Part shown: in pieces, positions 1 through 64,000 of the stretch | How positions within the stretch are numbered: the first letter of the stretch is position 1 | Layout: every line of letters starts with the position of its first letter | Origin: a phage | Sequence record: PZ445487.1 | Length of the DNA stretch: 64,000 nucleotides | Reading direction: 5' to 3' (one strand) | Notes under the pieces: model-generated | The model's input: the letters and a program-made list of their open reading frames with translations, nothing else | The model's database searches: none | What the model was told of the DNA's origin: nothing | Made by a program: the position numbers and the translations under genes

Positions 1-32
1 AACTCGTCGTTGCCCTGCGCAAGTAACTGAAG

Positions 33-59
33 ATCCCCAACAAACGTTGGGGATTTTTA
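33..59 (+). terminator. rho-independent terminator
   Basis: Hairpin ATCCCCAAC..GTTGGGGAT followed by TTTTT. Confidence 0.6.
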
Positions 60-69
60 CTTTTAGGGG

Positions 70-98
70 TTTACTTCTATAAGGCAAATGCGTATTAT
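70..98 (+). promoter_or_regulatory. early sigma70-type promoter (GTTTAC-N17-TATTAT)
   Basis: -35 at 70-75, -10 at 93-98, directly after terminator hairpin 33-59. Confidence 0.5.
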
Positions 99-129
99 TC
101 AATAACTGGCGAACGATGGGTTCACCAGG

Positions 130-152
130 TTGAAAGGTAAGATTATATCATG
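130..152 (+). repeat. conserved early 5' leader motif (degenerate copy)
   Basis: TTGAAAGGTAAGATTATATCATG. Confidence 0.45.
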
Positions 153-389
153 AAGAACAAAATGGTAGAAACTTCAGTGGAGATTGATCGTAATTGGGGC
201 TTGCTCCGCGCTAAAGGGTTCCGTCGTGTGTATGCGACCAAAGAAGTATATGCCCAGCGCCGCGATGTTATCATCAGCAAGAAGGGAAAAGATTGGGTTG
301 CCGAAGAAGTCGATGTCGAAACAGGCGTCGTCGGAAAGGTGAAAGCCAAGGCCGCGATCCTCTTCGCTCTTCTGAAGCACATCAGTTAA
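150..389 (+). CDS. hypothetical protein
   Basis: ORF track; ATG preceded by conserved early leader (130-152) and early promoter at 70-98. Confidence 0.5.
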   Translation: MKNKMVETSVEIDRNWGLLRAKGFRRVYATKEVYAQRRDVIISKKGKDWVAEEVDVETGVVGKVKAKAAILFALLKHIS

Positions 390-404
390 TTCTATAACTT
401 AGGG

Positions 405-420
405 TGGGGTATGATTACCC
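405..420 (+). other. intergenic stem-loop without T tract (possible RNA processing/stability element)
   Basis: GGGGTA-TGAT-TACCCC immediately upstream of conserved leader. Confidence 0.4.
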
Positions 421-426
421 CGCCTA

Positions 427-451
427 TTTGAAATGAAGGAAATACATCATG
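427..451 (+). repeat. conserved early 5' leader / translation-initiation motif (copy)
   Basis: TTTGAAATGAAGGAAATACATCATG; matches copies at 130-152, 985-1010, 3174-3201, 16259-16283, 22143-22169, 28559-28583. Confidence 0.6.
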
Positions 452-955
452 ACCGATCAACAAATTCAAGATTTATTTTACCTCGTCCATGATAAGTCCC
501 ACATCATGCGCCCTGGCACTGTTTCCCCTGCCATCCGTGGTCTGGTGCAAGAATTACGCGAACCGCAGATGACCACACTTTATCGCGGGTTGCCTAAAGA
601 GGACGTTGCGCGTTTGGAGATGATGTTTGAACGAGGAGACATGTTTCAGACATGGGATTCTTGTCTTAGTTTCAGCGAACTGAAGCATGTGGCCAAACAA
701 TTTTCTAAATCGTATGGAACCAAAGCTGTTGCCCGCATTTGTTATAAACATCGAAACGGACTCCCAGAGGGGCTTAATGTCTTTGGTTCTCTAGAAAAAT
801 TTGTGAACAAAGGCGATGAATCAGAAATGGATATGCTGGACTTGGCGTCCATGGAGAAAGAATGGATATTCTGTCAGCCTCGCGTCTTCCCAGTTTCAAG
901 AAAAATGGCAACAGATGGGACGATGGTTTTTACCGTATCACTTGTTACCCTATAA
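449..955 (+). CDS. hypothetical protein
   Basis: ORF track; conserved leader 427-451 immediately upstream. Confidence 0.55.
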   Translation: MTDQQIQDLFYLVHDKSHIMRPGTVSPAIRGLVQELREPQMTTLYRGLPKEDVARLEMMFERGDMFQTWDSCLSFSELKHVAKQFSKSYGTKAVARICYKHRNGLPEGLNVFGSLEKFVNKGDESEMDMLDLASMEKEWIFCQPRVFPVSRKMATDGTMVFTVSLVTL

Positions 956-961
956 ACCCAC

Positions 962-983
962 GGCGGGGTATCTTTGCCCCGCC
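962..983 (+). other. intergenic stem-loop without T tract
   Basis: GGCGGGG-loop-CCCCGCC immediately upstream of conserved leader. Confidence 0.4.
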
Positions 984-984
984 C

Positions 985-1010
985 ATTTGAAATGAAGGAA
1001 CTATATCATG
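985..1010 (+). repeat. conserved early 5' leader motif (copy)
   Basis: TTTGAAATGAAGGAACTATATCATG, near-identical to 427-451. Confidence 0.6.
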
Positions 1011-1286
1011 ACAGATCAAAGAAGTATTGCTCGTTCGGAAATCAAAGATATTATACAGAGCAAAACCAACGAAACTCATGCTCAATCCAGAATGCTATCT
1101 CGATTTGTTGAAATTAAGTTTGACATTGAAGAGAATAACAATCGGAGAGCGCTGGAGGGAATGTTGGCGATTATCTTGGGCCATGTCACCAATTCAGCAT
1201 ACGACATGGATGATTTAACTCGTTTGTTGAACGCCCAGAATAACGTTGGGAATTCTGTTCGCGAATTGCTGTTTAAGTCCGAATGA
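1008..1286 (+). CDS. hypothetical protein
   Basis: ORF track; conserved leader 985-1010 upstream. Confidence 0.55.
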   Translation: MTDQRSIARSEIKDIIQSKTNETHAQSRMLSRFVEIKFDIEENNNRRALEGMLAIILGHVTNSAYDMDDLTRLLNAQNNVGNSVRELLFKSE

Positions 1287-1323
1287 ACTAACTAAGGGAT
1301 AATCCTATATCCCGAGGTGTGTC

Positions 1324-1773
1324 ATGTTCCTTACATCCTTTATTGACTGGATGAATATCATAAATGGCCTGAGGATTCCTGTTGGGAACCTCGGGCTTTC
1401 TCGTTCTTCTATGCCGCAAATCGATGCCGACAAACAAGAAGATTTTCACAAATATCTTGAAGACAACGGCGTGTCCATAGATGCTGCGCAAGTGCCCATC
1501 AAAATGCTTCGTCTTACCCAGAACGAAATCAATAAAATGAAGGTCTGGAAGATTATGAAGCAGATCAGAAATAAGAAGCCCATGGGTCGAGTTTGGGTGT
1601 CTTCTGACAATTACGTTGTTGACGGGTCTCACCGATTTGTCGCTGCGTTGAACATGGACGGCAAACAGCGCATGAAGGTCTACAAAGTTGATTTGCCAGC
1701 GATGGAATTTGTTAAACTCGCTAAACAGTTTCAGGGTGTGCGATACAGAACGGTCTCAGATTCGAGATACTAA
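1324..1773 (+). CDS. ParB/sulfiredoxin-like nuclease-domain protein (putative)
   Basis: ORF track; motif VVDGSHRFVAAL resembles ParB N-terminal GxxRxxAA box; RBS GAGGTG upstream. Confidence 0.45.
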   Translation: MFLTSFIDWMNIINGLRIPVGNLGLSRSSMPQIDADKQEDFHKYLEDNGVSIDAAQVPIKMLRLTQNEINKMKVWKIMKQIRNKKPMGRVWVSSDNYVVDGSHRFVAALNMDGKQRMKVYKVDLPAMEFVKLAKQFQGVRYRTVSDSRY

Positions 1774-1774
1774 T

Positions 1775-2050
1775 ATGGACGTCTATTCAGAACTTATCGA
1801 AATAGGAGCGAAACGTCATTTCGTAAACAAATATCTTTCGCTCATTTCTTCTTTTAGTCATTACCAAGGCGTCGGGGAGAAGCACCTATTGAAAGGTAAG
1901 ACGAGAGGGGAAGCCCTGAAACAAGTATTCGGTTCCAATGACGCAGAAATTTGGGCACAGGTTCGGCCAATTATTCTACGGTTGGATAACGGTTGGGACC
2001 CTTTAACTTGCGAAAAATGGGTTAATCGTTATGGGGTGGAATACCAGTAA
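1775..2050 (+). CDS. hypothetical protein
   Basis: Internal ATG of ORF 1688..2050 placed just after stop of previous gene; weak RBS. Confidence 0.4.
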   Translation: MDVYSELIEIGAKRHFVNKYLSLISSFSHYQGVGEKHLLKGKTRGEALKQVFGSNDAEIWAQVRPIILRLDNGWDPLTCEKWVNRYGVEYQ

Positions 2051-2144
2051 ACCACCCGTTTCTGAATACGATAGTTTATTGAAACCCTTTACTCAACATG
2101 GTGACAGCCCTATCATTTTATCCAATGAAATAAGGAGAATCACC

Positions 2145-2834
2145 ATGAAACGTTTAATCATCGGGGTTGTGCTGGCTGGTCTGGCACTTCCTGCCACCGC
2201 CAAGCTGAATTCCACGGGTGAAAAACTGTGGTCTGATCTTTCCTACTGTGCTGGGTTCTCCCAAGCCGTCGCTATAGACAAAACTGGTTCCATAGAGAAC
2301 TTTGCTGAACTCTGGACCACAGGTAATGTCACAGATGCCGTTGTAAATGCTGGTATTGAGTTTAATCGATATAAGCAAGGCGCGTTCAACCTGAAAGGAT
2401 ATATGAACGACAAAGAATTTAACCGAGGAGGCATGGAGGCGAGCGATCTTATTATGACTGGTCGTATGGGCACACAAGGACGAATGACCGTAAGACAGTG
2501 CCGTTCTCTTCCTTCTCCAGCATTACAAAAAGGTGTGCAGGTTGGCCGACGTCAGCTGGATCTCATCAATGATGGCAACCAATGTATCCGAGTATTTGAA
2601 TACAGTGCTGATCAAGAATCAGATCGACGTTTGAAAAAGGAATGGCGGACTCGCGCCCTTGGCCTGAGAGCATGGCTGGTGGAAAATGATCATTATTATG
2701 AAGACCGTGTTCAGAATGGTTTGAAAGATCTTTCCACTAATTTGTCTGTCAATCTTGATGATCCCAGGCTTGCCCGTGAACTCAAGCAAACAAGAATTGA
2801 CTGTGATAATATGATGAAGGAGAACGAAAGATGA
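2145..2834 (+). CDS. secreted/periplasmic hypothetical protein
   Basis: ATG with AAGGAGAA RBS; N-terminal signal peptide MKRLIIGVVLAGLALPATA. Confidence 0.55.
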   Translation: MKRLIIGVVLAGLALPATAKLNSTGEKLWSDLSYCAGFSQAVAIDKTGSIENFAELWTTGNVTDAVVNAGIEFNRYKQGAFNLKGYMNDKEFNRGGMEASDLIMTGRMGTQGRMTVRQCRSLPSPALQKGVQVGRRQLDLINDGNQCIRVFEYSADQESDRRLKKEWRTRALGLRAWLVENDHYYEDRVQNGLKDLSTNLSVNLDDPRLARELKQTRIDCDNMMKENER

Positions 2835-3151
2835 GAAACATAATATTCTTGTTATTCTTTTCTATGTTGGCATCATTCCAAGTTGTGGCAACTCCGGCTA
2901 GCAAATTGAATATGTGTGCGGCCTGGTTGTCTACTTATCAACAATTTCACCCTGATGATAAAGATACATCCATCCTTTTATCAGATTATGAAGGTGAGTT
3001 GAAACGCCTTGATCTCTACAGCGTGGATCAAATAGAGAATGCTTTGGATTTGCCAATGATGGAGTCCGCTGCCGACAATAGCAAACAGACGATCAAAGAT
3101 CTGACTATGTGTCGGGAAATAGCGACTAATTTCGTTGGAAATCAAAGATAA
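2831..3151 (+). CDS. secreted hypothetical protein
   Basis: ATGA overlap with upstream gene; hydrophobic signal-like N-terminus MRNIIFLLFFSMLASFQVVA. Confidence 0.5.
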   Translation: MRNIIFLLFFSMLASFQVVATPASKLNMCAAWLSTYQQFHPDDKDTSILLSDYEGELKRLDLYSVDQIENALDLPMMESAADNSKQTIKDLTMCREIATNFVGNQR

Positions 3152-3198
3152 TTTTCAGGTTAAAATTTAACTTCCATTGAACTGAAAGGAAATACTTC

Positions 3199-3993
3199 GT
3201 GATGATTATTACCAAAAAGATCGCCGAATCGATCATTGAAAAGAATAAGATGTTCGCGCCCAACAAAGCAAAGGTCATTCTGATTCACGAAGACGGACGC
3301 GTCATCTTCGCTGAAAAGTTCGAGCAGGGTTGTGCTTTCTGGTTCGCAGACACTATGCGCGAAAGCAAGCTGCAGGGCATCATCTATAAACTGACTCTGG
3401 TTGCCAAGCGCAATGATCAGGGTGATTGGGTTACGGTTTGTGATTTCAGCTCCAAGGTTGATACTCGACCAAAATCTCGCCAAGAGAGAATTCTGGAAGC
3501 TCAGGAAAAACTTGTTGCTGCTCGTACTTCACCAGTCGTTAAGCCCGCAGTCATCTCCCCTTCTATTGATCTGCCGCCTGTCAGCCAAAAGGCTGTTGAG
3601 CAATATGCAGAAAAACGAAAAGAAGAACCCGTGAAGTCTCCAGTTGAGAATAAAGAAGAATCTGAATTTATTTCAATCAGGCAATTATGCCCGCAAGAAA
3701 GGCGATTTTCTTCACCAAATGATTTATTCGTGTCTTTCCGGTCTAATGGGAAGATTATATTGTGCAAAACCCTACGGGAACAATTGCAGTGGCCTAACAT
3801 CAATATGATGGTGAGTCGGAACTTCAAACGATTCGCAATCGGTGAAGGTAAAGATTATCCTGTTAATAAGAGCGGAACATATGCAAATCGTCATATGTGC
3901 GACAAATTGTCTTTCCCAAACGATTCTGGCACTATTCGTGTTCGTTTAGAATGGGATGAAAGTTTGAACATGTATGTCGGTGATATAAAATAA
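3199..3993 (+). CDS. hypothetical protein
   Basis: ORF track; GTG/ATG start aligned with degenerate conserved leader 3174-3201. Confidence 0.5.
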   Translation: MMIITKKIAESIIEKNKMFAPNKAKVILIHEDGRVIFAEKFEQGCAFWFADTMRESKLQGIIYKLTLVAKRNDQGDWVTVCDFSSKVDTRPKSRQERILEAQEKLVAARTSPVVKPAVISPSIDLPPVSQKAVEQYAEKRKEEPVKSPVENKEESEFISIRQLCPQERRFSSPNDLFVSFRSNGKIILCKTLREQLQWPNINMMVSRNFKRFAIGEGKDYPVNKSGTYANRHMCDKLSFPNDSGTIRVRLEWDESLNMYVGDIK

Positions 3994-4005
3994 TTCAATA
4001 ACATT

Positions 4006-4036
4006 AGGGCGGTTATTATTAAACCGCCTTTTATTT
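4006..4036 (+). terminator. rho-independent terminator
   Basis: Hairpin GGGCGGTT..AACCGCC followed by TTTTATTT. Confidence 0.5.
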
Positions 4037-4050
4037 GAGAGATCTATATT

Positions 4051-4719
4051 ATGAACAACAAGAGCCGTATTATCATCGGGGCTGACCAGGGTAATTTATA
4101 TTTTGAAAGATCTGGTGTTGTCGCCCACGCTATCCTTCCCACTGGAATTTCCGTTTATTGTGTGGAACATCCTGACCCTGCAGTTAAACGTCTTTGCTAT
4201 GTCTCCCGTGAAAATGGACTAATTGTATTGCCAGAAGGCGCGATTATGCGCGCTCGTTTTTGGCCGATCGATTTTAATTCCATGAGCAATAGGGAGATCG
4301 ACGCCCGTTTCTTCGTACATAATATGAACCGGACTCTGAAAAATGAAACTCAGAGAGTTGTTCATTTCGACAATGAAACTCATGGAGTGACGTTAGAATT
4401 CAGAACTCGTGGTGAAGCTCTTCAGGTGAAGAAATCAAGCTGGAAAACTGAAGGGACGTTCACATATGATTATGCGTTAATCGACAAATTGTGTAATCAG
4501 TTTCGCATTAGCCTGACTGCCAACGACGATTTAGGTCAGTATGTTGTATGGACAGCCCGTTCACCACATATGAACGGTATCATGATGGAGAGTGAAACTC
4601 GTAATCGCGCTGTGCTCCAACTGCTGCTGTTAGACGCGTATTCTCGCAACCCGTTGGAATATCTGTCTCGGGAACAGATTGATAACGCGCTTTCTCATTG
4701 TAACCGTCTGGAGGTGTAA
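4051..4719 (+). CDS. hypothetical protein
   Basis: ORF track; terminator 4006-4036 and leader-like sequence upstream. Confidence 0.55.
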   Translation: MNNKSRIIIGADQGNLYFERSGVVAHAILPTGISVYCVEHPDPAVKRLCYVSRENGLIVLPEGAIMRARFWPIDFNSMSNREIDARFFVHNMNRTLKNETQRVVHFDNETHGVTLEFRTRGEALQVKKSSWKTEGTFTYDYALIDKLCNQFRISLTANDDLGQYVVWTARSPHMNGIMMESETRNRAVLQLLLLDAYSRNPLEYLSREQIDNALSHCNRLEV

Positions 4720-4720
4720 T

Positions 4721-5008
4721 ATGTCCGGCGTATGGTGTGATGTATTGTTGGTAAGATTTTCAAACGGGATGGATAATCAGATCATTTCATTCTTTTATCC
4801 TGTTCCCTTTTCTTCTATGGGTCTGACTGTCAAGCGCGTTCTTGACATAGAAGAAAAACTCAACACGATGCCGTATATGGCGCGACCACACGTGCTGGGT
4901 TGTGAACTGTTAAACGAAATGATGATTGACGAGAATCTTGTTGAAACAATTATCACGCGTGAACAGATGAAAACCATACTGTCTCAGGGAGAACCCCATG
5001 TCGAATAA
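4721..5008 (+). CDS. hypothetical protein
   Basis: Internal ATG of ORF 4679..5008 with GGAGGTG RBS, placed after stop of previous gene. Confidence 0.45.
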   Translation: MSGVWCDVLLVRFSNGMDNQIISFFYPVPFSSMGLTVKRVLDIEEKLNTMPYMARPHVLGCELLNEMMIDENLVETIITREQMKTILSQGEPHVE

Positions 5009-5318
5009 ACCGTTTGAACTTAAATTTCGCGTTTGGCATATTCCCCAGGTTCCTGGGATCGCTTTTCATGTTGAGGTTCCAACATTTGAAGAAGCGCAGC
5101 GCCTGAAGAATACTCTGGCTGATTATGATTTGTTCCAGTTCAACAACAATATCAAGCCGGATTATTGTAATGCTTCGGGCATTCAGATTTATCAACATGA
5201 TCTGACTGAAGAAGATCTAAATGATATGGGACTGGATGATCGTTGGGTTGATATCGAAGATATTGACGAACTCAACGATTATTTTGATCATCTGCGTAGC
5301 ACAGGGTGGGAAATATGA
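4998..5318 (+). CDS. hypothetical acidic protein
   Basis: ORF track; short overlap with neighbours. Confidence 0.5.
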   Translation: MSNKPFELKFRVWHIPQVPGIAFHVEVPTFEEAQRLKNTLADYDLFQFNNNIKPDYCNASGIQIYQHDLTEEDLNDMGLDDRWVDIEDIDELNDYFDHLRSTGWEI

Positions 5319-5524
5319 TCGGGTTAATCCGTTATCTGTTCATATTCGTAATAACAACATTCATTTTATTTTTCTTTTTCAAATACTTGAAAGAGACTAA
5401 AATCTACCGGAGTAAACGTTGGCGCAAACGGGTGAGGGTAACTTTCCTACTGCTGATTTCTTCGGTTACAATAACTGCACTCACATTGGGTGCTTATATT
5501 TACATTTTTGAAGGAGTACATTGA
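5306..5524 (+). CDS. small membrane protein
   Basis: ORF track; two hydrophobic segments; overlaps downstream SPFH gene start. Confidence 0.45.
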   Translation: MGNMIGLIRYLFIFVITTFILFFFFKYLKETKIYRSKRWRKRVRVTFLLLISSVTITALTLGAYIYIFEGVH

Positions 5525-6315
5525 TGTTCAAGAAACTGGTATTTGGCGCAATTATGGTCCTAGCGGCAAGCCTTCTTTCAGGCTGCGGCGGTGTTATCGA
5601 TGAAGGAAACGTCGGTGTTCGAACCCAATGGGGTGAAGTGGACATGAACCCTGTAACCGCAGGTATCTACACCAGTTTCGTTTCAAGTGTAGATGTCTAT
5701 ACGACTAAAGAAGCCGTCGTGAGTCTGACGAAAATGACGCCAAAGGCCAAAGACAACCTGACCTTGGAAGATCTGGATGTGGACGTTTATTACACACCGA
5801 ACGTCGCGAAGGTTCCTTGGTTCCATACCAAATTTGCAGGTCAGAGCGCTGAACTCGGTGACGGCACGATAGCGGTGGGATTCAACCTGGTTAAAACCGC
5901 CGCAGCATCCTCAACGATGGACGCCGTTTCTTCTTTGGATTCTATGACAATTCACACCCAACGGGCTGAGTTAGAAAAGATGATCAAGGAACGCACCCAG
6001 CAGCAATTAGAAACAGCTGCACCTGGCATGTTCACAATCACACGCGTGTTGGTCAAAAAGGCGCTGACAGATCCTTCGATTGAGCAATCTATCCGTGATA
6101 ATGTCATGGCCGACAAACGTTTGGATACAGCAAGAAAGAACGTTGAAATTCGCGACCAAGAAGCCAAGGCGAATCAGAAACTGACGACATCTCTGACACC
6201 TGAATATTTACAACACGAATATAACATGGTGTTGCAATCTTGCGCCAACAGCGGGAAATGTACTCTGATTGTTGATGGTTCAGGCTCAAGTAAAATGCTA
6301 AACGTCGGCAAATAA
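5524..6315 (+). CDS. SPFH/band-7 domain lipoprotein (putative)
   Basis: Signal peptide with lipobox LLSGC; GNVGVRTQWGEV...P..AGIYTSF resembles HflK/C-stomatin SPFH N-terminal motif; GAAGGAG RBS. Confidence 0.6.
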   Translation: MFKKLVFGAIMVLAASLLSGCGGVIDEGNVGVRTQWGEVDMNPVTAGIYTSFVSSVDVYTTKEAVVSLTKMTPKAKDNLTLEDLDVDVYYTPNVAKVPWFHTKFAGQSAELGDGTIAVGFNLVKTAAASSTMDAVSSLDSMTIHTQRAELEKMIKERTQQQLETAAPGMFTITRVLVKKALTDPSIEQSIRDNVMADKRLDTARKNVEIRDQEAKANQKLTTSLTPEYLQHEYNMVLQSCANSGKCTLIVDGSGSSKMLNVGK

Positions 6316-6398
6316 ACGCTTTATTCAATAATATTTGTTAGGTAAGCTGTAGTCCTCTTGTAGTGAAACATTGTAAACAACTAACTGGAGTAATCCGA

Positions 6399-6677
6399 AT
6401 GAACCGTACTGATTTTATTGCTCACATCGCCCAGACTCAGGGTATGACCAAAGGCGAAGCTGAGAAAATCGTTGCATCTTTTATCAATGGCGTGAAAACT
6501 GCAGTCGCGGCTGGCCAATCTGTCCAATTCGTAGGCTTCGGCGCGTTCGAAGTTAAACATCAGGAAGCGCGCACTGGCCGCAACCCGCTGAACGGACAAC
6601 AGATCCAGATCGAAGCGAAAAATGTAGTTAAATTCAAAGTCGGTGAAGGTCTGAAAGCTGCTGCCAACGGCCAGTAA
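6399..6677 (+). CDS. HU/IHF-family histone-like DNA-binding protein
   Basis: Internal ATG of ORF 6363..6677; motifs GFGAFEV and RTGRNP..G typical of HU beta-arm. Confidence 0.75.
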   Translation: MNRTDFIAHIAQTQGMTKGEAEKIVASFINGVKTAVAAGQSVQFVGFGAFEVKHQEARTGRNPLNGQQIQIEAKNVVKFKVGEGLKAAANGQ

Positions 6678-6736
6678 TCACACCAGGCGTCGGCCCAGCG
6701 CATGTCTGCAGTGCAGCGGCGCAAGGCTAAAAGGAG

Positions 6737-6764
6737 AAGCCGAGGTTAATGCCTCGGCTTTTTC
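6737..6764 (+). terminator. rho-independent terminator after HU-like gene
   Basis: Hairpin AGCCGAGG-TTAAT-GCCTCGGCT followed by TTTTTCG. Confidence 0.65.
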
Positions 6765-6812
6765 GTTGTTGGGATTCGGGTAAACTATAACAGAATCCAA
6801 AGGAGGAACAAC

Positions 6813-8534
6813 GTGACAGCATTTAATCAACACCGAAAGGCGATTGACGCCATAGGCCGTAAGGTTCCTGTGGAAGAAATACAACGCCTTACCAAAGATG
6901 AATTCCCATATGACAAAGCGAACCCAGGCCAGATGGAATGCATCGTCGAAGCCATAGATGCGCTTATCAACAAAAAGGTTAAACATGTCATCATTGAAGC
7001 TCCGACAGGTGTCGGTAAATCTTTGATTGGCACTACCATTCATAAAGTGATTCGCCATCTAGTTTTACAGGCTGATCCTTATGGGCAATTTCGCACTTCT
7101 ATCAGCACCCCGACCAAAGGTCTGCAAGATCAGTATGCTGCTGAAAAGGCGGTGGCGATAGACATCCTAAAAGGCAAGAAGAACTATCGTTGCCACGTAC
7201 ATCCAGATGTGTATTACAATGCTGTCCAATGCCGTATAGCATGCCGTGACGGGCATTGTAGCAAACGCCGCTGTCCTTATGTACAGGCGCGTAATTTGTG
7301 GACGGATATTTCATCATTGCGTTGTACTAATGCTGCCATGATGATCGAAATGTGTACAACCATCTGCATGAAGCCCGAAAACCGTTCCGATATGCTGATC
7401 CTTGACGAGTGCCATAAAATGCCCTCTACGCTCCTAGAGCACACGATCATGGAATACAATACAAAGGCCGTGGAGGGGCTGCGTTCTATCCCTGAGGGCA
7501 AGGAGATCGTCTCTACCATTGGTGATATCGTAGAACGCACCAAGGACTATGTCCTGGGCAAGTTATATTCTTTGTCTGGTGAACTGCATTCAATGTTTGA
7601 AGCCCTCCATCTCAAAGTAGAAAATTTGTTGGAAGTTCTTGAAGAATTGGTCGAAGATGATCGCTTGAGTGAAAGCCAAGTGATGAAACTCGCCGACATT
7701 ATAGATGTCTTGCATAACTTGAGTGATTATTGCGGTATTATGTCACAAACCCAAGCAAGTACATTTATTGTGCAAGATAAGGGGGAAGATTTTATCCGGT
7801 TTAAACCTGTTATGCCTTCTGATGTAAGCGAATTCGGGTTATTCCGAAAAGCCGATTATCACGTTCATATGTCAGCAACGATCTGTGGTATAGATTCATA
7901 TGCTCGTTCATTGGGTATTCGACAGGGGGATTATCATTCCATTCAGATCGGCAACCCTATCCCGATTGAAAACAGAAAAGTCAACTATATGCCCATAGTG
8001 AAGATGACTAACAATATGGGTGACTATGAAATGAAAAGGTTGACGGAATATATTGATGAAATAATCGCGTTCCACCCAGGTCAGTCCGGCATTATCCATA
8101 CAGTGAGTTATGATCGCGCCTTGGCAATACAAAAATTCAGCAAATATCAGAATTTTATCCATGTTCCGCGTACCCGAAAGGCGTTGATGGATATTATGGA
8201 AAATGCTTTTAGAACAAAGTCCCCATGCGTCATTGCCAGTCCGGCTATGGAAGAAGGTTATGATTTCAAAGGGGATTACAGCCGTTTCCAAATACTGATC
8301 AAAGTCCCTTATGATTATCTGGGCGATCCACTGATAGCACATATCAATTCAGTGGATCCGTCGGCATACTTCCGCAATGCAGTACTGCGCATTGTTCAAA
8401 TGTGTGGACGTTCGGTCAGGGGTGTTGATGACTGGGCTGCGACATACATCATTGATTCATCCTTTGAATCTCTTATGATGCGCAACCCAGAATTCTTCCC
8501 AACCTGGTTCACCGATGCAGTGTTTGAGGTTTAA
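6813..8534 (+). CDS. DinG/XPD(Rad3)-type Fe-S helicase
   Basis: GTG start with AGGAGG RBS; Walker A APTGVGKS, DECH box (ILDECHK), Cys cluster CRIACRDGHCSKRRCP between motifs. Confidence 0.7.
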   Translation: MTAFNQHRKAIDAIGRKVPVEEIQRLTKDEFPYDKANPGQMECIVEAIDALINKKVKHVIIEAPTGVGKSLIGTTIHKVIRHLVLQADPYGQFRTSISTPTKGLQDQYAAEKAVAIDILKGKKNYRCHVHPDVYYNAVQCRIACRDGHCSKRRCPYVQARNLWTDISSLRCTNAAMMIEMCTTICMKPENRSDMLILDECHKMPSTLLEHTIMEYNTKAVEGLRSIPEGKEIVSTIGDIVERTKDYVLGKLYSLSGELHSMFEALHLKVENLLEVLEELVEDDRLSESQVMKLADIIDVLHNLSDYCGIMSQTQASTFIVQDKGEDFIRFKPVMPSDVSEFGLFRKADYHVHMSATICGIDSYARSLGIRQGDYHSIQIGNPIPIENRKVNYMPIVKMTNNMGDYEMKRLTEYIDEIIAFHPGQSGIIHTVSYDRALAIQKFSKYQNFIHVPRTRKALMDIMENAFRTKSPCVIASPAMEEGYDFKGDYSRFQILIKVPYDYLGDPLIAHINSVDPSAYFRNAVLRIVQMCGRSVRGVDDWAATYIIDSSFESLMMRNPEFFPTWFTDAVFEV

Positions 8535-9298
8535 TAACCCGCAATAAACGATAAATGGCACTTGATATTTGGTTCAAGTGTCGTTATCGTGATAATCATA
8601 TTGTCCACATCTTGGCTGAAAGATATATTTGCGATCGGTTTGGTTTGAACATGATTATACAGGCTATAAATCAGATCTTCACCACGATAACCGATTTTGC
8701 CATCAGTGTCCTGCCAATGACCGAGGGTAGACTCTCGAGCGTGTACTCGGAATTCGACCATATGAAACAATGCTTTTGGGATGGTCTTCAGTATGCTGGT
8801 CCCAACAACCGGAATATCAATAGAAGAGTCGTTGGAGTTTCCTTCATAAACAGATTCCCAACCAAATATTGGATCACCTCCTGCCACAGGAGTTCTTTTC
8901 CAGTATTGGAATTCTGGGTTGCCCGAAGCGTTCTTTTGTAGGAGGATTACTTCACCGCCTTCAAAATTGGAAGTGTCTATATCGTCCCTTGCTAATAAAT
9001 CTGCCGGAGAACCAATAAATTTCCAAGTTTCGCGATCTAAAATAGACTTATAATAATCGGTGAATACGTTGCTGTCGTTAGCTGCATTGATTGCGTCTTT
9101 AAGACCTTCACCTGTGACCATCTCATTAAGTTTTAGCCACATGTTTTTGACAGCTGACGCAGCTGCGACTTGACCTTCAGTCCCACCCGCCGTGTAGTCA
9201 TAAATGATGTCCAGCTTTTGTATGGAATCATTTATAGACAAGAGCAAACGCTCAATTTCTGGGGCGGTCAGACTGAAACGATATGCGCGTTCTGACAT
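8531..9298 (-). CDS. hypothetical protein (opposite-strand ORF inside early region)
   Basis: ORF track; GAGGA RBS; 3' end overlaps the helicase stop by 4 nt. Confidence 0.5.
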   Translation of the reverse strand: MSERAYRFSLTAPEIERLLLSINDSIQKLDIIYDYTAGGTEGQVAAASAVKNMWLKLNEMVTGEGLKDAINAANDSNVFTDYYKSILDRETWKFIGSPADLLARDDIDTSNFEGGEVILLQKNASGNPEFQYWKRTPVAGGDPIFGWESVYEGNSNDSSIDIPVVGTSILKTIPKALFHMVEFRVHARESTLGHWQDTDGKIGYRGEDLIYSLYNHVQTKPIANISFSQDVDNMIITITTLEPNIKCHLSFIAGY

Positions 9299-9340
9299 GA
9301 TTCGTTCCTCATCGATAAAACCAGTTTGGGATACTTATAC

Positions 9341-9868
9341 ATGATTGAAATATACACTGACGGGGCATCGTCCCCTCAGAAGACACGAGCCGCTGGTTGG
9401 GCATTTGCCATCAGTCCAATCACTGGAGAGCAATGGAAAGTGTTTTATGGGTATTTACCCCCGCCGTCAACGAACAATATAGCTGAGTTACTCGGGGTTA
9501 TAAACGCAATGAAGATCCTATGGAAATTCTCTAATTGCGGTGAACGCTGCATTCCCCCAGCCCGCATTATATCCGACAGCCAATATGTTATCAATAGCGT
9601 TTTGGAGTGGCGTCGTAAATGGGAATATGAAGGAATGCCGCCTAAGAACACAGAACTTCTGCTCGAGTTGTTCGATTATTATGACAAAGTTTGTTCAATT
9701 TGTGAACTTGAATTAAAATGGGTGAAAGGTCATGCAGGAACGATGGGCAACGAAATTGCGGATCAGTGGAGCGTTAGAGCCAAAGAAGATAGTTCAATGG
9801 TTCTTGAAAATAACCGTTTCTCGGTCAAGAAAGTCGTTGGTTCTTTCAATGAATTCATTGGTATTTGA
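9341..9868 (+). CDS. ribonuclease HI (RNase H type 1)
   Basis: Motifs IYTDGAS, NNIAEL, SDSQYV, KGHAG..NE.AD matching the RNase HI catalytic D-E-D-H-D set. Confidence 0.75.
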   Translation: MIEIYTDGASSPQKTRAAGWAFAISPITGEQWKVFYGYLPPPSTNNIAELLGVINAMKILWKFSNCGERCIPPARIISDSQYVINSVLEWRRKWEYEGMPPKNTELLLELFDYYDKVCSICELELKWVKGHAGTMGNEIADQWSVRAKEDSSMVLENNRFSVKKVVGSFNEFIGI

Positions 9869-9879
9869 GGATTATCACG

Positions 9880-10671
9880 ATGGGTATGAATTTTGTAGAC
9901 AGGGGTGATAACGTCACCAAATATTTCACAGACGAAGATAATGACCGTGTTGTTGGAATATTGAGAGATTGGATTCCGGCTCGCAAAAAGGCTTTGGCCG
10001 AAGGAACACCCCTACCAAGAATCCCCAATTATGTGGCCATGAATGTTCAGATGATTATTAAGAACATGAGTATGCGCTACAACTATCGTGATTATCCATA
10101 CCGCGAAGACATGGTCAGTGAGGCCGTTGTCAACATCCTTCGTTACCTCCATACATTTGACGTCAGTCATATCGGCAAGAAAGGAAAAATCAATTTCTTC
10201 TCTTGGGTAACGATGTGCGCCGATCGTTCATTCGCCAAGAAACTCACCAGTGAAGAAGAACACAATTATATCAAGTTGCGTTCATTTGAAGAAGCAGGTG
10301 GTTTCGCTGCATTATCAGATGACCCAGACTTCCAGCAACAGACATTCGTAGACAGCACTGGTATAACAATGGACTTCCGTGAGCGTATCGGAAATTTTGA
10401 AACTAAGAAAGAAGCACAGCGCGAAAAGGAACGCCAAAAGCAAATCGCCATCAAAGAAGAGGAAAAGAATAAGAAAATTCCTCGCGGTATACTTCAATGT
10501 CTCACAAAGAGTGAAAATACCATTACCGCCGACGCCGAAGATAATTCAGACTATGACTTCGGCTCTACTCAATTCAATCTGGAAGACGAAATATGTTCTA
10601 TGGAACCAGATTGGGAAGAAGCAAAGAAACGAGCATTAGAACGGGAGCAACAAAATAATGGCGATTGCTAA
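9880..10671 (+). CDS. 55: late-promoter sigma factor gp55
   Basis: Alignable by eye to T4 gp55 (RYNYRDY, LHTFD, INFFSWVTMCADRSFAKK); GAGGA RBS before internal ATG. Confidence 0.8.
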   Translation: MGMNFVDRGDNVTKYFTDEDNDRVVGILRDWIPARKKALAEGTPLPRIPNYVAMNVQMIIKNMSMRYNYRDYPYREDMVSEAVVNILRYLHTFDVSHIGKKGKINFFSWVTMCADRSFAKKLTSEEEHNYIKLRSFEEAGGFAALSDDPDFQQQTFVDSTGITMDFRERIGNFETKKEAQREKERQKQIAIKEEEKNKKIPRGILQCLTKSENTITADAEDNSDYDFGSTQFNLEDEICSMEPDWEEAKKRALEREQQNNGDC

Positions 10672-11773
10672 AATAGGCGATTTACATATCGGGAGCCGTA
10701 ATGGTTCCCGTTACGTTCGAGAATTCATAAAGAATTATCTCATCAATTATTTTATTCCAGAATTGGTTGACGCCGATATTAAAGAAGTGTGGCAATTTGG
10801 TGATACGTTTGATGTTCGCAAATTCATGTATGGTCGCGATAAAGATTGGTTGAAAGATGAATTGACGCCAGCGCTGCGCAAAGCAGGTATTAAATGGAAT
10901 GGCATCGTCGGCAACCATGATATCACGTTAGAAGAGTCCAATCGTATTAACTGGCCTTCTTATCTTAATGAATTGGCACCGGATGTTTATCATTATTACA
11001 GCGAACCAACTGAAGTAATGATTGAAGGTGTCAAGACCCTCCTACTGCCGTGGATTAACAAAGAGAACTATGATGCGTCCATTAAAGCGATACAAGATAC
11101 AGACGCCAAGTACTGTTTTGCGCATCTGGAGTTGGCAGGGTTCAAAATGTACCAGTCCTCTGTATGTGATAAAGGTCAGATCGACGTGGCGCTCCTTTCG
11201 AAATTCGAGCGCGTGGATACCGGACATTTCCATACCCGTTCGATGGAAGGTAACATTCAGTATATTGGGACTCCTTATCACCTTACCTGGGAAGACCACA
11301 AAGACGGGACGAACCGAGGATTCTATGTAGACGACATGAATGGCGGGGAATTGTTTATCCCCAACAACGAACAACAAACGTTGTTCCGGTTCGTGGAATA
11401 CGACTACACCCAAATGTCTTCTGATACTGAAGGTAATTGGATCGACCCCGATTGGTTAAACAATGTTTTGGGTATTGAAGGGCAAATCGTTAAGGTGATT
11501 GTACAGAACCGTGACAATGCCAAGCATTATGAAAAGTTCTGTGACGCATTGAAGCGCTGTAAATGCATCGATTACAACTTCATCGATCGGACGATTACTG
11601 TTGCTTCCGAGAAGGTAGAAGTCACTGAAGAGATGGTGGCTACTGATGCGGTGGAAGTCTTGAAGAAAGATATCCGCGCCGCCAATAATATCCAGCGCCC
11701 TGAAAATGTTTGCAAATTAGCAGAACAATTCTATAATGCTGCCCAACAACGCCTGAACACATTGGATGCATAA
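10658..11773 (+). CDS. 47: recombination endonuclease subunit gp47 (Mre11-like)
   Basis: Calcineurin-like phosphoesterase motifs GDLH, GD.FD, GNHD, HFH; resembles T4 gp47. Confidence 0.85.
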   Translation: MAIAKIGDLHIGSRNGSRYVREFIKNYLINYFIPELVDADIKEVWQFGDTFDVRKFMYGRDKDWLKDELTPALRKAGIKWNGIVGNHDITLEESNRINWPSYLNELAPDVYHYYSEPTEVMIEGVKTLLLPWINKENYDASIKAIQDTDAKYCFAHLELAGFKMYQSSVCDKGQIDVALLSKFERVDTGHFHTRSMEGNIQYIGTPYHLTWEDHKDGTNRGFYVDDMNGGELFIPNNEQQTLFRFVEYDYTQMSSDTEGNWIDPDWLNNVLGIEGQIVKVIVQNRDNAKHYEKFCDALKRCKCIDYNFIDRTITVASEKVEVTEEMVATDAVEVLKKDIRAANNIQRPENVCKLAEQFYNAAQQRLNTLDA

Positions 11774-11775
11774 TA

Positions 11776-14109
11776 ATGAACAATGTAGACCTATTATCAA
11801 AATTTGGTTCGCTGTTGAAAGAAGCGGACACTCCTGTTTCTGTTGAAGTACCATTTGAAATTCGTGGGGAAATTACCCACAAACTGACTTTCCATCGCGG
11901 TCGCGCTAAAAACTTCCGTTCTATCGGTAATGAATTCATGGAAATTGATTACCAACGCAATTCGGCAACCTTGGTTACATCCGATGACAATGGCGCTGGT
12001 AAATCCACCATGCTTGTCTGGCTGCTGTTCTTCGTTCTGTATAATGACACATATAGCAAGAAAGAAAAGAAAGCCGGATTAGTCAATTCCCAAAACAAAA
12101 AGGAATGCGTGGGTGAAGTTGAGTTCTCCACTCGAGGAAGTGAATGGAAAGTCCGTCGTGGTATCAAACCTGATTTCGTAGAAGTCTATCAGATGGTAGA
12201 CGGTGAGTGGAAGCAGGTCGTGAATGATGCGGCCAAAGCCGACATGAACAAATATATTGTGAACCTGATTGGCGTAGACCAGAAGATGTTTGAGAACTCC
12301 CTGGTTCTAGGCAAAGAGAAGTTCATCCCATTCACGGAAATGTACACTGCCGACCGTCGCGCTATGGTAGAGACAATCTGGGATTTGGGGTTCTTCAGTC
12401 TGATGAATGAAGATGTAAAAGCATCTATCAAGACAGTAACGAATGAACTCACGACGGTCACCAATGATTACGCCTTTCATGATGTAAATTTAAAAGGCCA
12501 GCAAGCGCAGTTGGAACAGATCAATAATTCCAATGCGATGATCCAGCAACAATCTGCGGATATCCTTGTCCAAGAGAAGGAACGTCTGAATAGCCTGAAT
12601 TCAGATATCAACGCAGTGCAGGAACAACTGACAGAGTCCCGTGCTCAAGACTCTAAATTGGAATCAGAATTATCAGAAGTCCGTAATCGCCTGAACGCTG
12701 AAATGAAGGTGGATATCGATTCCATCAATGACGAGTATTTTGCCAAAATTCAAGCGGTTCAGGATGAGGCTGATACCAAGGCTGAAGACTATGAGCGTAT
12801 CGAGGTGTCTGATGGCGAACGTTCATTACAAGAAATTCGGGAGAGAATGGCGGTAGTCGCGGAACGTAAAAATGATCTGGTTAGCCAACGGAATGCTAAC
12901 CTGGATGAACTGAACAAAGCATTAGCGCGGCGTCAGCAGGGTGAGAACTTCCGTATCAAATTCGTAACAGAAATGGAAGGACATGAATCTGCCATCAAAC
13001 GTTTCCACGATATGGGCACTTGCCCTACGTGTACGCAATTAGTGTCGGACGATACCAAATCACGCATTGAAAGTCAATATTATCCACAAATCAGTGAACT
13101 GACTGACAAGATTCTTCAGGTTGATACAGCCCTAGAAGAAGTGAATTCCCTGATTGAGAATTACAATGTCAGAGATTCAGAATTATCTTCTCAGATTTCG
13201 GTTATTGACAAAGAACTGGATGCTTTGCGCAATGAAATTCGAGAAGCGGAATCGGCGATCGCTACATTAAAACGCGACATCCAAGGTTTCTACGAAGTTG
13301 CGGCGGTTGAGAAAACATCTTTACAGCGGGAACAACAGTCCAAAATTAACGACGTCCTCAAGGCCGTAGACACCCGTTACGAAGATATCACGACGTCAAT
13401 CCGTCAAGCCCGTGAGCAGCTCTCTAAGAGTATCAACGACACGGCTGATAAACTCACCAGCCTGAAATCACTCCGTGCCCCTCTGGAGGCATCCATTGCT
13501 GATTTAGAGCGTAAATTGGCGGTTAAGCCGACACCAACTGACGCCCTGGAAGAAGAGATCGCTCGCATCACGGCATTAATGGAAGATCTGAATGCGCGGC
13601 GCGTAGAGTTGGATGAGAAATTGCAAGACCTGAACCATCTTCTGTTCTTCCTAAAAGATGATCAGACCAAGGCTCGAATTATCAGTCTGTATTTGCCTTT
13701 CCTCAATAGTAAAATAAACGAGTATCTTGAAGCACTCAATATGTTCTTGGATATTGCTGTTGATGATACATTTGAAATCACCATGAGCGCTGCTGGTCGT
13801 AAAGGGCAAAGCATATTCTCCCTGTCTACAGGACAACGCAGCCGACTCAATCTGGCTGTGACATTAGCCCTACGGGACGTCGCTAACCTGAAGGCGTCTG
13901 TACAATGTAACCTCTTCGTGTTGGATGAGATACTCGAAAACATGAGTGAGCGAGGGGTTCAAGAATCCATCGAGATGCTGAAACATAAATTTGGTGGGAA
14001 CAATCTGTTTGTCATCAGTCAGCGTGAGCAGGAGTTCCAAGAATATTTCCAACATAACATTCGTTATGGTCTGCGTAATGGCATGACCGAAGTGATTAAG
14101 AAGGATTGA
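11776..14109 (+). CDS. 46: recombination endonuclease subunit gp46 (Rad50/SbcC-like ATPase)
   Basis: Walker A NGAGKST, long coiled-coil middle, C-terminal LSTGQRS signature-like and DE box. Confidence 0.85.
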   Translation: MNNVDLLSKFGSLLKEADTPVSVEVPFEIRGEITHKLTFHRGRAKNFRSIGNEFMEIDYQRNSATLVTSDDNGAGKSTMLVWLLFFVLYNDTYSKKEKKAGLVNSQNKKECVGEVEFSTRGSEWKVRRGIKPDFVEVYQMVDGEWKQVVNDAAKADMNKYIVNLIGVDQKMFENSLVLGKEKFIPFTEMYTADRRAMVETIWDLGFFSLMNEDVKASIKTVTNELTTVTNDYAFHDVNLKGQQAQLEQINNSNAMIQQQSADILVQEKERLNSLNSDINAVQEQLTESRAQDSKLESELSEVRNRLNAEMKVDIDSINDEYFAKIQAVQDEADTKAEDYERIEVSDGERSLQEIRERMAVVAERKNDLVSQRNANLDELNKALARRQQGENFRIKFVTEMEGHESAIKRFHDMGTCPTCTQLVSDDTKSRIESQYYPQISELTDKILQVDTALEEVNSLIENYNVRDSELSSQISVIDKELDALRNEIREAESAIATLKRDIQGFYEVAAVEKTSLQREQQSKINDVLKAVDTRYEDITTSIRQAREQLSKSINDTADKLTSLKSLRAPLEASIADLERKLAVKPTPTDALEEEIARITALMEDLNARRVELDEKLQDLNHLLFFLKDDQTKARIISLYLPFLNSKINEYLEALNMFLDIAVDDTFEITMSAAGRKGQSIFSLSTGQRSRLNLAVTLALRDVANLKASVQCNLFVLDEILENMSERGVQESIEMLKHKFGGNNLFVISQREQEFQEYFQHNIRYGLRNGMTEVIKKD

Positions 14110-14111
14110 TC

Positions 14112-14420
14112 ATGGGTAGCCTGATTCGTGTATCAAAGAAATCCAAGGGCGCTGAAAAGCGCCTGTACAAAGCCGTTCGCCTGATGATCCTCTACAAGTA
14201 CAAAGCGGAGAATCAATGCTGGCGCAAGAAGACGCGTGTCCGCTACCAAGTCGCCCAGTACCAGATGAAGCTGCGCGTTATCCGTTTGGCGATGAAGATC
14301 GCAGGGAATTACAAGTATTGGACATGTGAGGCTGTGGGCAGTCGCAAGGCAATTGACCTTGTCGAAGACCGGAATCTGTCCTTCCTGATCAATCTATCTA
14401 ATTATGAGGACATGACATGA
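14112..14420 (+). CDS. hypothetical basic protein
   Basis: Internal ATG overlapping gp46 stop; Lys/Arg-rich. Confidence 0.4.
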   Translation: MGSLIRVSKKSKGAEKRLYKAVRLMILYKYKAENQCWRKKTRVRYQVAQYQMKLRVIRLAMKIAGNYKYWTCEAVGSRKAIDLVEDRNLSFLINLSNYEDMT

Positions 14421-14460
14421 TGGTTAGTGCTGGTGTAAACCACGCCCCTGCCACGGGGAT

Positions 14461-14489
14461 GTTTACGTCAAAGTGATCGGTCGTATTAA
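14461..14489 (+). promoter_or_regulatory. early promoter (GTTTAC-N17-TATTAA)
   Basis: Hexamers read directly from sequence. Confidence 0.4.
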
Positions 14490-14539
14490 ACTATTCCGTA
14501 AGTTGGGTAAATCTTTTACTGAATATTTGAGACAAACAT

Positions 14540-14824
14540 ATGTCAGAAGAGAAAGATGAAATTCAGATTGCTTGTGATATCGCTGTCGAGTTATGGAATC
14601 AGCGAAACAAACATTATCAGGTGACGTTGACCCCAAAGCGTTATCTAGAGCAAGGTGGCTTAATAGTCGTTGATGCCGTGTTAGGTTTCAACAAATATAC
14701 TGACATGCAAATCTTGGACGGGGATTTCACTATTGCTTCCAATACAGCTTGGGATGATCCTATGGAATTTGTCTACGGTTGGTTGGAATGCATCGAGGAA
14801 TCATACCATCTGATCTACGAATAA
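14540..14824 (+). CDS. hypothetical protein
   Basis: ORF track; early promoter 14461-14489 upstream; terminator downstream. Confidence 0.5.
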   Translation: MSEEKDEIQIACDIAVELWNQRNKHYQVTLTPKRYLEQGGLIVVDAVLGFNKYTDMQILDGDFTIASNTAWDDPMEFVYGWLECIEESYHLIYE

Positions 14825-14827
14825 GGT

Positions 14828-14864
14828 GAAGGGCACTAAATATCAAGTGCCCTTTATCTTTTAA
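14828..14864 (+). terminator. rho-independent terminator
   Basis: Hairpin GAAGGGCACT..AGTGCCCTT followed by TATCTTTT. Confidence 0.55.
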
Positions 14865-14920
14865 CCCTGTCAGGAGGCTCAATCGAGCTGCAAGTCGACA
14901 AACACATAAGGAACGCCATC

Positions 14921-15538
14921 ATGACGATGACAACGTTGAAGGCCATGGCCTTGTCCGTGACCTTTACCATTGCCAGCGGGAGTGTGCACGCTTCCCAAAG
15001 TACCACCCAATGTGATTACGAATTTTCTGATCAACAACTTTCAACCATGGCCACAGCCTATCACATAGGCAAACAACAAGACCTTGGTTTCACCCTCGCC
15101 GCGATATCATGGAGGGAAAGCCGCGCCGGAGAAGATGTTGTATCCATGCGGAATAACCTGAAATCGGCTAACATGGGGGCATTTCAAAATCGCGTCCAAA
15201 CCGTCGGGAAACGGGAGGGATGCAAAACACAGAAGTGTTACGCCAATGTCGCGATCAAATTACTGGTCAATCAAGAATATGCTGCCAATGCTGCCCTTGA
15301 TGAAATGAATTTCTGGCTAGAATATCACAACCAAAACATTCGCAAATCCCTTTCCTCTTACAATGCTGGGTTCAATCGTAACCAGAAATCCAATTCTTAT
15401 GCAGCCGACGTCGTGAAGAAGGCTAAATATCTTCAACGATGTGTGTCTTTCAAAAGCATGGCAATAAACCCAAAGGTCGACCCAGGAGTGATCGCCATGA
15501 ATAAGCGCACGATTGAGAAACTCAAGAGGACCAGATAA
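14921..15538 (+). CDS. secreted lytic-transglycosylase-like protein (putative SLT domain)
   Basis: Signal peptide; AISWRESRAG...ANMGAFQ resembles SLT ES...GLMQ motifs. Confidence 0.45.
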   Translation: MTMTTLKAMALSVTFTIASGSVHASQSTTQCDYEFSDQQLSTMATAYHIGKQQDLGFTLAAISWRESRAGEDVVSMRNNLKSANMGAFQNRVQTVGKREGCKTQKCYANVAIKLLVNQEYAANAALDEMNFWLEYHNQNIRKSLSSYNAGFNRNQKSNSYAADVVKKAKYLQRCVSFKSMAINPKVDPGVIAMNKRTIEKLKRTR

Positions 15539-16176
15539 TGAATATCACTCCATCTCAGACCGGATATGAACACATAATGGTGTTTCTGGCTATTCAGGGC
15601 GCGAAGGAAGGGATCATTACTTCAGAATATTCCGGTACAATGCGCCTTGCGGATTATGTCGCGCCGGAAGCATTCATCAAGAAATGCATCGACGCTTGGT
15701 GCCTTTATGCACTCGGCACGTATCCATCCCCTCCTGCTGGTGAGTTATTGTTTACCATACCGACTCCGGCAACTGGTGACACAGACGCGATATTCGCCGA
15801 TATGCTGTCAAAGGGTTATCTGACATATGACAGTGCTCACAGCGTGTATGATTTTTCTGCGCTGAATCGTATCTTCGGATTCACCATAACTTCTGAAGCG
15901 AATATTCCTGATTATGGAATACTAGCATGGGGCGTCGACGGTTTGGGGGCAACATATGCATCTTCGGATGTCGGTCCTGTGTTGATAGACCCAGGGGTGA
16001 CGATGGAGCAATACATGTCACAATTCCCTCAGCATAATGTTACCGGAAGCGACATCATTATTGTCTATCCTGGTTCTAATGCGCTACCCCGTTTGGTCAC
16101 GGGTTGGCAGTCACAGTTGAAGGACATTGTCTCTGGAATCAGGTTCCATATTCCTGTTGTCAATCCAACACCTTAA
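15538..16176 (+). CDS. hypothetical protein
   Basis: ORF track; ATGA-type coupling to upstream gene. Confidence 0.5.
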   Translation: MNITPSQTGYEHIMVFLAIQGAKEGIITSEYSGTMRLADYVAPEAFIKKCIDAWCLYALGTYPSPPAGELLFTIPTPATGDTDAIFADMLSKGYLTYDSAHSVYDFSALNRIFGFTITSEANIPDYGILAWGVDGLGATYASSDVGPVLIDPGVTMEQYMSQFPQHNVTGSDIIIVYPGSNALPRLVTGWQSQLKDIVSGIRFHIPVVNPTP

Positions 16177-16204
16177 AATATTCAATAAAAGGGGCAAAAG
16201 CCCC

Positions 16205-16233
16205 TTTACTTCTTCAATAACCCACGTATAATT
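16205..16233 (+). promoter_or_regulatory. early promoter (TTTACT-N16/17-TATAAT)
   Basis: Follows hairpin 16190-16205; TATAAT at 16227-16232. Confidence 0.5.
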
Positions 16234-16258
16234 CTAAACATAAGCAGTACGACACCAA

Positions 16259-16283
16259 CTTGAAAAGCAGGAACTACATTATG
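16259..16283 (+). repeat. conserved early 5' leader motif (copy)
   Basis: CTTGAAAAGCAGGAACTACATTATG. Confidence 0.55.
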
Positions 16284-16556
16284 AAAATCATCCTCGACGC
16301 ATATATCCGTTACGGCAGCAAATGGTTGATGGCCAAAGTTTACGACGGTGAAGAATTAGTCCACGCCCAAACCGCCCCTTCTGAACAATTGCGTGAAATT
16401 ATGAAACGCGATTTTCCTACTGCTGAAATGATTGAACCTGCCAACCAAACCGAAGTTGACAAAGAATGGGAACGCGAATGGAGTCCGGCGGCGTTGGCAC
16501 AATTTGATAAGAATTACAACAATCGCCAAAACGCGTCTCGCCCGTTTCGTCGTTAA
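16281..16556 (+). CDS. hypothetical protein
   Basis: ATG at end of conserved leader 16259-16283; early promoter 16205-16233. Confidence 0.5.
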   Translation: MKIILDAYIRYGSKWLMAKVYDGEELVHAQTAPSEQLREIMKRDFPTAEMIEPANQTEVDKEWEREWSPAALAQFDKNYNNRQNASRPFRR

Positions 16557-16621
16557 GAAGCACCCCTTTCTTTTCGCTAATTAAGGGAAACCGCACCGAT
16601 TTTATAATCAGGAGAATTACA

Positions 16622-19009
16622 ATGGCCATCCCATCTTTCTTGAACTTTCTTGAAGAGTCTAAACAATTAGACGAAGCGTTTAACTCATCCCCGTATGAAT
16701 TGACATTCGGCAAGAAGAACGCTGGTGACATTTTCTTCACATTTGTTGATGAAGACGAAAAAGAATTCCGTATTCAATTCTATACCCCACAAGGTCTAGG
16801 CAAGAATGTTCGCCAAGTCTTTATCGGTCAGAAGCGTGGTTCCACATATCCCGATGCCATCGGTCGTTTCAAGAATCCGATGCGTGTTATCGCATCCATG
16901 ATTGAAGCAACAAAGCAATTCATGGCGACGCCTTTGGGGAAAACCATTGACGGCTTTGCAATTAACTTCTCCAAGAAAGCATTGGAGCGTGGTGTTACCC
17001 TCCTGCCGAAGATTATCCGTCAGTCCGGCCTGAAGCAAAAGCTCAATGTCATGGACCTGACGTATACCCCTATCCCTGATCGTGCATTCGTATGGGTTGT
17101 GCGTAAAGGCAAGGATCCTGCTCAGGTATTCGATGGTCCGAAAATGAAAGGCGTGACTTGGGACGACCCAGACAAAGTCGGTGACGTTCCTGACCAGGCT
17201 GCTCGTGACGCCGCACTACAAGGTGACATGGATGATTTGAGCCAATCCATAAATGCCGATTCTCGCTGGATTCTGACCAAAGCTGATCATACTCAGCCTA
17301 TGCTGGTCTGGTCTGGTAAAGAACGTGGGCGGACTATTACCGCCAATATCGCACCTCACGCGAATGAACCTGGTGTGTATGCTGGTAGTATCATGAACGA
17401 GAAACGGATCCGCGCTCAATCCCCAGACGCTATTGTACGCCAACTGGGATTACCGCAGATCCCTGTGAATATTCTGAATGATTTCACCAAGCAGTCGTCC
17501 ATCTTCTGGAAAGAGATGACGGGGGATTCTGGAAAAATAGACATGCAGACTTTGCCAAAAACAGGATCTGTGGATGACTTACGAAATCAGGGTTATATTG
17601 CTCGCCTTCTGGGGATTGTAGACACATATGCTCCACAACAGGTCGGTATGTATGCAGGTGAGAAACTAACACGAATCGGCGCGGGCAAATATCGTACTTC
17701 GGGTGGTCTGGACATTCAGGTTTATTTCTGGGGAATTGTCAACGGAAAACTTTCTGTAGAAGTGGTTTCTGATTTATCTGGCAATGAACAGCTGATGCTG
17801 GAAGGCGACGTGAAAAACGCTGCTTTTGAAATCGTCAGTGCGATATCCCGTGCTGCTGATTCTCAGTTCAACGGTGAAGTGGAATGTCGTGTTGTTCCGA
17901 TCAACGGTGCCCCATACCCGATTCAAAAGGTTTCCCGTTCTCAGGGTTATTCTTATGTCGATTGTATTTCGTTTACTTTGAAGATCGCCGATGCATTGTT
18001 AAATCGATTTACTCTGGGTAAGGCAGTCAAACTCGATCTGATAAAAGAGTTCCCTCGAACGACGTTTATTGTTCGTTATGACTGGCGCAGCAAAGATACT
18101 CTGATGGTCCAGTCTTCTGATGGGAAGACTATCTTCGGCGAAATCAACACAAATTCCAGTGATAACGCTGTCATCACTGCGAACCTGAAAGCCCCAAGCA
18201 ATGCGAAGATATTTGGTGAAACCGTTCATGGGTTCTCTGTGGCTTGGGACTTCCAGTTCCCTGCGGGTAGCCAGCTGCAAGCCGCACGGTTCGTTACGAA
18301 CGTGACTTACGACTTCGATCGTAATAAGGCCAACATCACGACCATGCTGACAGAAAATGGCCGAAATGTAGTCAATAGCAGCGGATATGACATTCAGTTA
18401 TCTGTCAAGTCTGTGCAAGATGCATTGAATGAGACTTCACAACGCCTGAAAGACGCTGCGGCTCAATTGAGCCATCTTGGTTCATCAAACTATAACCCGA
18501 ACAAGCTGTTCCTGAATGATATCACCGTCAGTAAGTTTGGTGCAATTATGTTCCAAGACAAAGATCTGGCACAGTCCAAAAACCGCACGGCAGTCATTGA
18601 TGCTTTGGCTCGGGCGAAAGATCAGGTCGCTGGTGGTAAGAATGCAGGCGATCTGGCCACCTATGCCGGATCCATTCGTGATAGCGCTCCTAATGGACGA
18701 GATCTGGATTGGCAGGTATACACAGCCAGTAATGGTACAGTTCTGAATGTTGCCTGGGATATCACTTTCCGTCGCAATACGACCGAAGGAGCATATCGTG
18801 AATTCAAGGATCAGATCAACCGTGCCAACCAATACCTGCAAACGGTATACAACGACGCGAAATCTAAAGGCTATAATCCTACCGAGCCAAATCTCATGAC
18901 TCTTGAACGCGCTCGCCAATCCGACGAATGGGCTATGAGTAATGGTGATAGTGCATACAGTGAATATGAACAATCGCTGGGTGGTAATCTTCAGATTAGT
19001 CTGAAATAA
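16622..19009 (+). CDS. large hypothetical protein (shares domain with 19061-19606)
   Basis: ORF track, 795 aa; RBS AGGAGAA; internal motif SPDAIVRQLGLPQIPVNILNDF. Confidence 0.6.
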   Translation: MAIPSFLNFLEESKQLDEAFNSSPYELTFGKKNAGDIFFTFVDEDEKEFRIQFYTPQGLGKNVRQVFIGQKRGSTYPDAIGRFKNPMRVIASMIEATKQFMATPLGKTIDGFAINFSKKALERGVTLLPKIIRQSGLKQKLNVMDLTYTPIPDRAFVWVVRKGKDPAQVFDGPKMKGVTWDDPDKVGDVPDQAARDAALQGDMDDLSQSINADSRWILTKADHTQPMLVWSGKERGRTITANIAPHANEPGVYAGSIMNEKRIRAQSPDAIVRQLGLPQIPVNILNDFTKQSSIFWKEMTGDSGKIDMQTLPKTGSVDDLRNQGYIARLLGIVDTYAPQQVGMYAGEKLTRIGAGKYRTSGGLDIQVYFWGIVNGKLSVEVVSDLSGNEQLMLEGDVKNAAFEIVSAISRAADSQFNGEVECRVVPINGAPYPIQKVSRSQGYSYVDCISFTLKIADALLNRFTLGKAVKLDLIKEFPRTTFIVRYDWRSKDTLMVQSSDGKTIFGEINTNSSDNAVITANLKAPSNAKIFGETVHGFSVAWDFQFPAGSQLQAARFVTNVTYDFDRNKANITTMLTENGRNVVNSSGYDIQLSVKSVQDALNETSQRLKDAAAQLSHLGSSNYNPNKLFLNDITVSKFGAIMFQDKDLAQSKNRTAVIDALARAKDQVAGGKNAGDLATYAGSIRDSAPNGRDLDWQVYTASNGTVLNVAWDITFRRNTTEGAYREFKDQINRANQYLQTVYNDAKSKGYNPTEPNLMTLERARQSDEWAMSNGDSAYSEYEQSLGGNLQISLK

Positions 19010-19060
19010 GTCATAGCCCCTTCGGGGGCTAAATACATCAAAATCCTTAGGAGATCCACG

Positions 19061-19606
19061 ATGAAACCGTTTATCGAATATTTTAAAGAACAAGCTCAAC
19101 AACCGCAAACTCATGGCGGCATACAAGGCAAAAGTGTAACCATCACCAAACAGGCCGACGGAACCCAATGGTGTACTGGTGCCACCGTGACCCAGATCAC
19201 TCCAGATAATCAGGCCGACATCTATAATCTGGAATTGACTAATGGCAACACCATCAAAGTGAAGCTAACTCCAAACCAGACCCACGGCATTACCCAAGGC
19301 CAAGAAGTTGTTGCCGTCCATGATGGTTTTGAATTTTTCTTCGGCAAGTCAGCTGACAAAGGTCAGGTTACTGAAGCGGAAGGCTGGCGTTTCGTCGGTG
19401 ACCGTGGCGCTCATATTCTGATGTATGACGCAAAAGTTGGCGGTGCCTCCACTATCCTTCGCAGTCCAACAGATCGAACCAAATTTGTTGGTGGTCTCAT
19501 CAACGGTAGAAAAATTTTGGGTAATTCCCCAGAAGAACTGGCGGCAAAATTAGGTCTTCCAAAAATTCCTGATAATTTATTAAAATCGTTTTTTGGTAAA
19601 AAGTGA
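19061..19606 (+). CDS. hypothetical protein with C-terminal LGLPKIPDNLL motif
   Basis: ORF track; RBS TAGGAG; C-terminal ~70 aa alignable to residues ~225-295 of the 795-aa protein. Confidence 0.55.
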   Translation: MKPFIEYFKEQAQQPQTHGGIQGKSVTITKQADGTQWCTGATVTQITPDNQADIYNLELTNGNTIKVKLTPNQTHGITQGQEVVAVHDGFEFFFGKSADKGQVTEAEGWRFVGDRGAHILMYDAKVGGASTILRSPTDRTKFVGGLINGRKILGNSPEELAAKLGLPKIPDNLLKSFFGKK

Positions 19607-19618
19607 TTATAAAATACA

Positions 19619-19648
19619 ATCCCCCTAAATACAGGGGGATTTTCTTTT
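19619..19648 (+). terminator. rho-independent terminator
   Basis: Hairpin ATCCCCCT-AAATACA-GGGGGAT followed by TTTCTTTTT. Confidence 0.65.
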
Positions 19649-19662
19649 TAGGGGTAAATATC

Positions 19663-20016
19663 ATGGTCAATGCGAGTATATTCATCAACCGTGGACTGCT
19701 TGCTATAGCCCACTCCCATGCCCTCCACTTCGTTACAACGTCCTATGCCAAGCACAAGGCACTCGGGGAGTTCTACGGGGAACTGGAGGACTTGCTGGAT
19801 ACCTTCACAGAGGCATATATCGGCGCGGGTGGTGTATATGTCCCAGGGTTTGAGAATATTAAACTGTACAACCCAGATCCTATATCGTATGTCAACAGTG
19901 TCGTTATCGACGTAAACGGAATTTATGGTCAATGCGACAGCCATCTTCAAAATACGCTTGATGAAATCAAAACTTTGTGCTATCAAACGATTTACAAACT
20001 GAAGCAATTGTCCTAA
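19663..20016 (+). CDS. hypothetical protein
   Basis: Internal ATG of ORF 19603..20016 downstream of terminator 19619-19648. Confidence 0.45.
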   Translation: MVNASIFINRGLLAIAHSHALHFVTTSYAKHKALGEFYGELEDLLDTFTEAYIGAGGVYVPGFENIKLYNPDPISYVNSVVIDVNGIYGQCDSHLQNTLDEIKTLCYQTIYKLKQLS

Positions 20017-20079
20017 CTCAATAGGATCATCGTCAGGTTATAATTTTGCCCATTCGTCATCAATAGGATACAGATAACA

Positions 20080-20697
20080 ATGGGCAAAATCTTTATACCT
20101 TCTCACTCAGAAGGTTGTCAAATCGCTGCAAAATTTCTACACAAACAAATGAATTGTGGTGCTGTGTTCGTAGAACCAAATTCATTCGATAATCGTGAAT
20201 CCCCTGACGCCATCGGGTTCAGACCTGGGGGTTGTTCTATATTAATGGAAGTTAAAGTCTCCCGCGCCGACTTCCTGACAGACAAAAAGAAACCTCATCG
20301 CATGAATCCTTCCATAGGCATGGGAGCATATCGTTTCTATGTTTGCCCAGCAGATGTTATTAAAATTGAAGACCTCCCTCCCAAATGGGGTTTGTTGTAC
20401 TTCACCCCTAGAAAATCTTTGAAGCCCGTTCACGTTCCGAATATGCAATATTCCTCTTTGTCTTCACCGGAACATTATGCATCATATTTGTCTAAATCTT
20501 TGGGCAAAAGAAGTCCTACAGATATCCCTCCTTATCTATTAGGGTACAAACAGATGCTGGAAGAATTTGCCCACTTTGATCGCAATCAGGTTGCGGAACA
20601 AAATATTCTGTATGGGGCTTGGCGACAGCTTTGCATAGCTCAAAGTCGCGGGGTGGATTATAATGTGACAGAAGTGTTCCAGAGGCCAAATATCTAA
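20080..20697 (+). CDS. PD-(D/E)xK-fold nuclease-like protein (putative)
   Basis: Motif SPDAIGF...ILMEVKV consistent with PD...E.K restriction-endonuclease-like core. Confidence 0.4.
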   Translation: MGKIFIPSHSEGCQIAAKFLHKQMNCGAVFVEPNSFDNRESPDAIGFRPGGCSILMEVKVSRADFLTDKKKPHRMNPSIGMGAYRFYVCPADVIKIEDLPPKWGLLYFTPRKSLKPVHVPNMQYSSLSSPEHYASYLSKSLGKRSPTDIPPYLLGYKQMLEEFAHFDRNQVAEQNILYGAWRQLCIAQSRGVDYNVTEVFQRPNI

Positions 20698-21761
20698 TGA
20701 AATTCTTGGACGAACAATACATCAATTTTCTCGCCCCCCGACTTGATAAATTCAGTTGGGAACGTGTTGGCGCTGTCGCCAAATTTCGTTGCCCATTATG
20801 TGGGGATTCTAAGAAGAGTGCCAACAAGCGTCGTGGTCACTTCTTTTATGATCGTGATGACGATGTGTTTCGTTTCAAGTGCCACAACTGTAATGAAATG
20901 AGCGGTTGGGCGTTTGAATTCTGGTTGAAGAAGTTTGACGAGCGTCTGTATAATGAATACAACCTTGAAAAATTCAGAATCATGGGGGATACCAGTTCCC
21001 GCCCGTTACAAAAACTCAAACCACTACAGCGCCTGACCCAGACAGCACGTATCGGTTCTCAGGTCGCCAAACGGGATGAAGAGCACCTTGGGAATATGAT
21101 ACGCCTTGATCTTCTTGACCGTGATCATATCGCCCGTCGTTATGTTGAAGGCAGGGGAATGCCGGAGAGCACGTTATCTTTGTTGTATTACAGCAGGAAT
21201 TTTCGTCAAGATCTTCTGAGTTTCGAAACGGATGTTGAGAAGCAGAAGAAGATACCCGAAGATGAGCGGCTGGTAATCCCATTCTGGACCCAAGACGGGC
21301 GCATGAAGATAGTTCAGGGGCGCGCATTCGGCGATAACCTTCCTGATGGGGTATTACGGTATGCCACTGTCAAGCCTAAGAACGAAGATACTAAGATCTA
21401 CGGGGAAGAGCGCATCATTTGGAACAAAACAAAGTTGGTAGTAGAAGGTCCAATTGATAGCTTGTTTCTACCCAATTGTCTTGCGACTGCCGATGCCGAC
21501 TTATTAAGTGCTAAGGGAGACATCTATATCCCCGATAACCAATACAGGAACAAACAAGTTTGTGACGGTATACAGAAGATGATAGACAGCGGAGTCAAAG
21601 TCGTTCTGTTTCCACCGGAAATACCGTGGAAGGATATCAATGATATGGTTCGCCCCGACAAGGGAAATATCCCGATACGGGATCTGCTTCAGATCATAGC
21701 CAAGAACGTATATCAGGGACTGTCGGCGTCCTTACGATTTTCTGACTTGAGGAAGATATGA
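20697..21761 (+). CDS. 61: DNA primase gp61
   Basis: N-terminal zinc ribbon CPLCGDS...CHNC and overall similarity to T4 gp61 (LYNEY, VVEGPIDSLFL). Confidence 0.8.
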   Translation: MKFLDEQYINFLAPRLDKFSWERVGAVAKFRCPLCGDSKKSANKRRGHFFYDRDDDVFRFKCHNCNEMSGWAFEFWLKKFDERLYNEYNLEKFRIMGDTSSRPLQKLKPLQRLTQTARIGSQVAKRDEEHLGNMIRLDLLDRDHIARRYVEGRGMPESTLSLLYYSRNFRQDLLSFETDVEKQKKIPEDERLVIPFWTQDGRMKIVQGRAFGDNLPDGVLRYATVKPKNEDTKIYGEERIIWNKTKLVVEGPIDSLFLPNCLATADADLLSAKGDIYIPDNQYRNKQVCDGIQKMIDSGVKVVLFPPEIPWKDINDMVRPDKGNIPIRDLLQIIAKNVYQGLSASLRFSDLRKI

Positions 21762-21967
21762 TGGATTTGAAAGAACTGAATAGTATGGACGATGAAGAGA
21801 TTCTTCGCGGGTATATGCAAGCCCGTGAAGGATATGTCCTATCTGGTTTAGAATCTAAGAGTTTCATCCATGGTTGGAGGAACGGAATGGTGGACTTCGG
21901 CGGTTGTCCTATCACTGAAGAACAAATGAATTTGGCTCGCCAGTATTTGAAAAAGAAGCCGACCTAA
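21758..21967 (+). CDS. hypothetical protein
   Basis: ORF track; ATGA overlap with primase. Confidence 0.45.
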   Translation: MMDLKELNSMDDEEILRGYMQAREGYVLSGLESKSFIHGWRNGMVDFGGCPITEEQMNLARQYLKKKPT

Positions 21968-21995
21968 AACTTTTTAACTCAAAAACCTTCTCTCT

Positions 21996-22020
21996 AGGCC
22001 TCATTCTACGAGGCCTTTTA
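21996..22020 (+). terminator. rho-independent terminator
   Basis: Hairpin AGGCCTC-ATTCTAC-GAGGCCT followed by TTTT. Confidence 0.55.
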
Positions 22021-22060
22021 AAATACTTCAAAAATAATTTAAAAATTTATTGAAAAAGAC

Positions 22061-22089
22061 TTTACTCTTAAATAATCATGCACTATTAT
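22061..22089 (+). promoter_or_regulatory. early promoter (TTTACT-N17-TATTAT) with A/T-rich upstream region
   Basis: Hexamers at 22061-22066 and 22084-22089; A/T tract 22021-22060. Confidence 0.5.
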
Positions 22090-22142
22090 AGTTCACATAG
22101 GGCGGTACACAACACCCCGCCGAATGAAAAGTGAAACGACCC

Positions 22143-22169
22143 AACTACATTATGAGGAATTACATCATG
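22143..22169 (+). repeat. conserved early 5' leader motif (tandem variant)
   Basis: AACTACATTATG followed by AGGAATTACATCATG. Confidence 0.5.
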
Positions 22170-22655
22170 GCTACTACCAAAACTCTGATCACCAACGGCA
22201 CCATCTCTTTTGAACTGAACACCGAAGTTGCAAAAGTTGAAATGTTCCGCATCGCTCAGGCAGCTGGCTTCACTGGTGGCAAAACTTCCTTCATGAATCT
22301 GCTGAACGGCAAAGTGAAAGCGACCAACGGCTTCACCCTGGTAGAGCAGGTTGTCGTAGACAAAGCCGTGGTTGCCAAGACTGCTGACAAGGTTGGCATG
22401 CTGAAAGACCTGGGCCATGACATCCACGTTGTCGAAGCGAACACCGAAACTTACGGCACCATCGTAGTCGGTAAAGGTCGCATTCAGCTGAACCCGCTGA
22501 ACAACGGAACCTTCTCCGTGATGGTATTCCCGAAAAAGGGTTATGACAACAGCGATATCGTGAAAGCCGCTGGCGGTGAAGCGAAATCCCAGTATGTCAA
22601 AATGGGTAAACTGAGCGCCGACGCAGTAGAAACTCTGGTGAACAAACTGGCTTAA
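22167..22655 (+). CDS. hypothetical protein (probably abundantly expressed early protein)
   Basis: ATG after conserved leader; strongest-looking early promoter with A/T-rich upstream; codon choice biased to CTG/AAC/GGC. Confidence 0.55.
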   Translation: MATTKTLITNGTISFELNTEVAKVEMFRIAQAAGFTGGKTSFMNLLNGKVKATNGFTLVEQVVVDKAVVAKTADKVGMLKDLGHDIHVVEANTETYGTIVVGKGRIQLNPLNNGTFSVMVFPKKGYDNSDIVKAAGGEAKSQYVKMGKLSADAVETLVNKLA

Positions 22656-22659
22656 CCGC

Positions 22660-22681
22660 AAGGGGGAAACCTCCCCCTTTC
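22660..22681 (+). terminator. rho-independent terminator
   Basis: Hairpin AGGGGGA-AACC-TCCCCCT followed by TTT. Confidence 0.55.
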
Positions 22682-22705
22682 AAAGTTTTGGTAGGAGAAT
22701 GAGAC

Positions 22706-22894
22706 ATGAGTAGAGCAATTATCCAAGCCTCTCCTGGCGCTCTATGGGTTGCCGACCGAATTCCCAACGCGCACTTTCCTCAGTTCCAAGAGGAACTGGA
22801 ACAAGCGATGTTGAAAATATTTGAAAAATATGGGTATGATTCCGAAGTTAGGACTTCCTTCAAAGAAATCATGCCTATCGTCGTAGTCAGATAA
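22706..22894 (+). CDS. hypothetical protein
   Basis: ORF track; RBS GGAGAA. Confidence 0.4.
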   Translation: MSRAIIQASPGALWVADRIPNAHFPQFQEELEQAMLKIFEKYGYDSEVRTSFKEIMPIVVVR

Positions 22895-22963
22895 TCGACA
22901 CTAAATCCTCAAGTTCGACTTTCACTTTAAATACCTTCGCATACATTGCGGAGGTATTTTCTT

Positions 22964-23758
22964 ATGGCCATTCTAAAACTTGGCAACCGAGGTTCTGAAG
23001 TCAAAGCACTTCAACAAAGCCTCAACAAAATCGGTTTCTCTCTTACAGCCGATGGCATATTTGGTAAGGCAACAGAGAATGCCGTCAAATCCGTTCAGGC
23101 AGGTGCTGGATTGGTTATTGATGGTATTGCTGGGCCAAAGACCTTCTATGCTATCCGCAACGCTGGAGACGCTCACCAGGAACATCTGACCGAAGCGGAC
23201 TTGGTTGACGCAGCACGTGAACTTGGTGTTGAGCTGGCCAGTATGAAAGCGGTGAACCAGGTAGAATCCCGTGGTACGGGTTTTACCAAAACTGGCAAGA
23301 TCAAAACTCTGTTTGAGCGCCACATCATGTACAAAAAGGTGACGGCCAAATTCGGGCAAGCAAGAGCCAATGCTCTGTACCAACTCTACCCAACATTGGT
23401 TAACCCCAATTCTGGCGGGTATATCGGCGGAGACGCGGAGTTGGAACGCCTTCAGGGTGCAATCGCCCTTGACGAGGACTGCGCTTACGAGAGTGCTTCC
23501 TACGGCCTATTCCAGATCATGGGGTTCAACTGCCAAATCTGTGGCTATTCAAATGCCAAAGAGATGTTCACTGATTTCCTGACTGGTGAACGCGCTCATC
23601 TTCTGGCATTTGTCAAGTTCATCAAGGCTGATGCCAATATGTGGAAAGCCCTGAAGAACAAGAATTGGGCCGAGTTTGCTCGTCGGTACAATGGTCCGGC
23701 ATATGCGAAAAACCAGTATGATACTAAACTGGCGGCAGCATACAAGAGTTTCTGTTAA
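22964..23758 (+). CDS. endolysin: peptidoglycan-binding domain + N-acetylmuramidase-like domain
   Basis: N-terminal PG_binding-like repeat (GSEVKALQQSLNKIGF...DGIFGKAT); C-terminal muramidase-like region; RBS GCGGAGG. Confidence 0.65.
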   Translation: MAILKLGNRGSEVKALQQSLNKIGFSLTADGIFGKATENAVKSVQAGAGLVIDGIAGPKTFYAIRNAGDAHQEHLTEADLVDAARELGVELASMKAVNQVESRGTGFTKTGKIKTLFERHIMYKKVTAKFGQARANALYQLYPTLVNPNSGGYIGGDAELERLQGAIALDEDCAYESASYGLFQIMGFNCQICGYSNAKEMFTDFLTGERAHLLAFVKFIKADANMWKALKNKNWAEFARRYNGPAYAKNQYDTKLAAAYKSFC

Positions 23759-23764
23759 TTCTCA

Positions 23765-23788
23765 AGGCCGGAAACGGCCTTTTTCTTT
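23765..23788 (+). terminator. rho-independent terminator after endolysin gene
   Basis: Hairpin AGGCCG-GAAA-CGGCCT followed by TTTTCTTT. Confidence 0.65.
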
Positions 23789-23865
23789 ATCTGATATACA
23801 GGTATGCTGGGCGTGTCGCTTAATTAAAGGTGTCGACAACCCCTGTAGATATAGGAAGGTTCAAC

Positions 23866-24705
23866 ATGCAATCTGCGTCTAAAGTTGTATCCATGAAGCC
23901 AGCGAAGACAAAATCTGCTCGTAAGAAAGACACCATCCAGAAGGAAGAAGACTGGATGAAGTTTTCCAAAGGCGATTTCAAAATTGCTCCGTTCAATGGC
24001 CTCTCAGAAAATCAGAACCTCGCATATCAATCCGCACTCAATGAACATCTCACTATCGCTATCGGTCCGGCAGGTACAGGCAAATCCTATTGTGGTGCAT
24101 CTGCTGCAGCAAAACATCTGATTGACAAAACCATCAACAAGATTATCATCACGCGTTCTCCCCTTCCAACTGGCACCACAGCAGGGTTCCGGCCTGGTGA
24201 TACATATGAAAAGTTGATGCCTTATTTGATGCCGCTCATACAGACATTCAAAAAGGTTCTCAAAACAGATACGGGTTCCGACGGTTTCTTCAACTATCTG
24301 TGGGAGAAACGCATCATAGAAATTCAAGACCTTGAAACTGTAAAAGGGATGACTTTCGATGATTGTTTCCTGATTATCGAAGAGGCGCAGGAATGCGATA
24401 TGGAGCAGCTGAAGAACTTACTGACCCGTGCTTCAGATTCTTCGTACATCTTCGTGAATGGAGATATCAAACAGTCTAACAAGCGATTGCGTGATAGTGC
24501 GTTACAGACGTATGTGGATTCCTTTAAAGACTTCAACAATAAGCTGGAAACAGGTTCCTTGCAAATTGACGGTGTAGAAATCGGAGATGAATATCCAGAG
24601 TGGGTTCAACCATTCAGCATCATCGAATTCGATAAGTCTGATCGTAATGGTCGCGGCAACTTCACCCGCCTGATGTTAGAAATTAACGACCTGTACAACA
24701 TTTAA
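23866..24705 (+). CDS. phoH: PhoH-like ATPase
   Basis: Walker A GPAGTGKS; overall PhoH-like architecture; RBS AGGAAGG before internal ATG. Confidence 0.7.
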   Translation: MQSASKVVSMKPAKTKSARKKDTIQKEEDWMKFSKGDFKIAPFNGLSENQNLAYQSALNEHLTIAIGPAGTGKSYCGASAAAKHLIDKTINKIIITRSPLPTGTTAGFRPGDTYEKLMPYLMPLIQTFKKVLKTDTGSDGFFNYLWEKRIIEIQDLETVKGMTFDDCFLIIEEAQECDMEQLKNLLTRASDSSYIFVNGDIKQSNKRLRDSALQTYVDSFKDFNNKLETGSLQIDGVEIGDEYPEWVQPFSIIEFDKSDRNGRGNFTRLMLEINDLYNI

Positions 24706-24789
24706 ATACCACACGAACTTCCCCGTCGCCTTCAATCCATGGAGGCGACGTATAATAACAGCCTGCATAAACACAAACCGAGGATCGCT

Positions 24790-27066
24790 ATGATTAACAT
24801 CATAAAGCGGGACGGATCTTCTGTCCCCTTTGACATTGAAAAACTCCATACCGTTATTGAACGAGCATGTGACGGCCTTGAAGGAGTATCGGTGTCTGAG
24901 GTGGAAGCCGCATCGAAGATTCAATTCACCGATAACATGAAAACCGAACGCATTCAGGATATCATTATCCAAGCTGCGGCCACCTTAATTTCTGTTGATA
25001 AACCCAACTATCAATATGTTGCTGCCCGCCTGAAGTCGTATGACCTGCGCAAGGTTGTCTATGGTCAGTACAAGCCACCTCATTTGCTGGATATTTTTGC
25101 AAAGAACACCAAGCTGGGTGTTTATGACCGCGAATTCCTCGAACTTTACTCTAAAGAAGAATTCGAAGAACTTAACACAGTCATCAACCACAAACGCGAC
25201 AAGAATTTCACTTGGGCAGCAATGGGCCAGCTGACTCAAAAATATCTTTTGCGTGATCGTTCTTCTGACAGCAAAGTGTATTATGAAACCCCTCAAGTCA
25301 TGTACATGGCAATCGCTATGGCATTATTCTCAGCGTGGGATAAAGAAAGCAGACTGACAATGGTGAAGAAGTTCTATGAATACGCCAGTACAGGCAAATT
25401 CAGTCTTCCAACACCTATTATGTCCGGCGTCCGCACCCCGACCCGACAGTTCAGCTCTTGTGTATTGATCAAAACTGGTGATACATTGGACTCAATTAAT
25501 GCCACTGCGAAAAGCATCGTGGATTATGTTTCCAAACGTGCTGGCATCGGATTCGATGTTGGGGCAATTCGTGGCATCGGTAGCCCTATCCGTAAAGGGG
25601 AAATGGTCCATACAGGTCTGGTTCCATTCATCAAGTATTTGACTGGTGCCCTGAAGTCTTGCTCTCAAGGCGGTATCCGTGGTGGATCGGCAACATGCTA
25701 TGTTCCCATCTGGCATTATCAATTTGATGATGTCGTTGTTCTCAAAAACAACCGTGGATTGGAAGAGAACCGTGAACGCCGTATCGACTATGGGATTCAG
25801 ATTAACCGCGTCATGTTCGAGCGCCTGGTGAACAAACAGCCTCTATACCTGTTTGATCCAAAAGACAACCGCGAAATGTATGAAGCATTTTTCGCAGACG
25901 TCAATAAATTCCGCGAAATGTACGACAATATGATCAAGGCCGCCGACGCCGGATTATGTCGTTCCAAAAAGCTGCAAGCTGAAGAAGTGTTCCAAATGCT
26001 ACTAGACCAGCGTTCTGACACTGGACGGATCTACATCGCATTCGTTGATCACATGAACGAGTATAGTCCGTTCAATTTGGACACGATTTATAGCTCTAAT
26101 CTGTGTTTAGAAATCGCGCTTCCGACTCGTGAGTTCCAACAGTATGATGATGAAGATGGTCGCATTGCCCTGTGTACACTCGCATCATTTAACCTGACGG
26201 CATTTGAAGATCCAACAGAAATGGAAGATGTTGCTTTCGTTCTGGTTTCAGCTTTGGATATGTTGTTGGAATATCAGGACTACCCAGCTCGCCAAGCCCG
26301 TTTGGCCGTAGAAGAATATCGTCCTCTGGGTATCGGTATCGTCAACGTCGCACATTTCCTGGCCAAGAATTTCACGGGTTATGGATCGCCTATCGGATTA
26401 GAACTTCTAGACAAGTGGATGGCGCATCTTCATTTCTACTTGGTCAAAGCGTCCAACCGTCTGGCCATGCGTTTCGGATCTTGTAAGAAGTCAACTATCC
26501 ATGATTCCGGATTTGTAACAGCCGACCTTCAGCCTCTCCCGCTGGACATCCTACCCAATGGCAAAAAGCCTGTTGGGCAAGCCTATGGTCTTGACTGGGA
26601 AGGTCTTAAGCAGAACCTATCCGAGTATGGGATCCGTAACGCCACGTTGTTAGCCGTAGCACCAACTGAAAGCTCCTCTCAGGTGCTGAACGCAACGAAC
26701 GGTATAGAGCCACCAAAAGGTCTCATCAGCATCAAAGGCAGCAAGGACGGCGTCTATAAACAGATCGTTCCGGATGTAGAAACCCTTGGTCCTCTATATG
26801 ACCTGAAATGGAATCTGGATTGTATTGAATACCTGAAGACGGCTGCGGTCATACAACGTTGGGTAGATCAATCTATCAGCACCAACACATGGTATGACCC
26901 AGAGAAATATCCAGAAGGCAAGATCCCGCGCTCTCTTATGATGCAGGATATTCTGTCTTTCTACATGTGGGGTGGTAAAACTCTGTATTACAACACCAAC
27001 AAAGACTCCAAGGAAGATGAAGAGTTGAAACAAGTTGAAGAAATTTGTGATACCTGTGTTGTTTGA
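24790..27066 (+). CDS. nrdA: ribonucleotide reductase class Ia large subunit NrdA
   Basis: ATP-cone N-terminus (IIKRDGS..PFD..K), conserved RNR active-site regions, C-terminal Cys pair; RBS GAGGA. Confidence 0.9.
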   Translation: MINIIKRDGSSVPFDIEKLHTVIERACDGLEGVSVSEVEAASKIQFTDNMKTERIQDIIIQAAATLISVDKPNYQYVAARLKSYDLRKVVYGQYKPPHLLDIFAKNTKLGVYDREFLELYSKEEFEELNTVINHKRDKNFTWAAMGQLTQKYLLRDRSSDSKVYYETPQVMYMAIAMALFSAWDKESRLTMVKKFYEYASTGKFSLPTPIMSGVRTPTRQFSSCVLIKTGDTLDSINATAKSIVDYVSKRAGIGFDVGAIRGIGSPIRKGEMVHTGLVPFIKYLTGALKSCSQGGIRGGSATCYVPIWHYQFDDVVVLKNNRGLEENRERRIDYGIQINRVMFERLVNKQPLYLFDPKDNREMYEAFFADVNKFREMYDNMIKAADAGLCRSKKLQAEEVFQMLLDQRSDTGRIYIAFVDHMNEYSPFNLDTIYSSNLCLEIALPTREFQQYDDEDGRIALCTLASFNLTAFEDPTEMEDVAFVLVSALDMLLEYQDYPARQARLAVEEYRPLGIGIVNVAHFLAKNFTGYGSPIGLELLDKWMAHLHFYLVKASNRLAMRFGSCKKSTIHDSGFVTADLQPLPLDILPNGKKPVGQAYGLDWEGLKQNLSEYGIRNATLLAVAPTESSSQVLNATNGIEPPKGLISIKGSKDGVYKQIVPDVETLGPLYDLKWNLDCIEYLKTAAVIQRWVDQSISTNTWYDPEKYPEGKIPRSLMMQDILSFYMWGGKTLYYNTNKDSKEDEELKQVEEICDTCVV

Positions 27067-27136
27067 TTAGGTCTATACAACACAAACGTTTAATATCAGG
27101 GGTGATTCGTCACCCCTTATTCATCAGGAAAGAAAC

Positions 27137-28240
27137 ATGAACGAACAAAAGCAATTCTCAGTATTCGATCCATCTTCAAATAATACAGGACTGCCATTCT
27201 TTGGCGACCCTGTAAGTATCCAGCGTTATGACAAAGTGGCTTGGCCTTTTGTTCAAAAATGGTATGAAAAAGGCCTCAGCCAATTCTGGCGTCCGGAAGA
27301 AGTGGATGTCACCAAAGACAAAGCAGACTTTGCCACTCTATCCGCTGCGGAACAACACATCTACTTCAGCAACCTGAAACGACAGACCATGCTGGATTCT
27401 ATCCAGGGTGCTGCTCCGTTCGAAGCGTTTGGCCCATGGGCATCAACACCAGAAGCGCAATTTGCTATTCTGGAGTGGACGCGCCAAGAAGCCATCCACT
27501 CACTATCTTACACGCATATCCTTCGTAACACAGTGAATGATCCTGGTATCGTTTTTGACCATGTTCTGGACGTTCAGGAGATCGTCGATTGCGCCGGACA
27601 GATCAGCGTATACTACGACGACATGGTGCGTTACAGCGGGATGCGTATGGCTGGACGCGCGTTCACCCGTGAAGACATCATGAACGCCAAGCGTGCATTC
27701 TGGCGTGCTCTGTTTGCCGCCAACTCCCTCGAAGGCGTCCGTTTCTATGTTTCATTTGCGTGTTCTTGGGCATTCATGCAATTCCTCAACAAAATGGAAG
27801 GCAACGCTAAAATCATCCGTCAGATTGCTCGTGATGAGCAAGATCACCTCATCCTGACCCAGACTTTCCTGAACCGTCTGCCACTGATGGACCCTGATTT
27901 TGCCATTATTAGAGAAGAACTGCGCGGCGAAATGACCCAGATGTATGTCGACGTTGTCAACCAAGAAAAAGAATGGGCGAATTATCTGTTCAAAGACGGC
28001 TCAATGCTGGGACTGAATGCAAATATCCTTCATCAAATGGTGGACTGGTTGGCAACACACCGTATGGGAGCTATTGGCCACCCATATCCAGGACAAGCCC
28101 GTAAAGACAATCCGGTGCCATGGATAAATGAGTGGCTAGATAATAAAACAATGCAATATGCATTACAGGAAGCGGAAGCTCCTGATTATCTGACTGGTGT
28201 CCTTACTGGATCAGTCTCCGACGGTCTGAAATTTGCCTAA
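27137..28240 (+). CDS. nrdB: ribonucleotide reductase small subunit NrdB
   Basis: Di-iron ligand motifs (EAIHS, E..H) typical of class Ia beta subunit. Confidence 0.9.
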   Translation: MNEQKQFSVFDPSSNNTGLPFFGDPVSIQRYDKVAWPFVQKWYEKGLSQFWRPEEVDVTKDKADFATLSAAEQHIYFSNLKRQTMLDSIQGAAPFEAFGPWASTPEAQFAILEWTRQEAIHSLSYTHILRNTVNDPGIVFDHVLDVQEIVDCAGQISVYYDDMVRYSGMRMAGRAFTREDIMNAKRAFWRALFAANSLEGVRFYVSFACSWAFMQFLNKMEGNAKIIRQIARDEQDHLILTQTFLNRLPLMDPDFAIIREELRGEMTQMYVDVVNQEKEWANYLFKDGSMLGLNANILHQMVDWLATHRMGAIGHPYPGQARKDNPVPWINEWLDNKTMQYALQEAEAPDYLTGVLTGSVSDGLKFA

Positions 28241-28249
28241 AGGTGAGAA

Positions 28250-28474
28250 ATGATTACGATTTATTCCAAACAAGGTTGTGCGCAATGTTTACAAGCTGAA
28301 AACATCTGTCGCATTCGCGGTATTGAACACCAAATTCTGAAGCTAGACAAAGACTACAAGCTGGAAGAATTACAGAAAATCACTGGTAAGCAACGCATGT
28401 CTATGCCCGTGATTGTTCTGGCTGACCAAACCGTGACCGACGTTACTGGACTCGCCGCAAGTTTGAAACGCTGA
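28250..28474 (+). CDS. glutaredoxin/NrdH-like redoxin
   Basis: CAQC redox motif in short thioredoxin-fold protein directly after nrdB. Confidence 0.6.
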   Translation: MITIYSKQGCAQCLQAENICRIRGIEHQILKLDKDYKLEELQKITGKQRMSMPVIVLADQTVTDVTGLAASLKR

Positions 28475-28482
28475 TCTTTCAA

Positions 28483-28510
28483 AGCCCCTCATTGAGGGGC
28501 TTTACTTTTG
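28483..28510 (+). terminator. rho-independent terminator after nrdAB-grx operon
   Basis: Hairpin AGCCCCTC-ATTG-AGGGGCT followed by TTTACTTTT. Confidence 0.6.
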
Positions 28511-28529
28511 AAACCTTTCCGCCTATACT
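28501..28529 (+). promoter_or_regulatory. early promoter (TTTACT-N17-TATACT)
   Basis: Immediately after terminator hairpin 28483-28501. Confidence 0.45.
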
Positions 28530-28558
28530 TCCCAGTAATTCATTGGCAAACGCCACAA

Positions 28559-28583
28559 ATTGAATAGCAGGAACTATATCATG
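28559..28583 (+). repeat. conserved early 5' leader motif (copy)
   Basis: ATTGAATAGCAGGAACTATATCATG. Confidence 0.55.
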
Positions 28584-28814
28584 ACCAACTCTGAAATATA
28601 TCATGCTTCTATGCATTATCACGACCTACGCGCCCGTCCAGGACACGCCAAACAAAAAGCATTCTGGGTGGCAGAACTCAGATTACGCCGTGCTGTCGTT
28701 AACCACCAAATAATCATGAATCGGAAAAACGACAAATCACCGTTGTTGGCAGATTCTTATCTTGAACTCCGCACAGCCTATGAACAAGCCAAACAGCACG
28801 TAATAGGAGCATAA
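28581..28814 (+). CDS. hypothetical protein
   Basis: ATG at end of conserved leader 28559-28583; early promoter 28501-28529. Confidence 0.45.
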   Translation: MTNSEIYHASMHYHDLRARPGHAKQKAFWVAELRLRRAVVNHQIIMNRKNDKSPLLADSYLELRTAYEQAKQHVIGA

Positions 28815-28815
28815 T

Positions 28816-29277
28816 ATGTCCAACAAATTACTCACCAACCCCCGCCACAACTTTGGTTATATCCAATTACCAGAAGTGATAGACACGTTGTTTGCTGAAG
28901 ACAAGGAAGAAGTTTGTTGGGCACCAGCGACTCTTATTGAACGCGAAATTTTCAAATCTGAAGTAGACGTGATGTTCCGCATCGGTTCATCCGGAGACCT
29001 CCATTATTTGGGGAAAGTGACCGAGTTAAAGACCTGCCATGCTCAAAGATTTTTGCGCATTGACACCACTCAATGTGAAGACTTTTCATTCAGCATTCTG
29101 CGTGAATATGTTCAGGTCAACCGTCCTGTGTATCAACACCGTCCTTATTTGACGTCGATGCATATAGACAATTATATTTCTGACATTCATTTACGTGCAT
29201 CAACTATCCATGAAGAAGATTCTGGTGTCGCGGTTGATACAGTACTCAATATGATCGTCATTACTTTGGTGCCGTGA
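28816..29277 (+). CDS. hypothetical protein
   Basis: ORF track; coupled to upstream gene. Confidence 0.5.
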   Translation: MSNKLLTNPRHNFGYIQLPEVIDTLFAEDKEEVCWAPATLIEREIFKSEVDVMFRIGSSGDLHYLGKVTELKTCHAQRFLRIDTTQCEDFSFSILREYVQVNRPVYQHRPYLTSMHIDNYISDIHLRASTIHEEDSGVAVDTVLNMIVITLVP

Positions 29278-29278
29278 T

Positions 29279-29617
29279 ATGTACAAATTCCCGATATTAG
29301 AAACAGTGTACTCTGTTCACAAAAAGGAAGGTCCATTATTTGAAAATTTGGATATTCTGTTAAAGGAAAATGTCCGTATCCCTCTGGTTCTAAAGGGAAA
29401 GCAAATAGGATATAGCCATGACTGCCAAATAATGCGTTCTGAAGGCACCGACGTCTTACGCATCCGTCTGACATTTGTGTTGACAGGTAATCTGGACGGT
29501 ATGGTGGTTAATCTGAAACCAACCACCATAGTCCACAGAACGGGTGGGAAAATATTATATCGTTTATTAACTCATTTTGAGTTGGTGACAAAATGCTCTG
29601 CCACGGACGTTCTTTAA
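29279..29617 (+). CDS. hypothetical protein
   Basis: ORF track. Confidence 0.45.
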   Translation: MYKFPILETVYSVHKKEGPLFENLDILLKENVRIPLVLKGKQIGYSHDCQIMRSEGTDVLRIRLTFVLTGNLDGMVVNLKPTTIVHRTGGKILYRLLTHFELVTKCSATDVL

Positions 29618-29998
29618 TCAATTTGTCCGTTTCAACCATATGGTGTCTGTTATCGGCTCTGGGTTGTTGACCACATAGAACGTGATGGTTACGCCCAGAG
29701 AATGATAATCGTCCGACAATGATACATCAACAGATTGCAATTCAGCTCTTGGCTCAAAAAGAGCAATGGCATCTTCAACTTTGTTCTTCACGTCGACCTG
29801 TATCGTGGGATTTGTATTTTCTCCCAGCATGGTATACAACCCCGCCCCAATACTCGGATACGTCGGCCAATCACCTACCGTCGCCATCACTATATTACGC
29901 ACAGATTGTAGTACAGCATAAATGCCTGTTTTCTTAGTGACATCTTTGGTGACCGGATGCATGCCAAACTTCAGGTCAATGTCCTTGTACTCTTTCAT
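29618..29998 (-). CDS. 25: baseplate wedge protein gp25-like (GPW/gp25 family)
   Basis: Similarity by eye to T4 gp25 (DIDLKFG...VLQSVRNIV...GDWP); internal ATG chosen. Confidence 0.65.
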   Translation of the reverse strand: MKEYKDIDLKFGMHPVTKDVTKKTGIYAVLQSVRNIVMATVGDWPTYPSIGAGLYTMLGENTNPTIQVDVKNKVEDAIALFEPRAELQSVDVSLSDDYHSLGVTITFYVVNNPEPITDTIWLKRTN

Positions 29999-30062
29999 GT
30001 TAAACCCCTTTGGATATTGCCTCTCCAGCACGAGAGGGCATTATCTGCCCTCACCAGTGTAA

Positions 30063-31688
30063 TCATGCGCCTTTACCACCAAAATTGCCGCCGTTATCCT
30101 CTAACTCCGGTTTTATATCAATTGGACCTGGGCCTGTAGTTGTTACAGGAGTTGCCCCCGCACGTGAGGCGGCGCGGCCAGCGCCTTCAGCATATTTGAT
30201 GTTGCCTTCAATAGTCTGTGCAACCGATAATTTATCACAAATTATTTCAGTTGCCAGTATCTTAGGAACCTTCAAAGTGTTAGACACTTCAAACATTTCA
30301 CAGATGAGACGCAACACGTTCTGTGCCTGTATCTCAGCCAATTGGGAAAATTTCATCAACGCTGTTCCAGCGACCACATTGGAATAGTTAGAAGAGTGTA
30401 AGTGGTAAACTTCTCCTTTCTTGCGCTGTACTTCAGTCCCACCAATTGTCAGGTTATGATCACCCCCCACATAATAACGTTTGTCGAACATCGTCAGGTC
30501 ATAATGATCTTTGACTGATTTATTAACAACATCACCGTCAGGAAGCATTTGCTTGTAAGACCCAGAAGAGTGCATCCAATGCAAACGTTCCCCGCCTGGA
30601 GTGTCATCGACCTCCATAATATGCCCAGCTCGAGAAGCCATAACATTGTTGTATGGATAACGAGACCCTCCAGCCGAAGGAACCGATACCTCTCCTGTGT
30701 TGTCAATATCCTGAACACGACCAGAAGGAGGCGGTGTTTCTTGGACTTTCGGGGTACGATCTGGAATAGGTTCAGACCATTTACCGTTTTGTTGTGCCGG
30801 AGCTGCTGAAGCTGTAGTTGCTGGACCTGGCCAACGATAACCCAACACGGATGAGCGGCTAAAACGGCTCACCTTCACAGAATCGGATTGGTTTCCCCCG
30901 ATACACCAAACGTAGTTGGCGTCAAATTTCTGAACGAATGCAACGTGACCGAATGTCGGGTTGTTCCCGCGCCGGAACACTACAACAGCGCCGTAACGTG
31001 GTTCTGACAGAGGAGACCCCCATTGTAAATATGAACGAGCCAAAGCAGAACGTGTTGATGTATATCCGGCCTGTATCAGAACCCATCCGACAAACGACGC
31101 ACACCAACTAACTTCATCTTCTGACGCCCCCAGGGAAGTTGTCTTATGATATTCCAATATCCTTGGGTTGTTATTGAACTTACCAGAATATTCTTTGACA
31201 CCCAATTCCCCACGAGCCACGGTCATCCACTTCTCAGGATCATATCCGTCTACTGGTGGTTGTGGATCCGGTTGCGGTTCATCCTCAATCTTAACAGGAA
31301 CATTCTCGACGGCATTATACTTCTGCCTTTCTATAGATTGAACGACCTGACCCAGCGCCAATGGGTTTGTATCTGACCCATCTGTTGGTGTTGCTGCTGG
31401 CCATACCCATGCAATACGGATGTTCTGATATGCTTCATCCAAAGCAAACCCCATGACGTCAGAGCCGACAGTGATACCCGTCGGAGACCAGCCTAAACCT
31501 GCCGAGGAGGCGTTAGATGCTGGCATAAGCATTTTACCCCAAGGCAATAATTCTGTAGGCAGGAGAGTGGTATCCTCCGTGTGTACCCCATAGATGCGTA
31601 CTGCGACGCGCCCGTTTTGATCGGGATCATTCACGTCTTCAACGCGCCCGTAAAACCAACGCAAGTTGTCTAACATATTGAAACCCAT
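30063..31688 (-). CDS. 5: baseplate hub/central spike gp5-like with CHAP/NlpC-P60-like hydrolase domain
   Basis: N-terminus NLRWFYGRVEDVNDP..GRVAVRIYG..LPTE.LPW matches gp5 OB domain; middle region WCASFVGW...GHVAFV resembles Cys-His amidase; late promoter-like CATAAATA upstream. Confidence 0.7.
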   Translation of the reverse strand: MGFNMLDNLRWFYGRVEDVNDPDQNGRVAVRIYGVHTEDTTLLPTELLPWGKMLMPASNASSAGLGWSPTGITVGSDVMGFALDEAYQNIRIAWVWPAATPTDGSDTNPLALGQVVQSIERQKYNAVENVPVKIEDEPQPDPQPPVDGYDPEKWMTVARGELGVKEYSGKFNNNPRILEYHKTTSLGASEDEVSWCASFVGWVLIQAGYTSTRSALARSYLQWGSPLSEPRYGAVVVFRRGNNPTFGHVAFVQKFDANYVWCIGGNQSDSVKVSRFSRSSVLGYRWPGPATTASAAPAQQNGKWSEPIPDRTPKVQETPPPSGRVQDIDNTGEVSVPSAGGSRYPYNNVMASRAGHIMEVDDTPGGERLHWMHSSGSYKQMLPDGDVVNKSVKDHYDLTMFDKRYYVGGDHNLTIGGTEVQRKKGEVYHLHSSNYSNVVAGTALMKFSQLAEIQAQNVLRLICEMFEVSNTLKVPKILATEIICDKLSVAQTIEGNIKYAEGAGRAASRAGATPVTTTGPGPIDIKPELEDNGGNFGGKGA

Positions 31689-31709
31689 TAGTCAATTAGA
31701 ATCATGTGA

Positions 31710-31717
31710 TATTTATG
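31710..31717 (-). promoter_or_regulatory. late promoter-like box CATAAATA upstream of gp5
   Basis: 7/8 match to T4 late consensus TATAAATA on minus strand, about 22 nt before gp5 ATG. Confidence 0.4.
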
Positions 31718-32015
31718 GCGGGGATTTGAAATCTGTCGAATAATATATTATAGGAAGCTCTGCTTCCGTTCAACCTTTATTCTTTTCGTTCCTACTCGCT
31801 GAAGCTCGTAACACCGCCTTGACAGGCAGTCCCATTCCAATGCCATGGAGGCATAAAGGCGAGGAAAATACTGTACACCTCAGAACATGCGTAGAAAAGG
31901 ATTATTTTTGCTTCAAAACAAATTCAAACCCCAATTACACAACACTTACTTCAGCAACAACGGTGTTATAGCAATTTAAGGTTAAACGTTCCTGTCTTAA
32001 CCTATAAAACAGGTA

Positions 32016-32045
32016 AGCAAAGAAAACCCCACATTACGTGGGGTT
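32016..32045 (-). terminator. rho-independent terminator (minus strand)
   Basis: Hairpin AACCCCAC-GTAAT-GTGGGGTT followed on minus strand by TTTTCTTTG. Confidence 0.55.
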
Positions 32046-32194
32046 GGAAGATTTCTTAGACAATCTAATTTTCAGTGTCTCGGTAAGCAAATCAAGATGC
32101 CACGGCATCGATTCACTGATTTCAAATATGCTATAGCCGTGTGCCTTTAATTCGTCACACATCACAAAATAGGAGAGTAAATCAATTTCAAAAA

Positions 32195-33001
32195 TTAAAT
32201 GAAAATCTCGGTGACACTGTTAAATTTGACTTCGTGTTCTTTCCCACACGAAGGGCATTTAATTTTTGTCGCGTAACGAATACGCGGAATCTTTTTAAAG
32301 AAATCATTCGAAATGTCCTGAACAATCTCAGATTCAATATTGTCCCCGACCCATTTGACAAATTCATCCTTAATGCGTTGGCGTTCTTTAGCAACTTCTG
32401 GATCGATACCAGGTTCAGCCGGATTTTCCACCTTCCAAACCTGACCATCGTCGTCATACAGACAATCGATAAAAGTGGCAATCATTTGTTCAACAGAGGA
32501 TGCTTCGTTGAGCACTGAGGCATCCGAGAAGGACGGCTGGCGCATCTTGATGTGATAGCCGCCAGGGAGGTCAAATGTTTCCCTGAAGCCTTCTGGGGAC
32601 ACGCATTTTACCTGATTGAGCGGGATCGGTAACACAAGCTCTTGACCACAATCTTTAAGGCCAGAAACTGGTTCTTCACCACCTTCATTGGTTTCGGCTT
32701 GAACTTTGTTATTACATTTGTAACGTATCTTCATGACCTCGCCGATAGATATACAGCGCATCTTTAAAAATACTTCTTCAGTAACACCGATTGGCAGTTT
32801 ACTAAAGGGAACGCCAGCATCAACACAACTGTCAAATAGTTGCTCCAATGTTGCCACGCGCTCACTCATAGGAGTGTTCGGATCAGCAACCTGAAGTAAC
32901 ATGGTCTGTTGCCCTGCTGTAAAGGCGCGGTATTTGATCACAGTCGGCCAGAAATCACTTTTATGTGTTCTCTCAGTTTTGGGCAATGATGGTAAATTCA
33001 T
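32195..33001 (-). CDS. late protein, possibly baseplate/structural, with C-terminal CxxC
   Basis: ORF track; perfect TATAAATA late promoter upstream on minus strand; C-terminal KCPSCGKEH. Confidence 0.5.
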   Translation of the reverse strand: MNLPSLPKTERTHKSDFWPTVIKYRAFTAGQQTMLLQVADPNTPMSERVATLEQLFDSCVDAGVPFSKLPIGVTEEVFLKMRCISIGEVMKIRYKCNNKVQAETNEGGEEPVSGLKDCGQELVLPIPLNQVKCVSPEGFRETFDLPGGYHIKMRQPSFSDASVLNEASSVEQMIATFIDCLYDDDGQVWKVENPAEPGIDPEVAKERQRIKDEFVKWVGDNIESEIVQDISNDFFKKIPRIRYATKIKCPSCGKEHEVKFNSVTEIFI

Positions 33002-33029
33002 AATGTATCTCCACGGTATATTGTAATTG

Positions 33030-33037
33030 TATTTATA
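33030..33037 (-). promoter_or_regulatory. late promoter TATAAATA
   Basis: Perfect 8-mer on minus strand about 29 nt upstream of minus ATG at 33001; gp55 encoded in same window. Confidence 0.55.
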
Positions 33038-33050
33038 ACGAGGACTGAAA

Positions 33051-33575
33051 ATGCACGCGTTCTGTTTCAGTAAAGTGGGGGAGCAACTCGCAATTAATTA
33101 TCCGGATGCAAACACGGACTTTTTTGTATTACTCACAGATTTTGCAAATAAATTGGGGATAAAGAATGTCGCCATGACCGTGTCCGATATGAAATTCGGG
33201 TGGCTGGGAGTTAAAGATTTATTGAATTATGGATTCAATGTGATTATCGTTGATCCAACGTACAGCCCAATTGAAGAGGATGATGTTATTCCGGTTTGGG
33301 TGCAACGAGATATTAACACCCTGGACAAACACTATCCGGATTGTATCATCATCGGTGAATTAATACCGTATTTTCATAAACGTCGTCGTCTTGAAACAAT
33401 TAAAAGTTATTTTCAAGATAATGATTGTGGATATAAAATGGATGTCCTTACGAGCGGTTGGGTTGTGAAGAATACCACAGGCAATGCCGACCGAATTACT
33501 TCTCGTCTTTATGAATATGTTAAAGAACGGGATTATGAACTGGAGAACAATAATGCCAAACGTAGAACGCGCTGA
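33051..33575 (+). CDS. hypothetical protein
   Basis: ORF track; RBS GAGGA. Confidence 0.5.
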   Translation: MHAFCFSKVGEQLAINYPDANTDFFVLLTDFANKLGIKNVAMTVSDMKFGWLGVKDLLNYGFNVIIVDPTYSPIEEDDVIPVWVQRDINTLDKHYPDCIIIGELIPYFHKRRRLETIKSYFQDNDCGYKMDVLTSGWVVKNTTGNADRITSRLYEYVKERDYELENNNAKRRTR

Positions 33576-34038
33576 TATTCAGCAGGTACAAGACGTCATC
33601 CTTCAACGCCTTCGCGCTGTGATCACAAATGAAAAGGGAGAAATTGCGCCAGGGTTTGAAGGCGCATTCGACGGTTTCGTTGCTGATGATCAGGGGAACC
33701 CCGTTGTACAAACGATCGCTGGCATGATTATGCTGAATAGCGAATTTATGGCTGATGGTAAAATCCATTATTCACCCAATCTCAGTGTTGACGGAGAATC
33801 TTTGGCTTCCGAAGTGGTTGATTTAACGGTTGCCGTTGGTGAGTTGGGTTATGTTTTGATGGTTTGCACCGCGCATTATGTGGACGCCAACGGCCATGTG
33901 TCATATGGTGATGAGGCGCGAGGGGTCAAACGTCATGTGGACACTTCTGCATTACTGCAACAGATACGTCAGATGCAAGAAGAAATGGACTCCAAACCTC
34001 GCCTGATTTTACCGGAAAGCAAAATCGTCACCAGATAA
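33562..34038 (+). CDS. hypothetical protein
   Basis: Internal ATG of ORF 33484..34038 overlapping end of upstream gene. Confidence 0.45.
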   Translation, partial: VERADIQQVQDVILQRLRAVITNEKGEIAPGFEGAFDGFVADDQGNPVVQTIAGMIMLNSEFMADGKIHYSPNLSVDGESLASEVVDLTVAVGELGYVLMVCTAHYVDANGHVSYGDEARGVKRHVDTSALLQQIRQMQEEMDSKPRLILPESKIVTR

Positions 34039-34087
34039 TCCGGTCTAAATACCCATAACACAATGAAACTTCGTTATGGGTATTTTT

Positions 34088-34687
34088 ATGAAATTTTGCG
34101 GAATCGACTATTCTTACGGCTGTCCAGCCATGTGCTTCTGGGACGACAAAGATCCTCTGGATTTTGATCATCTTCATTTCTATGCACACCATACCGTTGA
34201 GAAGCACTGTCGTCAAGTGCGACACAATATTCTTATTTTACGTCAACCCAAATATGAATCCCCCGAAGAACGGTTTTATAACATTTCCAAATGGGCTGAA
34301 GCCGTACTTCTTACGGAGAAGCCGGATTTCATCACCCTAGAAGGCTATGCTATGGGGAATTCAAAAAACTCCAATAACATATGCCAAACCGCCGAGAACA
34401 CATCTCTATTGAAACAAGCGATGCGCCGGAACAATATGGAATTTCAGATTGTTACCCCGTCTTTTGTTAAGAAACATTTTTGTGGTAAAGGAAATGCCGA
34501 CAAATTGGTCATGATAGATCACTTTGAGAAGCTGTTCAACGTTAAGATGCGCGGTATAATGGACATGTTGGACGTGAAGGATCCAAAGCCAATCGATGAC
34601 CTCGTGGATTCGTTCGCAAATATGGTTTCTGGTCCTTACTTCATAGAAAATTATCCTGATTTCAATAGAGGTGTAAGAAATGATTAA
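34088..34687 (+). CDS. RuvC-like Holliday junction resolvase (putative)
   Basis: N-terminus MKFCGIDYS (RuvC-like GID.S first acidic motif), later ITLEGY acidic motif. Confidence 0.45.
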   Translation: MKFCGIDYSYGCPAMCFWDDKDPLDFDHLHFYAHHTVEKHCRQVRHNILILRQPKYESPEERFYNISKWAEAVLLTEKPDFITLEGYAMGNSKNSNNICQTAENTSLLKQAMRRNNMEFQIVTPSFVKKHFCGKGNADKLVMIDHFEKLFNVKMRGIMDMLDVKDPKPIDDLVDSFANMVSGPYFIENYPDFNRGVRND

Positions 34688-34976
34688 CTACTGGCTGCTG
34701 GCAGATATACTGCTTTTCGCCTTGCTGTTGATGACGGCGTTTGTTTGGATTAAGGGATTCTTGACATTCCTTCATTCATTAAGTGCCATGGTATCTTTCT
34801 ATGCGGTTTCACCACATAGTGACGTCAATGTAAGAGCTGCAAATCAATCTGATATGTTGGCCGAATATGTTTTGCTGCGTGATAAAGCAAGCAGGATTGT
34901 CCTGTTTTCTACGCTGGTGGGAGCAGTTATTATATTTCTACGACACGTATTGGAGGCGATTCATGCCGTTTTATGA
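34680..34976 (+). CDS. small membrane protein
   Basis: ORF track; hydrophobic segments. Confidence 0.4.
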   Translation: MINYWLLADILLFALLLMTAFVWIKGFLTFLHSLSAMVSFYAVSPHSDVNVRAANQSDMLAEYVLLRDKASRIVLFSTLVGAVIIFLRHVLEAIHAVL

Positions 34977-35208
34977 TTATGCCTGTACAGGTTGTGGAAA
35001 TTCGTTTAGTGCTCGAAAATCTTGTGCTGAACGTCATACACCTGAATTAGAGCCATGTTCTGAATGTGGCGGTGAAATAAAAATGATTATTGGAGCACCA
35101 AAGATCGTATCTGGTGTTCGTGGTCCTCAGTCCGCGCCTGATGGCTTCAAAGACGTTTTGCGTCATATTAAGAAGCAATCAGGGAAGGGGAATACAATCG
35201 ATGTCTGA
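34963..35208 (+). CDS. FmdB-type zinc-ribbon protein (putative)
   Basis: MPFYDYACTGCG...CSECGG two CxxC pairs in a short protein. Confidence 0.45.
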   Translation: MPFYDYACTGCGNSFSARKSCAERHTPELEPCSECGGEIKMIIGAPKIVSGVRGPQSAPDGFKDVLRHIKKQSGKGNTIDV

Positions 35209-35443
35209 TCAACAAATAGCACAAGTGCTCACACCAGATTCTTTTTCCGAATTGGTGTTGATGAGAGCAAGCCAACGCAAGGAATCAATCCTTGAAACGA
35301 TGGCCAGTGTTTGTGAAGAGTATGACATCGAAGAAGCAAAGGTCAAAAAATTGATCACGCCTCCTCTTCTGTCAAGGCTAACAGCTGAATGTTCTGATGC
35401 TCGGTTGTTGAAGGGTGAATTGAAATCTAAAAAACTCATTTAA
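35201..35443 (+). CDS. hypothetical protein
   Basis: Internal ATG of ORF 35090..35443. Confidence 0.4.
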   Translation: MSDQQIAQVLTPDSFSELVLMRASQRKESILETMASVCEEYDIEEAKVKKLITPPLLSRLTAECSDARLLKGELKSKKLI

Positions 35444-35452
35444 GGTTGTAAC

Positions 35453-35692
35453 ATGAGCAAAGAGCAAATCTATAAAATGTTGAAGGCGCAAGAGTATCTG
35501 CCAGGTTCTATCCGCTGGCGGCACGGTAGCCTCAATGAACATGCTGATGATATGGATCGTGTACGTTACACGACGCCGGAAGGTAAATCCTATGTCATCG
35601 AATACCATACATTCTTGGAAGGACACAAAACCTTCTCAGATGTGTACGACATTATTGAAATAGACCCAGCAAAACAAATGATTGCGGGTTAA
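35453..35692 (+). CDS. hypothetical protein
   Basis: ORF track. Confidence 0.45.
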   Translation: MSKEQIYKMLKAQEYLPGSIRWRHGSLNEHADDMDRVRYTTPEGKSYVIEYHTFLEGHKTFSDVYDIIEIDPAKQMIAG

Positions 35693-35788
35693 CTCAATAG
35701 CAAAACGCAGTATAATTACACCGTCGGAATAATTGACAAATACATTTACAGAATAGCCCGAAGGGGCGGATTATAGAGGAATATTAAA

Positions 35789-36820
35789 ATGGGTAATTTA
35801 TTTGATCGTCTTAAACAATCTCGTGGCCAACAAGCCGAAGCTATGCAACAGCGACTCGCTCAGCAAGGCCAGCGTGTTGGTGGCGGTCGTGACCCGCGCA
35901 TCTGGAAGTGGACCTGGAATGACAAGGGTACTTCTGAAAACATCATTCGTTTCCTGCCGATCCCTTTGGTGGACATGAAGGCTCAAGAAGAAGGCACCAT
36001 CCCTGAAGATGCTGTGTTAACTCCGTGTGCCATGATCATGAAACACGCATTCCAGGGCGCTGGTGGTTGGTATATCGAAAACTCTCCTCAGACTTTCGGT
36101 AACGATGATCCTGTTCGTGACCATGACCGTCCTCTGTGGGCACAACAGAAAGAAACGAATGATGAAAAGCTGAAAACAGTTCTCAAAAAACGTCTGCCGG
36201 ACACCAAATACTACGCCAACATCCTGGTGATCAAAGATGGTAACAATCCGGAAAACAACGGCAAGGTCTTCTTGCTTGAGTTCGGTAATGCCGTCAAGAA
36301 AATCCTGGATTCGGCTCAGAATCCTAAGTTCTCAACTGACCCTAAATTCGACCCGTTCGATATGTGGGAAGGCGCGAACCTGATTCTGAACCTCTTTGGT
36401 GAAGAGAAAGAGTTCGGAAACTGGAAAGGTCTGGTGGCTAACTTCACCAATGTGAAGTGGGATACTCCGGCACCTTTGGGGACAGACGAATACATTGAAG
36501 AGATCTGGGAAAAAGAACACAGTCTGTTTGAGTTCTTTAATCCGGCCAACTTCAAATCGTACGAAGATCTGGAAAAACGTTTGCGCAAAGTTCTGGCCAT
36601 CCCTGATAATCAGCCTCTGGTTGAAGGTGGTGCTTCTACTATGGCACATGCGCCTACCCAGTCTCAGGAACCCCAGCGCCCAACAGCGCAGGAAAGTCTG
36701 AACCAACAACAATCTCAGCCTTCTAATGCACAGCAATCTGTTCCAGCCAATAATGGTGGTGCCGATGCGAAACAGACGGCTTCCATTGATGAGTTCGAGC
36801 AGTTCCTGAAGCAAGACTAA
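35789..36820 (+). CDS. 32: single-stranded DNA-binding protein gp32
   Basis: Similarity by eye to T4 gp32 (IIRFLP, GGWYIENS, YYANILVIKD, NPENNGKVFLLEFG, WEGANLIL); acidic Ser/Gln-rich tail; terminator follows. Confidence 0.85.
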   Translation: MGNLFDRLKQSRGQQAEAMQQRLAQQGQRVGGGRDPRIWKWTWNDKGTSENIIRFLPIPLVDMKAQEEGTIPEDAVLTPCAMIMKHAFQGAGGWYIENSPQTFGNDDPVRDHDRPLWAQQKETNDEKLKTVLKKRLPDTKYYANILVIKDGNNPENNGKVFLLEFGNAVKKILDSAQNPKFSTDPKFDPFDMWEGANLILNLFGEEKEFGNWKGLVANFTNVKWDTPAPLGTDEYIEEIWEKEHSLFEFFNPANFKSYEDLEKRLRKVLAIPDNQPLVEGGASTMAHAPTQSQEPQRPTAQESLNQQQSQPSNAQQSVPANNGGADAKQTASIDEFEQFLKQD

Positions 36821-36828
36821 TTTCACTA

Positions 36829-36857
36829 AAGCCCCTTCGGGGGCTTTTTAGTTTTTG
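36829..36857 (+). terminator. rho-independent terminator after gene 32
   Basis: Hairpin AAGCCCC-TTCG-GGGGCTT followed by TTTTAGTTTTT. Confidence 0.65.
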
Positions 36858-37792
36858 ACAACATCCTGTAACAATCCCAACAGACTACTCTTCTCAGACG
36901 CCGTCAGGTTATCATTGCCTAATATATCCCTCTGGATGCCGATAGAGATCCTTTCGAAATCAGCCAAGCTGATACCAGCCAGATTGTTTACAAGCTGATC
37001 GAGTTGCTTATAAGCCAGCAGGGCTTCACCTGTGAAGTTTCCTTCTTTGATCTTTTTATACAGCTGTCCGGCTTTTGACGCAGCGGTTTCCCAGTCTCCG
37101 GAAGCAAGAGCATCAGTAATACCCAAAGGAAGAAAATCGCTGGCGAGGCTGCGCGTTTCATATTCAGTCTCCGATAATACTTTGTTATAAGAAAAGGAAA
37201 TGTTGTACTGATTAAATTGATCGGCGGCGCTTTTATCCAGGTCTATAGAACTGAAGTTGATGGGGTGAGCCTCAGTCACATAAACGCGATGAACAACCTG
37301 ATCTTCTGTATCCATTTGTTCTATACAAATATCGGTCACGAAATCTTCATAATAACCCATCTTGGTTGTGTATGGGTCGAATATCAGATTCTTCCATTTG
37401 TCCATGACCGACTTTTCATAATAATCGTTGGCGAGGAGGAACGACAACTCCAGATCAATGTTCGTCTTGTTGTTCGGCATTTTAATGTGGTTGCCGTTGT
37501 TGGTCATGGGAGTAGTGTCAATCCCTGTACCAGGTAAAGATGCGACCATACACATCATTTGCAGGGAACGAGATGTTTGGTTTGTCCCTCCAAAGAATGC
37601 GTTTACAATACGGGCGCTTTGTTTGAACAGATCCCCAAATGATGAAGATGAAGGATACGCGTTCCCATCATTTGCTAGTGTTGCATTGGAATCAAATATC
37701 CCAGGCGGCAACGGAATTGTAACACGAAATCTGTTCTTGCGGGAAATACCCCGTTGAAGCAGTTGCGTTAGAAAATTGCGATAGTCTTCCAC
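36848..37792 (-). CDS. late structural/assembly protein (function unknown)
   Basis: Start reassigned to GTG at 37792 (RBS GGAG), downstream of perfect minus-strand TATAAATA at 37827-37834; longer ORF would overlap divergent gene. Confidence 0.45.
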   Translation of the reverse strand: MEDYRNFLTQLLQRGISRKNRFRVTIPLPPGIFDSNATLANDGNAYPSSSSFGDLFKQSARIVNAFFGGTNQTSRSLQMMCMVASLPGTGIDTTPMTNNGNHIKMPNNKTNIDLELSFLLANDYYEKSVMDKWKNLIFDPYTTKMGYYEDFVTDICIEQMDTEDQVVHRVYVTEAHPINFSSIDLDKSAADQFNQYNISFSYNKVLSETEYETRSLASDFLPLGITDALASGDWETAASKAGQLYKKIKEGNFTGEALLAYKQLDQLVNNLAGISLADFERISIGIQRDILGNDNLTASEKSSLLGLLQDVVKN

Positions 37793-37826
37793 GATGAGGA
37801 CTCCATTTAAATAATATATCTGTTGA

Positions 37827-37834
37827 TATTTATA
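37827..37834 (-). promoter_or_regulatory. late promoter TATAAATA
   Basis: Perfect 8-mer on minus strand about 35 nt upstream of GTG 37792. Confidence 0.5.
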
Positions 37835-37846
37835 AGGAGTTGACAA

Positions 37847-38551
37847 ATGGCTAAGAACGCTATGGGTGAAGAAGACCCGTTGTTGCTTCCCGCCGAGATG
37901 GACGCCCCAGAACTGGTCAAGCGTTACATCCGCAAATATCGTCAACATTTTGGGCCGGAAGCGAAGCGTAATATCCGTCGTTCTCATGTGTGGTTTATGG
38001 AGCGCGTGTCGAAAGATGCTAACTTATCTCCGAATCACATGATGAAAGCATTCGCTGAAAATAAACGTCCTGTTCAGGGTGTGCGTTATATTGTTGGTCG
38101 CATGTATTATTTCAAATATGATGCGCTGACTAAAGATGAACTCCCGTATTGGGATATGTATCCTCTGGTGTTCTTCTTCAATTTTGTGAAGGGGGATGGA
38201 GTGAAATTCGGTGAACGTGGTGTAACCTATCTTTATGGCCTAAACCTCCATTATTTACCGCCTAAACTCAGATTGTTGGTATTTGAAGATCTCATTAAAT
38301 TGAGAAATGAACGGGCATATCGTTCTAAAACACGTTTGAGACTTACCTGGGATGCGCTAAAGCGGTTTGCGAATCACCCTTTGTACAATCATTGTGTCAA
38401 ATTATACCGCGCAGATCAATTTCGTTCACAACTTTATGAAATTGAACCGCAATATTGGGAGGTCGTTTTGTTTATGCGTACTGCTCGATTCCAGAAACAG
38501 AGCCAGATGTCTGTTTGGAAAGACGCTCGTCGTAAACACAAAAATGGTTAG
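37847..38551 (+). CDS. hypothetical protein
   Basis: ORF track; RBS AAGGAG. Confidence 0.5.
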   Translation: MAKNAMGEEDPLLLPAEMDAPELVKRYIRKYRQHFGPEAKRNIRRSHVWFMERVSKDANLSPNHMMKAFAENKRPVQGVRYIVGRMYYFKYDALTKDELPYWDMYPLVFFFNFVKGDGVKFGERGVTYLYGLNLHYLPPKLRLLVFEDLIKLRNERAYRSKTRLRLTWDALKRFANHPLYNHCVKLYRADQFRSQLYEIEPQYWEVVLFMRTARFQKQSQMSVWKDARRKHKNG

Positions 38552-38612
38552 TTCTAAAAGCCGTTCTATGGGATAATTCGCGAACGGCTTTCTATAAACA
38601 TGAGGTTATGAT

Positions 38613-39359
38613 ATGTCACAGCTACATCGTATTTTTGGTATTGAATTCAGTTCTAATTGCGTTCGCTATGATCGCACCCATAAAGATTCGGGTGGTAAAA
38701 CCGGATATGAACTCGGTAGCCAGTTGGGATATTCCAAGGAACAATTGTTCAATCAACACAGGCTGAATGAAACGGATCTTCTTAGGGTTATGGGCATTGA
38801 ACTTGATTCCGAAGCCAGCTTGGATCTGGGCGACGAAATTCGTTTTGGCAAACCAGAAGCATTGGAATTCATTGAAGACTTCGTTTCTGGTTATACCCAA
38901 GCCGCTACGAACCGCCGCGCTGCTAATGATGCAGTGGGTAAATTCTACTTTGCGGCGAAATATCTTGCCGACAAACGTATACAGATGGAAGCGGAATTCA
39001 GTAAAGAAAATCTGAAAGCGGTTTTCGGCGAAGAAGGCGATTTCCGTTTAATGCCAGAATCTGGCACTGATTCAGCTCGTGATTTCTTTGAAAAACCATT
39101 TGTGGTCAAAGGCTGTAAAATTCTTACCGACGAAGACCACGCTTTCGCAATCCATACTGAAGTCGTTTACAATGAAGAGAATTGCCTTGTTATTTCCAGA
39201 TTGTTCAACAGTCTGTCATATACAGCGTATTCTTTGATTGAACGTTGTATGGAAGAAGAGCATCGTCAGGTAGTGGTGAATAAAATTCGCTTACACGTTG
39301 AGCAGAATTTTAACGGGTTTGGTTGTGAATCCGGCGAAATCCCTAATTTCTATCTGTAG
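38613..39359 (+). CDS. hypothetical protein
   Basis: ORF track; RBS GAGG. Confidence 0.5.
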   Translation: MSQLHRIFGIEFSSNCVRYDRTHKDSGGKTGYELGSQLGYSKEQLFNQHRLNETDLLRVMGIELDSEASLDLGDEIRFGKPEALEFIEDFVSGYTQAATNRRAANDAVGKFYFAAKYLADKRIQMEAEFSKENLKAVFGEEGDFRLMPESGTDSARDFFEKPFVVKGCKILTDEDHAFAIHTEVVYNEENCLVISRLFNSLSYTAYSLIERCMEEEHRQVVVNKIRLHVEQNFNGFGCESGEIPNFYL

Positions 39360-39376
39360 CACAAGCAGGGGGCTGT

Positions 39377-39664
39377 ATGAAGAAATATGTTCGCCTGAAC
39401 ACGGTACTGGAATCTGTAATCGAATATTTCATAATGCAGCACCTGAGAGCAGAAAATGATCATGTGAGCGATGCTTTGACTTATGACCACCGGATAGTGG
39501 TTCATTCCGTCGAAATAGTGGACGACGAATTGTTGATTGCCAACATAGAACATGCTCTCTGGGACGAAGTTTTGGACCAGTATGTTCAACCCAAATTCAC
39601 ACAAATCGAGTTGTCTGCCATGTGGCCACCTGAAACAGTTTTCAATATTGATATACAAAGTTAA
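39377..39664 (+). CDS. hypothetical protein
   Basis: ORF track; RBS AGGGGG. Confidence 0.45.
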   Translation: MKKYVRLNTVLESVIEYFIMQHLRAENDHVSDALTYDHRIVVHSVEIVDDELLIANIEHALWDEVLDQYVQPKFTQIELSAMWPPETVFNIDIQS

Positions 39665-39741
39665 TATTCACGCCAGTCCGCGCTGATACAGCGTTCCGTT
39701 GTCTAACACAGAAGTGTTAACCAACTTTTCAATAAAAAGTG

Positions 39742-39770
39742 GTTTACATCTTCTAAAAAGGCAGTATATT
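39742..39770 (+). promoter_or_regulatory. early promoter (GTTTAC-N17-TATATT)
   Basis: Hexamers read from sequence, upstream of acidic protein gene. Confidence 0.45.
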
Positions 39771-39837
39771 AATGTTCCAGACGCACAGTTGAACATTAGA
39801 CTGCCAAAGAAGGTTACTACACAAAAGGGTTTTTATT

Positions 39838-40797
39838 ATGTCCTATATTCTTCATATCGAGTCCGGCCTGAAATTTGAAATTGATGGTAAAACCGCTGCT
39901 GAACTTCAAGCAGAAATTAAAGGTGCAGACCTTATCATTGGCAATGTAACATTACGCCGCATGATGGAAGGCGTCCTTCAGTCAGCCAATGGCTTTGAAC
40001 TCATCGAAGGTCTGAGCCAGGAAGAGAAAGAAGAGACTCTCGAAGCTCTTGACCGCGCTGAAGCCGAAAAAGTTAAACCGACCGAAGATGCGGGGGTTAA
40101 ACAGGGCGACGGTGAATCAAATCCGGTGATTGACGCCGAAGAAACGGTTGGGCAACCTGTCGGTGATCAAAATTCCCAGACCGTCGAAGACGGTTCTCTT
40201 GAAGTCAACAAAGACGGTTCCATTTCCCTGGTAGTTGAAGGCGAAGAAGTTCTTGACGAAGAAGCGCAAGCCCGTGCTGAAGAAGTTCGCCGTCGTATGC
40301 TGGGCACAACCGTTGCTGAAGCAATCGCCGACGTTGAAAATCCGAAGGATGATCAGGCTTTAGCGAACGCGAAGGCGGTTCTGGCCAAGAAATCTTCTGA
40401 AATGCGCCCTGCATCTTCTACCGAAGAACGCAAGCGTCGTCATAACAAGCGTGAAGAAATGGTTGAAGCGGCTCGCGCATCCAATTATGGTCCGATCCTT
40501 GCTGCGGTTGAATCGGGGGTTGTGCCTGGGGTTTATTTGAGCTATGTGAATCCGGATATGCGCTGGTTCCAGTTCCCTGTTACCGAATTGGCAGATGAAG
40601 CCAATCCACACGCCCGCACCAATACTTATGTTGATCTGGCGCCGATCGTTTCCGGCGGCTGGGGGTTCAGTCTGTATGTGAATGGTAAATCATTCACCAA
40701 ACGCCAGAAAATCAAAGAAACTGATGCCGAATCTCTGGTGAAAGCAATCAATGAATGGTTACCACAGGCGTTGGCCGAAGCGAAAGCTGCTGCGTAA
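39838..40797 (+). CDS. hypothetical acidic protein
   Basis: ORF track; early promoter 39742-39770; long Glu/Asp-rich N-terminal half. Confidence 0.55.
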   Translation: MSYILHIESGLKFEIDGKTAAELQAEIKGADLIIGNVTLRRMMEGVLQSANGFELIEGLSQEEKEETLEALDRAEAEKVKPTEDAGVKQGDGESNPVIDAEETVGQPVGDQNSQTVEDGSLEVNKDGSISLVVEGEEVLDEEAQARAEEVRRRMLGTTVAEAIADVENPKDDQALANAKAVLAKKSSEMRPASSTEERKRRHNKREEMVEAARASNYGPILAAVESGVVPGVYLSYVNPDMRWFQFPVTELADEANPHARTNTYVDLAPIVSGGWGFSLYVNGKSFTKRQKIKETDAESLVKAINEWLPQALAEAKAAA

Positions 40798-40825
40798 TTT
40801 AATTCAGAAGCGTTCAATAGATAAA

Positions 40826-40857
40826 GGGGCTGCTATAATAGCAGCTCCTTTTGTTTA
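40826..40857 (+). terminator. rho-independent terminator
   Basis: Imperfect hairpin GGGCTGCT..AGCAGCTCC followed by TTTTGTTT. Confidence 0.5.
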
Positions 40858-40869
40858 TTGGAGCATGTC

Positions 40870-41532
40870 ATGTCTTATTCGCTCAAAGGGCTGTTGAAGC
40901 GCCCTGTGCATTTGTTTGTCAAACCACCTGCTGTAGAAAGGGAATATTCGGCACGAGGAGAGTTGTATTACATTAAAGGCTCCAATGGTAGTGGTAAGTC
41001 TACTGTGCCTTCTTATTTGGCGGAGAATGATCCTCAGGCGTATGTCGTAACCCACAACAGTAAGATCATGCTCACGGTTTGTCCATCTTATAATATTGTC
41101 TGTGTCGGTAAATATGACAAGTCTAAGTCCAAAGGGGTTGATTCTCTGAAGGATACTGAGCAGATGTTGTTCGCGTTGTCTATTGCTGACCAACCAGAAT
41201 ACCTGAAATATGATGTGATTTTCGAAGGCATCATTCCGTCTACATTATTGAGTTCTTGGATTCCCCGCCTGACACGCCCACCACGTGAATTGGTCGTCCT
41301 CTTTATGGATACCCCTCTTGAAACCTGTATTGCCCGTGTTAAATCGCGTAACGGTGGCGCAGACTTCAATGAAAGTCTGGTGGTCGAGAAGTGGGAGAGA
41401 GTTCATGATCACCGTCAACGGCATAAAGGCTTGTTCCCTACCGTTCCCGCAGGTATGATGAAGTCCGATGGCCTGACTGTAGAGCAGGCTGTTTTTGCGT
41501 TTCTCAATCGTGATTTTGGGAGTATTTATTGA
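40870..41532 (+). CDS. P-loop kinase (candidate 5-hydroxymethyl-dU DNA kinase)
   Basis: Walker A GSNGSGKST; internal ATG with GGAG RBS; stop overlaps hydroxymethylase start (TGATG). Confidence 0.5.
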   Translation: MSYSLKGLLKRPVHLFVKPPAVEREYSARGELYYIKGSNGSGKSTVPSYLAENDPQAYVVTHNSKIMLTVCPSYNIVCVGKYDKSKSKGVDSLKDTEQMLFALSIADQPEYLKYDVIFEGIIPSTLLSSWIPRLTRPPRELVVLFMDTPLETCIARVKSRNGGADFNESLVVEKWERVHDHRQRHKGLFPTVPAGMMKSDGLTVEQAVFAFLNRDFGSIY

Positions 41533-42578
41533 TGGAAATCAAAGCAATTAACAACAACGACATGCTGAAACAGGCTGTCTTGGCTATCCGTGAGCACGGG
41601 ATTGAATCTGACCCTGGTAACGCGGAGATCAACACAGACGGCACTCGTTTTATTGATGGCGTGACGATCACCGTCTCTGACATCCGCGACCGTTGGCTGT
41701 CTGTTGAAGGACGCAACTCATCGGCTATTGCTGCCATCGGCGAGACCTTCTGGGTTCTGTCTGGGCGCGATGATGTGCGCTTCTTGTCCCGTGTCCTCCC
41801 TCGCGCCGCCAACTTCTCTGATAATGGCCATACATGGCGAGCCGCTTATGGTCCGCGTCTGTACGCCCATGGCCAGCTGGATAGCGTTATCAACCGCCTA
41901 CGCAAGAACCCAAATACTCGTCAAGCGTACCTCACCATCTATGATCCGGCTCTAGATTCGGATGCTGGTCTGGCGAAGTTCAGCGAGAGCGGCGAAGCAA
42001 AGACTAAGGACATGGTGTGTAACCTGGCTCTGTTGTTCGCCATCGTTGAAGGTCGTCTGAACCTGACGGTCATCAACCGCTCACAGGATGTTCTGTGGGG
42101 GATGAGTTCAATCAACTTCATTGAGTTCTCTATTCTTCAGGAAGTGATTGCTCAGGTGTTAGATGTTGATGTCGGTCAGTACAAGCTATTCTCTAACAAT
42201 CTTCATTACTACAACAATGAAGTCAGCCAGAAGCAGCTTGGCAAGATCACCAAAGACACAAAAGTCACTGGTGGTTTCATCAACTCCATGATCTACTTCA
42301 CGAACGTGACCAACCAGAACCATATCCGCAATCTGTTCACTGGTGTGCTTCATCACTGTGATATCGGCAGCCCGTGGGAAACTGTTGTCGCTCACCTGAA
42401 GGAGTACGGCGCGGATCGCGGCCTGATCGTGCAGATGGCGTACTGCCTGTACTGCAAACTGAACGACAAGCTCATCAACATGAACCTGATTCAGGATCAT
42501 GGTTTGAACATCGCGCTCGCCCATTCTCCGATTGACCGCAAGATCGTTGATCCCAAGTTCTTGGAAGGTGCAGTATGA
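41532..42578 (+). CDS. thymidylate-synthase-like pyrimidine hydroxymethylase (candidate dUMP hydroxymethylase)
   Basis: ThyA-fold motifs (VCN catalytic-Cys region, RSQDVLWGMSSINFIEFSILQEVIAQ, NNLHYYNN) with Asn at the base-specificity position. Confidence 0.65.
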   Translation: MEIKAINNNDMLKQAVLAIREHGIESDPGNAEINTDGTRFIDGVTITVSDIRDRWLSVEGRNSSAIAAIGETFWVLSGRDDVRFLSRVLPRAANFSDNGHTWRAAYGPRLYAHGQLDSVINRLRKNPNTRQAYLTIYDPALDSDAGLAKFSESGEAKTKDMVCNLALLFAIVEGRLNLTVINRSQDVLWGMSSINFIEFSILQEVIAQVLDVDVGQYKLFSNNLHYYNNEVSQKQLGKITKDTKVTGGFINSMIYFTNVTNQNHIRNLFTGVLHHCDIGSPWETVVAHLKEYGADRGLIVQMAYCLYCKLNDKLINMNLIQDHGLNIALAHSPIDRKIVDPKFLEGAV

Positions 42579-43144
42579 TGTATCCGAACCTTGAATTCTT
42601 TACGGGGCGCAAGCGCTCCGGCAAGGACTTCTGTTTGGAGTCCCTCATCAGCTATCACCATTTACAGGGTGATATGGACATCCAGCGCTTATCTTTCTCA
42701 GACGAGTTGCGTCGGGTGGCTCATTACATCTATCCTTGGTTGCCAGAGGAAGTAGAGGACGATATCAAGGACTTGCCATATGTTCACCCAGATAACCCCA
42801 AGGGATTAACTCCAAGGCAGATCTGGCTTCATCTCGGCAGCGATACGGGGCTTCGTTATGTCCAACCGGATCTGTTTTTGTCTTTCTTTAAGCGTTACCA
42901 ACTCCCATTAGTTGAACAGAATCCTAACATTCATTATATTGTGAGTGATCTACGGACGCCTCAAGAATATGAATGGGCGCTGAGCACTAAATGTCCCATC
43001 ACCCGCATTTCAAAGGCAGATCGCGGCGGTATCATAGAGGACGACATAGAGGCTTTCATTGATGAGATGAAAGTTGATTATGAATTTGTTAACCCATTTG
43101 AAGGTTGGCAACCATTCGTCAAATTTTATAGGGAACGGAAATGA
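42575..43144 (+). CDS. 1: deoxynucleoside monophosphate kinase (T4 gene 1-like)
   Basis: P-loop GRKRSGKD as in T4 dNMP kinase; ATGATG overlap with upstream gene. Confidence 0.6.
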   Translation: MMYPNLEFFTGRKRSGKDFCLESLISYHHLQGDMDIQRLSFSDELRRVAHYIYPWLPEEVEDDIKDLPYVHPDNPKGLTPRQIWLHLGSDTGLRYVQPDLFLSFFKRYQLPLVEQNPNIHYIVSDLRTPQEYEWALSTKCPITRISKADRGGIIEDDIEAFIDEMKVDYEFVNPFEGWQPFVKFYRERK

Positions 43145-43686
43145 TCACAGCAGAGCATATCAAAAGTCTGCTCGAACTTCAAAAGGCCACCAACGTGGCC
43201 TATTTTGGGGAAGAGTGGCGTAAACATTGGACTCATGTGGCGGTGGTGAACTCCATCTATCGTGAGTGGGCAGAGTTCCTTGACGAAGTTTCGACCAGTT
43301 GGAAAATCTACGGCAATGACCAGCAATGGCACCAAGTCAATGCGGTTTACGAATTGGTCGATGTCGTCCACTTCATGCTGTGTGCCGTTATACAAAAAGA
43401 AGCGGAGCCGCATGATATGTACGACATGACGGGTTATGTGTCTGATCAACCTATTCAGAGAAAGCCAGATTTCCTCCATGTGACAAATCTGTTTACGCAT
43501 TTTATGTCTCATCCAGAGCGCAATGTGCTGGCTGCTTTCCTTGCGTATGCTTGTGGTTATTTGGGACTGGATGCCGAAACCTACATGCTGGCGCACAAGC
43601 GCAAGAACGATCGCAATCGTCTACGTGCTGCTGGCGGTGCGAACTATGACAAGTCTGCCGAAACCCCTCTGACTCTGGAGTTCTAA
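43141..43686 (+). CDS. all-alpha NTP pyrophosphohydrolase (MazG/dUTPase-dCTPase-like, putative)
   Basis: EW.EF.DE ... ELVDVVHF pattern resembling MazG-like NTP-PPase; coupled in operon. Confidence 0.45.
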   Translation: MITAEHIKSLLELQKATNVAYFGEEWRKHWTHVAVVNSIYREWAEFLDEVSTSWKIYGNDQQWHQVNAVYELVDVVHFMLCAVIQKEAEPHDMYDMTGYVSDQPIQRKPDFLHVTNLFTHFMSHPERNVLAAFLAYACGYLGLDAETYMLAHKRKNDRNRLRAAGGANYDKSAETPLTLEF

Positions 43687-44216
43687 TGTTTACAGTCGTC
43701 GTATCATATTATGCGGAACATGCCCCGTACATGGCAGAGAACTTCGCTGAGTTTATTAAACCAGGCGGTCATGTCGTTATTGCGACCAATTTCAAGAAAG
43801 GGCCAAATGGTGCGGCTACTGTAACACAACATATTACAACACCAGAGCCGGAAACACTTTTTAAACGCATTGAAGATTTTGCTTTTGGCGGGGAAGAAAT
43901 TCCAGAGTCATTGCAGCATATCTATTTTGAAGATGCGATATATTATGTTCATGCTATTCCAAAGGATGTTACAACTGAACAAATGATGTATATCCTGAAT
44001 ATCGCATTGAATGTTTCTTGTGTCAACAGGGCACAGCACAATCGTCTGCGTAATATGTATTTAACAGAACGCGGGGGTTCCGAAATTAACGATGAAAAAC
44101 TCCCGTCAATAATGGCGATTCACGAAGCAATCAATATATTGTCCAAGAAAGTCTTGGGCACCGATTTATTAATTACGATCAACAAGCAAGAGGAAACGAA
44201 ATGGCCGATTCATTGA
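43686..44216 (+). CDS. hypothetical protein
   Basis: ORF track; ATG overlaps upstream stop. Confidence 0.5.
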   Translation: MFTVVVSYYAEHAPYMAENFAEFIKPGGHVVIATNFKKGPNGAATVTQHITTPEPETLFKRIEDFAFGGEEIPESLQHIYFEDAIYYVHAIPKDVTTEQMMYILNIALNVSCVNRAQHNRLRNMYLTERGGSEINDEKLPSIMAIHEAINILSKKVLGTDLLITINKQEETKWPIH

Positions 44217-45286
44217 TGGCTCGCATGCTCAAGACAGCAAAGAAACTGGACCCGAATGCCGAAGTGCTGTCAAAGACCGATGCGCTGAAGCCTGACATTA
44301 TTTGCAGTACGGGTATTCCTATTCTGAATTTGGCCTGGTCCGGTCGTATTGATGGTGGTCTGATATCAGGCATCAAACAGTTGGTGGGGGATTCTCGTAC
44401 ATTCAAAACCATGTTTGGGCTGGTGGATGTTAAGGCTTACATGGATAAGTTTCCTGATGCAATTTGTATCTTCGCGGATTCAGAAGGCGGTGCGAATGAA
44501 AACTACTGGACATCTATGGGTATTGACATGGACCGTGTCTTGTATCTGCCGATTGAAAACGTTGAAAAGACGAAGATCAAGCTGACACAGCTTCTGAATG
44601 ATGCTCAGAAAGGTGACAAGATCATCGTATTCATTGACTCAATCAGCCAGTTGCCGTCTACCAAAGAAGTTGATGATGCCATCGCGGGCAAAGACACACA
44701 AGATATGACCCGCGCTCGCGCTCTCAATAGTTTTTGGCGTGTTATCACCCCGTTGGTCACTGAAAAGAAATTCGTTTTGGTATGGATCAACTCGTACTAT
44801 GATGAAATCGGGAACCAATACGCCGAGCCGAACATCAAAGGCGGTAAACAGGGGTTCCTGTCTTCTAACCAATTGTGGTTCATCACGCGTTCTCAAGTTA
44901 AAGAAGACAAAGACCTTTTGGGATGGCAGTTTACAGTCAACATTATGAAAGGCCGCTTTGTCCGTGAAAAAGCCAAGTTCCCTGTCACTGTGTTGTATGA
45001 AGGCGGTATTGACCGTTGGTCCGGTATGTTAGAAATTGCGCGCATGCTGGGGTATGTGGATTTGGTGAGTGGTTCTTGGTATCAACGCACTGCCAAAGGC
45101 GGGTTTGATCCAGAAAAAGAAAAGAAATATCGTAAGGCAGAGCTGGGGGATGACTTCTGGTATCCGCTGCTGGAAAACCCAGACTTTGTTGACGATGTGA
45201 ACAACATGTTCGGTATCTCTCAGAGTTCGGTTATGCCTGCAGATATGCTGGAGCGCCTCGATAATGTCATCAAAACAACCGAGTAA
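44201..45286 (+). CDS. uvsX: RecA-like recombinase UvsX
   Basis: Similarity by eye to T4 UvsX (SGRIDGGL, DAICIFADSE, VVFIDSIS, GWQFTVNI.KGRFV.EK.KF); RBS GAGGAA. Confidence 0.85.
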   Translation: MADSLMARMLKTAKKLDPNAEVLSKTDALKPDIICSTGIPILNLAWSGRIDGGLISGIKQLVGDSRTFKTMFGLVDVKAYMDKFPDAICIFADSEGGANENYWTSMGIDMDRVLYLPIENVEKTKIKLTQLLNDAQKGDKIIVFIDSISQLPSTKEVDDAIAGKDTQDMTRARALNSFWRVITPLVTEKKFVLVWINSYYDEIGNQYAEPNIKGGKQGFLSSNQLWFITRSQVKEDKDLLGWQFTVNIMKGRFVREKAKFPVTVLYEGGIDRWSGMLEIARMLGYVDLVSGSWYQRTAKGGFDPEKEKKYRKAELGDDFWYPLLENPDFVDDVNNMFGISQSSVMPADMLERLDNVIKTTE

Positions 45287-45593
45287 TATTGCAGGGGGAG
45301 GAGACTCCCCCGTTAATTACAAAATCATCGACCCTGGTTCTGATCAGTTAGCAATAATCGAAATAACGGAAGGCAAATTCCGTGGCGTTCAATTTCGTAT
45401 AGGGAAAGTGGGTGTCCATTTAGATAATGGAGAGCCTCGGTTATCCTTTACAACAGATATATTGAAGAAACCATGGCGTTTGTTATTTGTTAATTTGAAA
45501 GAAAATGACTTGTTCACTGTGGTGTCTGGGGATATCTTAGTTGATCTGATACAGCAAAATGCTCAGGATTACAACAAAATTTTGGTGGGGTAG
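45264..45593 (+). CDS. hypothetical protein
   Basis: ORF track; overlaps uvsX 3' end. Confidence 0.4.
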   Translation: MSSKQPSNIAGGGDSPVNYKIIDPGSDQLAIIEITEGKFRGVQFRIGKVGVHLDNGEPRLSFTTDILKKPWRLLFVNLKENDLFTVVSGDILVDLIQQNAQDYNKILVG

Positions 45594-45599
45594 TTGCCA

Positions 45600-47024
45600 A
45601 TGTTACTCGAATCTGTCGTGCTTTCCCAATTAATCTATAACGAAGAATATCAAAGAAAGATCCAGCCGTATTTGAAAGCCGATTATTTCGATAACGAAGG
45701 CGAGAAAATTATATTCGGTCTCATTGACCATTACACTTGCGAATATAATGCTCGTCCTTCGGTTGAAGCGTTGTCTATTATGCTGGAAAAGACTTCGCTC
45801 AACGAACACGTATTTGAACAAGCTATTTCTGCTCTTGAGAATATCAATGACAACACATTCCATCAGGAATGGCTTGTAAAAGAAACAGAAAGTTGGGCGC
45901 GGCAGAAAGCTGTTCATAATGCGATCAAACACGCCGTCAACATCTATGGTGATGAGAAACGTAAAGATGAGATGAACACGATTCCAACTCTCCTACAAGA
46001 GGCGTTGGCGATAAGTTTTGATTCTTATCTTGGCCATATCTATTGGGAAATGGCTGAACAACAATACGACCACATGAACTCTAATGAAGCGAAGATTCCT
46101 TTCGCTGTAGAGATATTCAACAAAGCGACTCGTGGTGGTGTTGGTAAGAAAACGCTGAACATCGTGACGGGTGCAATTAATGCGGGTAAGACAACAACTC
46201 TGATTGATTTGGCTGCTGGTTACTCCGAGCAAGGGTTGAACGTATTCGTATTCACCCTAGAAGTGGCTGAGAACGTCTGGCGTCACCGCCTTGATGCCCG
46301 TATGATGCGCAGGGACTTCGAGTCCTTAGAGAAGCTCTCACGACATGAATATGTCGCCACGATACAAAAGTTGCGAACTCGTCAAGACGGTTCCATGAAG
46401 GGTGATATTGTTATCAAGGAATATCCTTCAGGCGCTGGGCATACAGGACTATATCGCCGCGATATCCTTGATTATGCGACATCCACGGGAATTACGCCGG
46501 ACGTCATTATTATAGACTACTTGGGTGAATCAGCGTCTTCTCGCCTTCCTGCCCATTTAATGCAGAACACCAACGTGTATTATACGTCGGTGGCGCGTGA
46601 ATTCCGTGCGCTTGGATTTGAATTTGATTGCCCTGTATGGACAGGTATGCAATTTAACCGTGAAAAACAATCGGCGACTGATGGTGATATTAGCGACCTG
46701 GCAGATGCTATCGGTATTCCGAAGGTTGCAGACTTCATCATGGCGTTCTATGCCCCTGATGAACTGGCGGCTGTTAAGAAAGCCCGAGCGTCTATCTTGA
46801 AAAACCGTTATGCCAATAAACAGAAACTCAAATCGTTCTTGTTCGGTATGGATCAAGATAAACAGATATTGTTTGACTTGGATTGGAATGAAGTCAAGCG
46901 AGACCTGACAGAAGAGGAAGCCCGTTATGTTGAGAATGTTCATATCAAACATGACTTAAACAAAACAGGCGACGTAAATGATGTCAAGAAAGCCGAGACC
47001 GTGAATAATTGGAATTTCGGTTAA
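45600..47024 (+). CDS. 41: replicative DNA helicase gp41 (DnaB-like)
   Basis: Similarity to T4 gp41 (HQEWLVKETE, Walker A GAINAGKT, DYLG); ATG after GGTGGGG. Confidence 0.85.
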   Translation: MLLESVVLSQLIYNEEYQRKIQPYLKADYFDNEGEKIIFGLIDHYTCEYNARPSVEALSIMLEKTSLNEHVFEQAISALENINDNTFHQEWLVKETESWARQKAVHNAIKHAVNIYGDEKRKDEMNTIPTLLQEALAISFDSYLGHIYWEMAEQQYDHMNSNEAKIPFAVEIFNKATRGGVGKKTLNIVTGAINAGKTTTLIDLAAGYSEQGLNVFVFTLEVAENVWRHRLDARMMRRDFESLEKLSRHEYVATIQKLRTRQDGSMKGDIVIKEYPSGAGHTGLYRRDILDYATSTGITPDVIIIDYLGESASSRLPAHLMQNTNVYYTSVAREFRALGFEFDCPVWTGMQFNREKQSATDGDISDLADAIGIPKVADFIMAFYAPDELAAVKKARASILKNRYANKQKLKSFLFGMDQDKQILFDLDWNEVKRDLTEEEARYVENVHIKHDLNKTGDVNDVKKAETVNNWNFG

Positions 47025-47037
47025 CTTCAATAATGGT

Positions 47038-47063
47038 GATCATAGGGTATAATCTCTATGATC
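47038..47063 (+). promoter_or_regulatory. palindromic operator-like site flanking a TATAAT box
   Basis: GATCATAG-N10-CTATGATC perfect 8-bp inverted repeat with TATAAT at 47048-47053. Confidence 0.4.
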
Positions 47064-47087
47064 TGAATATTAACCCAGGAGCACATC

Positions 47088-47420
47088 ATGTCGGATGTTG
47101 CATTTATAGCTGACCTGATTCGGGCGGCACAACAGGTGTGCCAGTCTGGAGAAACCAGTCTCAAACTCACTACAGAGCAGACTCTAGAATTTTATAAGAA
47201 TCGTCGGTATTGGGGTAAGAATGTCAAGATACATTGCGAACCAGGTGAATTGGTTCAGCTTGATCTTCCGTCTTTTCCGTTGCCAGTACAGACCAACACT
47301 CAGGAATATTACAATGTTGAAGGCGTTGATATTATTCCTAAGTTTGGTTTTCACAGTATCGTTTATTTCTTCCTGCGCCGTTTGGGAACCAGTATCGGTC
47401 CACTCGGTTCTCGTCATTAA
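47088..47420 (+). CDS. hypothetical protein
   Basis: ORF track; preceded by palindrome-flanked TATAAT at 47038-47063. Confidence 0.45.
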   Translation: MSDVAFIADLIRAAQQVCQSGETSLKLTTEQTLEFYKNRRYWGKNVKIHCEPGELVQLDLPSFPLPVQTNTQEYYNVEGVDIIPKFGFHSIVYFFLRRLGTSIGPLGSRH

Positions 47421-47432
47421 TGAGGATATATT

Positions 47433-47735
47433 ATGTCAGTTGAACAAATTGGTTTTTATCAACTCCCTTCTGATCCAAAACTGCGTCAAAAGATGATGCA
47501 GACTTTAGAAAATTGTCGCGCCGCCCAGATCCGTATCAAGTCTGAACAGACCTTTGTTACCGAAGCCCTGGCTGAATTGGCAAAAGAAACAGGCATCAAA
47601 GCCGTTGATCTGCGCAAAGTCGTTACCGATCGCGCTGGTGGAACTTATACCAAGACCATCGAGACCAGCGCCAAATACCAGGATCTTTATGAGTCGCTGT
47701 ATCCTAACGCCGCGCCTGATCGCACGGATGAATAA
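47433..47735 (+). CDS. hypothetical protein
   Basis: ORF track; terminator follows. Confidence 0.5.
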   Translation: MSVEQIGFYQLPSDPKLRQKMMQTLENCRAAQIRIKSEQTFVTEALAELAKETGIKAVDLRKVVTDRAGGTYTKTIETSAKYQDLYESLYPNAAPDRTDE

Positions 47736-47746
47736 TATCGGTTAAA

Positions 47747-47770
47747 GCCCAACATTTGTTGGGCTTTACT
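47747..47770 (+). terminator. terminator-like hairpin
   Basis: Hairpin AAAGCCCAAC-ATTTG-TTGGGCTTT; weak T tract. Confidence 0.45.
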
Positions 47771-47781
47771 TCAATAAAACT

Positions 47782-47810
47782 TTACTTCAATAAAACTTGC
47801 GGCTATCATT
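47782..47810 (+). promoter_or_regulatory. early promoter (TTTACT-N17-TATCAT), second copy of a 16-bp tandem duplication
   Basis: CTTTACTTCAATAAAA occurs twice in tandem 47765-47796. Confidence 0.4.
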
Positions 47811-47852
47811 TAACCTACATTGAAAAGTTTCACTACATCATGAGAGGCAAAA

Positions 47853-49046
47853 ATGAAAGCCAAGACCTTCAGCATCCCAATTGATAACATTGGTCGTGTC
47901 AAGGAACGTCTTGCCAAACTTGAAAGAACGGCAAACCGCCTGAAACTCGAGTTCCCTCTTGTTGAGTTCAGTGAACCATACAAAACACAACACCGCGATT
48001 CTATCACTGGCGAAAAATTTTATCGTTGGTGGCAAGATTGTACTCTAACTGGTGAAGGCATCGACCGCCCCGTTTCTTATGGTGGGTGGAGTATCATTGG
48101 ACAATTCAACCACCAGTATCCAAAAGTCATTCTGAATAAACTGTCAGATGACATCCACCCAAATTTCGTTCAAAGATTTGAAGCTGAAAACGTATCTTGG
48201 TGCGAGCATTGCAACAAATCTGTGCGTCGTCATAACACATATGTCGTTCGTAACGAACAATCTGGCGCACAGATGCTCGTGGGTAGCAGCTGTATGCATC
48301 ATTATGTCCCGCATCAGAAATCCCTTGATGCGGTTATGTCTTATTACATGTCTATTCACGAAATGTTTACCCCCGATGAAGATGACCCAGAAGGGATTTA
48401 TCGGGTTAATGAACCAGATTATGTTGACACAGAAGGATATTTGTGTAAATGCTTTCAGGTTTTGCTGTCGGGCATGAGCATTAAAAGTGATGATTTTGGT
48501 CGAGTTCTTGGTCATATCTCTAGCGGGACTCGTCCGGAGAAAGGTTCTGACATTGATATATTCTATAACAAGGCTGTTAAAGCCCGTGAAGATGCTCAAT
48601 CAGAGATGTATCATATGATGCTTTTCATCGCATCGTTGTCTGAAAATAACGATTTCAACGTCCGGCTGAAACGTATGTGCGAACCTGGTTATCACCTTGT
48701 TAAAGACTCAACAACAGTTCGTTGGGGAGCAGCAAAGTATTATGATTATATCCACACCCCCCGCCAAACGCGCACTGTATCAAATTGGGTTGGTGAAGTT
48801 GGTGAAATGTTAGAAGCACAGGTCAAATTTGAAGCAAGGATTTTCCTGTATTCATCTGATTATGGTGACACGTATCTGTATACTTTCAAAACCAAGGAAG
48901 GCAATACCATTACATGGAAGACTTCCTATATGGAAACCGAGTTTTTAGAAGGCGATATGATCATTCGAGGTCGTGTCAAAGAATTGACCGAATTCAAAGG
49001 TATTAAACAAACTCAGATTACAAGGGCAAAACTGAGGAAATTATGA
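47853..49046 (+). CDS. hypothetical protein with internal Cys/His cluster
   Basis: ORF track; early promoter 47782-47810; CEHC...SSCMHHY. Confidence 0.55.
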   Translation: MKAKTFSIPIDNIGRVKERLAKLERTANRLKLEFPLVEFSEPYKTQHRDSITGEKFYRWWQDCTLTGEGIDRPVSYGGWSIIGQFNHQYPKVILNKLSDDIHPNFVQRFEAENVSWCEHCNKSVRRHNTYVVRNEQSGAQMLVGSSCMHHYVPHQKSLDAVMSYYMSIHEMFTPDEDDPEGIYRVNEPDYVDTEGYLCKCFQVLLSGMSIKSDDFGRVLGHISSGTRPEKGSDIDIFYNKAVKAREDAQSEMYHMMLFIASLSENNDFNVRLKRMCEPGYHLVKDSTTVRWGAAKYYDYIHTPRQTRTVSNWVGEVGEMLEAQVKFEARIFLYSSDYGDTYLYTFKTKEGNTITWKTSYMETEFLEGDMIIRGRVKELTEFKGIKQTQITRAKLRKL

Positions 49047-49159
49047 TTCTTTTACAATTTGTTTTGAAAGCATTTGCATTCGGTCTTATCGCATGCGGAG
49101 TGATCACAGCTATGCTGTTAATCATAGCCCTGATCATCCCATTTAAGAGGAAACGTTAA
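49043..49159 (+). CDS. very small hydrophobic protein (38 aa)
   Basis: Hand-translated ATG..TAA in ATGA overlap with upstream stop and 1-nt overlap with downstream ATG; not in ORF track (<60 aa). Confidence 0.3.
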   Translation: MILLQFVLKAFAFGLIACGVITAMLLIIALIIPFKRKR

Positions 49160-49359
49160 TGAAACGGGAAATCTTGGATGTTTACTACCCTGGATCTTGT
49201 TGTCCAGGCCATGACAAGTACCCAGCGGACACATACAAAAATCGCCGCTCTAAATCAAAACGTTCAGACGGTATTAAAAAGGAGCATCGACATGTCCGCC
49301 GTGTCAAGCGCCAAAATCTGAAATCTGATTTGCTCTTCATTACCAAGGAGGATTTCTAA
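49159..49359 (+). CDS. small basic protein
   Basis: ORF track; RBS AAGAGGAAA. Confidence 0.4.
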   Translation: MKREILDVYYPGSCCPGHDKYPADTYKNRRSKSKRSDGIKKEHRHVRRVKRQNLKSDLLFITKEDF

Positions 49360-49571
49360 TGGAATGTTCATGCGGAGGGCAAGGCACAAGTGCATACTTG
49401 CCATTTAACACCGTGAAGGAAGCCGAAGAAGCCGGATATGCCGTGGATAAGGCTCCCTGTGTAATTGCCACCAAGGATTGTCCGTGCTGTAAGAGGCACT
49501 CTCAGGACGTGCATTACTCACCAAACGCACGTTCAGATAAAGTCAATCTTCTTTCACTGATGAGTAAATGA
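49359..49571 (+). CDS. small Cys-rich protein
   Basis: ORF track; RBS AAGGAGGA; CSCGG...CPCC. Confidence 0.4.
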   Translation: MECSCGGQGTSAYLPFNTVKEAEEAGYAVDKAPCVIATKDCPCCKRHSQDVHYSPNARSDKVNLLSLMSK

Positions 49572-49572
49572 C

Positions 49573-49926
49573 ATGCGCAAATATTTTAACTGGTTGTTGG
49601 GGAAACCCCTAAGCGTCGAAATCCGTTGTCTTATTGATGCCATCGACGCTGATGACGTTGAATGGAATGGTGAACGCTTTGTCGGTATCGATGCTGTCAT
49701 CTATAACGGCGTAAGGGTATGTGCATATACAGTCAATAGCAGCGCAGGGTATAGAGTCGATATCGGTTTTTGTTTCGATTGTCTGCCATACCATGAGGCC
49801 AAGGCCGTGTATAAAGCGCTCACCCGACATCACAGGCGTCGGATTAATCGTGAAGCAATTCAGGTCGATACATATGACCGTGAAAAAGTCCGCAAAGCTC
49901 TGGGGTGTCACAATGTCAAAAGTTGA
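49573..49926 (+). CDS. hypothetical protein
   Basis: ORF track. Confidence 0.4.
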   Translation: MRKYFNWLLGKPLSVEIRCLIDAIDADDVEWNGERFVGIDAVIYNGVRVCAYTVNSSAGYRVDIGFCFDCLPYHEAKAVYKALTRHHRRRINREAIQVDTYDREKVRKALGCHNVKS

Positions 49927-50332
49927 AATCCAATGCAAATGCTGTCCGAACAAGAAGATGGTTCGCCAGGCCGACATTGACCGTGGCTGGGGGTTGTTCT
50001 GTTCTAAGTCTTGCGCCGCCTACTGGAAGACCTTTGGGTGTCGTAAAGATACCCCAACAGACCTGTCCCTGAATGGCAAGCGACCTAAATCGGCGCAGGC
50101 AATCCTTTCTGATTTGCGGAAAGAGTCTGTCCGCCTTTCTGCTGGCCTCACTGAAGAGCAGATGGACAAACTCAATAAGGCGGGTTGTGGTTATATCCGA
50201 TTCGACGGAATGGACTATCCTCTGTTCAGTTCTCGCCAGCTCAGAGTCCTTGGGGCTTCAAAGGCTGAGATAAGAGAAGCTGAACGCGATGAAGCCGAAG
50301 AGGGCGCATACGGCCATCACGATTTTCAATAA
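49913..50332 (+). CDS. hypothetical Cys-rich protein
   Basis: Internal ATG of ORF 49721..50332; CKCC...CSKSC; start uncertain (alternative ATG 49874). Confidence 0.35.
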   Translation: MSKVEIQCKCCPNKKMVRQADIDRGWGLFCSKSCAAYWKTFGCRKDTPTDLSLNGKRPKSAQAILSDLRKESVRLSAGLTEEQMDKLNKAGCGYIRFDGMDYPLFSSRQLRVLGASKAEIREAERDEAEEGAYGHHDFQ

Positions 50333-50379
50333 ACGATTTACCCATATAATGCATGGGAACTTTACAGAAGGATCAGACT

Positions 50380-50739
50380 ATGACCACACTTGTAGAAACA
50401 TTATTCCCAGGATGCACCCTTGGGCGCGGCGGTAGCGAAGCCAACGGGCTGGCAATTGACGCCGAACCCCAGAACTGTGTTGTTATCGACAAATTCCATG
50501 ACAATCATTATGCTCTGAATGATCGTCGCGATCATTATTTGGTTTCTGTGGGAGAATCTTTGGTTCACCTTCGAATCTGTTCTGCTTTACCAGGATATGG
50601 GTATGACGCATTTGCTTATATCCATGATGTTTCCAACGGTGAGATGGGGAAAGAATCCCTGATTGAAAAATTCAAGAGTTGGAAGGAATCTTTCACCTCT
50701 GCCACACCACCGAACAACAGAAAAAGACGCAGCAAATAA
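50380..50739 (+). CDS. hypothetical protein
   Basis: Internal ATG with GAAGGA RBS. Confidence 0.45.
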   Translation: MTTLVETLFPGCTLGRGGSEANGLAIDAEPQNCVVIDKFHDNHYALNDRRDHYLVSVGESLVHLRICSALPGYGYDAFAYIHDVSNGEMGKESLIEKFKSWKESFTSATPPNNRKRRSK

Positions 50740-50792
50740 ATCTATTGAAGTCTCTAGGGTTATAATAGCATGACGAATAACCCTGGAGACAC

Positions 50793-52220
50793 ATGATGCT
50801 TCCTCTTTTAGAAATAATTCAAAATCTTCGCGATACCAAAGGCACCAACGCCAAGAAAGCTGTGCTGACCGAGGCGTTCAGAAACAACCCAGAATTGGTT
50901 GATTTCCTTCAATACGTCTACGATCCGATGCGTTCTTATTACCGCACTCAATTCAATCTAAACGCATTCCCTCGCATGCTCTCGCGCGGCGTTGTCGGTA
51001 GCTGGGATCAGGTTTATGACGTTCTTGATATGATGGCCGAACGCAAGATCGGTGGGATGAAGGCAGATCAAGAACTTGCGAAGGCCGCGACCAACATCCA
51101 TCCGGATTACCATACCCTGATACAAATTATACTCGACAGAGACATCAAAGCGGGAATTGCCGAGAAAGGTATAAACGCAGCATTCAACGCAGCAGGTGGT
51201 ACAGGGCGTCTGATTAATATCCTTCCATATCACCGTTATGATAACATGACGATTGACTTGCTGAAGAAGATGGACTTCAAGCGCGGCGTCTTCAGCCAGC
51301 TGAAGTCAGATGGCATGTTTGCCAACATCATCTGTCGTTATGGAAGAGACCCAGAGATTCGTTCTCGTTCCGGTTCTCTTATTGCGGGTGGTTCCGTTGA
51401 TAACCTATCATTGGTTTTCAAAGACCTGATCTACGATGCGGGGATTGGTGAAAGCGTCTTCCATGGTGAACTGCTCGTCATTGATCTGAAAACGAATACA
51501 GTGTTGCCTCGGGCTATCGGCAATGGTAAGCTCAACAGTGTTATCCAAACGGGTGAACCCCTGGAAGATCGTTACAAGGTGATCTATCGGGTATGGGACG
51601 TTGTGCCGTATGATAATTGGTTCAATGCTCAGCGTGTGGACACCCCATATGAGCGCCGTTTTGATATCATACAACAGTTGTTCGAAGGGGATGACGGACT
51701 GGTTCAGGTTCAAGAAACCCGTGTTGTTCATTCATTTGAAGAAGCTGTCGAACACTTCAAAGACGCTTTGGCTCGTCGGGAAGAAGGCACGATTTGTAAG
51801 GCCGCAGATATGCCTTGGGAAGATGGAACATCATCTGAAGGGTTAAAGCTAAAAATGGAAGTAGAATGTGACCTTGAAATCGTTGGCTTCAACGAGGCCG
51901 ATAAGAAAGGGAAGCACGCCAAGACATTTGGATCTCTCCTCTGCAAGACCTCTGATAGCCTCTTAGTTGTTGGCGTATCGGGGATCTCAGATGAGTTGAG
52001 ACTACGAATGTGGGAAAACCAAGAGGACTTCATTGGTAAGATTGCCGCCGTGCTCTCTAATGGCGTACAGGATAAAACCGATGACGCCATGAAGTCTCTA
52101 TTCCTTCCACGTCTCGTTGAAGTACGCACAGACAAGAAAGTCGCTAATACACTGGCTGAAGTCTATGCTATCCAGAAAGCATATATCGAAAATATTTTGG
52201 TGTTGTTGGAAGCGGCATGA
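50793..52220 (+). CDS. 30: ATP-dependent DNA ligase (T4 gp30-like)
   Basis: Adenylation motif I FSQLKSDGMF; overall similarity to T4 ligase; RBS CTGGAG. Confidence 0.8.
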   Translation: MMLPLLEIIQNLRDTKGTNAKKAVLTEAFRNNPELVDFLQYVYDPMRSYYRTQFNLNAFPRMLSRGVVGSWDQVYDVLDMMAERKIGGMKADQELAKAATNIHPDYHTLIQIILDRDIKAGIAEKGINAAFNAAGGTGRLINILPYHRYDNMTIDLLKKMDFKRGVFSQLKSDGMFANIICRYGRDPEIRSRSGSLIAGGSVDNLSLVFKDLIYDAGIGESVFHGELLVIDLKTNTVLPRAIGNGKLNSVIQTGEPLEDRYKVIYRVWDVVPYDNWFNAQRVDTPYERRFDIIQQLFEGDDGLVQVQETRVVHSFEEAVEHFKDALARREEGTICKAADMPWEDGTSSEGLKLKMEVECDLEIVGFNEADKKGKHAKTFGSLLCKTSDSLLVVGVSGISDELRLRMWENQEDFIGKIAAVLSNGVQDKTDDAMKSLFLPRLVEVRTDKKVANTLAEVYAIQKAYIENILVLLEAA

Positions 52221-52298
52221 AAATCGGGGTTCTTCGGAACCCCCATTCAATAAAGACAGTAGCAGTATAATTCCAAGAAATCATTACCAGGTGTTATT

Positions 52299-52562
52299 AT
52301 GAAACTTATTGATAAGAAACCAAGGAAAGACAATGATTCTCTTAATCTCATAAACATTATGAGGGAATTGGGAGTTTCTGAATTACAGATGATGAAGATG
52401 ATGAATTGTTCTGACGTTGTCTATAATTGGACAAACGGTTATCGTCTTATCCCAAAATCTTTTCGGCGTTTTATTCTGGCGTTGGTTTTTATTCACCGAC
52501 AAGGGAAGACAGAAGAGTTTCAACGTTTCGTTCGCACAGAGGAGAGATCACGTGGTTGGTAA
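52299..52562 (+). CDS. hypothetical protein
   Basis: ORF track. Confidence 0.4.
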   Translation: MKLIDKKPRKDNDSLNLINIMRELGVSELQMMKMMNCSDVVYNWTNGYRLIPKSFRRFILALVFIHRQGKTEEFQRFVRTEERSRGW

Positions 52563-52705
52563 AAATCCGCCGTCATATGCCAAGATTGGAATTGCTTTTC
52601 GAAACGCCATTCTCTTTATAAAGGAGAAAGGCTTGGTGACGGAGTTCAATCAGTTCTGTTCTGAACGCCGCAGATTACAGAAACAGAAAAGCAGGGAGAA
52701 ACGCC

Positions 52706-53368
52706 ATGATAACTGAGTGGGAGAAAATGCAATACGAACGTGCATTTAACGTTTATTGCATATATATGGCGATCAAGTTGCATTTCACCACCAAAGATTT
52801 TGATTATGGCCTGTATGGGCCGATGAACAATTACAAGTTTGAAACGTTCTATTCTAAACAGGGTGTGGCCAAACAATTTGCCAAACTTGCTCGTCGGTTT
52901 GAATCTTCCCAGGGTGAAGTGGTGGAAAATTATATCATCGCCAACTTTGTTAAATCACCAAAAACATGGGTGACAACATTACTCACCCGTCAGGCTCAAG
53001 AAAATTATAATGAATATCGCCGCCTGTATGACAACTTCTCATATAATTTTCTTGAACATTTTGAGAGATATATGATCCCTGAGATAAAAGAAAGAGGCGT
53101 GAATTTTATCCAATATATCAAAGGAAATGGTAATGGGCATCCACCTTTACTGACAGATATTATTGTTAAACGCTATCCAATTTGGTTTCTAGTTGGATTG
53201 AATAAAGTAGTGGGGTTCATCCATTTATATGATACAATACTCAAGGATGACATCTATTGGAACTCTGAGTCCTTTTTATTAAAGAAAACCAATTCAGTTG
53301 TTCCTGATGAAAACACAGAATACACAAAAGGAAAACTCCGTGAGCTAATCCTTGCCCACGGAATTTGA
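52706..53368 (+). CDS. 59: helicase loader gp59-like (putative)
   Basis: N-terminal YCIYMAIKLH resembles T4 gp59 YKLYLMIKQH; similar size. Confidence 0.55.
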   Translation: MITEWEKMQYERAFNVYCIYMAIKLHFTTKDFDYGLYGPMNNYKFETFYSKQGVAKQFAKLARRFESSQGEVVENYIIANFVKSPKTWVTTLLTRQAQENYNEYRRLYDNFSYNFLEHFERYMIPEIKERGVNFIQYIKGNGNGHPPLLTDIIVKRYPIWFLVGLNKVVGFIHLYDTILKDDIYWNSESFLLKKTNSVVPDENTEYTKGKLRELILAHGI

Positions 53369-55309
53369 TTACCAATCCCAGAGAATGCGCCCTGTATCAG
53401 TACGGTTGGACGGCTCCAACTGTGAACTATTGAAGTTGTTCGTCGTACTGACTTTCTTCGAGTTGTCCACATTTTGTTGTACTGGAACCACAACACTGGC
53501 TGGCGGGTTAGCATAGGCGGATTTAACTTCTTCGATGTTATTGGCTGCTCTTCCTTGAACCGGATAAGCCCCGCCCAGAGTACCTCCCCCAATCCCTGCG
53601 TATGCGTCTTTCAATTGTGAAGTTCTATCCGTAACGTTGACAGCGTCTGAGGACACCCCAGAAGGCATCGGAGTTAACGTGCTGATATTGGCATTGGGTT
53701 GTGCTGGTGATTGGCTGCTTGGCGGCGTAGACGCATTCTCAGGAGCCTTATCGTCTTGGCTGATTAGCATAGACTGTCTTGCTTCCGCCATTTTGTTCCT
53801 GGCTGCTTCACCACCCAGAGCATCAGGTATGATACTCACGAATTTATCCACGATATCAAACATGGCATTGGTTATGGCATTCAACATATTAAAGAATGGT
53901 TTCTTCACGTTTTCCGCAAATCCTTTCTTCATATCTTCAACGACTTTATTTGCAGCCGCCATGCCATCATCAATCAATCCCGATATCCCGCCCGTTACCC
54001 AATCAACCAATTTTATCAATTGGCCTTGTAAGTTGTCTGCAAGTTTACCAGGGATTTCGGTCAGTGATGTACTCTTCCCGATACCCGCAAACAAATCGTT
54101 GGTGACCCAATCAACAATCGAGTTCAACCAACGCACGGGCGCTTCGGTCATTTTCAGCACTTGTTCACGGAACGCCTTTCCAAACCCAGCATTGTTCCAT
54201 CCGAATATTTCAGCAACCCAATCAGCGAGATCCCCGAAACTACCGACCAGCTCTGTTATCCCTGCCTGAACCCGATCAACGATCGATACTTGCGCTTTAC
54301 CAAGGATTTCTTTAGCATTAAAGAAACCTTTACCGAATTCAAATACAGATGTTATTAACGCCAGAGGTCCAACTCGAAGCATCTTGGTTGCTGCTTTCAG
54401 AGGCGCAAGTAACCCGCCGATCCCAGCACCAAACCCCATGAATAATTTAATGAAGCCACCAACAAGTTTTAATGGGGACATCAGGAGTTTTAACGCACCC
54501 AGTCCAAGGAGTGCCCCCAGCGCCGCGCCTAACCCAGAAGATTGACCATCTTGTTTAGGCTCAGACGGAGGGATAGAACCAGCCTCTGGGTTGTTCTTGT
54601 TTTCCTTACCTTCTTCGCCACGACGGAATTTCTCTTCTTCTCTATATTTTTGATCACTTTCATAGATACGTGTCAGAGTATCATTAAGATCTTCGTTCAT
54701 GTATCCCAATTTGTCATCAATGCTGTCGAGGCGGGTAACAGTTTCGTTACTGGCATCTTTATTGAAATCCAGCGTGTCCTTATGCGTTTGAAGCATTATG
54801 TCAGTCAGGTTTACGATCTCCCCTCCGACCAACGCCAGCTTATCCTTTAATCCATCAAGGCGTTCAAGACTATCTTCGTTGGCCGCGCCCAATTGATCTG
54901 ATATCATGTCAAGATATTCAACAGACATATCATCAACAGGACCATTCGCCGCTTCGCCAAATTTTTCTATTTTGGTTGCGATTCGCATCAGTTCTTCATT
55001 TCCGTCCTTGGAAAGGCTGACGGTGTCTTTCATCCAAGTGCTGTAATCCCTTGTGAAAATAGGACTGACGCGGACAAACCCACCAACAATATCATTCACC
55101 GATGGGAATTTAATTGGCGGGACTTTCTGCTCCTGATTAGACGCCTGGCGTGTCTTCAGAGATTGCAGTTGTTTGTTGACATCTGCGAGCTGTTTATTCG
55201 TCTCGGATTGGGCGCGCAATTGCTTGCGCTCCATCATTTCTTTTTTGATTTTATCCAAAACCTTGACGATGTCTTGCTGCCCTGGTGTCGGTTGATTGTT
55301 ATCTGCCAT
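53369..55309 (-). CDS. tail tape-measure/hub protein (gp29-like, putative)
   Basis: Coiled-coil N-terminal half followed by Gly/Ala-rich hydrophobic stretch; in late operon with baseplate-like genes. Confidence 0.45.
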   Translation of the reverse strand: MADNNQPTPGQQDIVKVLDKIKKEMMERKQLRAQSETNKQLADVNKQLQSLKTRQASNQEQKVPPIKFPSVNDIVGGFVRVSPIFTRDYSTWMKDTVSLSKDGNEELMRIATKIEKFGEAANGPVDDMSVEYLDMISDQLGAANEDSLERLDGLKDKLALVGGEIVNLTDIMLQTHKDTLDFNKDASNETVTRLDSIDDKLGYMNEDLNDTLTRIYESDQKYREEEKFRRGEEGKENKNNPEAGSIPPSEPKQDGQSSGLGAALGALLGLGALKLLMSPLKLVGGFIKLFMGFGAGIGGLLAPLKAATKMLRVGPLALITSVFEFGKGFFNAKEILGKAQVSIVDRVQAGITELVGSFGDLADWVAEIFGWNNAGFGKAFREQVLKMTEAPVRWLNSIVDWVTNDLFAGIGKSTSLTEIPGKLADNLQGQLIKLVDWVTGGISGLIDDGMAAANKVVEDMKKGFAENVKKPFFNMLNAITNAMFDIVDKFVSIIPDALGGEAARNKMAEARQSMLISQDDKAPENASTPPSSQSPAQPNANISTLTPMPSGVSSDAVNVTDRTSQLKDAYAGIGGGTLGGAYPVQGRAANNIEEVKSAYANPPASVVVPVQQNVDNSKKVSTTNNFNSSQLEPSNRTDTGRILWDW

Positions 55310-55319
55310 TTGTCACCTC

Positions 55320-56708
55320 TCAGACCTTCTGGGCTTGTCCTTTCTCTATTGGCGTCGGAGTTGGTGTAGAAGCCACAGTTTGACCAGTCTGAGGCGGTAA
55401 GACCTTCTGGATCATACTATCTTTGGCAATCTCGGCGACGCATTGATAATCATTTGTCAGGCGTGAAATCTTATGGCGTATCTTTGTGACGATATAATGG
55501 CCTGTTGATAACTTACTTAACTCGGCAATGTTTTCATTAGATTTCGGGCGGTTCGACAAATCTTCAATATAATAAACCTGCCCAACATTCAGACGGTTAT
55601 CCCCCACGACCAGCAAACGCATAACCGTTGACGCGAGGCTGAATTCTATAACGCGTCGTGCGTAATCTATTTGTTCGGCACCATCCGGTTGCGCTTCAAT
55701 GTACCTAACGTTCTCGCGGTCGAATTGATCAGAGAACAAAGGGAAAGGATCAAGGTGAGCAGTGCTGTCAAACCATTCTGAATAAATGCGTTGGGTCGCT
55801 GTCGTGGATTTTGTACTAAAGTCATACACGCGCTCGTTCACTGCCAAGATATCCCGATAATTCGCCATGTATTGATCACGCGCCAGTTTCTTTTCAGCCT
55901 TGATTATAGTCCGCATGAAACGTTCTGAGTTGAAATTGTTATCCTGCATCAACGGCGCGTCTTGAGGGTCTCGGAAGAATTTCTTTTCAATAGAAGCCTC
56001 TTGCTTCTCTTCAGCAGTCATAGACTGGTTGCCCTGGTTGAACAACGTCGACATGCTTTTGAAGTGATAACCCGTAAAGTCTTCATAGAAAACGAATGGC
56101 ATGAATAATTCGTCATATGCACGGCTGGCCATATAATCTATGGAGCGGAGTACAGGCCAAAGAGGGGTAGCGAACCTTTCTTGTATCCCATATGAAGGAT
56201 CTATGTCTTCAAATTTGGTGCGTGAATTCAGTTGCTCAAAGATTTTAGCTGCCATCTCAGAATAAGAACCGCTTAATCCAACAGATTTACGCAACATGCT
56301 ATCTCGATACGCGTCTGTTGTCACCAAGTGCAACCAGAATGCCTTTTTCGAAGAAGAGTTCGATTCGTCAGCAACTCTCCCCACCCGACTGACTCGCAAT
56401 GAAAGCGTAGTGTAGTCGGAAGCCGCAGGTGATTTGAACGATACCACTACTTCCTCACCTCCGAGGATTGGCATTGTATCCAATATATCCCAGCCTTCTT
56501 TGATCAGAATATTAGCTGTCAGCGACGGTGAAGCATTCCCTTCCAGACCAAGATCCTGATATACGTTGAATTCTTGAAACAACGATGAAAGGTCATAAGG
56601 CTTGGGAGTACCGCCTTCAGGCGTGTGCGGTAATATCGCCATATATTTCAAATCAAATGTTGTGGACGGAGTTAAAATTCCGTCCTGGGATTCTTTATTT
56701 TCGATCAT
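55320..56708 (-). CDS. baseplate hub protein (gp27-like, putative)
   Basis: Operon position directly upstream of tape-measure-like gene; size; weak resemblance only. Confidence 0.35.
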   Translation of the reverse strand: MIENKESQDGILTPSTTFDLKYMAILPHTPEGGTPKPYDLSSLFQEFNVYQDLGLEGNASPSLTANILIKEGWDILDTMPILGGEEVVVSFKSPAASDYTTLSLRVSRVGRVADESNSSSKKAFWLHLVTTDAYRDSMLRKSVGLSGSYSEMAAKIFEQLNSRTKFEDIDPSYGIQERFATPLWPVLRSIDYMASRAYDELFMPFVFYEDFTGYHFKSMSTLFNQGNQSMTAEEKQEASIEKKFFRDPQDAPLMQDNNFNSERFMRTIIKAEKKLARDQYMANYRDILAVNERVYDFSTKSTTATQRIYSEWFDSTAHLDPFPLFSDQFDRENVRYIEAQPDGAEQIDYARRVIEFSLASTVMRLLVVGDNRLNVGQVYYIEDLSNRPKSNENIAELSKLSTGHYIVTKIRHKISRLTNDYQCVAEIAKDSMIQKVLPPQTGQTVASTPTPTPIEKGQAQKV

Positions 56709-57301
56709 TTGGTCAGCTCCTGTTCTAGCTGATTAACAAAGGAAGAAACATAATCTGGGTCTAGAACCTGAATATTCCGTTTGGCTTCGTTTTTGTTTAT
56801 AGCATCATCATGATATGTAATACCTGTCAGGCCATAGTTGGCGATAATCGTGGAATCATCCATAGAACCAAGGCCATATGCTAAACGTATTGCTCTAGGA
56901 TCTGTTTCATGACCGAATTCGTCAACGTAGTATTTCACATCCCACATTCCGTCAAGGCCGTATCGAGCCGTCAGTTCTTCAATGATACGGCGCTCTGGTT
57001 TTGGCCAGTCCTCTGTGATGTCCATGATACCATTGATAAGACATGGGATCCAAAACAGCTCGAAGGAACCGTAGACGCGTTCGGCAAAAGACCTTGGGGT
57101 TTCCCCATCGAAAACAGTATACGGCAGGAGAAGCCCTTCTATGTCCCTAATTTTCTTAACAACCATAACCCGTCGTGTTAAGTTCTGCAACAGGACTTGG
57201 TCATCCTCTTTGACACCAATTAATTGATGCCACACGAGTGGAAATTTCTCAAAATATTTCATGGCATCTTTCTCCTTAGAAGCTGTCGCCTTCGGTATCA
57301 A
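56705..57301 (-). CDS. late operon protein, function unknown
   Basis: ORF track; ATGA-type coupling with neighbours. Confidence 0.4.
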   Translation of the reverse strand: MIPKATASKEKDAMKYFEKFPLVWHQLIGVKEDDQVLLQNLTRRVMVVKKIRDIEGLLLPYTVFDGETPRSFAERVYGSFELFWIPCLINGIMDITEDWPKPERRIIEELTARYGLDGMWDVKYYVDEFGHETDPRAIRLAYGLGSMDDSTIIANYGLTGITYHDDAINKNEAKRNIQVLDPDYVSSFVNQLEQELTK

Positions 57302-58244
57302 AGCGGCCTTTGTGCAACGGTTCTAGTTCTATAAACGTCATGTCGATTTGTGTCGACACGATGCTGTCATCTTTGTGTACGGCATATGAAGAGTCAGGCG
57401 TCTCGTTGACAAACATATTTGATAGGACGCAAGTCGATATCCGATGCAACCATTTGTTGCGTTCTCCCTGGACCATGAACGTGATATCAAACGTGGATGG
57501 ATGAAGATAGAATGCGCTGGAATTCTTGTTGTATTTGTATTCTGGATACATGTGCATCTTGAATAAACGGATAATCTCCCGCACCATTTTCGCCTCTTTT
57601 TGCGATCTTGGAGTGAATTTGAATGTGAACGGGATTTCTCGGTTGCGCACCCCTTGGAAAATCATCTCCACATACGGGTTGGTCATCGTACCTGTAAACA
57701 ATTCTAATGTATCATGAGCATTAATTGTCGGCAAGAAAGGAATTGCTTCCGAAGCAGATTGAATGGCCTTTGTTGCCGCAAATCTCCCCATTTCTTTCCC
57801 AACATTCAAAGCATCCCCAAGTTTGAATTGACTCATATCTTGGGCGGCGCGTGATAAGAATTGGGCACCCATACCTGCTAATCCCAACTCGGAGCCGTTC
57901 CAGCCAACGCCATAGTTGGTTGTAATGGATTCGGGCATACACAACACAATTGACTCGTTAGAGCGGACATGACGCGCCCAAGCATATTTGCTAATAGAAC
58001 CCGATTTAGAACCGTAAACCACAGGAGTCTTACCCAATGGATTTTGTATCGGATTTTCGACGGTTTGGGTTGTGGTGTCCCCATATGAAGAACCAGATAT
58101 TCGGTTGATGTTGAATAGAACATAATGGCCGAGGGTTTTACCCCCTGTTATGTCTAATGGATAGACCAATTGCTTCTGAGACTTGGCCAAGCCTTTTGTG
58201 TTCAGAACTTTGATCTTATCGATGGTCGACTTGAAATTCGCCAT
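57276..58244 (-). CDS. tail-tube-fold baseplate protein (gp48/gp54/gp19-like, putative)
   Basis: First gene of minus-strand late operon; size and composition typical of tail tube family; not confirmed. Confidence 0.35.
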   Translation of the reverse strand: MANFKSTIDKIKVLNTKGLAKSQKQLVYPLDITGGKTLGHYVLFNINRISGSSYGDTTTQTVENPIQNPLGKTPVVYGSKSGSISKYAWARHVRSNESIVLCMPESITTNYGVGWNGSELGLAGMGAQFLSRAAQDMSQFKLGDALNVGKEMGRFAATKAIQSASEAIPFLPTINAHDTLELFTGTMTNPYVEMIFQGVRNREIPFTFKFTPRSQKEAKMVREIIRLFKMHMYPEYKYNKNSSAFYLHPSTFDITFMVQGERNKWLHRISTCVLSNMFVNETPDSSYAVHKDDSIVSTQIDMTFIELEPLHKGRFDTEGDSF

Positions 58245-58297
58245 GGTCTGAAGCCCTTTAATTAGAATAGAGTGATGACACTATTTAGGACTAGAAT

Positions 58298-58918
58298 ATG
58301 GCTATGTATTTGCAGGGGAAGTATGTTCCCGTAAATCCCAAGAAATATAAAGGCGACGTGAACAAAATAGTATTTCGTTCTTCGCTAGAACTTGTCGCCT
58401 TTAAATTTTGTGATATGAATCCTGCTATCGTCTATTGGTCTTCAGAAGAAACTGTAATCCCTTACATATCTCCGGTTGATGGCCGCGCCCATCGTTATTT
58501 CATGGATTTGAAGGTTTGGACTCGTCGGCAGGATTCCGATGAATTACAAATTACTCTTATTGAAATAAAACCCAAAGACCAGATTAAAGAACCTCGCAAA
58601 ACTAAAACGATGAAGGAATCAACATTCAATAATTCAATGCGCACTTGGTTGGTAAATCAGGCAAAGTGGACAGCAACTAAAGAACATTGCGCAAAGGTAG
58701 GTTGGAAATTCATTATCTGGACAGAAGAACATTTGGTGCCAGGTGAAGACCCAGAAGTTAAAAAACAATTTGCTCTTCGTTCTAAGAAAAAGCGCGAAGT
58801 CGAAATGGAAGATCGACGCCGCGCTCAAAGGATTAATGCGTTGAAAGAGCAAATGAAGAAGGAAACTGCTAATAAACAACCAACGCAATCGGAAGATGAT
58901 GGTTTGTTATTACCCTGA
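58298..58918 (+). CDS. hypothetical protein (possibly head-completion-type late protein)
   Basis: ORF track; divergent from baseplate operon. Confidence 0.4.
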   Translation: MAMYLQGKYVPVNPKKYKGDVNKIVFRSSLELVAFKFCDMNPAIVYWSSEETVIPYISPVDGRAHRYFMDLKVWTRRQDSDELQITLIEIKPKDQIKEPRKTKTMKESTFNNSMRTWLVNQAKWTATKEHCAKVGWKFIIWTEEHLVPGEDPEVKKQFALRSKKKREVEMEDRRRAQRINALKEQMKKETANKQPTQSEDDGLLLP

Positions 58919-59128
58919 TTTCCTTGGATGTCCAGGGGCAAAGCAAGTTTGTTTGTCCCTGCATATCATCCACCCATCAGCACGGGCTTGTCTAGCACAG
59001 TCTCCCCAAGATTCACCAGCATAAGACTTCATCCCACATCTGGGGTGATGTTCTTGCCAAGCCCAATTACAAGATTTGCATTCAACACACTCACAATACA
59101 AATCGACGGTGTATCCTGCAGTAATCAT
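58910..59128 (-). CDS. small Cys-rich protein
   Basis: ORF track; CECVECKSC...C...C; directly after PH-domain gene. Confidence 0.3.
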   Translation of the reverse strand: MITAGYTVDLYCECVECKSCNWAWQEHHPRCGMKSYAGESWGDCARQARADGWMICRDKQTCFAPGHPRKSG

Positions 59129-59536
59129 TTAGTCACCCAGATGATCATAAATTTTTTGACGGAATTCGTTCCCTTTAGCACAACCTGTAGCCAACAGGCG
59201 AGTACCGCCCGTACCAATAACACTGATGGTCGAAAACTTCAGGATACGGCCTGTAATAGACTGGTCCACCTTAATGGTTTCTACTTTACCAAGACGGAGT
59301 TCATCAGCATCACGACGAATAAATCCCCGTTTGACAATAACACGCTTGTTGGTGACTGCGAATTCAGTTGTCAATACATTTAAAATTGTTGGTATCAGAA
59401 ATAACAAACTGAATCCAAATGTTGGGATAATCGTTAAAATAACCAGAACATAAATCCAAAAACCGCTCCACCAAGTCGGGCGGGTGAAAGCGATGACATG
59501 TTCATTTTCGCCGAGCATGCGGTCTACATAACGCAT
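59129..59536 (-). CDS. membrane-anchored bacterial PH-domain (bPH_2/YdbT-like) protein
   Basis: Two hydrophobic helices followed by FAVTNKRVIVKRGFIRRD...ETIKV..SI.GRILKFSTISV typical of bPH_2. Confidence 0.45.
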   Translation of the reverse strand: MRYVDRMLGENEHVIAFTRPTWWSGFWIYVLVILTIIPTFGFSLLFLIPTILNVLTTEFAVTNKRVIVKRGFIRRDADELRLGKVETIKVDQSITGRILKFSTISVIGTGGTRLLATGCAKGNEFRQKIYDHLGD

Positions 59537-59537
59537 T

Positions 59538-60059
59538 TTAATTCCTTACTTTGTCTGGGTTGGATAAGATTTGTTCGTATCCGACTTCGCCTTGATCGTC
59601 GAAAACGTGTTTAAGGATTGCCATATCTCCCACCATCCGGTAAACTTCAATTCCGGAGTTCATCAATCTTTTGATTCCATCCATGATACGATATGGCTCT
59701 TGATAATATACTTTATCGATCTTGCCATTGTCGATGATTTTCTGAGTGCAATCAGGGCATGGGCTATGTGTCACAAACATAACCAACCCTGTGAAATCAT
59801 CTGCATTTTCGGGGATACGCATTAGAGCATTTTCCTCCGCATGAATGACACACGGGTTTGTAACAATTTGCCCGTGTTGTTCCATCTCACAAACATTCGG
59901 CATGCCAGGAGGCGTTCCGTTCCATCCGATAGCCACAGGCTGATCAGTTTCAGGGTTTACGATAACACAACCGACTTGCAGACGCCGAGCATAACTGGTT
60001 ACACCATATGCTGCAGCTGATCGCATATGGGCGAACATCATACGTGGTTTGATAGCCAT
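59538..60059 (-). CDS. cd: dCMP deaminase
   Basis: Zinc-binding HAEENAL and HSPCPDC motifs of cytidine/dCMP deaminase family. Confidence 0.8.
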   Translation of the reverse strand: MAIKPRMMFAHMRSAAAYGVTSYARRLQVGCVIVNPETDQPVAIGWNGTPPGMPNVCEMEQHGQIVTNPCVIHAEENALMRIPENADDFTGLVMFVTHSPCPDCTQKIIDNGKIDKVYYQEPYRIMDGIKRLMNSGIEVYRMVGDMAILKHVFDDQGEVGYEQILSNPDKVRN

Positions 60060-60377
60060 TATTTTACCAGAGCCTTTTCAAGTAAAAAGATCATGTCATC
60101 CTGGTCGGCGCGGCCAAAGATCTGACCGAGGGATACCATGGAATGAACCTCTTTGACAATCAGGTCTTTGCCTGTTACACCGCTGTTGTCCAATTCGAGA
60201 ATTGTGGACATGCGCTCAACCATATGAGGTGGATGATTGATATAACGTTGAAGATACTTTTCACGCAACGCAATTTTTTCGATAAGATCTGACATTTCTG
60301 CATTCTCTTCTGAATACAGACGTTCTTTAGATTTCAGTTCTTCGAGGCGTTCGTACATTTCTTTTAATGAAATCATG
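60059..60377 (-). CDS. hypothetical protein
   Basis: Start moved to internal ATG (RBS GGGAGAG) because the longer ORF would run through the hairpin at 60399-60419. Confidence 0.4.
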
Positions 60378-60398
60378 TTTGTCTCTCCCAATAAATTA

Positions 60399-60419
60399 AG
60401 GGGAAGTATACCTTCCCCT
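60399..60419 (-). other. intergenic hairpin between minus-strand genes (terminator/attenuator-like, orientation ambiguous)
   Basis: AGGGGAAG-TATAC-CTTCCCCT; T-rich on plus side, TTAATTTATT on minus side. Confidence 0.35.
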
Positions 60420-60439
60420 TTCTTCAATAACCTAAAATA

Positions 60440-60778
60440 TTATTCAGTACATGCTTTACCGAGGTCTGTAAGCCTATAGAATGTTACTTCAGACTTCGGC
60501 CAATGCTTATACTCTTCAGAGTTGTCATGAACCATTGTAAACGCAGGTTCGATCAGACCTTTAGACAACAAGGATTGACCTGAACGCGTATCCCATGGAT
60601 CACCCTTTACAGAACGAAACCCGCCAGATATCGGTGGCGCATGAAAAGTCCAAACCGTTTTCCCTTTATCGTTCGTCCAAGATTTGGGATTGAAATACCA
60701 ATGACAAACACCCTTTTCAAAATTCAACATTCCTAAAAGGACGCAGAGTTGATGTCCTGTGATGCGTGGCTTTTTCAT
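60440..60778 (-). CDS. hypothetical protein
   Basis: Internal ATG overlapping stop of upstream gene. Confidence 0.35.
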   Translation of the reverse strand: MKKPRITGHQLCVLLGMLNFEKGVCHWYFNPKSWTNDKGKTVWTFHAPPISGGFRSVKGDPWDTRSGQSLLSKGLIEPAFTMVHDNSEEYKHWPKSEVTFYRLTDLGKACTE

Positions 60779-61107
60779 AAGATCCCCAAGTCGGTAAGGT
60801 AACGATAAAACAAGATTATAGACAGAAATCCAATTAACGCCCAAGACGACAGGATAGGCTTTCCATTGAGCGTGGTCTTCCCATTGGGTATGTTAGGACT
60901 TCCGGTAATAACGACGGAGTCTGTTTTGGCTCTCAGCGTCATGATAGAACCCATGAGAATGATTGGGCGCACATAATACCCTTCATGATTGCGCTTCACG
61001 ATACATGGTGAAGAAAATCGCAGGAACGGATCACCGCTTTTATAACCAAATAACTCGACCTTTTCAATTTCTTCGGGTACTTTCTGACCAGGAAAGAATA
61101 TTTTCAT
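60775..61107 (-). CDS. hypothetical protein
   Basis: ORF track. Confidence 0.35.
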
Positions 61108-61682
61108 AATACAATTCCTAAATTTGTGTATAACAACTCAGCCAGGGTTACAGGACGCTTGAATTGTTCCCAACTGCAGTTCAGGTATTCGCGCTCTTCG
61201 CGAATATTTTCGTGAAGATGACCATGGATATTATACGCCCAACGGTCTAATTGATAAGGAACATGTGTTGTCAACACACAGCCAACAGGCGTGTCACGTT
61301 CGTACATAGCGCCGAAGGAGCTAATCCAGCCGTCCAGATACAGAGACAACAACATCTTAAAGCTGTCATGGTTGCCTTGTGCCACCTTGATGATAAAGTT
61401 CGGACGCCAGTCATCGGGAACGGGGCGTCGCTTAAACTCATCAATGTTTCGCTTGGCACCCTCCCGCATCAGGCGAATGAACCCTTCAGCCCCGATGAAG
61501 CATATATCACCAGCCAGTTCAAGAACGTCCCGAGACTTCAACCCCTGAAAGATACTGTCAATGACCGCAGCGTCATGGGCTTCCTGTGTATCAAATCCAC
61601 GCGGTTTAAAGACCTTCTTATGCCCAAGATGAGTGTCACCAAGGTGCTTTACAATTCCCGCCATTATGGTTTCCTCAGCCAT
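61104..61682 (-). CDS. calcineurin-like metallophosphoesterase
   Basis: Motifs GDTHLG, GD..F, GNHD, HGHLH; start may be the internal ATG at 61664. Confidence 0.6.
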
Positions 61683-62005
61683 TCTAAAATCGGTACGTTC
61701 ACAAACCCTTTATGCCAACGATGCGGTTTGTGACCTCTATTATGTTCGAGCAAACACGTGTCTGGTGGGACACTGAAGTGGATGCCGTCGATGTCGTAGT
61801 AATGTCCATCAATCAGAGTATACACATGACCTTCAATCTGGCTATAATGGATCTCTGCTTGAGGATACACATGCTTCAGAACCAGAGCAACCTGATAGCA
61901 CTTTCCGTTCTTCCCAACATACTCAACATCCACCTGTTGTGGGAAGACGTCTTTGATAAGATTTATCAATCTCGTGATGTCATTTACAACAACCGAACAT
62001 TTCAT
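61664..62005 (-). CDS. hypothetical His-rich protein
   Basis: ORF track. Confidence 0.4.
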
Positions 62006-62007
62006 CT

Positions 62008-62670
62008 CTATGATAACTCATGGCGATGTCGAACACAGGCAGGGCAATCACAATTCTTTTTCAAAATTGGCAATTCACACCATGTCATTAAGTCATGTAT
62101 TGGGGACATGTGATGATAGAACCAAGATTTCTTGAGACTAATCAATGGATATAAAATTTCAATAGATCTTTCCCCGTCTCTGGTCATCATGTTGTATCCT
62201 TCAATAACTTTATTAAAGGCGGGTATCCAGTGTATTGCGTCATCGCCGTTAACATATGCCAAGATATACGTGGGTGGCAAGCCACTGCCTTTAAATTGCG
62301 TGTTTAATAACCATATCGGGGCTTGTGCTAAACAAGCGCGAAAACCACCGTTCGGGACGTTGATGCTACTGATAGGTTCTTGATGATGTGTCCAACGATA
62401 CATGAGAAGTGGGGCATTTTTATTAATCCAGTTGTATATTTTATTCCTCGCCCAATTTTCGCGTTTAGATTTAAATTTATTATTTTCGAGGTGGCAATAC
62501 ACAGTATGAACTGAATATCCTTTCGATAGCAACCAAATCAACATGTATGTGCTATCCACCCCACCAGACCAGAACAACGTCACTTCTTGATTATTCTGCG
62601 GCAATGGAGCATCCCCTTGAAGAACACGGTATACAAAATCACAATCAGATATTGAGACAACAATTTCCAT
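62008..62670 (-). CDS. QueC-like PP-loop ATPase (7-cyano-7-deazaguanine synthase family, putative)
   Basis: PP-loop SGGVDS near N-terminus and C-terminal zinc motif C..(9)..CDCPACVRH resembling QueC CxxCPAC..R. Confidence 0.55.
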   Translation of the reverse strand: MEIVVSISDCDFVYRVLQGDAPLPQNNQEVTLFWSGGVDSTYMLIWLLSKGYSVHTVYCHLENNKFKSKRENWARNKIYNWINKNAPLLMYRWTHHQEPISSINVPNGGFRACLAQAPIWLLNTQFKGSGLPPTYILAYVNGDDAIHWIPAFNKVIEGYNMMTRDGERSIEILYPLISLKKSWFYHHMSPIHDLMTWCELPILKKNCDCPACVRHRHELS

Positions 62671-62966
62671 TAAAATATTCCTCTTAAAGAATCATTTATC
62701 CTGCGCAATTCGTTTTCCACTTTTATCTTCATATTTTTATCGTCGTTCACGAAAATCATTTTATCTAAATCTTCGCCATTAATCTTTGTATAAAAATAAA
62801 TGTCATGCTCAAAGAAAATCGTTTTTCCAACAGAACGCATGGCAAAGAACGTTGCGATAGTTCTTGGTAAAGGTTTGAATTTAATGGCATTGAAACGCAA
62901 AGCCTGATAGAGAGGTTTTAATGTTCCTAAGCGAATACAATGCTGGATAATTTCTTGCTCTTTCAT
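62670..62966 (-). CDS. hypothetical protein
   Basis: ORF track. Confidence 0.4.
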   Translation of the reverse strand: MKEQEIIQHCIRLGTLKPLYQALRFNAIKFKPLPRTIATFFAMRSVGKTIFFEHDIYFYTKINGEDLDKMIFVNDDKNMKIKVENELRRINDSLRGIF

Positions 62967-63013
62967 TTGTTGTGTGCCATAAAGATATGATGGTACAATG
63001 ATAATACATTATA

Positions 63014-63040
63014 CAAATAGAAAAGCCCCTTTCGGGGCTT
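63014..63040 (-). terminator. rho-independent terminator (minus strand)
   Basis: Hairpin AAGCCCC-GAAA-GGGGCTT followed on minus strand by TTTTCTAT, directly after stop of 63039-63329 gene. Confidence 0.55.
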
Positions 63041-63329
63041 ATTTGTCTTCAGATTCGTACAAACGCCAATTGCCGATGCTAAACCATTCCCCTACATTAT
63101 TTGAATATCTGGTTGTTCGGACTCCTCCGACTTCATACGCCCATTTGAAGAATTTCCATTTGGACGATAAAGAAGGACATTCGCTTCCAGATTTCAAAGA
63201 ACACGCTGTGAGCCAACGTGTAATACTGAGAGCCTGAAAAATCGGATGGATAAATGAAGAATACAATATCCAAAGCGTTATGACAACAAAAACAATGGTC
63301 GTGATCACCCCGACAATTTGAAAGAACAT
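63039..63329 (-). CDS. small membrane protein
   Basis: ORF track; hydrophobic N-terminus; minus-strand terminator immediately downstream. Confidence 0.35.
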   Translation of the reverse strand: MFFQIVGVITTIVFVVITLWILYSSFIHPIFQALSITRWLTACSLKSGSECPSLSSKWKFFKWAYEVGGVRTTRYSNNVGEWFSIGNWRLYESEDK

Positions 63330-63406
63330 TTAAGAACCTCCAAAATATTGAACACAGACTATGAAGAAAACTATGATTGTAAACAACCATGAAAACAAGG
63401 AAAGAT

Positions 63407-64000
63407 TCATCCTTCTACCTTCAGCCCCATCAGGTCTTCCATGGTTTTCTGAATGCGTAGCCAGTCAAGCGCCGCATCATAACGAGGATCATGATAGACC
63501 ATGCCTTCCAGTTCCCACGCCTTGATACCAGCATATCGATCCTGCTGCCCAACACCCTTCAGCCAGCTTACGATGTCAAATGTGTGGTGATAGTCCCAAG
63601 GTTCGTTGGAATCTTGCTTACACGTCACCTCAATGATGTGCTGAGCCTTGCGTAGGTCAAACAGATTCCTATCACACCAGTCAACCGATCGCGGGTCGAT
63701 CCCAAGGCGATGGCATCCCCTGCGAATTTCATCGGCCAATTTGAAAATAGAAATATCCTTGTCGGTCGGATATAGACTGATAGTTCGGGCGGCGTCGCAC
63801 GGGTTGCGTTTACCTGTACCCAGCCACCATTCCACAGTGCCCTGGTCTTTCACACGGCCAAGTTCAATCTGTTCTTTGACATTCAGTTTGATAAATGTCG
63901 TGCGCTCTACAACAAGCTGCTGAAGAGTATAACGCTTGGTCAGGTCGGCGATAGTCTGTGCCCAAGACAACATGACAGCATCATCCCAACGACCGAGAGT
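63407..64000 (-). CDS. dexA: exonuclease A (DexA-like), 5' end probably beyond window
   Basis: TVEWWLGTGKRNP region resembles T4 DexA TIEWWKNQSPEARKN; ORF open to window edge. Confidence 0.45.
   Translation of the reverse strand, partial: TLGRWDDAVMLSWAQTIADLTKRYTLQQLVVERTTFIKLNVKEQIELGRVKDQGTVEWWLGTGKRNPCDAARTISLYPTDKDISIFKLADEIRRGCHRLGIDPRSVDWCDRNLFDLRKAQHIIEVTCKQDSNEPWDYHHTFDIVSWLKGVGQQDRYAGIKAWELEGMVYHDPRYDAALDWLRIQKTMEDLMGLKVEG

Follow-up and report, generated by a model that had tools for sequence, protein, structure and literature searches.

The Ser/Thr phosphatase of phage lambda (NinI, PDB 1G5B) and other PPP phosphatases share the superfamily fold and the metal-ligand logic with the small metallophosphoesterase (MPE) encoded by orf033 of Escherichia phage CBA120, which is the subject of this study. 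The phosphatase module of Pnkp from the Pnkp-Hen1 RNA repair system of Clostridium thermocellum is lambda-phosphatase-like and, as proposed for orf033, a binuclear MPE. In bacterial Pnkp it acts as an Mn-dependent 2',3'-phosphatase (PMC3675462). Another small phage-encoded MPE, from a different family, is that of cluster-A mycobacteriophages (Bxb1 gp47, A10ZJ24 Gp48), for which a role in early infection has been reported (PMC12287305).

In defence systems, enzymes of the QueC family, to which the neighbouring gene orf028 belongs, couple a deazaguanine to the N-termini of proteins (PMC13279940). Hutinet et al. (2019) described the near-identical QueC-like protein of phage SFP10 as a singleton, and considered that the Kuttervirus protein is possibly unrelated in function to preQ0 synthesis (PMC6884629). 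A review of the Ackermannviridae and a proteomics paper on Vi01-like phages made no mention of the MPE, of the QueC-like gene, or of the YunG-like gene that lies between them in CBA120.

A tightly packed gene block in CBA120

The window, the whole stretch of 64,000 nucleotides that was analysed (PZ445487.1), comes from Escherichia phage CBA120 (Kuttervirus) and is 100% identical to NC_016570 in reverse complement. A tightly packed block on its minus strand begins with orf027 (62670..62966, 98 aa, function not assigned) and continues through the QueC-like orf028 (62008..62670), the YunG-like orf031 (61664..62005), the MPE gene orf033 (61104..61664), and orf034 (60775..61107, 110 aa, DUF7618), which shares 4 nt with the end of the MPE gene, to its last gene, orf035 (60440..60778, 112 aa, phrog_4677). 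The junction gaps from orf027 to orf035 are −1, +2, −1, −4, and −4 nt. The sequence-only reading had placed a phosphoesterase, a QueC-like ATPase, and a His-rich small protein in one overlapping same-strand chain, and this arrangement was confirmed, with the single +2 junction lying between orf028 and orf031. Overlapping junctions are the usual state throughout that arm of the CBA120 genome. The outer members of the block vary among relatives: orf027 is missing in several close ones, and other genes stand in place of orf034 in the related loci L014 and L016.

Upstream of the block on the minus strand, a terminator-like hairpin, AAGCCCCGAAAGGGGCTT, is followed by a T-run (63023..63040), and a perfect TATAAT (63008-63013) comes after the hairpin. 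Another terminator-like hairpin, of 9 pairs, is located directly downstream of orf035 (60398..60420, minus strand). All these signals, and hence the operon boundaries, were drawn solely from consensus-pattern matches. Flanked by hairpins on both sides, the orf027-orf035 block probably constitutes a transcription unit, presumably of early or middle timing.

The product of orf028 (CBA120_gp024, 220 aa) matched phrog_1550 at 2e-81. Against Pfam QueC it scored 23.5 bits (cut-off 22) over the N-terminal part only, and against the PADLOC QueC model it gave 1.2e-6. Its profile matched Cap9 (3.7e-6) and QueC (2PG3, 3.8e-6) over the full length in the PDB. The PP-loop SGGVDS (aa 35-40; 62551..62568, minus strand) has G36, G37, D39, and S40 invariant. 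A C-terminal cysteine cluster of the pattern C-x8-C-x-C-x2-C (aa 198-212; 62035..62079, minus strand), in which C198, C209, and C212 are invariant, aligns with the zinc site of QueC and Cap9. Thus orf028 has in common with QueC, Cap9, and QatC the SGGxDS loop, the C-terminal cysteine cluster, and a full-length profile match at about 4e-6, and the proposed identity as a QueC-like ATPase proved right. The gene company of preQ0 or DNA-deazaguanine pathways is absent in CBA120, where none of FolE, QueD, QueE, or DpdA is annotated anywhere in the genome. In CBA120, orf028 is a singleton QueC-family PP-loop ATPase that no deazaguanine pathway surrounds.

Motifs and family placement of the metallophosphoesterase

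The orf033 gene (CBA120_gp026) encodes a small protein of 186 aa. Its start codon overlaps the orf031 stop codon as TAATG, and the last part of orf031 contains a GAGG Shine-Dalgarno sequence (61673..61676, minus strand) 8 nt before the ATG at 61664. All homologues begin with MAG, and the annotated start is identical. On these grounds translation almost certainly begins at this ATG and not at 61682.

The five ordered motifs of the MPE superfamily (DxH, GD, GNH[DE], H, and GHxH) are all present in orf033. By family alignment, these are motif I, GDTHLG (aa 9-14, with D10 and H12; 61623..61640); motif II, GD (G52 and D53, within LAGDICF; 61506..61511); motif III, GNHD (aa 97-100, with N98 and H99; 61365..61376); the motif IV histidine, H134, within THVP (61263..61265); and motif V, HGHLH (aa 147-151, with H147, H149, and H151; 61212..61226), all on the minus strand. 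D10, H12, D53, N98, H99, H134, H147, H149, and H151 were invariant among 58 family members with identity down to 26%, and H15, right after motif I, was nearly so. The sequence-only reading, which had recognized a calcineurin-like phosphoesterase from GDTHLG, GNHD, and HGHLH, was correct in this respect, with the motifs in canonical order. Since the ligands are invariant in all 58 members and the family profile matched PDB 1XM7 at E=4e-23, the MPE identity of orf033 stands far above chance. The protein also conforms to the MPE beta-sandwich fold. Its structure model is weak in the C-terminal third (pLDDT 52-67), and a Foldseek search of the model against the PDB returned no significant match because this part of the model is poor.

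By itself, orf033 is difficult to place. It matched neither Pfam Metallophos nor Metallophos_2 at E<=0.1, an NCBIfam scan gave nothing useful, and phmmer against the PDB returned no match; among the 58 family members, 26 matched Metallophos_2 and 25 Metallophos. Profile searches were more informative. The protein matched phrog_547 at 1.4e-42, in a family of 2101 members at E<1e-3, and the family profile found Aq_1665 of Aquifex aeolicus (1XM7) over residues 4-166, which amounts to full-length similarity to the Aq_1665 / PHROG 547 family. Weaker PDB matches were GpdQ (1e-5), SbcD/Mre11 (7e-5 to 6e-4), and ApaH (3e-3), and the weakest were Rv0805 (0.02), MJ0936 (0.03), lambda phosphatase (0.22), and PdeM (6NVO, 0.29). 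A T5-like phage protein scored 148 bits against the family model. On the strength of these profile matches, orf033 is a divergent calcineurin-type MPE of the Aq_1665 / PHROG 547 family, members of which are also found in T5-like phages, and its relation to phosphodiesterases and nucleases is closer than that to protein phosphatases of the lambda type. The Ackermannviridae clade differs from Aq_1665 in an insertion of about 20 residues between motifs II and III, and it is too divergent to be found by Pfam Metallophos on its own. Our literature search on COG4186/1XM7 found no functional study, and the match to Aq_1665 provides a family for orf033 but no activity. No informative domain fusion was found among the longer family members.

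Assignment to the better described MPE classes failed. As PdeM (TIGR04123), orf033 reached 17.1 bits, far below the cut-off of 150. Full-length similarity to class III cyclic-nucleotide phosphodiesterases (CpdA, Rv0805, GpdQ) was absent, the GpdQ match covering residues 7-88 only. Where the PPP Ser/Thr phosphatases have GDxHG, GDxVDRG, and GNHE, orf033 has GDTHLG, GDICFIG, and GNHD, its motif II lacking the xDRG typical of that class, and no significant similarity to lambda phosphatase was seen in sequence or structure. Bxb1 gp47 (255 aa), representing the cluster-A mycobacteriophage MPEs, gave no match to the family model at a limit as loose as E<=10. The sequence-only statement that the enzyme is unrelated to gp47 was upheld at the family level, the profile matching SbcD/Mre11 only at about 1e-4 and within motifs I-III.

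From the chemistry of the superfamily, orf033 is predicted to be a catalytically competent binuclear MPE. Two metal ions would be held by D10/H12, D53, N98, H134, and H149/H151, and would activate water for hydrolysis of a phosphate ester. The likeliest class of substrate would be a nucleic-acid terminus or a nucleotide, with a phosphoprotein less likely; one such reaction would be 'end healing', in which a 3'-phosphate or a 2',3'-cyclic phosphate is removed.

The YunG-like protein as a candidate thiol enzyme

The gene between orf028 and orf033, orf031 (CBA120_gp025), encodes a 113-aa protein that matched Phage_YunG-like (PF24591) with 148 bits against a gathering threshold of 27, as did all 31 aligned relatives. 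Its description as His-rich was accurate for the CBA120 protein, which has 9 histidines (8.0%; the mean for the window is 2.1%) and ranks at the top of 87 ORFs (binomial P=6e-4). Histidine richness is not a trait of the family, in which H60 is the sole invariant histidine and H95 the sole nearly invariant one. Across 31 sequences with identity down to 26%, the invariant residues are G34, C36, Y54, G59, H60, Y70, D71, and G74.

In the AF2 model, whose core has pLDDT >87, C36 (61898..61900) lies at the N-terminus of the helix 34-46, H60 (61826..61828) is the first residue of the strand 60-65, and D71 (61793..61795) ends the strand 68-71, all on the minus strand. Transglutaminase/papain-like thiol enzymes characteristically have a conserved cysteine that opens a helix, with conserved His and Asp residues on the two strands that come next, and orf031 displays this pattern in full. 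We propose that the protein has a minimal transglutaminase/papain-like fold. C36, the candidate nucleophile, would form a catalytic triad with H60 and D71, and orf031 would act as a thiol enzyme, be it a protease, a deamidase, or an acyl-transferase. The appropriate comparison set is that of transglutaminase-like and papain-like proteins, namely LapG, protein-glutaminase, OspI, arylamine N-acetyltransferases, and NlpC/P60. A phmmer search of the PDB with orf031 gave no match, a contig scan of 185,579 species genomes with only two peptide patterns detected no YunG-like gene, and no functional study was found in the literature on YunG-like proteins or DUF7618.

Gene neighbourhoods and candidate functions

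The sequence-only reading had taken the tight coupling to suggest a shared pathway. In such a pathway a single substrate, either a nucleotide or nucleobase derivative or one modified protein, would pass through the QueC-like ATPase, the YunG-like protein, and the MPE in turn. In its favour, CBA120 and 11 of 17 Ackermannviridae-like loci have the three genes side by side on one strand with translational coupling, and the conjugation of deazaguanine to protein N-termini by QueC-family enzymes in defence (PMC13279940) makes a partner hydrolase conceivable. Close relatives, however, have broken every pairwise combination of the trio. Two Kuttervirus-like loci whose MPE is 93-96% identical (L009 and L011) have no QueC-like gene, three others (L015, L017, and L018) have the QueC-like gene and the MPE but no YunG, and L016 has the MPE without either partner. 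A foreign ORF of 155 aa is inserted exactly at the YunG/MPE junction in L014. phiMAM1 has the opposite order to CBA120, its MPE being upstream and the QueC-like gene downstream, and three other genes separate the two. About 70 dereplicated distant MPE contexts contained no YunG or QueC-like gene within 4-6 kb, and the partner genes were not nearby in 9 distant YunG and 2 distant QueC-like contexts either. No neighbouring gene product has the N-terminal Met-Gly tail of Cap9/QatC substrates. The MPE itself, with its invariant MAG start, is probably not an acceptor of this kind: loss of the Met would expose Ala instead of Gly, a flexible tail is missing, and the start is equally conserved in relatives that lack the QueC-like gene. 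Close packing carries little weight in a part of the genome where overlapping junctions are the norm.

The gene-neighbourhood data thus largely refute the shared pathway, which we now regard as the least probable of the readings, with hardly any chance of being right. Linkage of the QueC-like, YunG-like, and MPE genes is not kept across divergent genomes; orf033 and orf031 adjoin the QueC-like gene through tight gene packing and not through a common pathway, and nothing indicates joint action of the three products. The sequence-only reading was to give way if the MPE, besides being inactive on nucleotides, clustered with generic protein phosphatases found without QueC neighbours; this is borne out in part, as the enzyme does cluster with relatives that lack such neighbours, but these form an uncharacterised phosphoesterase family and are not protein phosphatases. 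In the phage database, the MPE was matched by 637 records, YunG by 229, and the QueC-like protein by 200.

Some distant relatives of the MPE stand in RNA-repair settings. An Rnl1-like RNA ligase, an AAA_33 kinase, and the MPE follow each other in the loci L027, L076/78, and L116-122; a kinase and MPE pair occurs in L019/22/25/26; and RtcB accompanies the MPE in L030 (with RlaP) and in L062. Within the family, four to six distant branches thus have ligase plus kinase or RtcB neighbours, and in a rough NJ tree these contexts fall at four separate places. In the uncultivated phage contigs with the complete order, an MPE of the CBA120 type directly after the kinase and the ligase resembles the Pnkp domain set (PMC3675462) split into genes. 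Fusion or adjacency of the MPE to a polynucleotide 5'-kinase and an RNA ligase, as in Pnkp, is present in L027, L076/78, and L116-122, partly so in L019, L030, and L062, and absent in CBA120, where annotation, tblastn, and jackhmmer profiles detected no RNA ligase, PNK-like kinase, or RtcB. RNA repair is not the general neighbourhood of the family, for such neighbours occurred in only about 9% of the sampled contexts, and an unbiased count over 118 immediate MPE neighbours revealed no dominant partner. The relatives concerned are 23-33% identical to the CBA120 MPE and lie on other branches of the tree, and the PDB profile search gave no significant match between the family and the Pnkp phosphatase. 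The likeness to Pnkp accordingly concerns a possible role and not family membership. By analogy, the placement of these relatives hints at nucleic-acid end healing; as CBA120 has no ligase, kinase, or RtcB, this reading is extrapolated to it from distant relatives on other branches.

Other substrates were weighed against this background. The GenBank name of orf033 would make it a protein phosphatase acting on Ser/Thr (or Tyr/His) of host or phage proteins, like the lambda enzyme. It shares a superfamily with the PPP phosphatases, and many database records have that name, but motif and profile comparisons disfavour this role: the PPP signature is missing, and the family profile matched lambda phosphatase only at an E of 0.22. 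We consider it very unlikely, and the label is unsupported because phosphodiesterases and nucleases are closer to the family than phosphatases of the lambda type are. Scarcely less unlikely is a phosphodiesterase that counters host defence by destroying nucleotide immune signals such as cyclic oligonucleotides or cADPR-like molecules. The gene sits in an accessory region of a virulent phage, the family is widespread among large virulent phages (the 637 records above), and its profile weakly resembles the class-III cyclic-nucleotide phosphodiesterase-type GpdQ and Rv0805. Against this, no likeness to a known anti-signalling enzyme was found, PADLOC gave no hits, the GpdQ similarity is limited to the generic motifs I-III, and no conserved context indicates defence, while location beside RNA ligases and kinases in some contexts points to polynucleotide substrates.

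A role as a DNA nuclease, in attack on host DNA or in processing of phage DNA, like that of A10ZJ24 Gp48, PdeM, Mre11, or SbcD, appears improbable, if less so than the two preceding roles. The family model did not detect the Bxb1 gp47-type cluster-A MPE, the PdeM score was 17 bits against a cut-off of 150, the 186-aa protein has no capping or DNA-binding domains of the Mre11/SbcD kind, and CBA120 already encodes gp46/gp47. A part for orf033 or the QueC-like gene in thymidine hypermodification was rejected, as the ViI-like pathway uses neither and T5-like phages carry the same MPE family. To our knowledge, T5-like phages have no ViI-type thymidine hypermodification.

The explanation that we favour, tentatively, is that the dense block contains three independently inherited accessory genes, which encode an Aq_1665-type MPE predicted to act on nucleic-acid ends or nucleotides, a YunG-like protein that would be a thiol enzyme, and a singleton QueC-family ATPase. 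A bolder extension, possible but doubtful, is that the Aq_1665 / PHROG 547 MPEs are the overlooked stand-alone 2',3'-phosphatase of split phage RNA-repair sets, and the YunG-like proteins the smallest known Cys-His-Asp enzymes of the transglutaminase/papain fold. The split sets would consist of a P-loop kinase, the MPE, and an Rnl1-type ligase, or of the MPE with RtcB. CBA120 and T5 would retain the phosphatase alone, for ends cut by host anticodon nucleases or by other RNA or DNA nucleases, and phages would use YunG-like proteins to modify a host protein.

For Kuttervirus biology the overall picture is unchanged, and the QueC-like gene drops out as a suggested partner. The practical value of the findings lies mostly in annotation: the label 'Serine/threonine protein phosphatase' in hundreds of Kuttervirus and T5-like genomes is unsupported, and 'Aq_1665-like metallophosphoesterase' would be an accurate name. 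For this family, with over 2000 sequences and a solved structure, the recurrent ligase plus kinase or RtcB neighbours of distant members suggest substrates that can be tested. Likewise, the Cys-His-Asp reading would make the YunG-like domain, which had no assigned function, a candidate thiol enzyme, testable by three point mutations.

The gene block and the start of the phosphoesterase gene

A 5-kb query around the gene for a calcineurin-type metallophosphoesterase (MPE) was 100% identical to Escherichia phage CBA120 (NC_016570), a Kuttervirus of the family Ackermannviridae, of which the window is the reverse complement (window position x equals record position 78302 − x). On the minus strand, orf033/gp026 (61104-61664; 186 aa) encodes the MPE and is annotated "putative serine/threonine protein phosphatase". 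It is preceded by orf031/gp025 (61664-62005; 113 aa, "hypothetical protein") and, directly upstream of that, by orf028/gp024 (62008-62670, "QueC-like queuosine biosynthesis"). All three are already annotated in the reference phage and are members of known uncharacterised families. Two small proteins are encoded in the same block and on the same strand, orf034 (DUF7618; 60775-61107) and orf035 (phrog_4677; 60440-60778); DUF7618 was restricted to the closer Kuttervirus-like loci in the sample compared.

The mechanical ORF call started the MPE gene at 61682. Translation almost certainly begins at the ATG at 61664, which overlaps the orf031 stop codon as TAATG with GAGG 8 nt upstream, and a MAG N-terminus is common to 13 of 13 aligned homologues. 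Gaps between successive genes from orf027, the first of the block, to orf035, the last, are −1, +2, −1, −4, and −4 nt. Strong terminator-like hairpins lie upstream of orf027 (63040-63023) and downstream of orf035 (60420-60398), and behind the upstream one stands a perfect TATAAT (63008-63013) that lacks a good −35 element; all three, on the minus strand, are pattern matches only. The bracketing hairpins and the TATAAT suggest that orf027 to orf035 may form a discrete six-gene transcription unit.

Family assignment of the phosphoesterase

The sequence-only reading was right to identify orf033 as a calcineurin-like phosphoesterase, and the motifs it quoted were all found in canonical order. The CBA120 MPE alone matched no Pfam model at E ≤ 0.1; it matched PHROG 547 "phosphoesterase" at 1.4e-42. 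An exhaustive profile search gave 2101 relatives at E < 1e-3. Across an alignment of 58 of these, reaching down to 26% identity, D10, H12, G52, D53, G97, N98, H99, H134, H147, H149, and H151 are invariant, and 26 and 25 of the 58 matched Pfam Metallophos_2 and Metallophos, respectively. Since these invariant residues comprise the full metal-ligand set of metallophosphoesterases, orf033 is predicted, very likely correctly, to be an active enzyme.

The family profile, searched against the whole set of PDB sequences, ranked Aquifex aeolicus Aq_1665 (1XM7) first, at 4e-23 over nearly its full length, followed by GpdQ (1e-5, motifs I-III only), SbcD/Mre11 (7e-5 to 6e-4), ApaH (3e-3), Rv0805 (0.02), MJ0936 (0.03), PP2A (0.04-0.2), lambda phosphatase (0.22), and a Pseudomonas nuclease MPE (0.29). 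Judged by its sequence, orf033 belongs to the Aq_1665-type small-MPE family, whose structure has been solved and for which a search for functional literature found none. Because of this ranking, and because motif II reads GDICFIG rather than GDxVDRG, motif III GNHD rather than GNHE, and motif V GHxH as in enzymes outside the PPP group, the name given in databases, "Ser/Thr protein phosphatase", is unsupported.

Large virulent phages commonly carry this family. A tblastn search detected the MPE in 637 phage records; several hundred of these are T5-like Demerecviridae, with 26-29% identity. T5-like phages encode two different metallophosphoesterases with a spacing of two genes: in Tequintavirus DaisyDussoix these are a lambda-like phosphatase of 287 aa (L041:2656-3519) and a CBA120-type MPE of 196 aa (L041:3995-4585). 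The 196-aa T5-like protein scores 148 bits against the family model. In Dickeya phage RC-2014 (NC_025452, 143437-143508), only the last 24 MPE residues were matched, at 96% identity, which suggests deletion or replacement of the gene with a 3' remnant left behind.

The neighbouring genes and their linkage

The description of orf031 as His-rich was borne out (9 of 113 residues, 8.0% versus a mean of 2.1%, the top of 87 window ORFs; binomial P = 6e-4). The next most His-rich ORFs, at 22086-22661 (minus) and 28560-28814 (plus), have 6.8% and 7.1% His. orf031 matches Pfam PF24591 Phage_YunG-like (7.8e-44). Among 31 YunG-like members, down to 26% identity, G34, C36, L43, Y54, G59, H60, Y70, D71, and G74 are invariant and R96 and W97 nearly so; His-richness is not the conserved trait of the family.

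orf028 carries the PP-loop motif SGGVDS and, near its C-terminus, a C-x8-C-x-C-x2-C cluster. The best PDB matches of its six-sequence profile, over the full length, were Cap9 (3.7e-6) and QueC 2PG3 (3.8e-6), and it also matched the PADLOC QueC model. No other deazaguanine genes are annotated genome-wide in CBA120, and orf028 is a predicted singleton QueC-family ATPase. For the singleton QueC of Kuttervirus SFP10, a function unrelated to preQ0 synthesis has already been raised as a possibility (Hutinet et al. 2019; PMC6884629). orf028 shares 96.8% identity with that SFP10 protein. Defence-system QueC-family enzymes modify protein N-terminal glycines (PMC13279940); no N-terminus of that kind was found among the proteins neighbouring orf028.

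Linkage was assessed in 31 IMG/VR loci encoding MPE relatives, 17 Ackermannviridae-like and 14 distant. The MPE, YunG-like, and QueC-like genes were contiguous in 11 of the 17. Loci L009 and L011 (MPE 93-96% identical) keep YunG and MPE without the QueC-like gene and orf027; L015, L017, and L018 keep MPE and the QueC-like gene without YunG; and L016 has the MPE with neither. In L014, an inserted ORF of 155 aa splits YunG from the MPE precisely at their TAATG junction, and in both L014 and L016 other genes stand in place of DUF7618 (mosaic regions L014:5534-6001, L014:6558-7312, and L016:6570-6941). Among these replacements, downstream of the MPE, is a small protein in which a HAD-like motif (DFDGTCV) occurs. 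The accessory region around the MPE is mosaic. Serratia phage phiMAM1 has the reverse order, MPE upstream of the QueC-like gene, with three intervening genes and no YunG.

Neither YunG nor the QueC-like gene occurred within 6 kb of the MPE in any of the 14 distant loci, or in the 4-kb MPE flanks of any of 80 loci (60 groups at 80% identity) in a second scan. Conversely, neither an MPE nor a QueC-like gene neighboured the YunG-like genes of Seunavirus, Avunavirus, YerA41, Pamexvirus, and five metagenomic contigs, and no MPE or YunG lay beside the QueC-like gene in a Burkholderia jumbo phage or a Vibrio Ackermannviridae phage. Phage-database record counts were unequal (MPE 637, YunG 229, QueC-like protein 200), and overlapping junctions are the norm along the whole genome arm, for example at orf036/dCMP deaminase. 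Because linkage is broken, counts are unequal, and overlaps are the norm, the three genes are taken to be adjacent through tight packing of a mosaic accessory region rather than as a conserved module. The sequence-only reading stands as an observation, with the start codon corrected to 61664, whereas the shared pathway it drew from the tight coupling is unsupported, the linkage being broken in close relatives and absent in distant ones.

A lead to the substrate

RNA-repair genes recur among the annotated neighbours of distant MPE family members, in uncultivated phage contigs. An Rnl1-type RNA ligase, an AAA_33 P-loop kinase, and the MPE follow in this order in L027, L076/L078, and L116-L122 (spans L027:606-2884, L076:1846-4534, and L118:1527-4492). 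Kinase and MPE occur in L019, L022, L025, and L026 (L019:5060-6528), and RtcB, MPE, and RlaP in L030 (L030:4798-7370); L062 has RtcB close to the MPE (L062:2-1732). These contexts occupy four separate places on a rough neighbour-joining tree. Ligase, kinase, and MPE form the domain set of bacterial Pnkp, in which the MPE module acts with Mn as both a 2',3'-cyclic phosphodiesterase and a monoesterase (PMC3675462); the split sets in the contigs look like a Pnkp equivalent made of separate genes.

This neighbourhood is the sole contextual hint to MPE function and makes up about 9% of about 70 dereplicated contexts. When Pfam domains were counted without bias over 118 immediate neighbours, no partner dominated: a second Metallophos gene came first (4), ahead of sigma-70 (3) and a RecD-like helicase (2). 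The Ackermannviridae MPE clade forms its own branch, apart, on the tree, and no RNA ligase, PNK-like kinase, or RtcB was found in CBA120 by whole-genome annotation, tblastn (E ≤ 1), or iterated profiles. Because the hint has these limits, we propose, as no more than the likeliest class, that orf033 is a phosphoesterase whose substrates would be nucleic-acid ends or nucleotides, a tentative choice held with less than even confidence. A DNA nuclease remains a rival; a mycobacteriophage MPE was recently shown to damage host DNA (PMC12287305), but that enzyme is of the Bxb1 gp47 type, unlike the CBA120 MPE, and the CBA120 family model did not detect this type at all. A signal-degrading phosphodiesterase also remains a rival, as does a protein phosphatase, the reading carried by the database name and disfavoured by the motifs and the profile ranking.

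The analysis corrects the name of the phosphoesterase, puts forward a candidate catalytic triad for YunG-like proteins, and gives the Aq_1665-type MPE family a testable end-healing hypothesis.

Follow-up and report, generated by a model that had tools for sequence, protein, structure and literature searches.

The PP-loop enzyme QueC, which converts 7-carboxy-7-deazaguanine (CDG) to preQ0 with 2 ATP, is recognised by a canonical signature made up of SGGxDS, YxQxHxxE, VPxRN, YPDC and C(x)8CxxCxxC, and the E. coli enzyme is inactivated by Y35A, R99A, Y131A or Y189A, each alone (Libby et al. 2026, PMC13329287). According to structures of Cap9 and a comparison with B. subtilis QueC, the 7-deazaguanine is held by stacking against the YPDC Tyr and Asp, which also read its Watson-Crick edge, and by further stacking from the Arg of RN; the recognising Tyr/Asp pair is Y129/D131 in B. 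subtilis QueC and Y115/D117 in Cap9 (PMC13279940; bioRxiv 10.1101/2025.04.06.647259). Cap9 and QatC use the QueC fold for protein modification in anti-phage immunity. A 2026 survey of PF06508 detailed only the ten largest clusters, and none of those described is a phage family like the one examined here. For Kuttervirus ECML-4, the orphan status of a QueC-like gene has been recorded, and its product was considered a likely member of some other subfamily (Hutinet et al. 2019, PMC6884629). In the literature on PP-loop enzymes in crAss-like phages or hypermodification pathways, we found no study of this family.

We analysed a window of 64,000 nucleotides of phage DNA (record PZ445487.1). Its bases 61000-64000 are 100% identical, in reverse orientation, to Escherichia phage CBA120 (NC_016570.1; Kuttervirus, Ackermannviridae); the window is thus reverse-complemented CBA120, and a CBA120 record position equals 78302 minus the window position. 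A 220-aa ORF with an ATG start fills exactly positions 62008..62670 on the minus strand and corresponds to NC_016570.1 15632..16294, orf028/gp024 (YP_004957727.1), a divergent QueC-superfamily PP-loop ATP pyrophosphatase of PHROG 1550. RefSeq already labels it "QueC-like queuosine biosynthesis", so the gene is on record there, as is its orphan status (RefSeq; Hutinet et al. 2019, PMC6884629). A Shine-Dalgarno-like stretch, AAGAGGAA, lies 5' of gp024, and its ATG shares one base with the stop codon that ends the ORF before it (TAATG). In the translation, W-SGGVDS-T occupies residues 34-41, and the C-terminal end reads ...WCELPILKKNCDCPACVRHRHELS.

The gene sits in a packed co-directional run composed of a DexA exonuclease, two small ORFs, gp024, a small ORF, a metallophosphoesterase, further small ORFs and, ~2 kb downstream of gp024, a dCMP deaminase. 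The immediate neighbours, all on the minus strand, are orf027 upstream (62670..62966, 98 aa, PHROG 9302), whose stop overlaps the gp024 ATG, and orf031 downstream (61664..62005, 113 aa, PHROG 4814), followed by the metallophosphoesterase orf033 (61104..61682, PHROG 547). A terminator-like GC hairpin picked up by a consensus scan at 63023..63040, also on the minus strand and just upstream of the orf027/PP-loop/phosphoesterase run, is a possible transcription-unit boundary. The phosphoesterase is a recurrent near neighbour in Kuttervirus and Taipeivirus; it (cluster c31) comes after the PP-loop gene in loci L005, L014 and L015, and in L015 orf031 is missing between the two. Since orf027 is not kept beside the PP-loop gene in the Taipeivirus loci, we treat it as context and not as a demonstrated partner. 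In CBA120 a ~6.5-kb block separates topoisomerase II from dCMP deaminase, and gp024, which lies inside it, is an accessory early or middle gene of this variable block.

Single-sequence searches place gp024 in the QueC superfamily by a narrow stretch. Pfam QueC is its best Pfam match (23.5 bits, gathering threshold 22, residues 33-64), with ThiI at 20.9 bits; the NCBIfam QueC equivalog TIGR00364 gives 17.8 bits against a cut-off of 150.3, and BLASTP against the host E. coli QueC aligned 30 residues. Because searches of this kind (Pfam, NCBIfam and phmmer against the PDB) saw only the 30-residue PP-loop, profiles were needed. PHROG 1550 ("QueC-like") matches gp024 over its full length with an E of 2e-81. 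An hhalign comparison of the 63-member family with canonical QueC gave 98% probability and an E of 2.1e-13 over 181 columns. Searched against the PDB, the family profile found QueC 3bl5 at 1.3e-9, Cap9 9nto at 2.4e-9 and QueC 2pg3 at 1.6e-7, in two stretches, the PP-loop and a C-terminal "PL..K...C..CGxCxxC", while other PP-loop families came out at 1.8e-3 or worse. Cap9 and QueC are also the best structural matches of gp024. Full-length profile similarity to the QueC superfamily (PF06508 sensu lato) is thus significant, and its fold is common to gp024. A sequence-only reading of the window had named gp024 a QueC-like PP-loop ATPase, and the Pfam, PDB and hhalign results agree; PAPS reductase or another PP-loop family, which that reading held up as the alternative, is set aside, the best profile match being QueC.

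The PP-loop and Cys-cluster motifs are kept. The SGGVDS PP-loop, residues 35-40 (62551..62568, minus strand), an ATP pyrophosphate-binding motif, aligns by hhalign to SGGQDS of E. coli QueC, and further equivalent pairs in the same alignment are E71 and QueC E42, D143 and D127, P175 and P159, and K181 and K165. The Cys cluster C198-E-x7-C207-D-C209-P-A-C212-V-R-H215 (62026..62079, minus strand) is a predicted zinc site on the strength of conservation and the QueC/Cap9 alignment, its four Cys falling column for column on QueC C188, C197, C200 and C203. The spacing in gp024 is C198-x8-C207-x1-C209-x2-C212; Kuttervirus thus has one spacer shortened by a residue, the wider family having CGxCxxC. 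Judged by this alignment, the cluster is probably a zinc knuckle of the QueC type.

Among 20 homologues with 54-97% identity to gp024, S35, G36, G37, D39, S40, C198, C207, C209, C212 and H215 are invariant; among 63 sequences with identity down to 25%, the invariant set is G37, D39, S40, E71, Y139, D143, K181, C198, C207, C209 and C212, and D144, A145 and E199 are each at least 90% conserved. Because of this invariance, the PP-loop and Cys motifs must be under selection and are no chance matches. Both motifs had been called from the CBA120 sequence by the sequence-only reading, and both calls hold across the two alignments.

The family itself is extensive. By tblastn, gp024 homologues occur in 199 phage records, nearly all Ackermannviridae, with identity down to 23%. 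In an exhaustive profile search covering 1.84 billion cluster representatives, 1155 proteins passed E ≤ 1e-3 and 478 passed E ≤ 1e-10, each representative standing for a cluster at 50% identity, and the matches span residues ~28-220. All 63 aligned members match PHROG 1550, and 60 of the 63 match Pfam QueC (best E 1e-11), some of them over the C-terminal half of the model. Besides most Ackermannviridae, the family is conserved in several jumbo phages; cultured carriers include RSL2, RSF1, FLC6, Noxifer and PS119XW, together with a Vibrio Campanilevirus. In the ten longest members no Pfam domain fusion was found except one weak HTH. A scan of genome contigs with the family alignment confirmed none of 600 candidates, the pattern there being the generic PP-loop only and uninformative on cellular genomes. 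As these searches describe it, the gp024 family is a large, phage-restricted clade of the QueC superfamily.

The residues by which QueC recognises its substrate, in contrast, are not kept. We mapped gp024 onto QueC by profile alignment together with a predicted model. In place of YxQxHxxE, only the Glu (E71) is kept; Y35 is replaced by N64, and Q37 and H39 are not conserved. At VPxRN, P118 corresponds to P97, and R99/N100 face a gap in hhalign or W120/L121 when the helix register is followed by hand, within the least certain part of the mapping (residues 90-135, with a pLDDT of 73-79 at 100-130 and no plain-HMMER alignment). At YPDC, hhalign sets H147 against Y131, a gap against P132/D133 and W148 against C134. 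QueC Y189, which follows the first zinc Cys, is replaced by E199. Y.DC and P.RN occur together in none of the best 155 representatives of the family, while C-E occurs in 152 and the Cys motif in 145 of the same 155.

At the positions of the QueC substrate motifs the family has a conserved set of its own: N63-N64, Q116-x-P118-x-W120, Y139-x3-D143-D144-A145 and C198-E199. The stretch Y139-V-N-G-D-D-A145 (62236..62256, minus strand) is a family-specific motif at the point where QueC leads into YPDC. Because the CDG-contact residues have been replaced by another conserved set, the substrate of gp024, or at least its binding mode, would differ from that of QueC. It may be speculated that aromatics within this set could still stack on a planar ligand. 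QatC lacks the Tyr/Asp pair and yet is a proposed deazaguanine user, so loss of the motif does not strictly exclude CDG. Two loci of uncultured phage (L018 and L035) encode a textbook QueC and a member of the gp024 family a few kilobases apart, which argues against canonical QueC and the gp024 family being interchangeable, redundant paralogues.

We surveyed gene neighbourhoods in 79 loci from an IMG/VR scan and clustered the ORFs of 69. About 26 of the loci belong to an uncultured lineage in which the genes come in the order SNF2 helicase, a 120-aa ORF, the PP-loop gene, a family B DNA polymerase, several unannotated ORFs and a NUDIX gene. The PP-loop proteins of this lineage are ~300 aa long and carry an acidic C-terminal tail. 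The nearest cultured relatives of its polymerase are those of Salinibacter and Nostoc phages, at ~26% identity, and the polymerase is not crAss-like. PHROG and Pfam annotation of the neighbour clusters c2, c5, c6, c7, c8 and c9 in this clade returned no match. The 120-aa ORF lies upstream and overlaps the PP-loop gene, and under a simple longest-ORF rule for start codons it begins with M-G or M-A in 26 of 28 sequences. Because CBA120 has no homologue of this small ORF (best E 0.1) and the ORFs flanking gp024 there start MK, the lead is not directly transferable to CBA120.

Other loci run, in this order, from canonical QueC through a gp32-like SSB, UvsX, FEN and DnaB to the PP-loop gene and SbcCD. 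The Pfam families that recur among 139 neighbours taken from another 24 loci are DnaB_C, RecA, 5'-3' exonuclease, SNF2 and ParB_N, with topoisomerase II, Pol A, dCMP deaminase, RNase T and NAPRTase found once each. Around the PP-loop genes of RSL2 and Vibrio GR28A the neighbours are mostly hypothetical proteins. The recurrent context of the family is that of replication and nucleotide-metabolism modules and not of queuosine genes.

Partners for a deazaguanine pathway were sought at three levels. No DpdA/TGT, FolE, QueD or QueE is present among the annotated CDS of the whole 157,304-bp CBA120 genome; phmmer with the DpdA, FolE, QueD and QueE of phage 9g against its six-frame translation gave a best E of 0.27; and none of these genes lies within 10 kb of the PP-loop gene in 69 viral loci. 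The orphan status that the sequence-only reading assigned within the window thus extends to the full genome. Besides the four canonical nucleosides, CBA120 virion DNA contains a single further one of 301 Da, 5-NeOmdU, in place of about 40% of T (Lee et al. 2018, PMC5889632), as measured by UV-HPLC/LC-MS, which would overlook a modification well under 1% of bases. 5-NeOmdU has been reconstituted in vitro from ViI gp67, gp160, gp226, gp243 and gp247 (Lee et al. 2018, PMC5889632), and purified kinase, gp247 and gp226 carry out individual steps (PMC8989533); there is no PP-loop enzyme among the reconstituted proteins (PMC5889632, PMC8989533).

A natural comparison is LIMEstone1, another member of the Ackermannviridae, which Lee et al. 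list among the 5-HMUDK-encoding phages (PMC5889632). It carries a putative threonine ammonia-lyase that is probably the counterpart of the ViI gp226 PLP enzyme. No gp024 homologue is found in the first 150 kb of its genome, where the best E is 0.13 and the CBA120 control gives 6.6e-123, and at the syntenic site just three small ORFs lie between topoisomerase II and dCMP deaminase. It follows that the gene is accessory and dispensable in the Ackermannviridae and is uncoupled from thymidine hypermodification.

These observations bear on several ways of reading gp024. It might be a genuine QueC, converting host-made CDG to preQ0 and so boosting queuosine in host or phage tRNA or feeding DNA modification through a host enzyme. 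FolE, QueD, QueE and Tgt are supplied by the E. coli host, where queC is present as well. CBA120 encodes a tRNA-Asn(gtt), which could profit from such a boost, and the kept PP-loop and four-Cys site and a Pfam QueC score just over the gathering threshold lean the same way. The TIGR00364 score, far below its cut-off, argues against it, as do substitutions at the four positions where Ala is lethal to E. coli QueC (hhalign; PMC13329287) and the missing CDG-recognising Tyr/Asp pair (PMC13279940). CBA120 moreover lacks DpdA and has 5-NeOmdU as its sole extra nucleoside (PMC5889632), two phage loci hold a canonical QueC beside a gp024 paralogue, and Hutinet et al. (2019, PMC6884629) favoured another subfamily. 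We consider a genuine QueC very unlikely; as far as its residues tell, gp024 is not a preQ0 synthase. The suggestion in the sequence-only reading that the phage feeds a 7-deazaguanine DNA route with partners elsewhere is not supported: the genome holds no partners, virion LC-MS detected only 5-NeOmdU (PMC5889632), and the recognition residues are missing. Its other suggestion, a different carboxylated substrate, fits the data better and is plausible, but is unlikely in the form of a base-modification intermediate in thymidine hypermodification. In that form gp024 would, for example, amidate the carboxylate of O-serinyl-thymidine, or else make a minor second DNA modification. 5-NeOmdU is indeed made via a carboxylated intermediate (PMC8989533), a dCMP deaminase gene lies about 2 kb downstream, and CmoY, an asparagine-synthetase homologue of the PP-loop superfamily, amidates a carboxylated phage DNA base and so provides a precedent for the amidation chemistry (PMC12783734). 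The pathway, however, was reconstituted from five other ViI proteins (PMC5889632), with the kinase, gp247 and gp226 active as purified proteins (PMC8989533); the only extra nucleoside of CBA120 has the mass of a decarboxylated product (PMC5889632); the PP-loop gene is missing from the 150 kb searched of LIMEstone1, yet this is a listed 5-HMUDK phage (PMC5889632) with a putative threonine ammonia-lyase; and most family members are in phages in which no hypermodification genes were found nearby. The in vitro pathway without gp024 and the LIMEstone1 genome lead us to reject a hypermodification role, which we rate as quite improbable.

A ligase resembling Cap9/QatC would adenylate a carboxylated nucleobase or other acid and join it to the free N-terminal amine of a small partner or a replisome protein, after the manner of type IV CBASS and QatABCD but in replisome regulation or counter-defence. 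The overlapping, translationally coupled ORF upstream of the gene in the uncultured lineage, with its conserved Met-Gly/Ala start, brings to mind the N-termini MGGS and MGTS that serve as acceptors in CdnD and QatB (PMC13279940), and the acidic C-terminal tails are typical of replisome interactors. In CBA120, by contrast, the small protein has no homologue (best E 0.1), the flanking ORFs start MK, so that their initiator Met would stay, and neither of them is kept beside the gene in Taipeivirus. Gly or Ala at position 2 is also widespread among proteins generally, the deazaguanine-binding residues of Cap9 are not conserved in the gp024 family, and no CD-NTase, TGT-like, QatA or QatD genes are found in the CBA120 genome annotation. 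A protein ligase of this kind is therefore an unlikely reading for gp024. A sulfur or amine transferase of the ThiI/TtuA/TilS/MnmA type, adenylating a pyrimidine carbonyl in tRNA or DNA and holding Fe-S instead of zinc, would share the PP-loop, but matches to such enzymes are confined to that region, and their profiles score 3.7e-3 or worse against about 1e-9 for QueC/Cap9. No THUMP, PUA or other RNA-binding domain is present, 220 aa being too short for one, and because the Cys spacing fits the zinc knuckle of QueC, an Fe-S thiolase is ranked low; we give the whole class very little credence.

We thus favour, with moderate confidence, the reading of gp024 as a divergent, phage-specific adenylate-forming ligase or amidotransferase of the QueC superfamily whose substrate is not that of QueC. 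By analogy with all characterised relatives, ATP would be bound at SGGVDS and its AMP part transferred to an oxygen of the substrate (a carboxylate or a lactam carbonyl), which sets PPi free; a nitrogen nucleophile, for instance ammonia or an amine, would next take the place of AMP. The substrate may tentatively be placed among nucleotides, nucleobases or nucleobase-like metabolites, or replication-linked nucleic acids, a suggestion drawn from gene neighbourhood, which is a weak guide in phages, and one that could well prove wrong.

What is new here is the large phage-restricted clade, the evidence that it has lost the residues for deazaguanine recognition, its setting in replication modules and its dispensability within the Ackermannviridae. 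For genes of this family, the labels "QueC-like queuosine biosynthesis", "7-cyano-7-deazaguanine synthase" and "argininosuccinate synthase" are over-annotations, and such labels are no evidence for deazaguanine DNA in ViI-like therapeutic phages. The substrate of gp024, once found, could disclose a new nucleotide, DNA or protein modification. If the protein-ligase reading were true, nucleobase-protein conjugation would no longer be confined to bacterial immunity but would also serve phages in replication or counter-defence.

Among the known systems, CmoY is an adenylate-forming enzyme that, like gp024, is encoded by a phage and falls within the PP-loop superfamily in its wider sense; it acts on 5-carboxymethylcytosine in DNA (PMC12783734). 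CmoY is of the AsnB type, has no zinc knuckle and adjoins the enzymes from which its substrate comes, whereas no neighbour of that kind accompanies gp024. With QueC, the homology is whole-length and the size nearly the same (220 aa for gp024 against 219-231); SGGxDS, the Glu of YxQxHxxE, the Asp before YPDC, the P...K stretch and the four-Cys knuckle are common to both. The differences lie in the absence from gp024 of Y35, Q37, H39, R99, N100, Y131-P-D-C134 and Y189, in an equivalog HMM score far under the cut-off, in the lack of linkage to queD, queE or folE, and in a CBA120 Cys spacing of CxC instead of CxxC. Cap9 (PDB 9nto), the QueC-like N-terminal deazaguanylase of type IV CBASS, keeps RN and YxDC (PMC13329287), whereas the gp024 family does not. 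CBA120 has no CD-NTase, Cap10/TGT or Cap11, and gp024 is phage-encoded and stands outside any bacterial defence operon. QatC differs in size (about 400 aa), in its N- and C-terminal extensions, in its C(x)19CGxC motif and in its QatA/QatB/QatD context, which gp024 lacks, and the PADLOC QatC model is touched by 8 of 63 gp024-family members. In QatC, too, ATP binding and the Cys motif are kept while the CDG-recognition Tyr/Asp are replaced (PMC13279940, PMC13329287), and its gene is preceded by that of a small partner with an N-terminal Gly, which may be compared with the small M-G or M-A ORF ahead of the PP-loop gene in the uncultured-phage clade. As read from the alignments, gp024 follows the pattern reported for QatC: the ATP site and the probable zinc knuckle persist, and the substrate pocket has been rebuilt. 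The gp024 family forms a third, phage-borne branch of the QueC fold, beside the preQ0 synthases and Cap9/QatC.

The divergent family to which gp024 belongs can occur alongside canonical QueC, the preQ0 synthase. In two uncultured-phage loci, a textbook QueC and a divergent-family member share one replication module (3428-4231 and 9998-10708, respectively, in locus L035; 2423-3220 and 10004-10759 in locus L018), with the gene order QueC, gp32-like SSB, UvsX, FEN, DnaB, PP-loop gene and SbcCD. The QueC of these loci carries the motifs YGQKH, VPNRN, YPDC and CGKCGSC, and no DpdA, FolE, QueD or QueE was found in the 20 kb examined. Two other proteins of L035 are of unusual length, a UvsX/RecA-like one of 598 aa (5357-7153) and a DnaB-like one of 597 aa (8201-9994), and both seem to carry inteins; among the neighbours of divergent-family genes, a Pfam match to Hom_end_hint was also found.

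Many divergent-family members are 250-340 aa long because they carry a poorly conserved and often acidic C-terminal extension (for example, L029 10001-10903, L085 8950-9915 and L026 10007-11038, all viral loci). Kuttervirus members have no such extension and instead carry an N-terminal one of ~28 residues with a short helix. Phage records do not agree on a label for the orthologues of gp024: some give alpha hydrolase or adenine alpha hydrolase, some hypothetical protein, and the rest argininosuccinate synthase (STP07) or 7-cyano-7-deazaguanine synthase / queC (Vibrio GR28A). The labels naming these two synthases are over-annotations based on the PP-loop. At the protein level, a single peptide of the QueC-like gp66 of phage Sajous1 was reported when a preparation of a Vi01-like phage was analysed by mass spectrometry (PMC10892097, proteomics table), which is weak evidence for expression of the QueC-like protein.

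The genes for topoisomerase II and dCMP deaminase flank a variable block. In CBA120 (window ~59538-66500; record ~11800-18764) about 17 ORFs, among them Tk.4, DexA, the PP-loop gene and a phosphoesterase gene, fill ~6.5 kb, and in LIMEstone1 (locus L088, 13123-14184) the block is ~1 kb long and holds three small ORFs. Between orf025 and orf027 of CBA120, immediately upstream of the PP-loop operon segment, lies a GC-rich hairpin with a perfect 7-bp stem (AAGCCCC GAAA GGGGCTT, window 63023-63040), which can be read as terminator-like on either strand.

Among the uncultured loci, L029 and 27 similar ones have an ORF of ~120 aa that overlaps the 5' end of the PP-loop gene (for example, 9657-10022 in L029, 9642-10001 in L030 and 9637-10002 in L036). 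This L029-type ORF has no Pfam or PHROG match. Its N-terminus is conserved as M-[GA]-x-x-Y-x-W..NPF.D.L, and in 26 of the 28 sequences the second residue is Gly or Ala, a feature that recalls the acceptor N-termini of the proteins on which the QueC-like enzymes Cap9 and QatC act.
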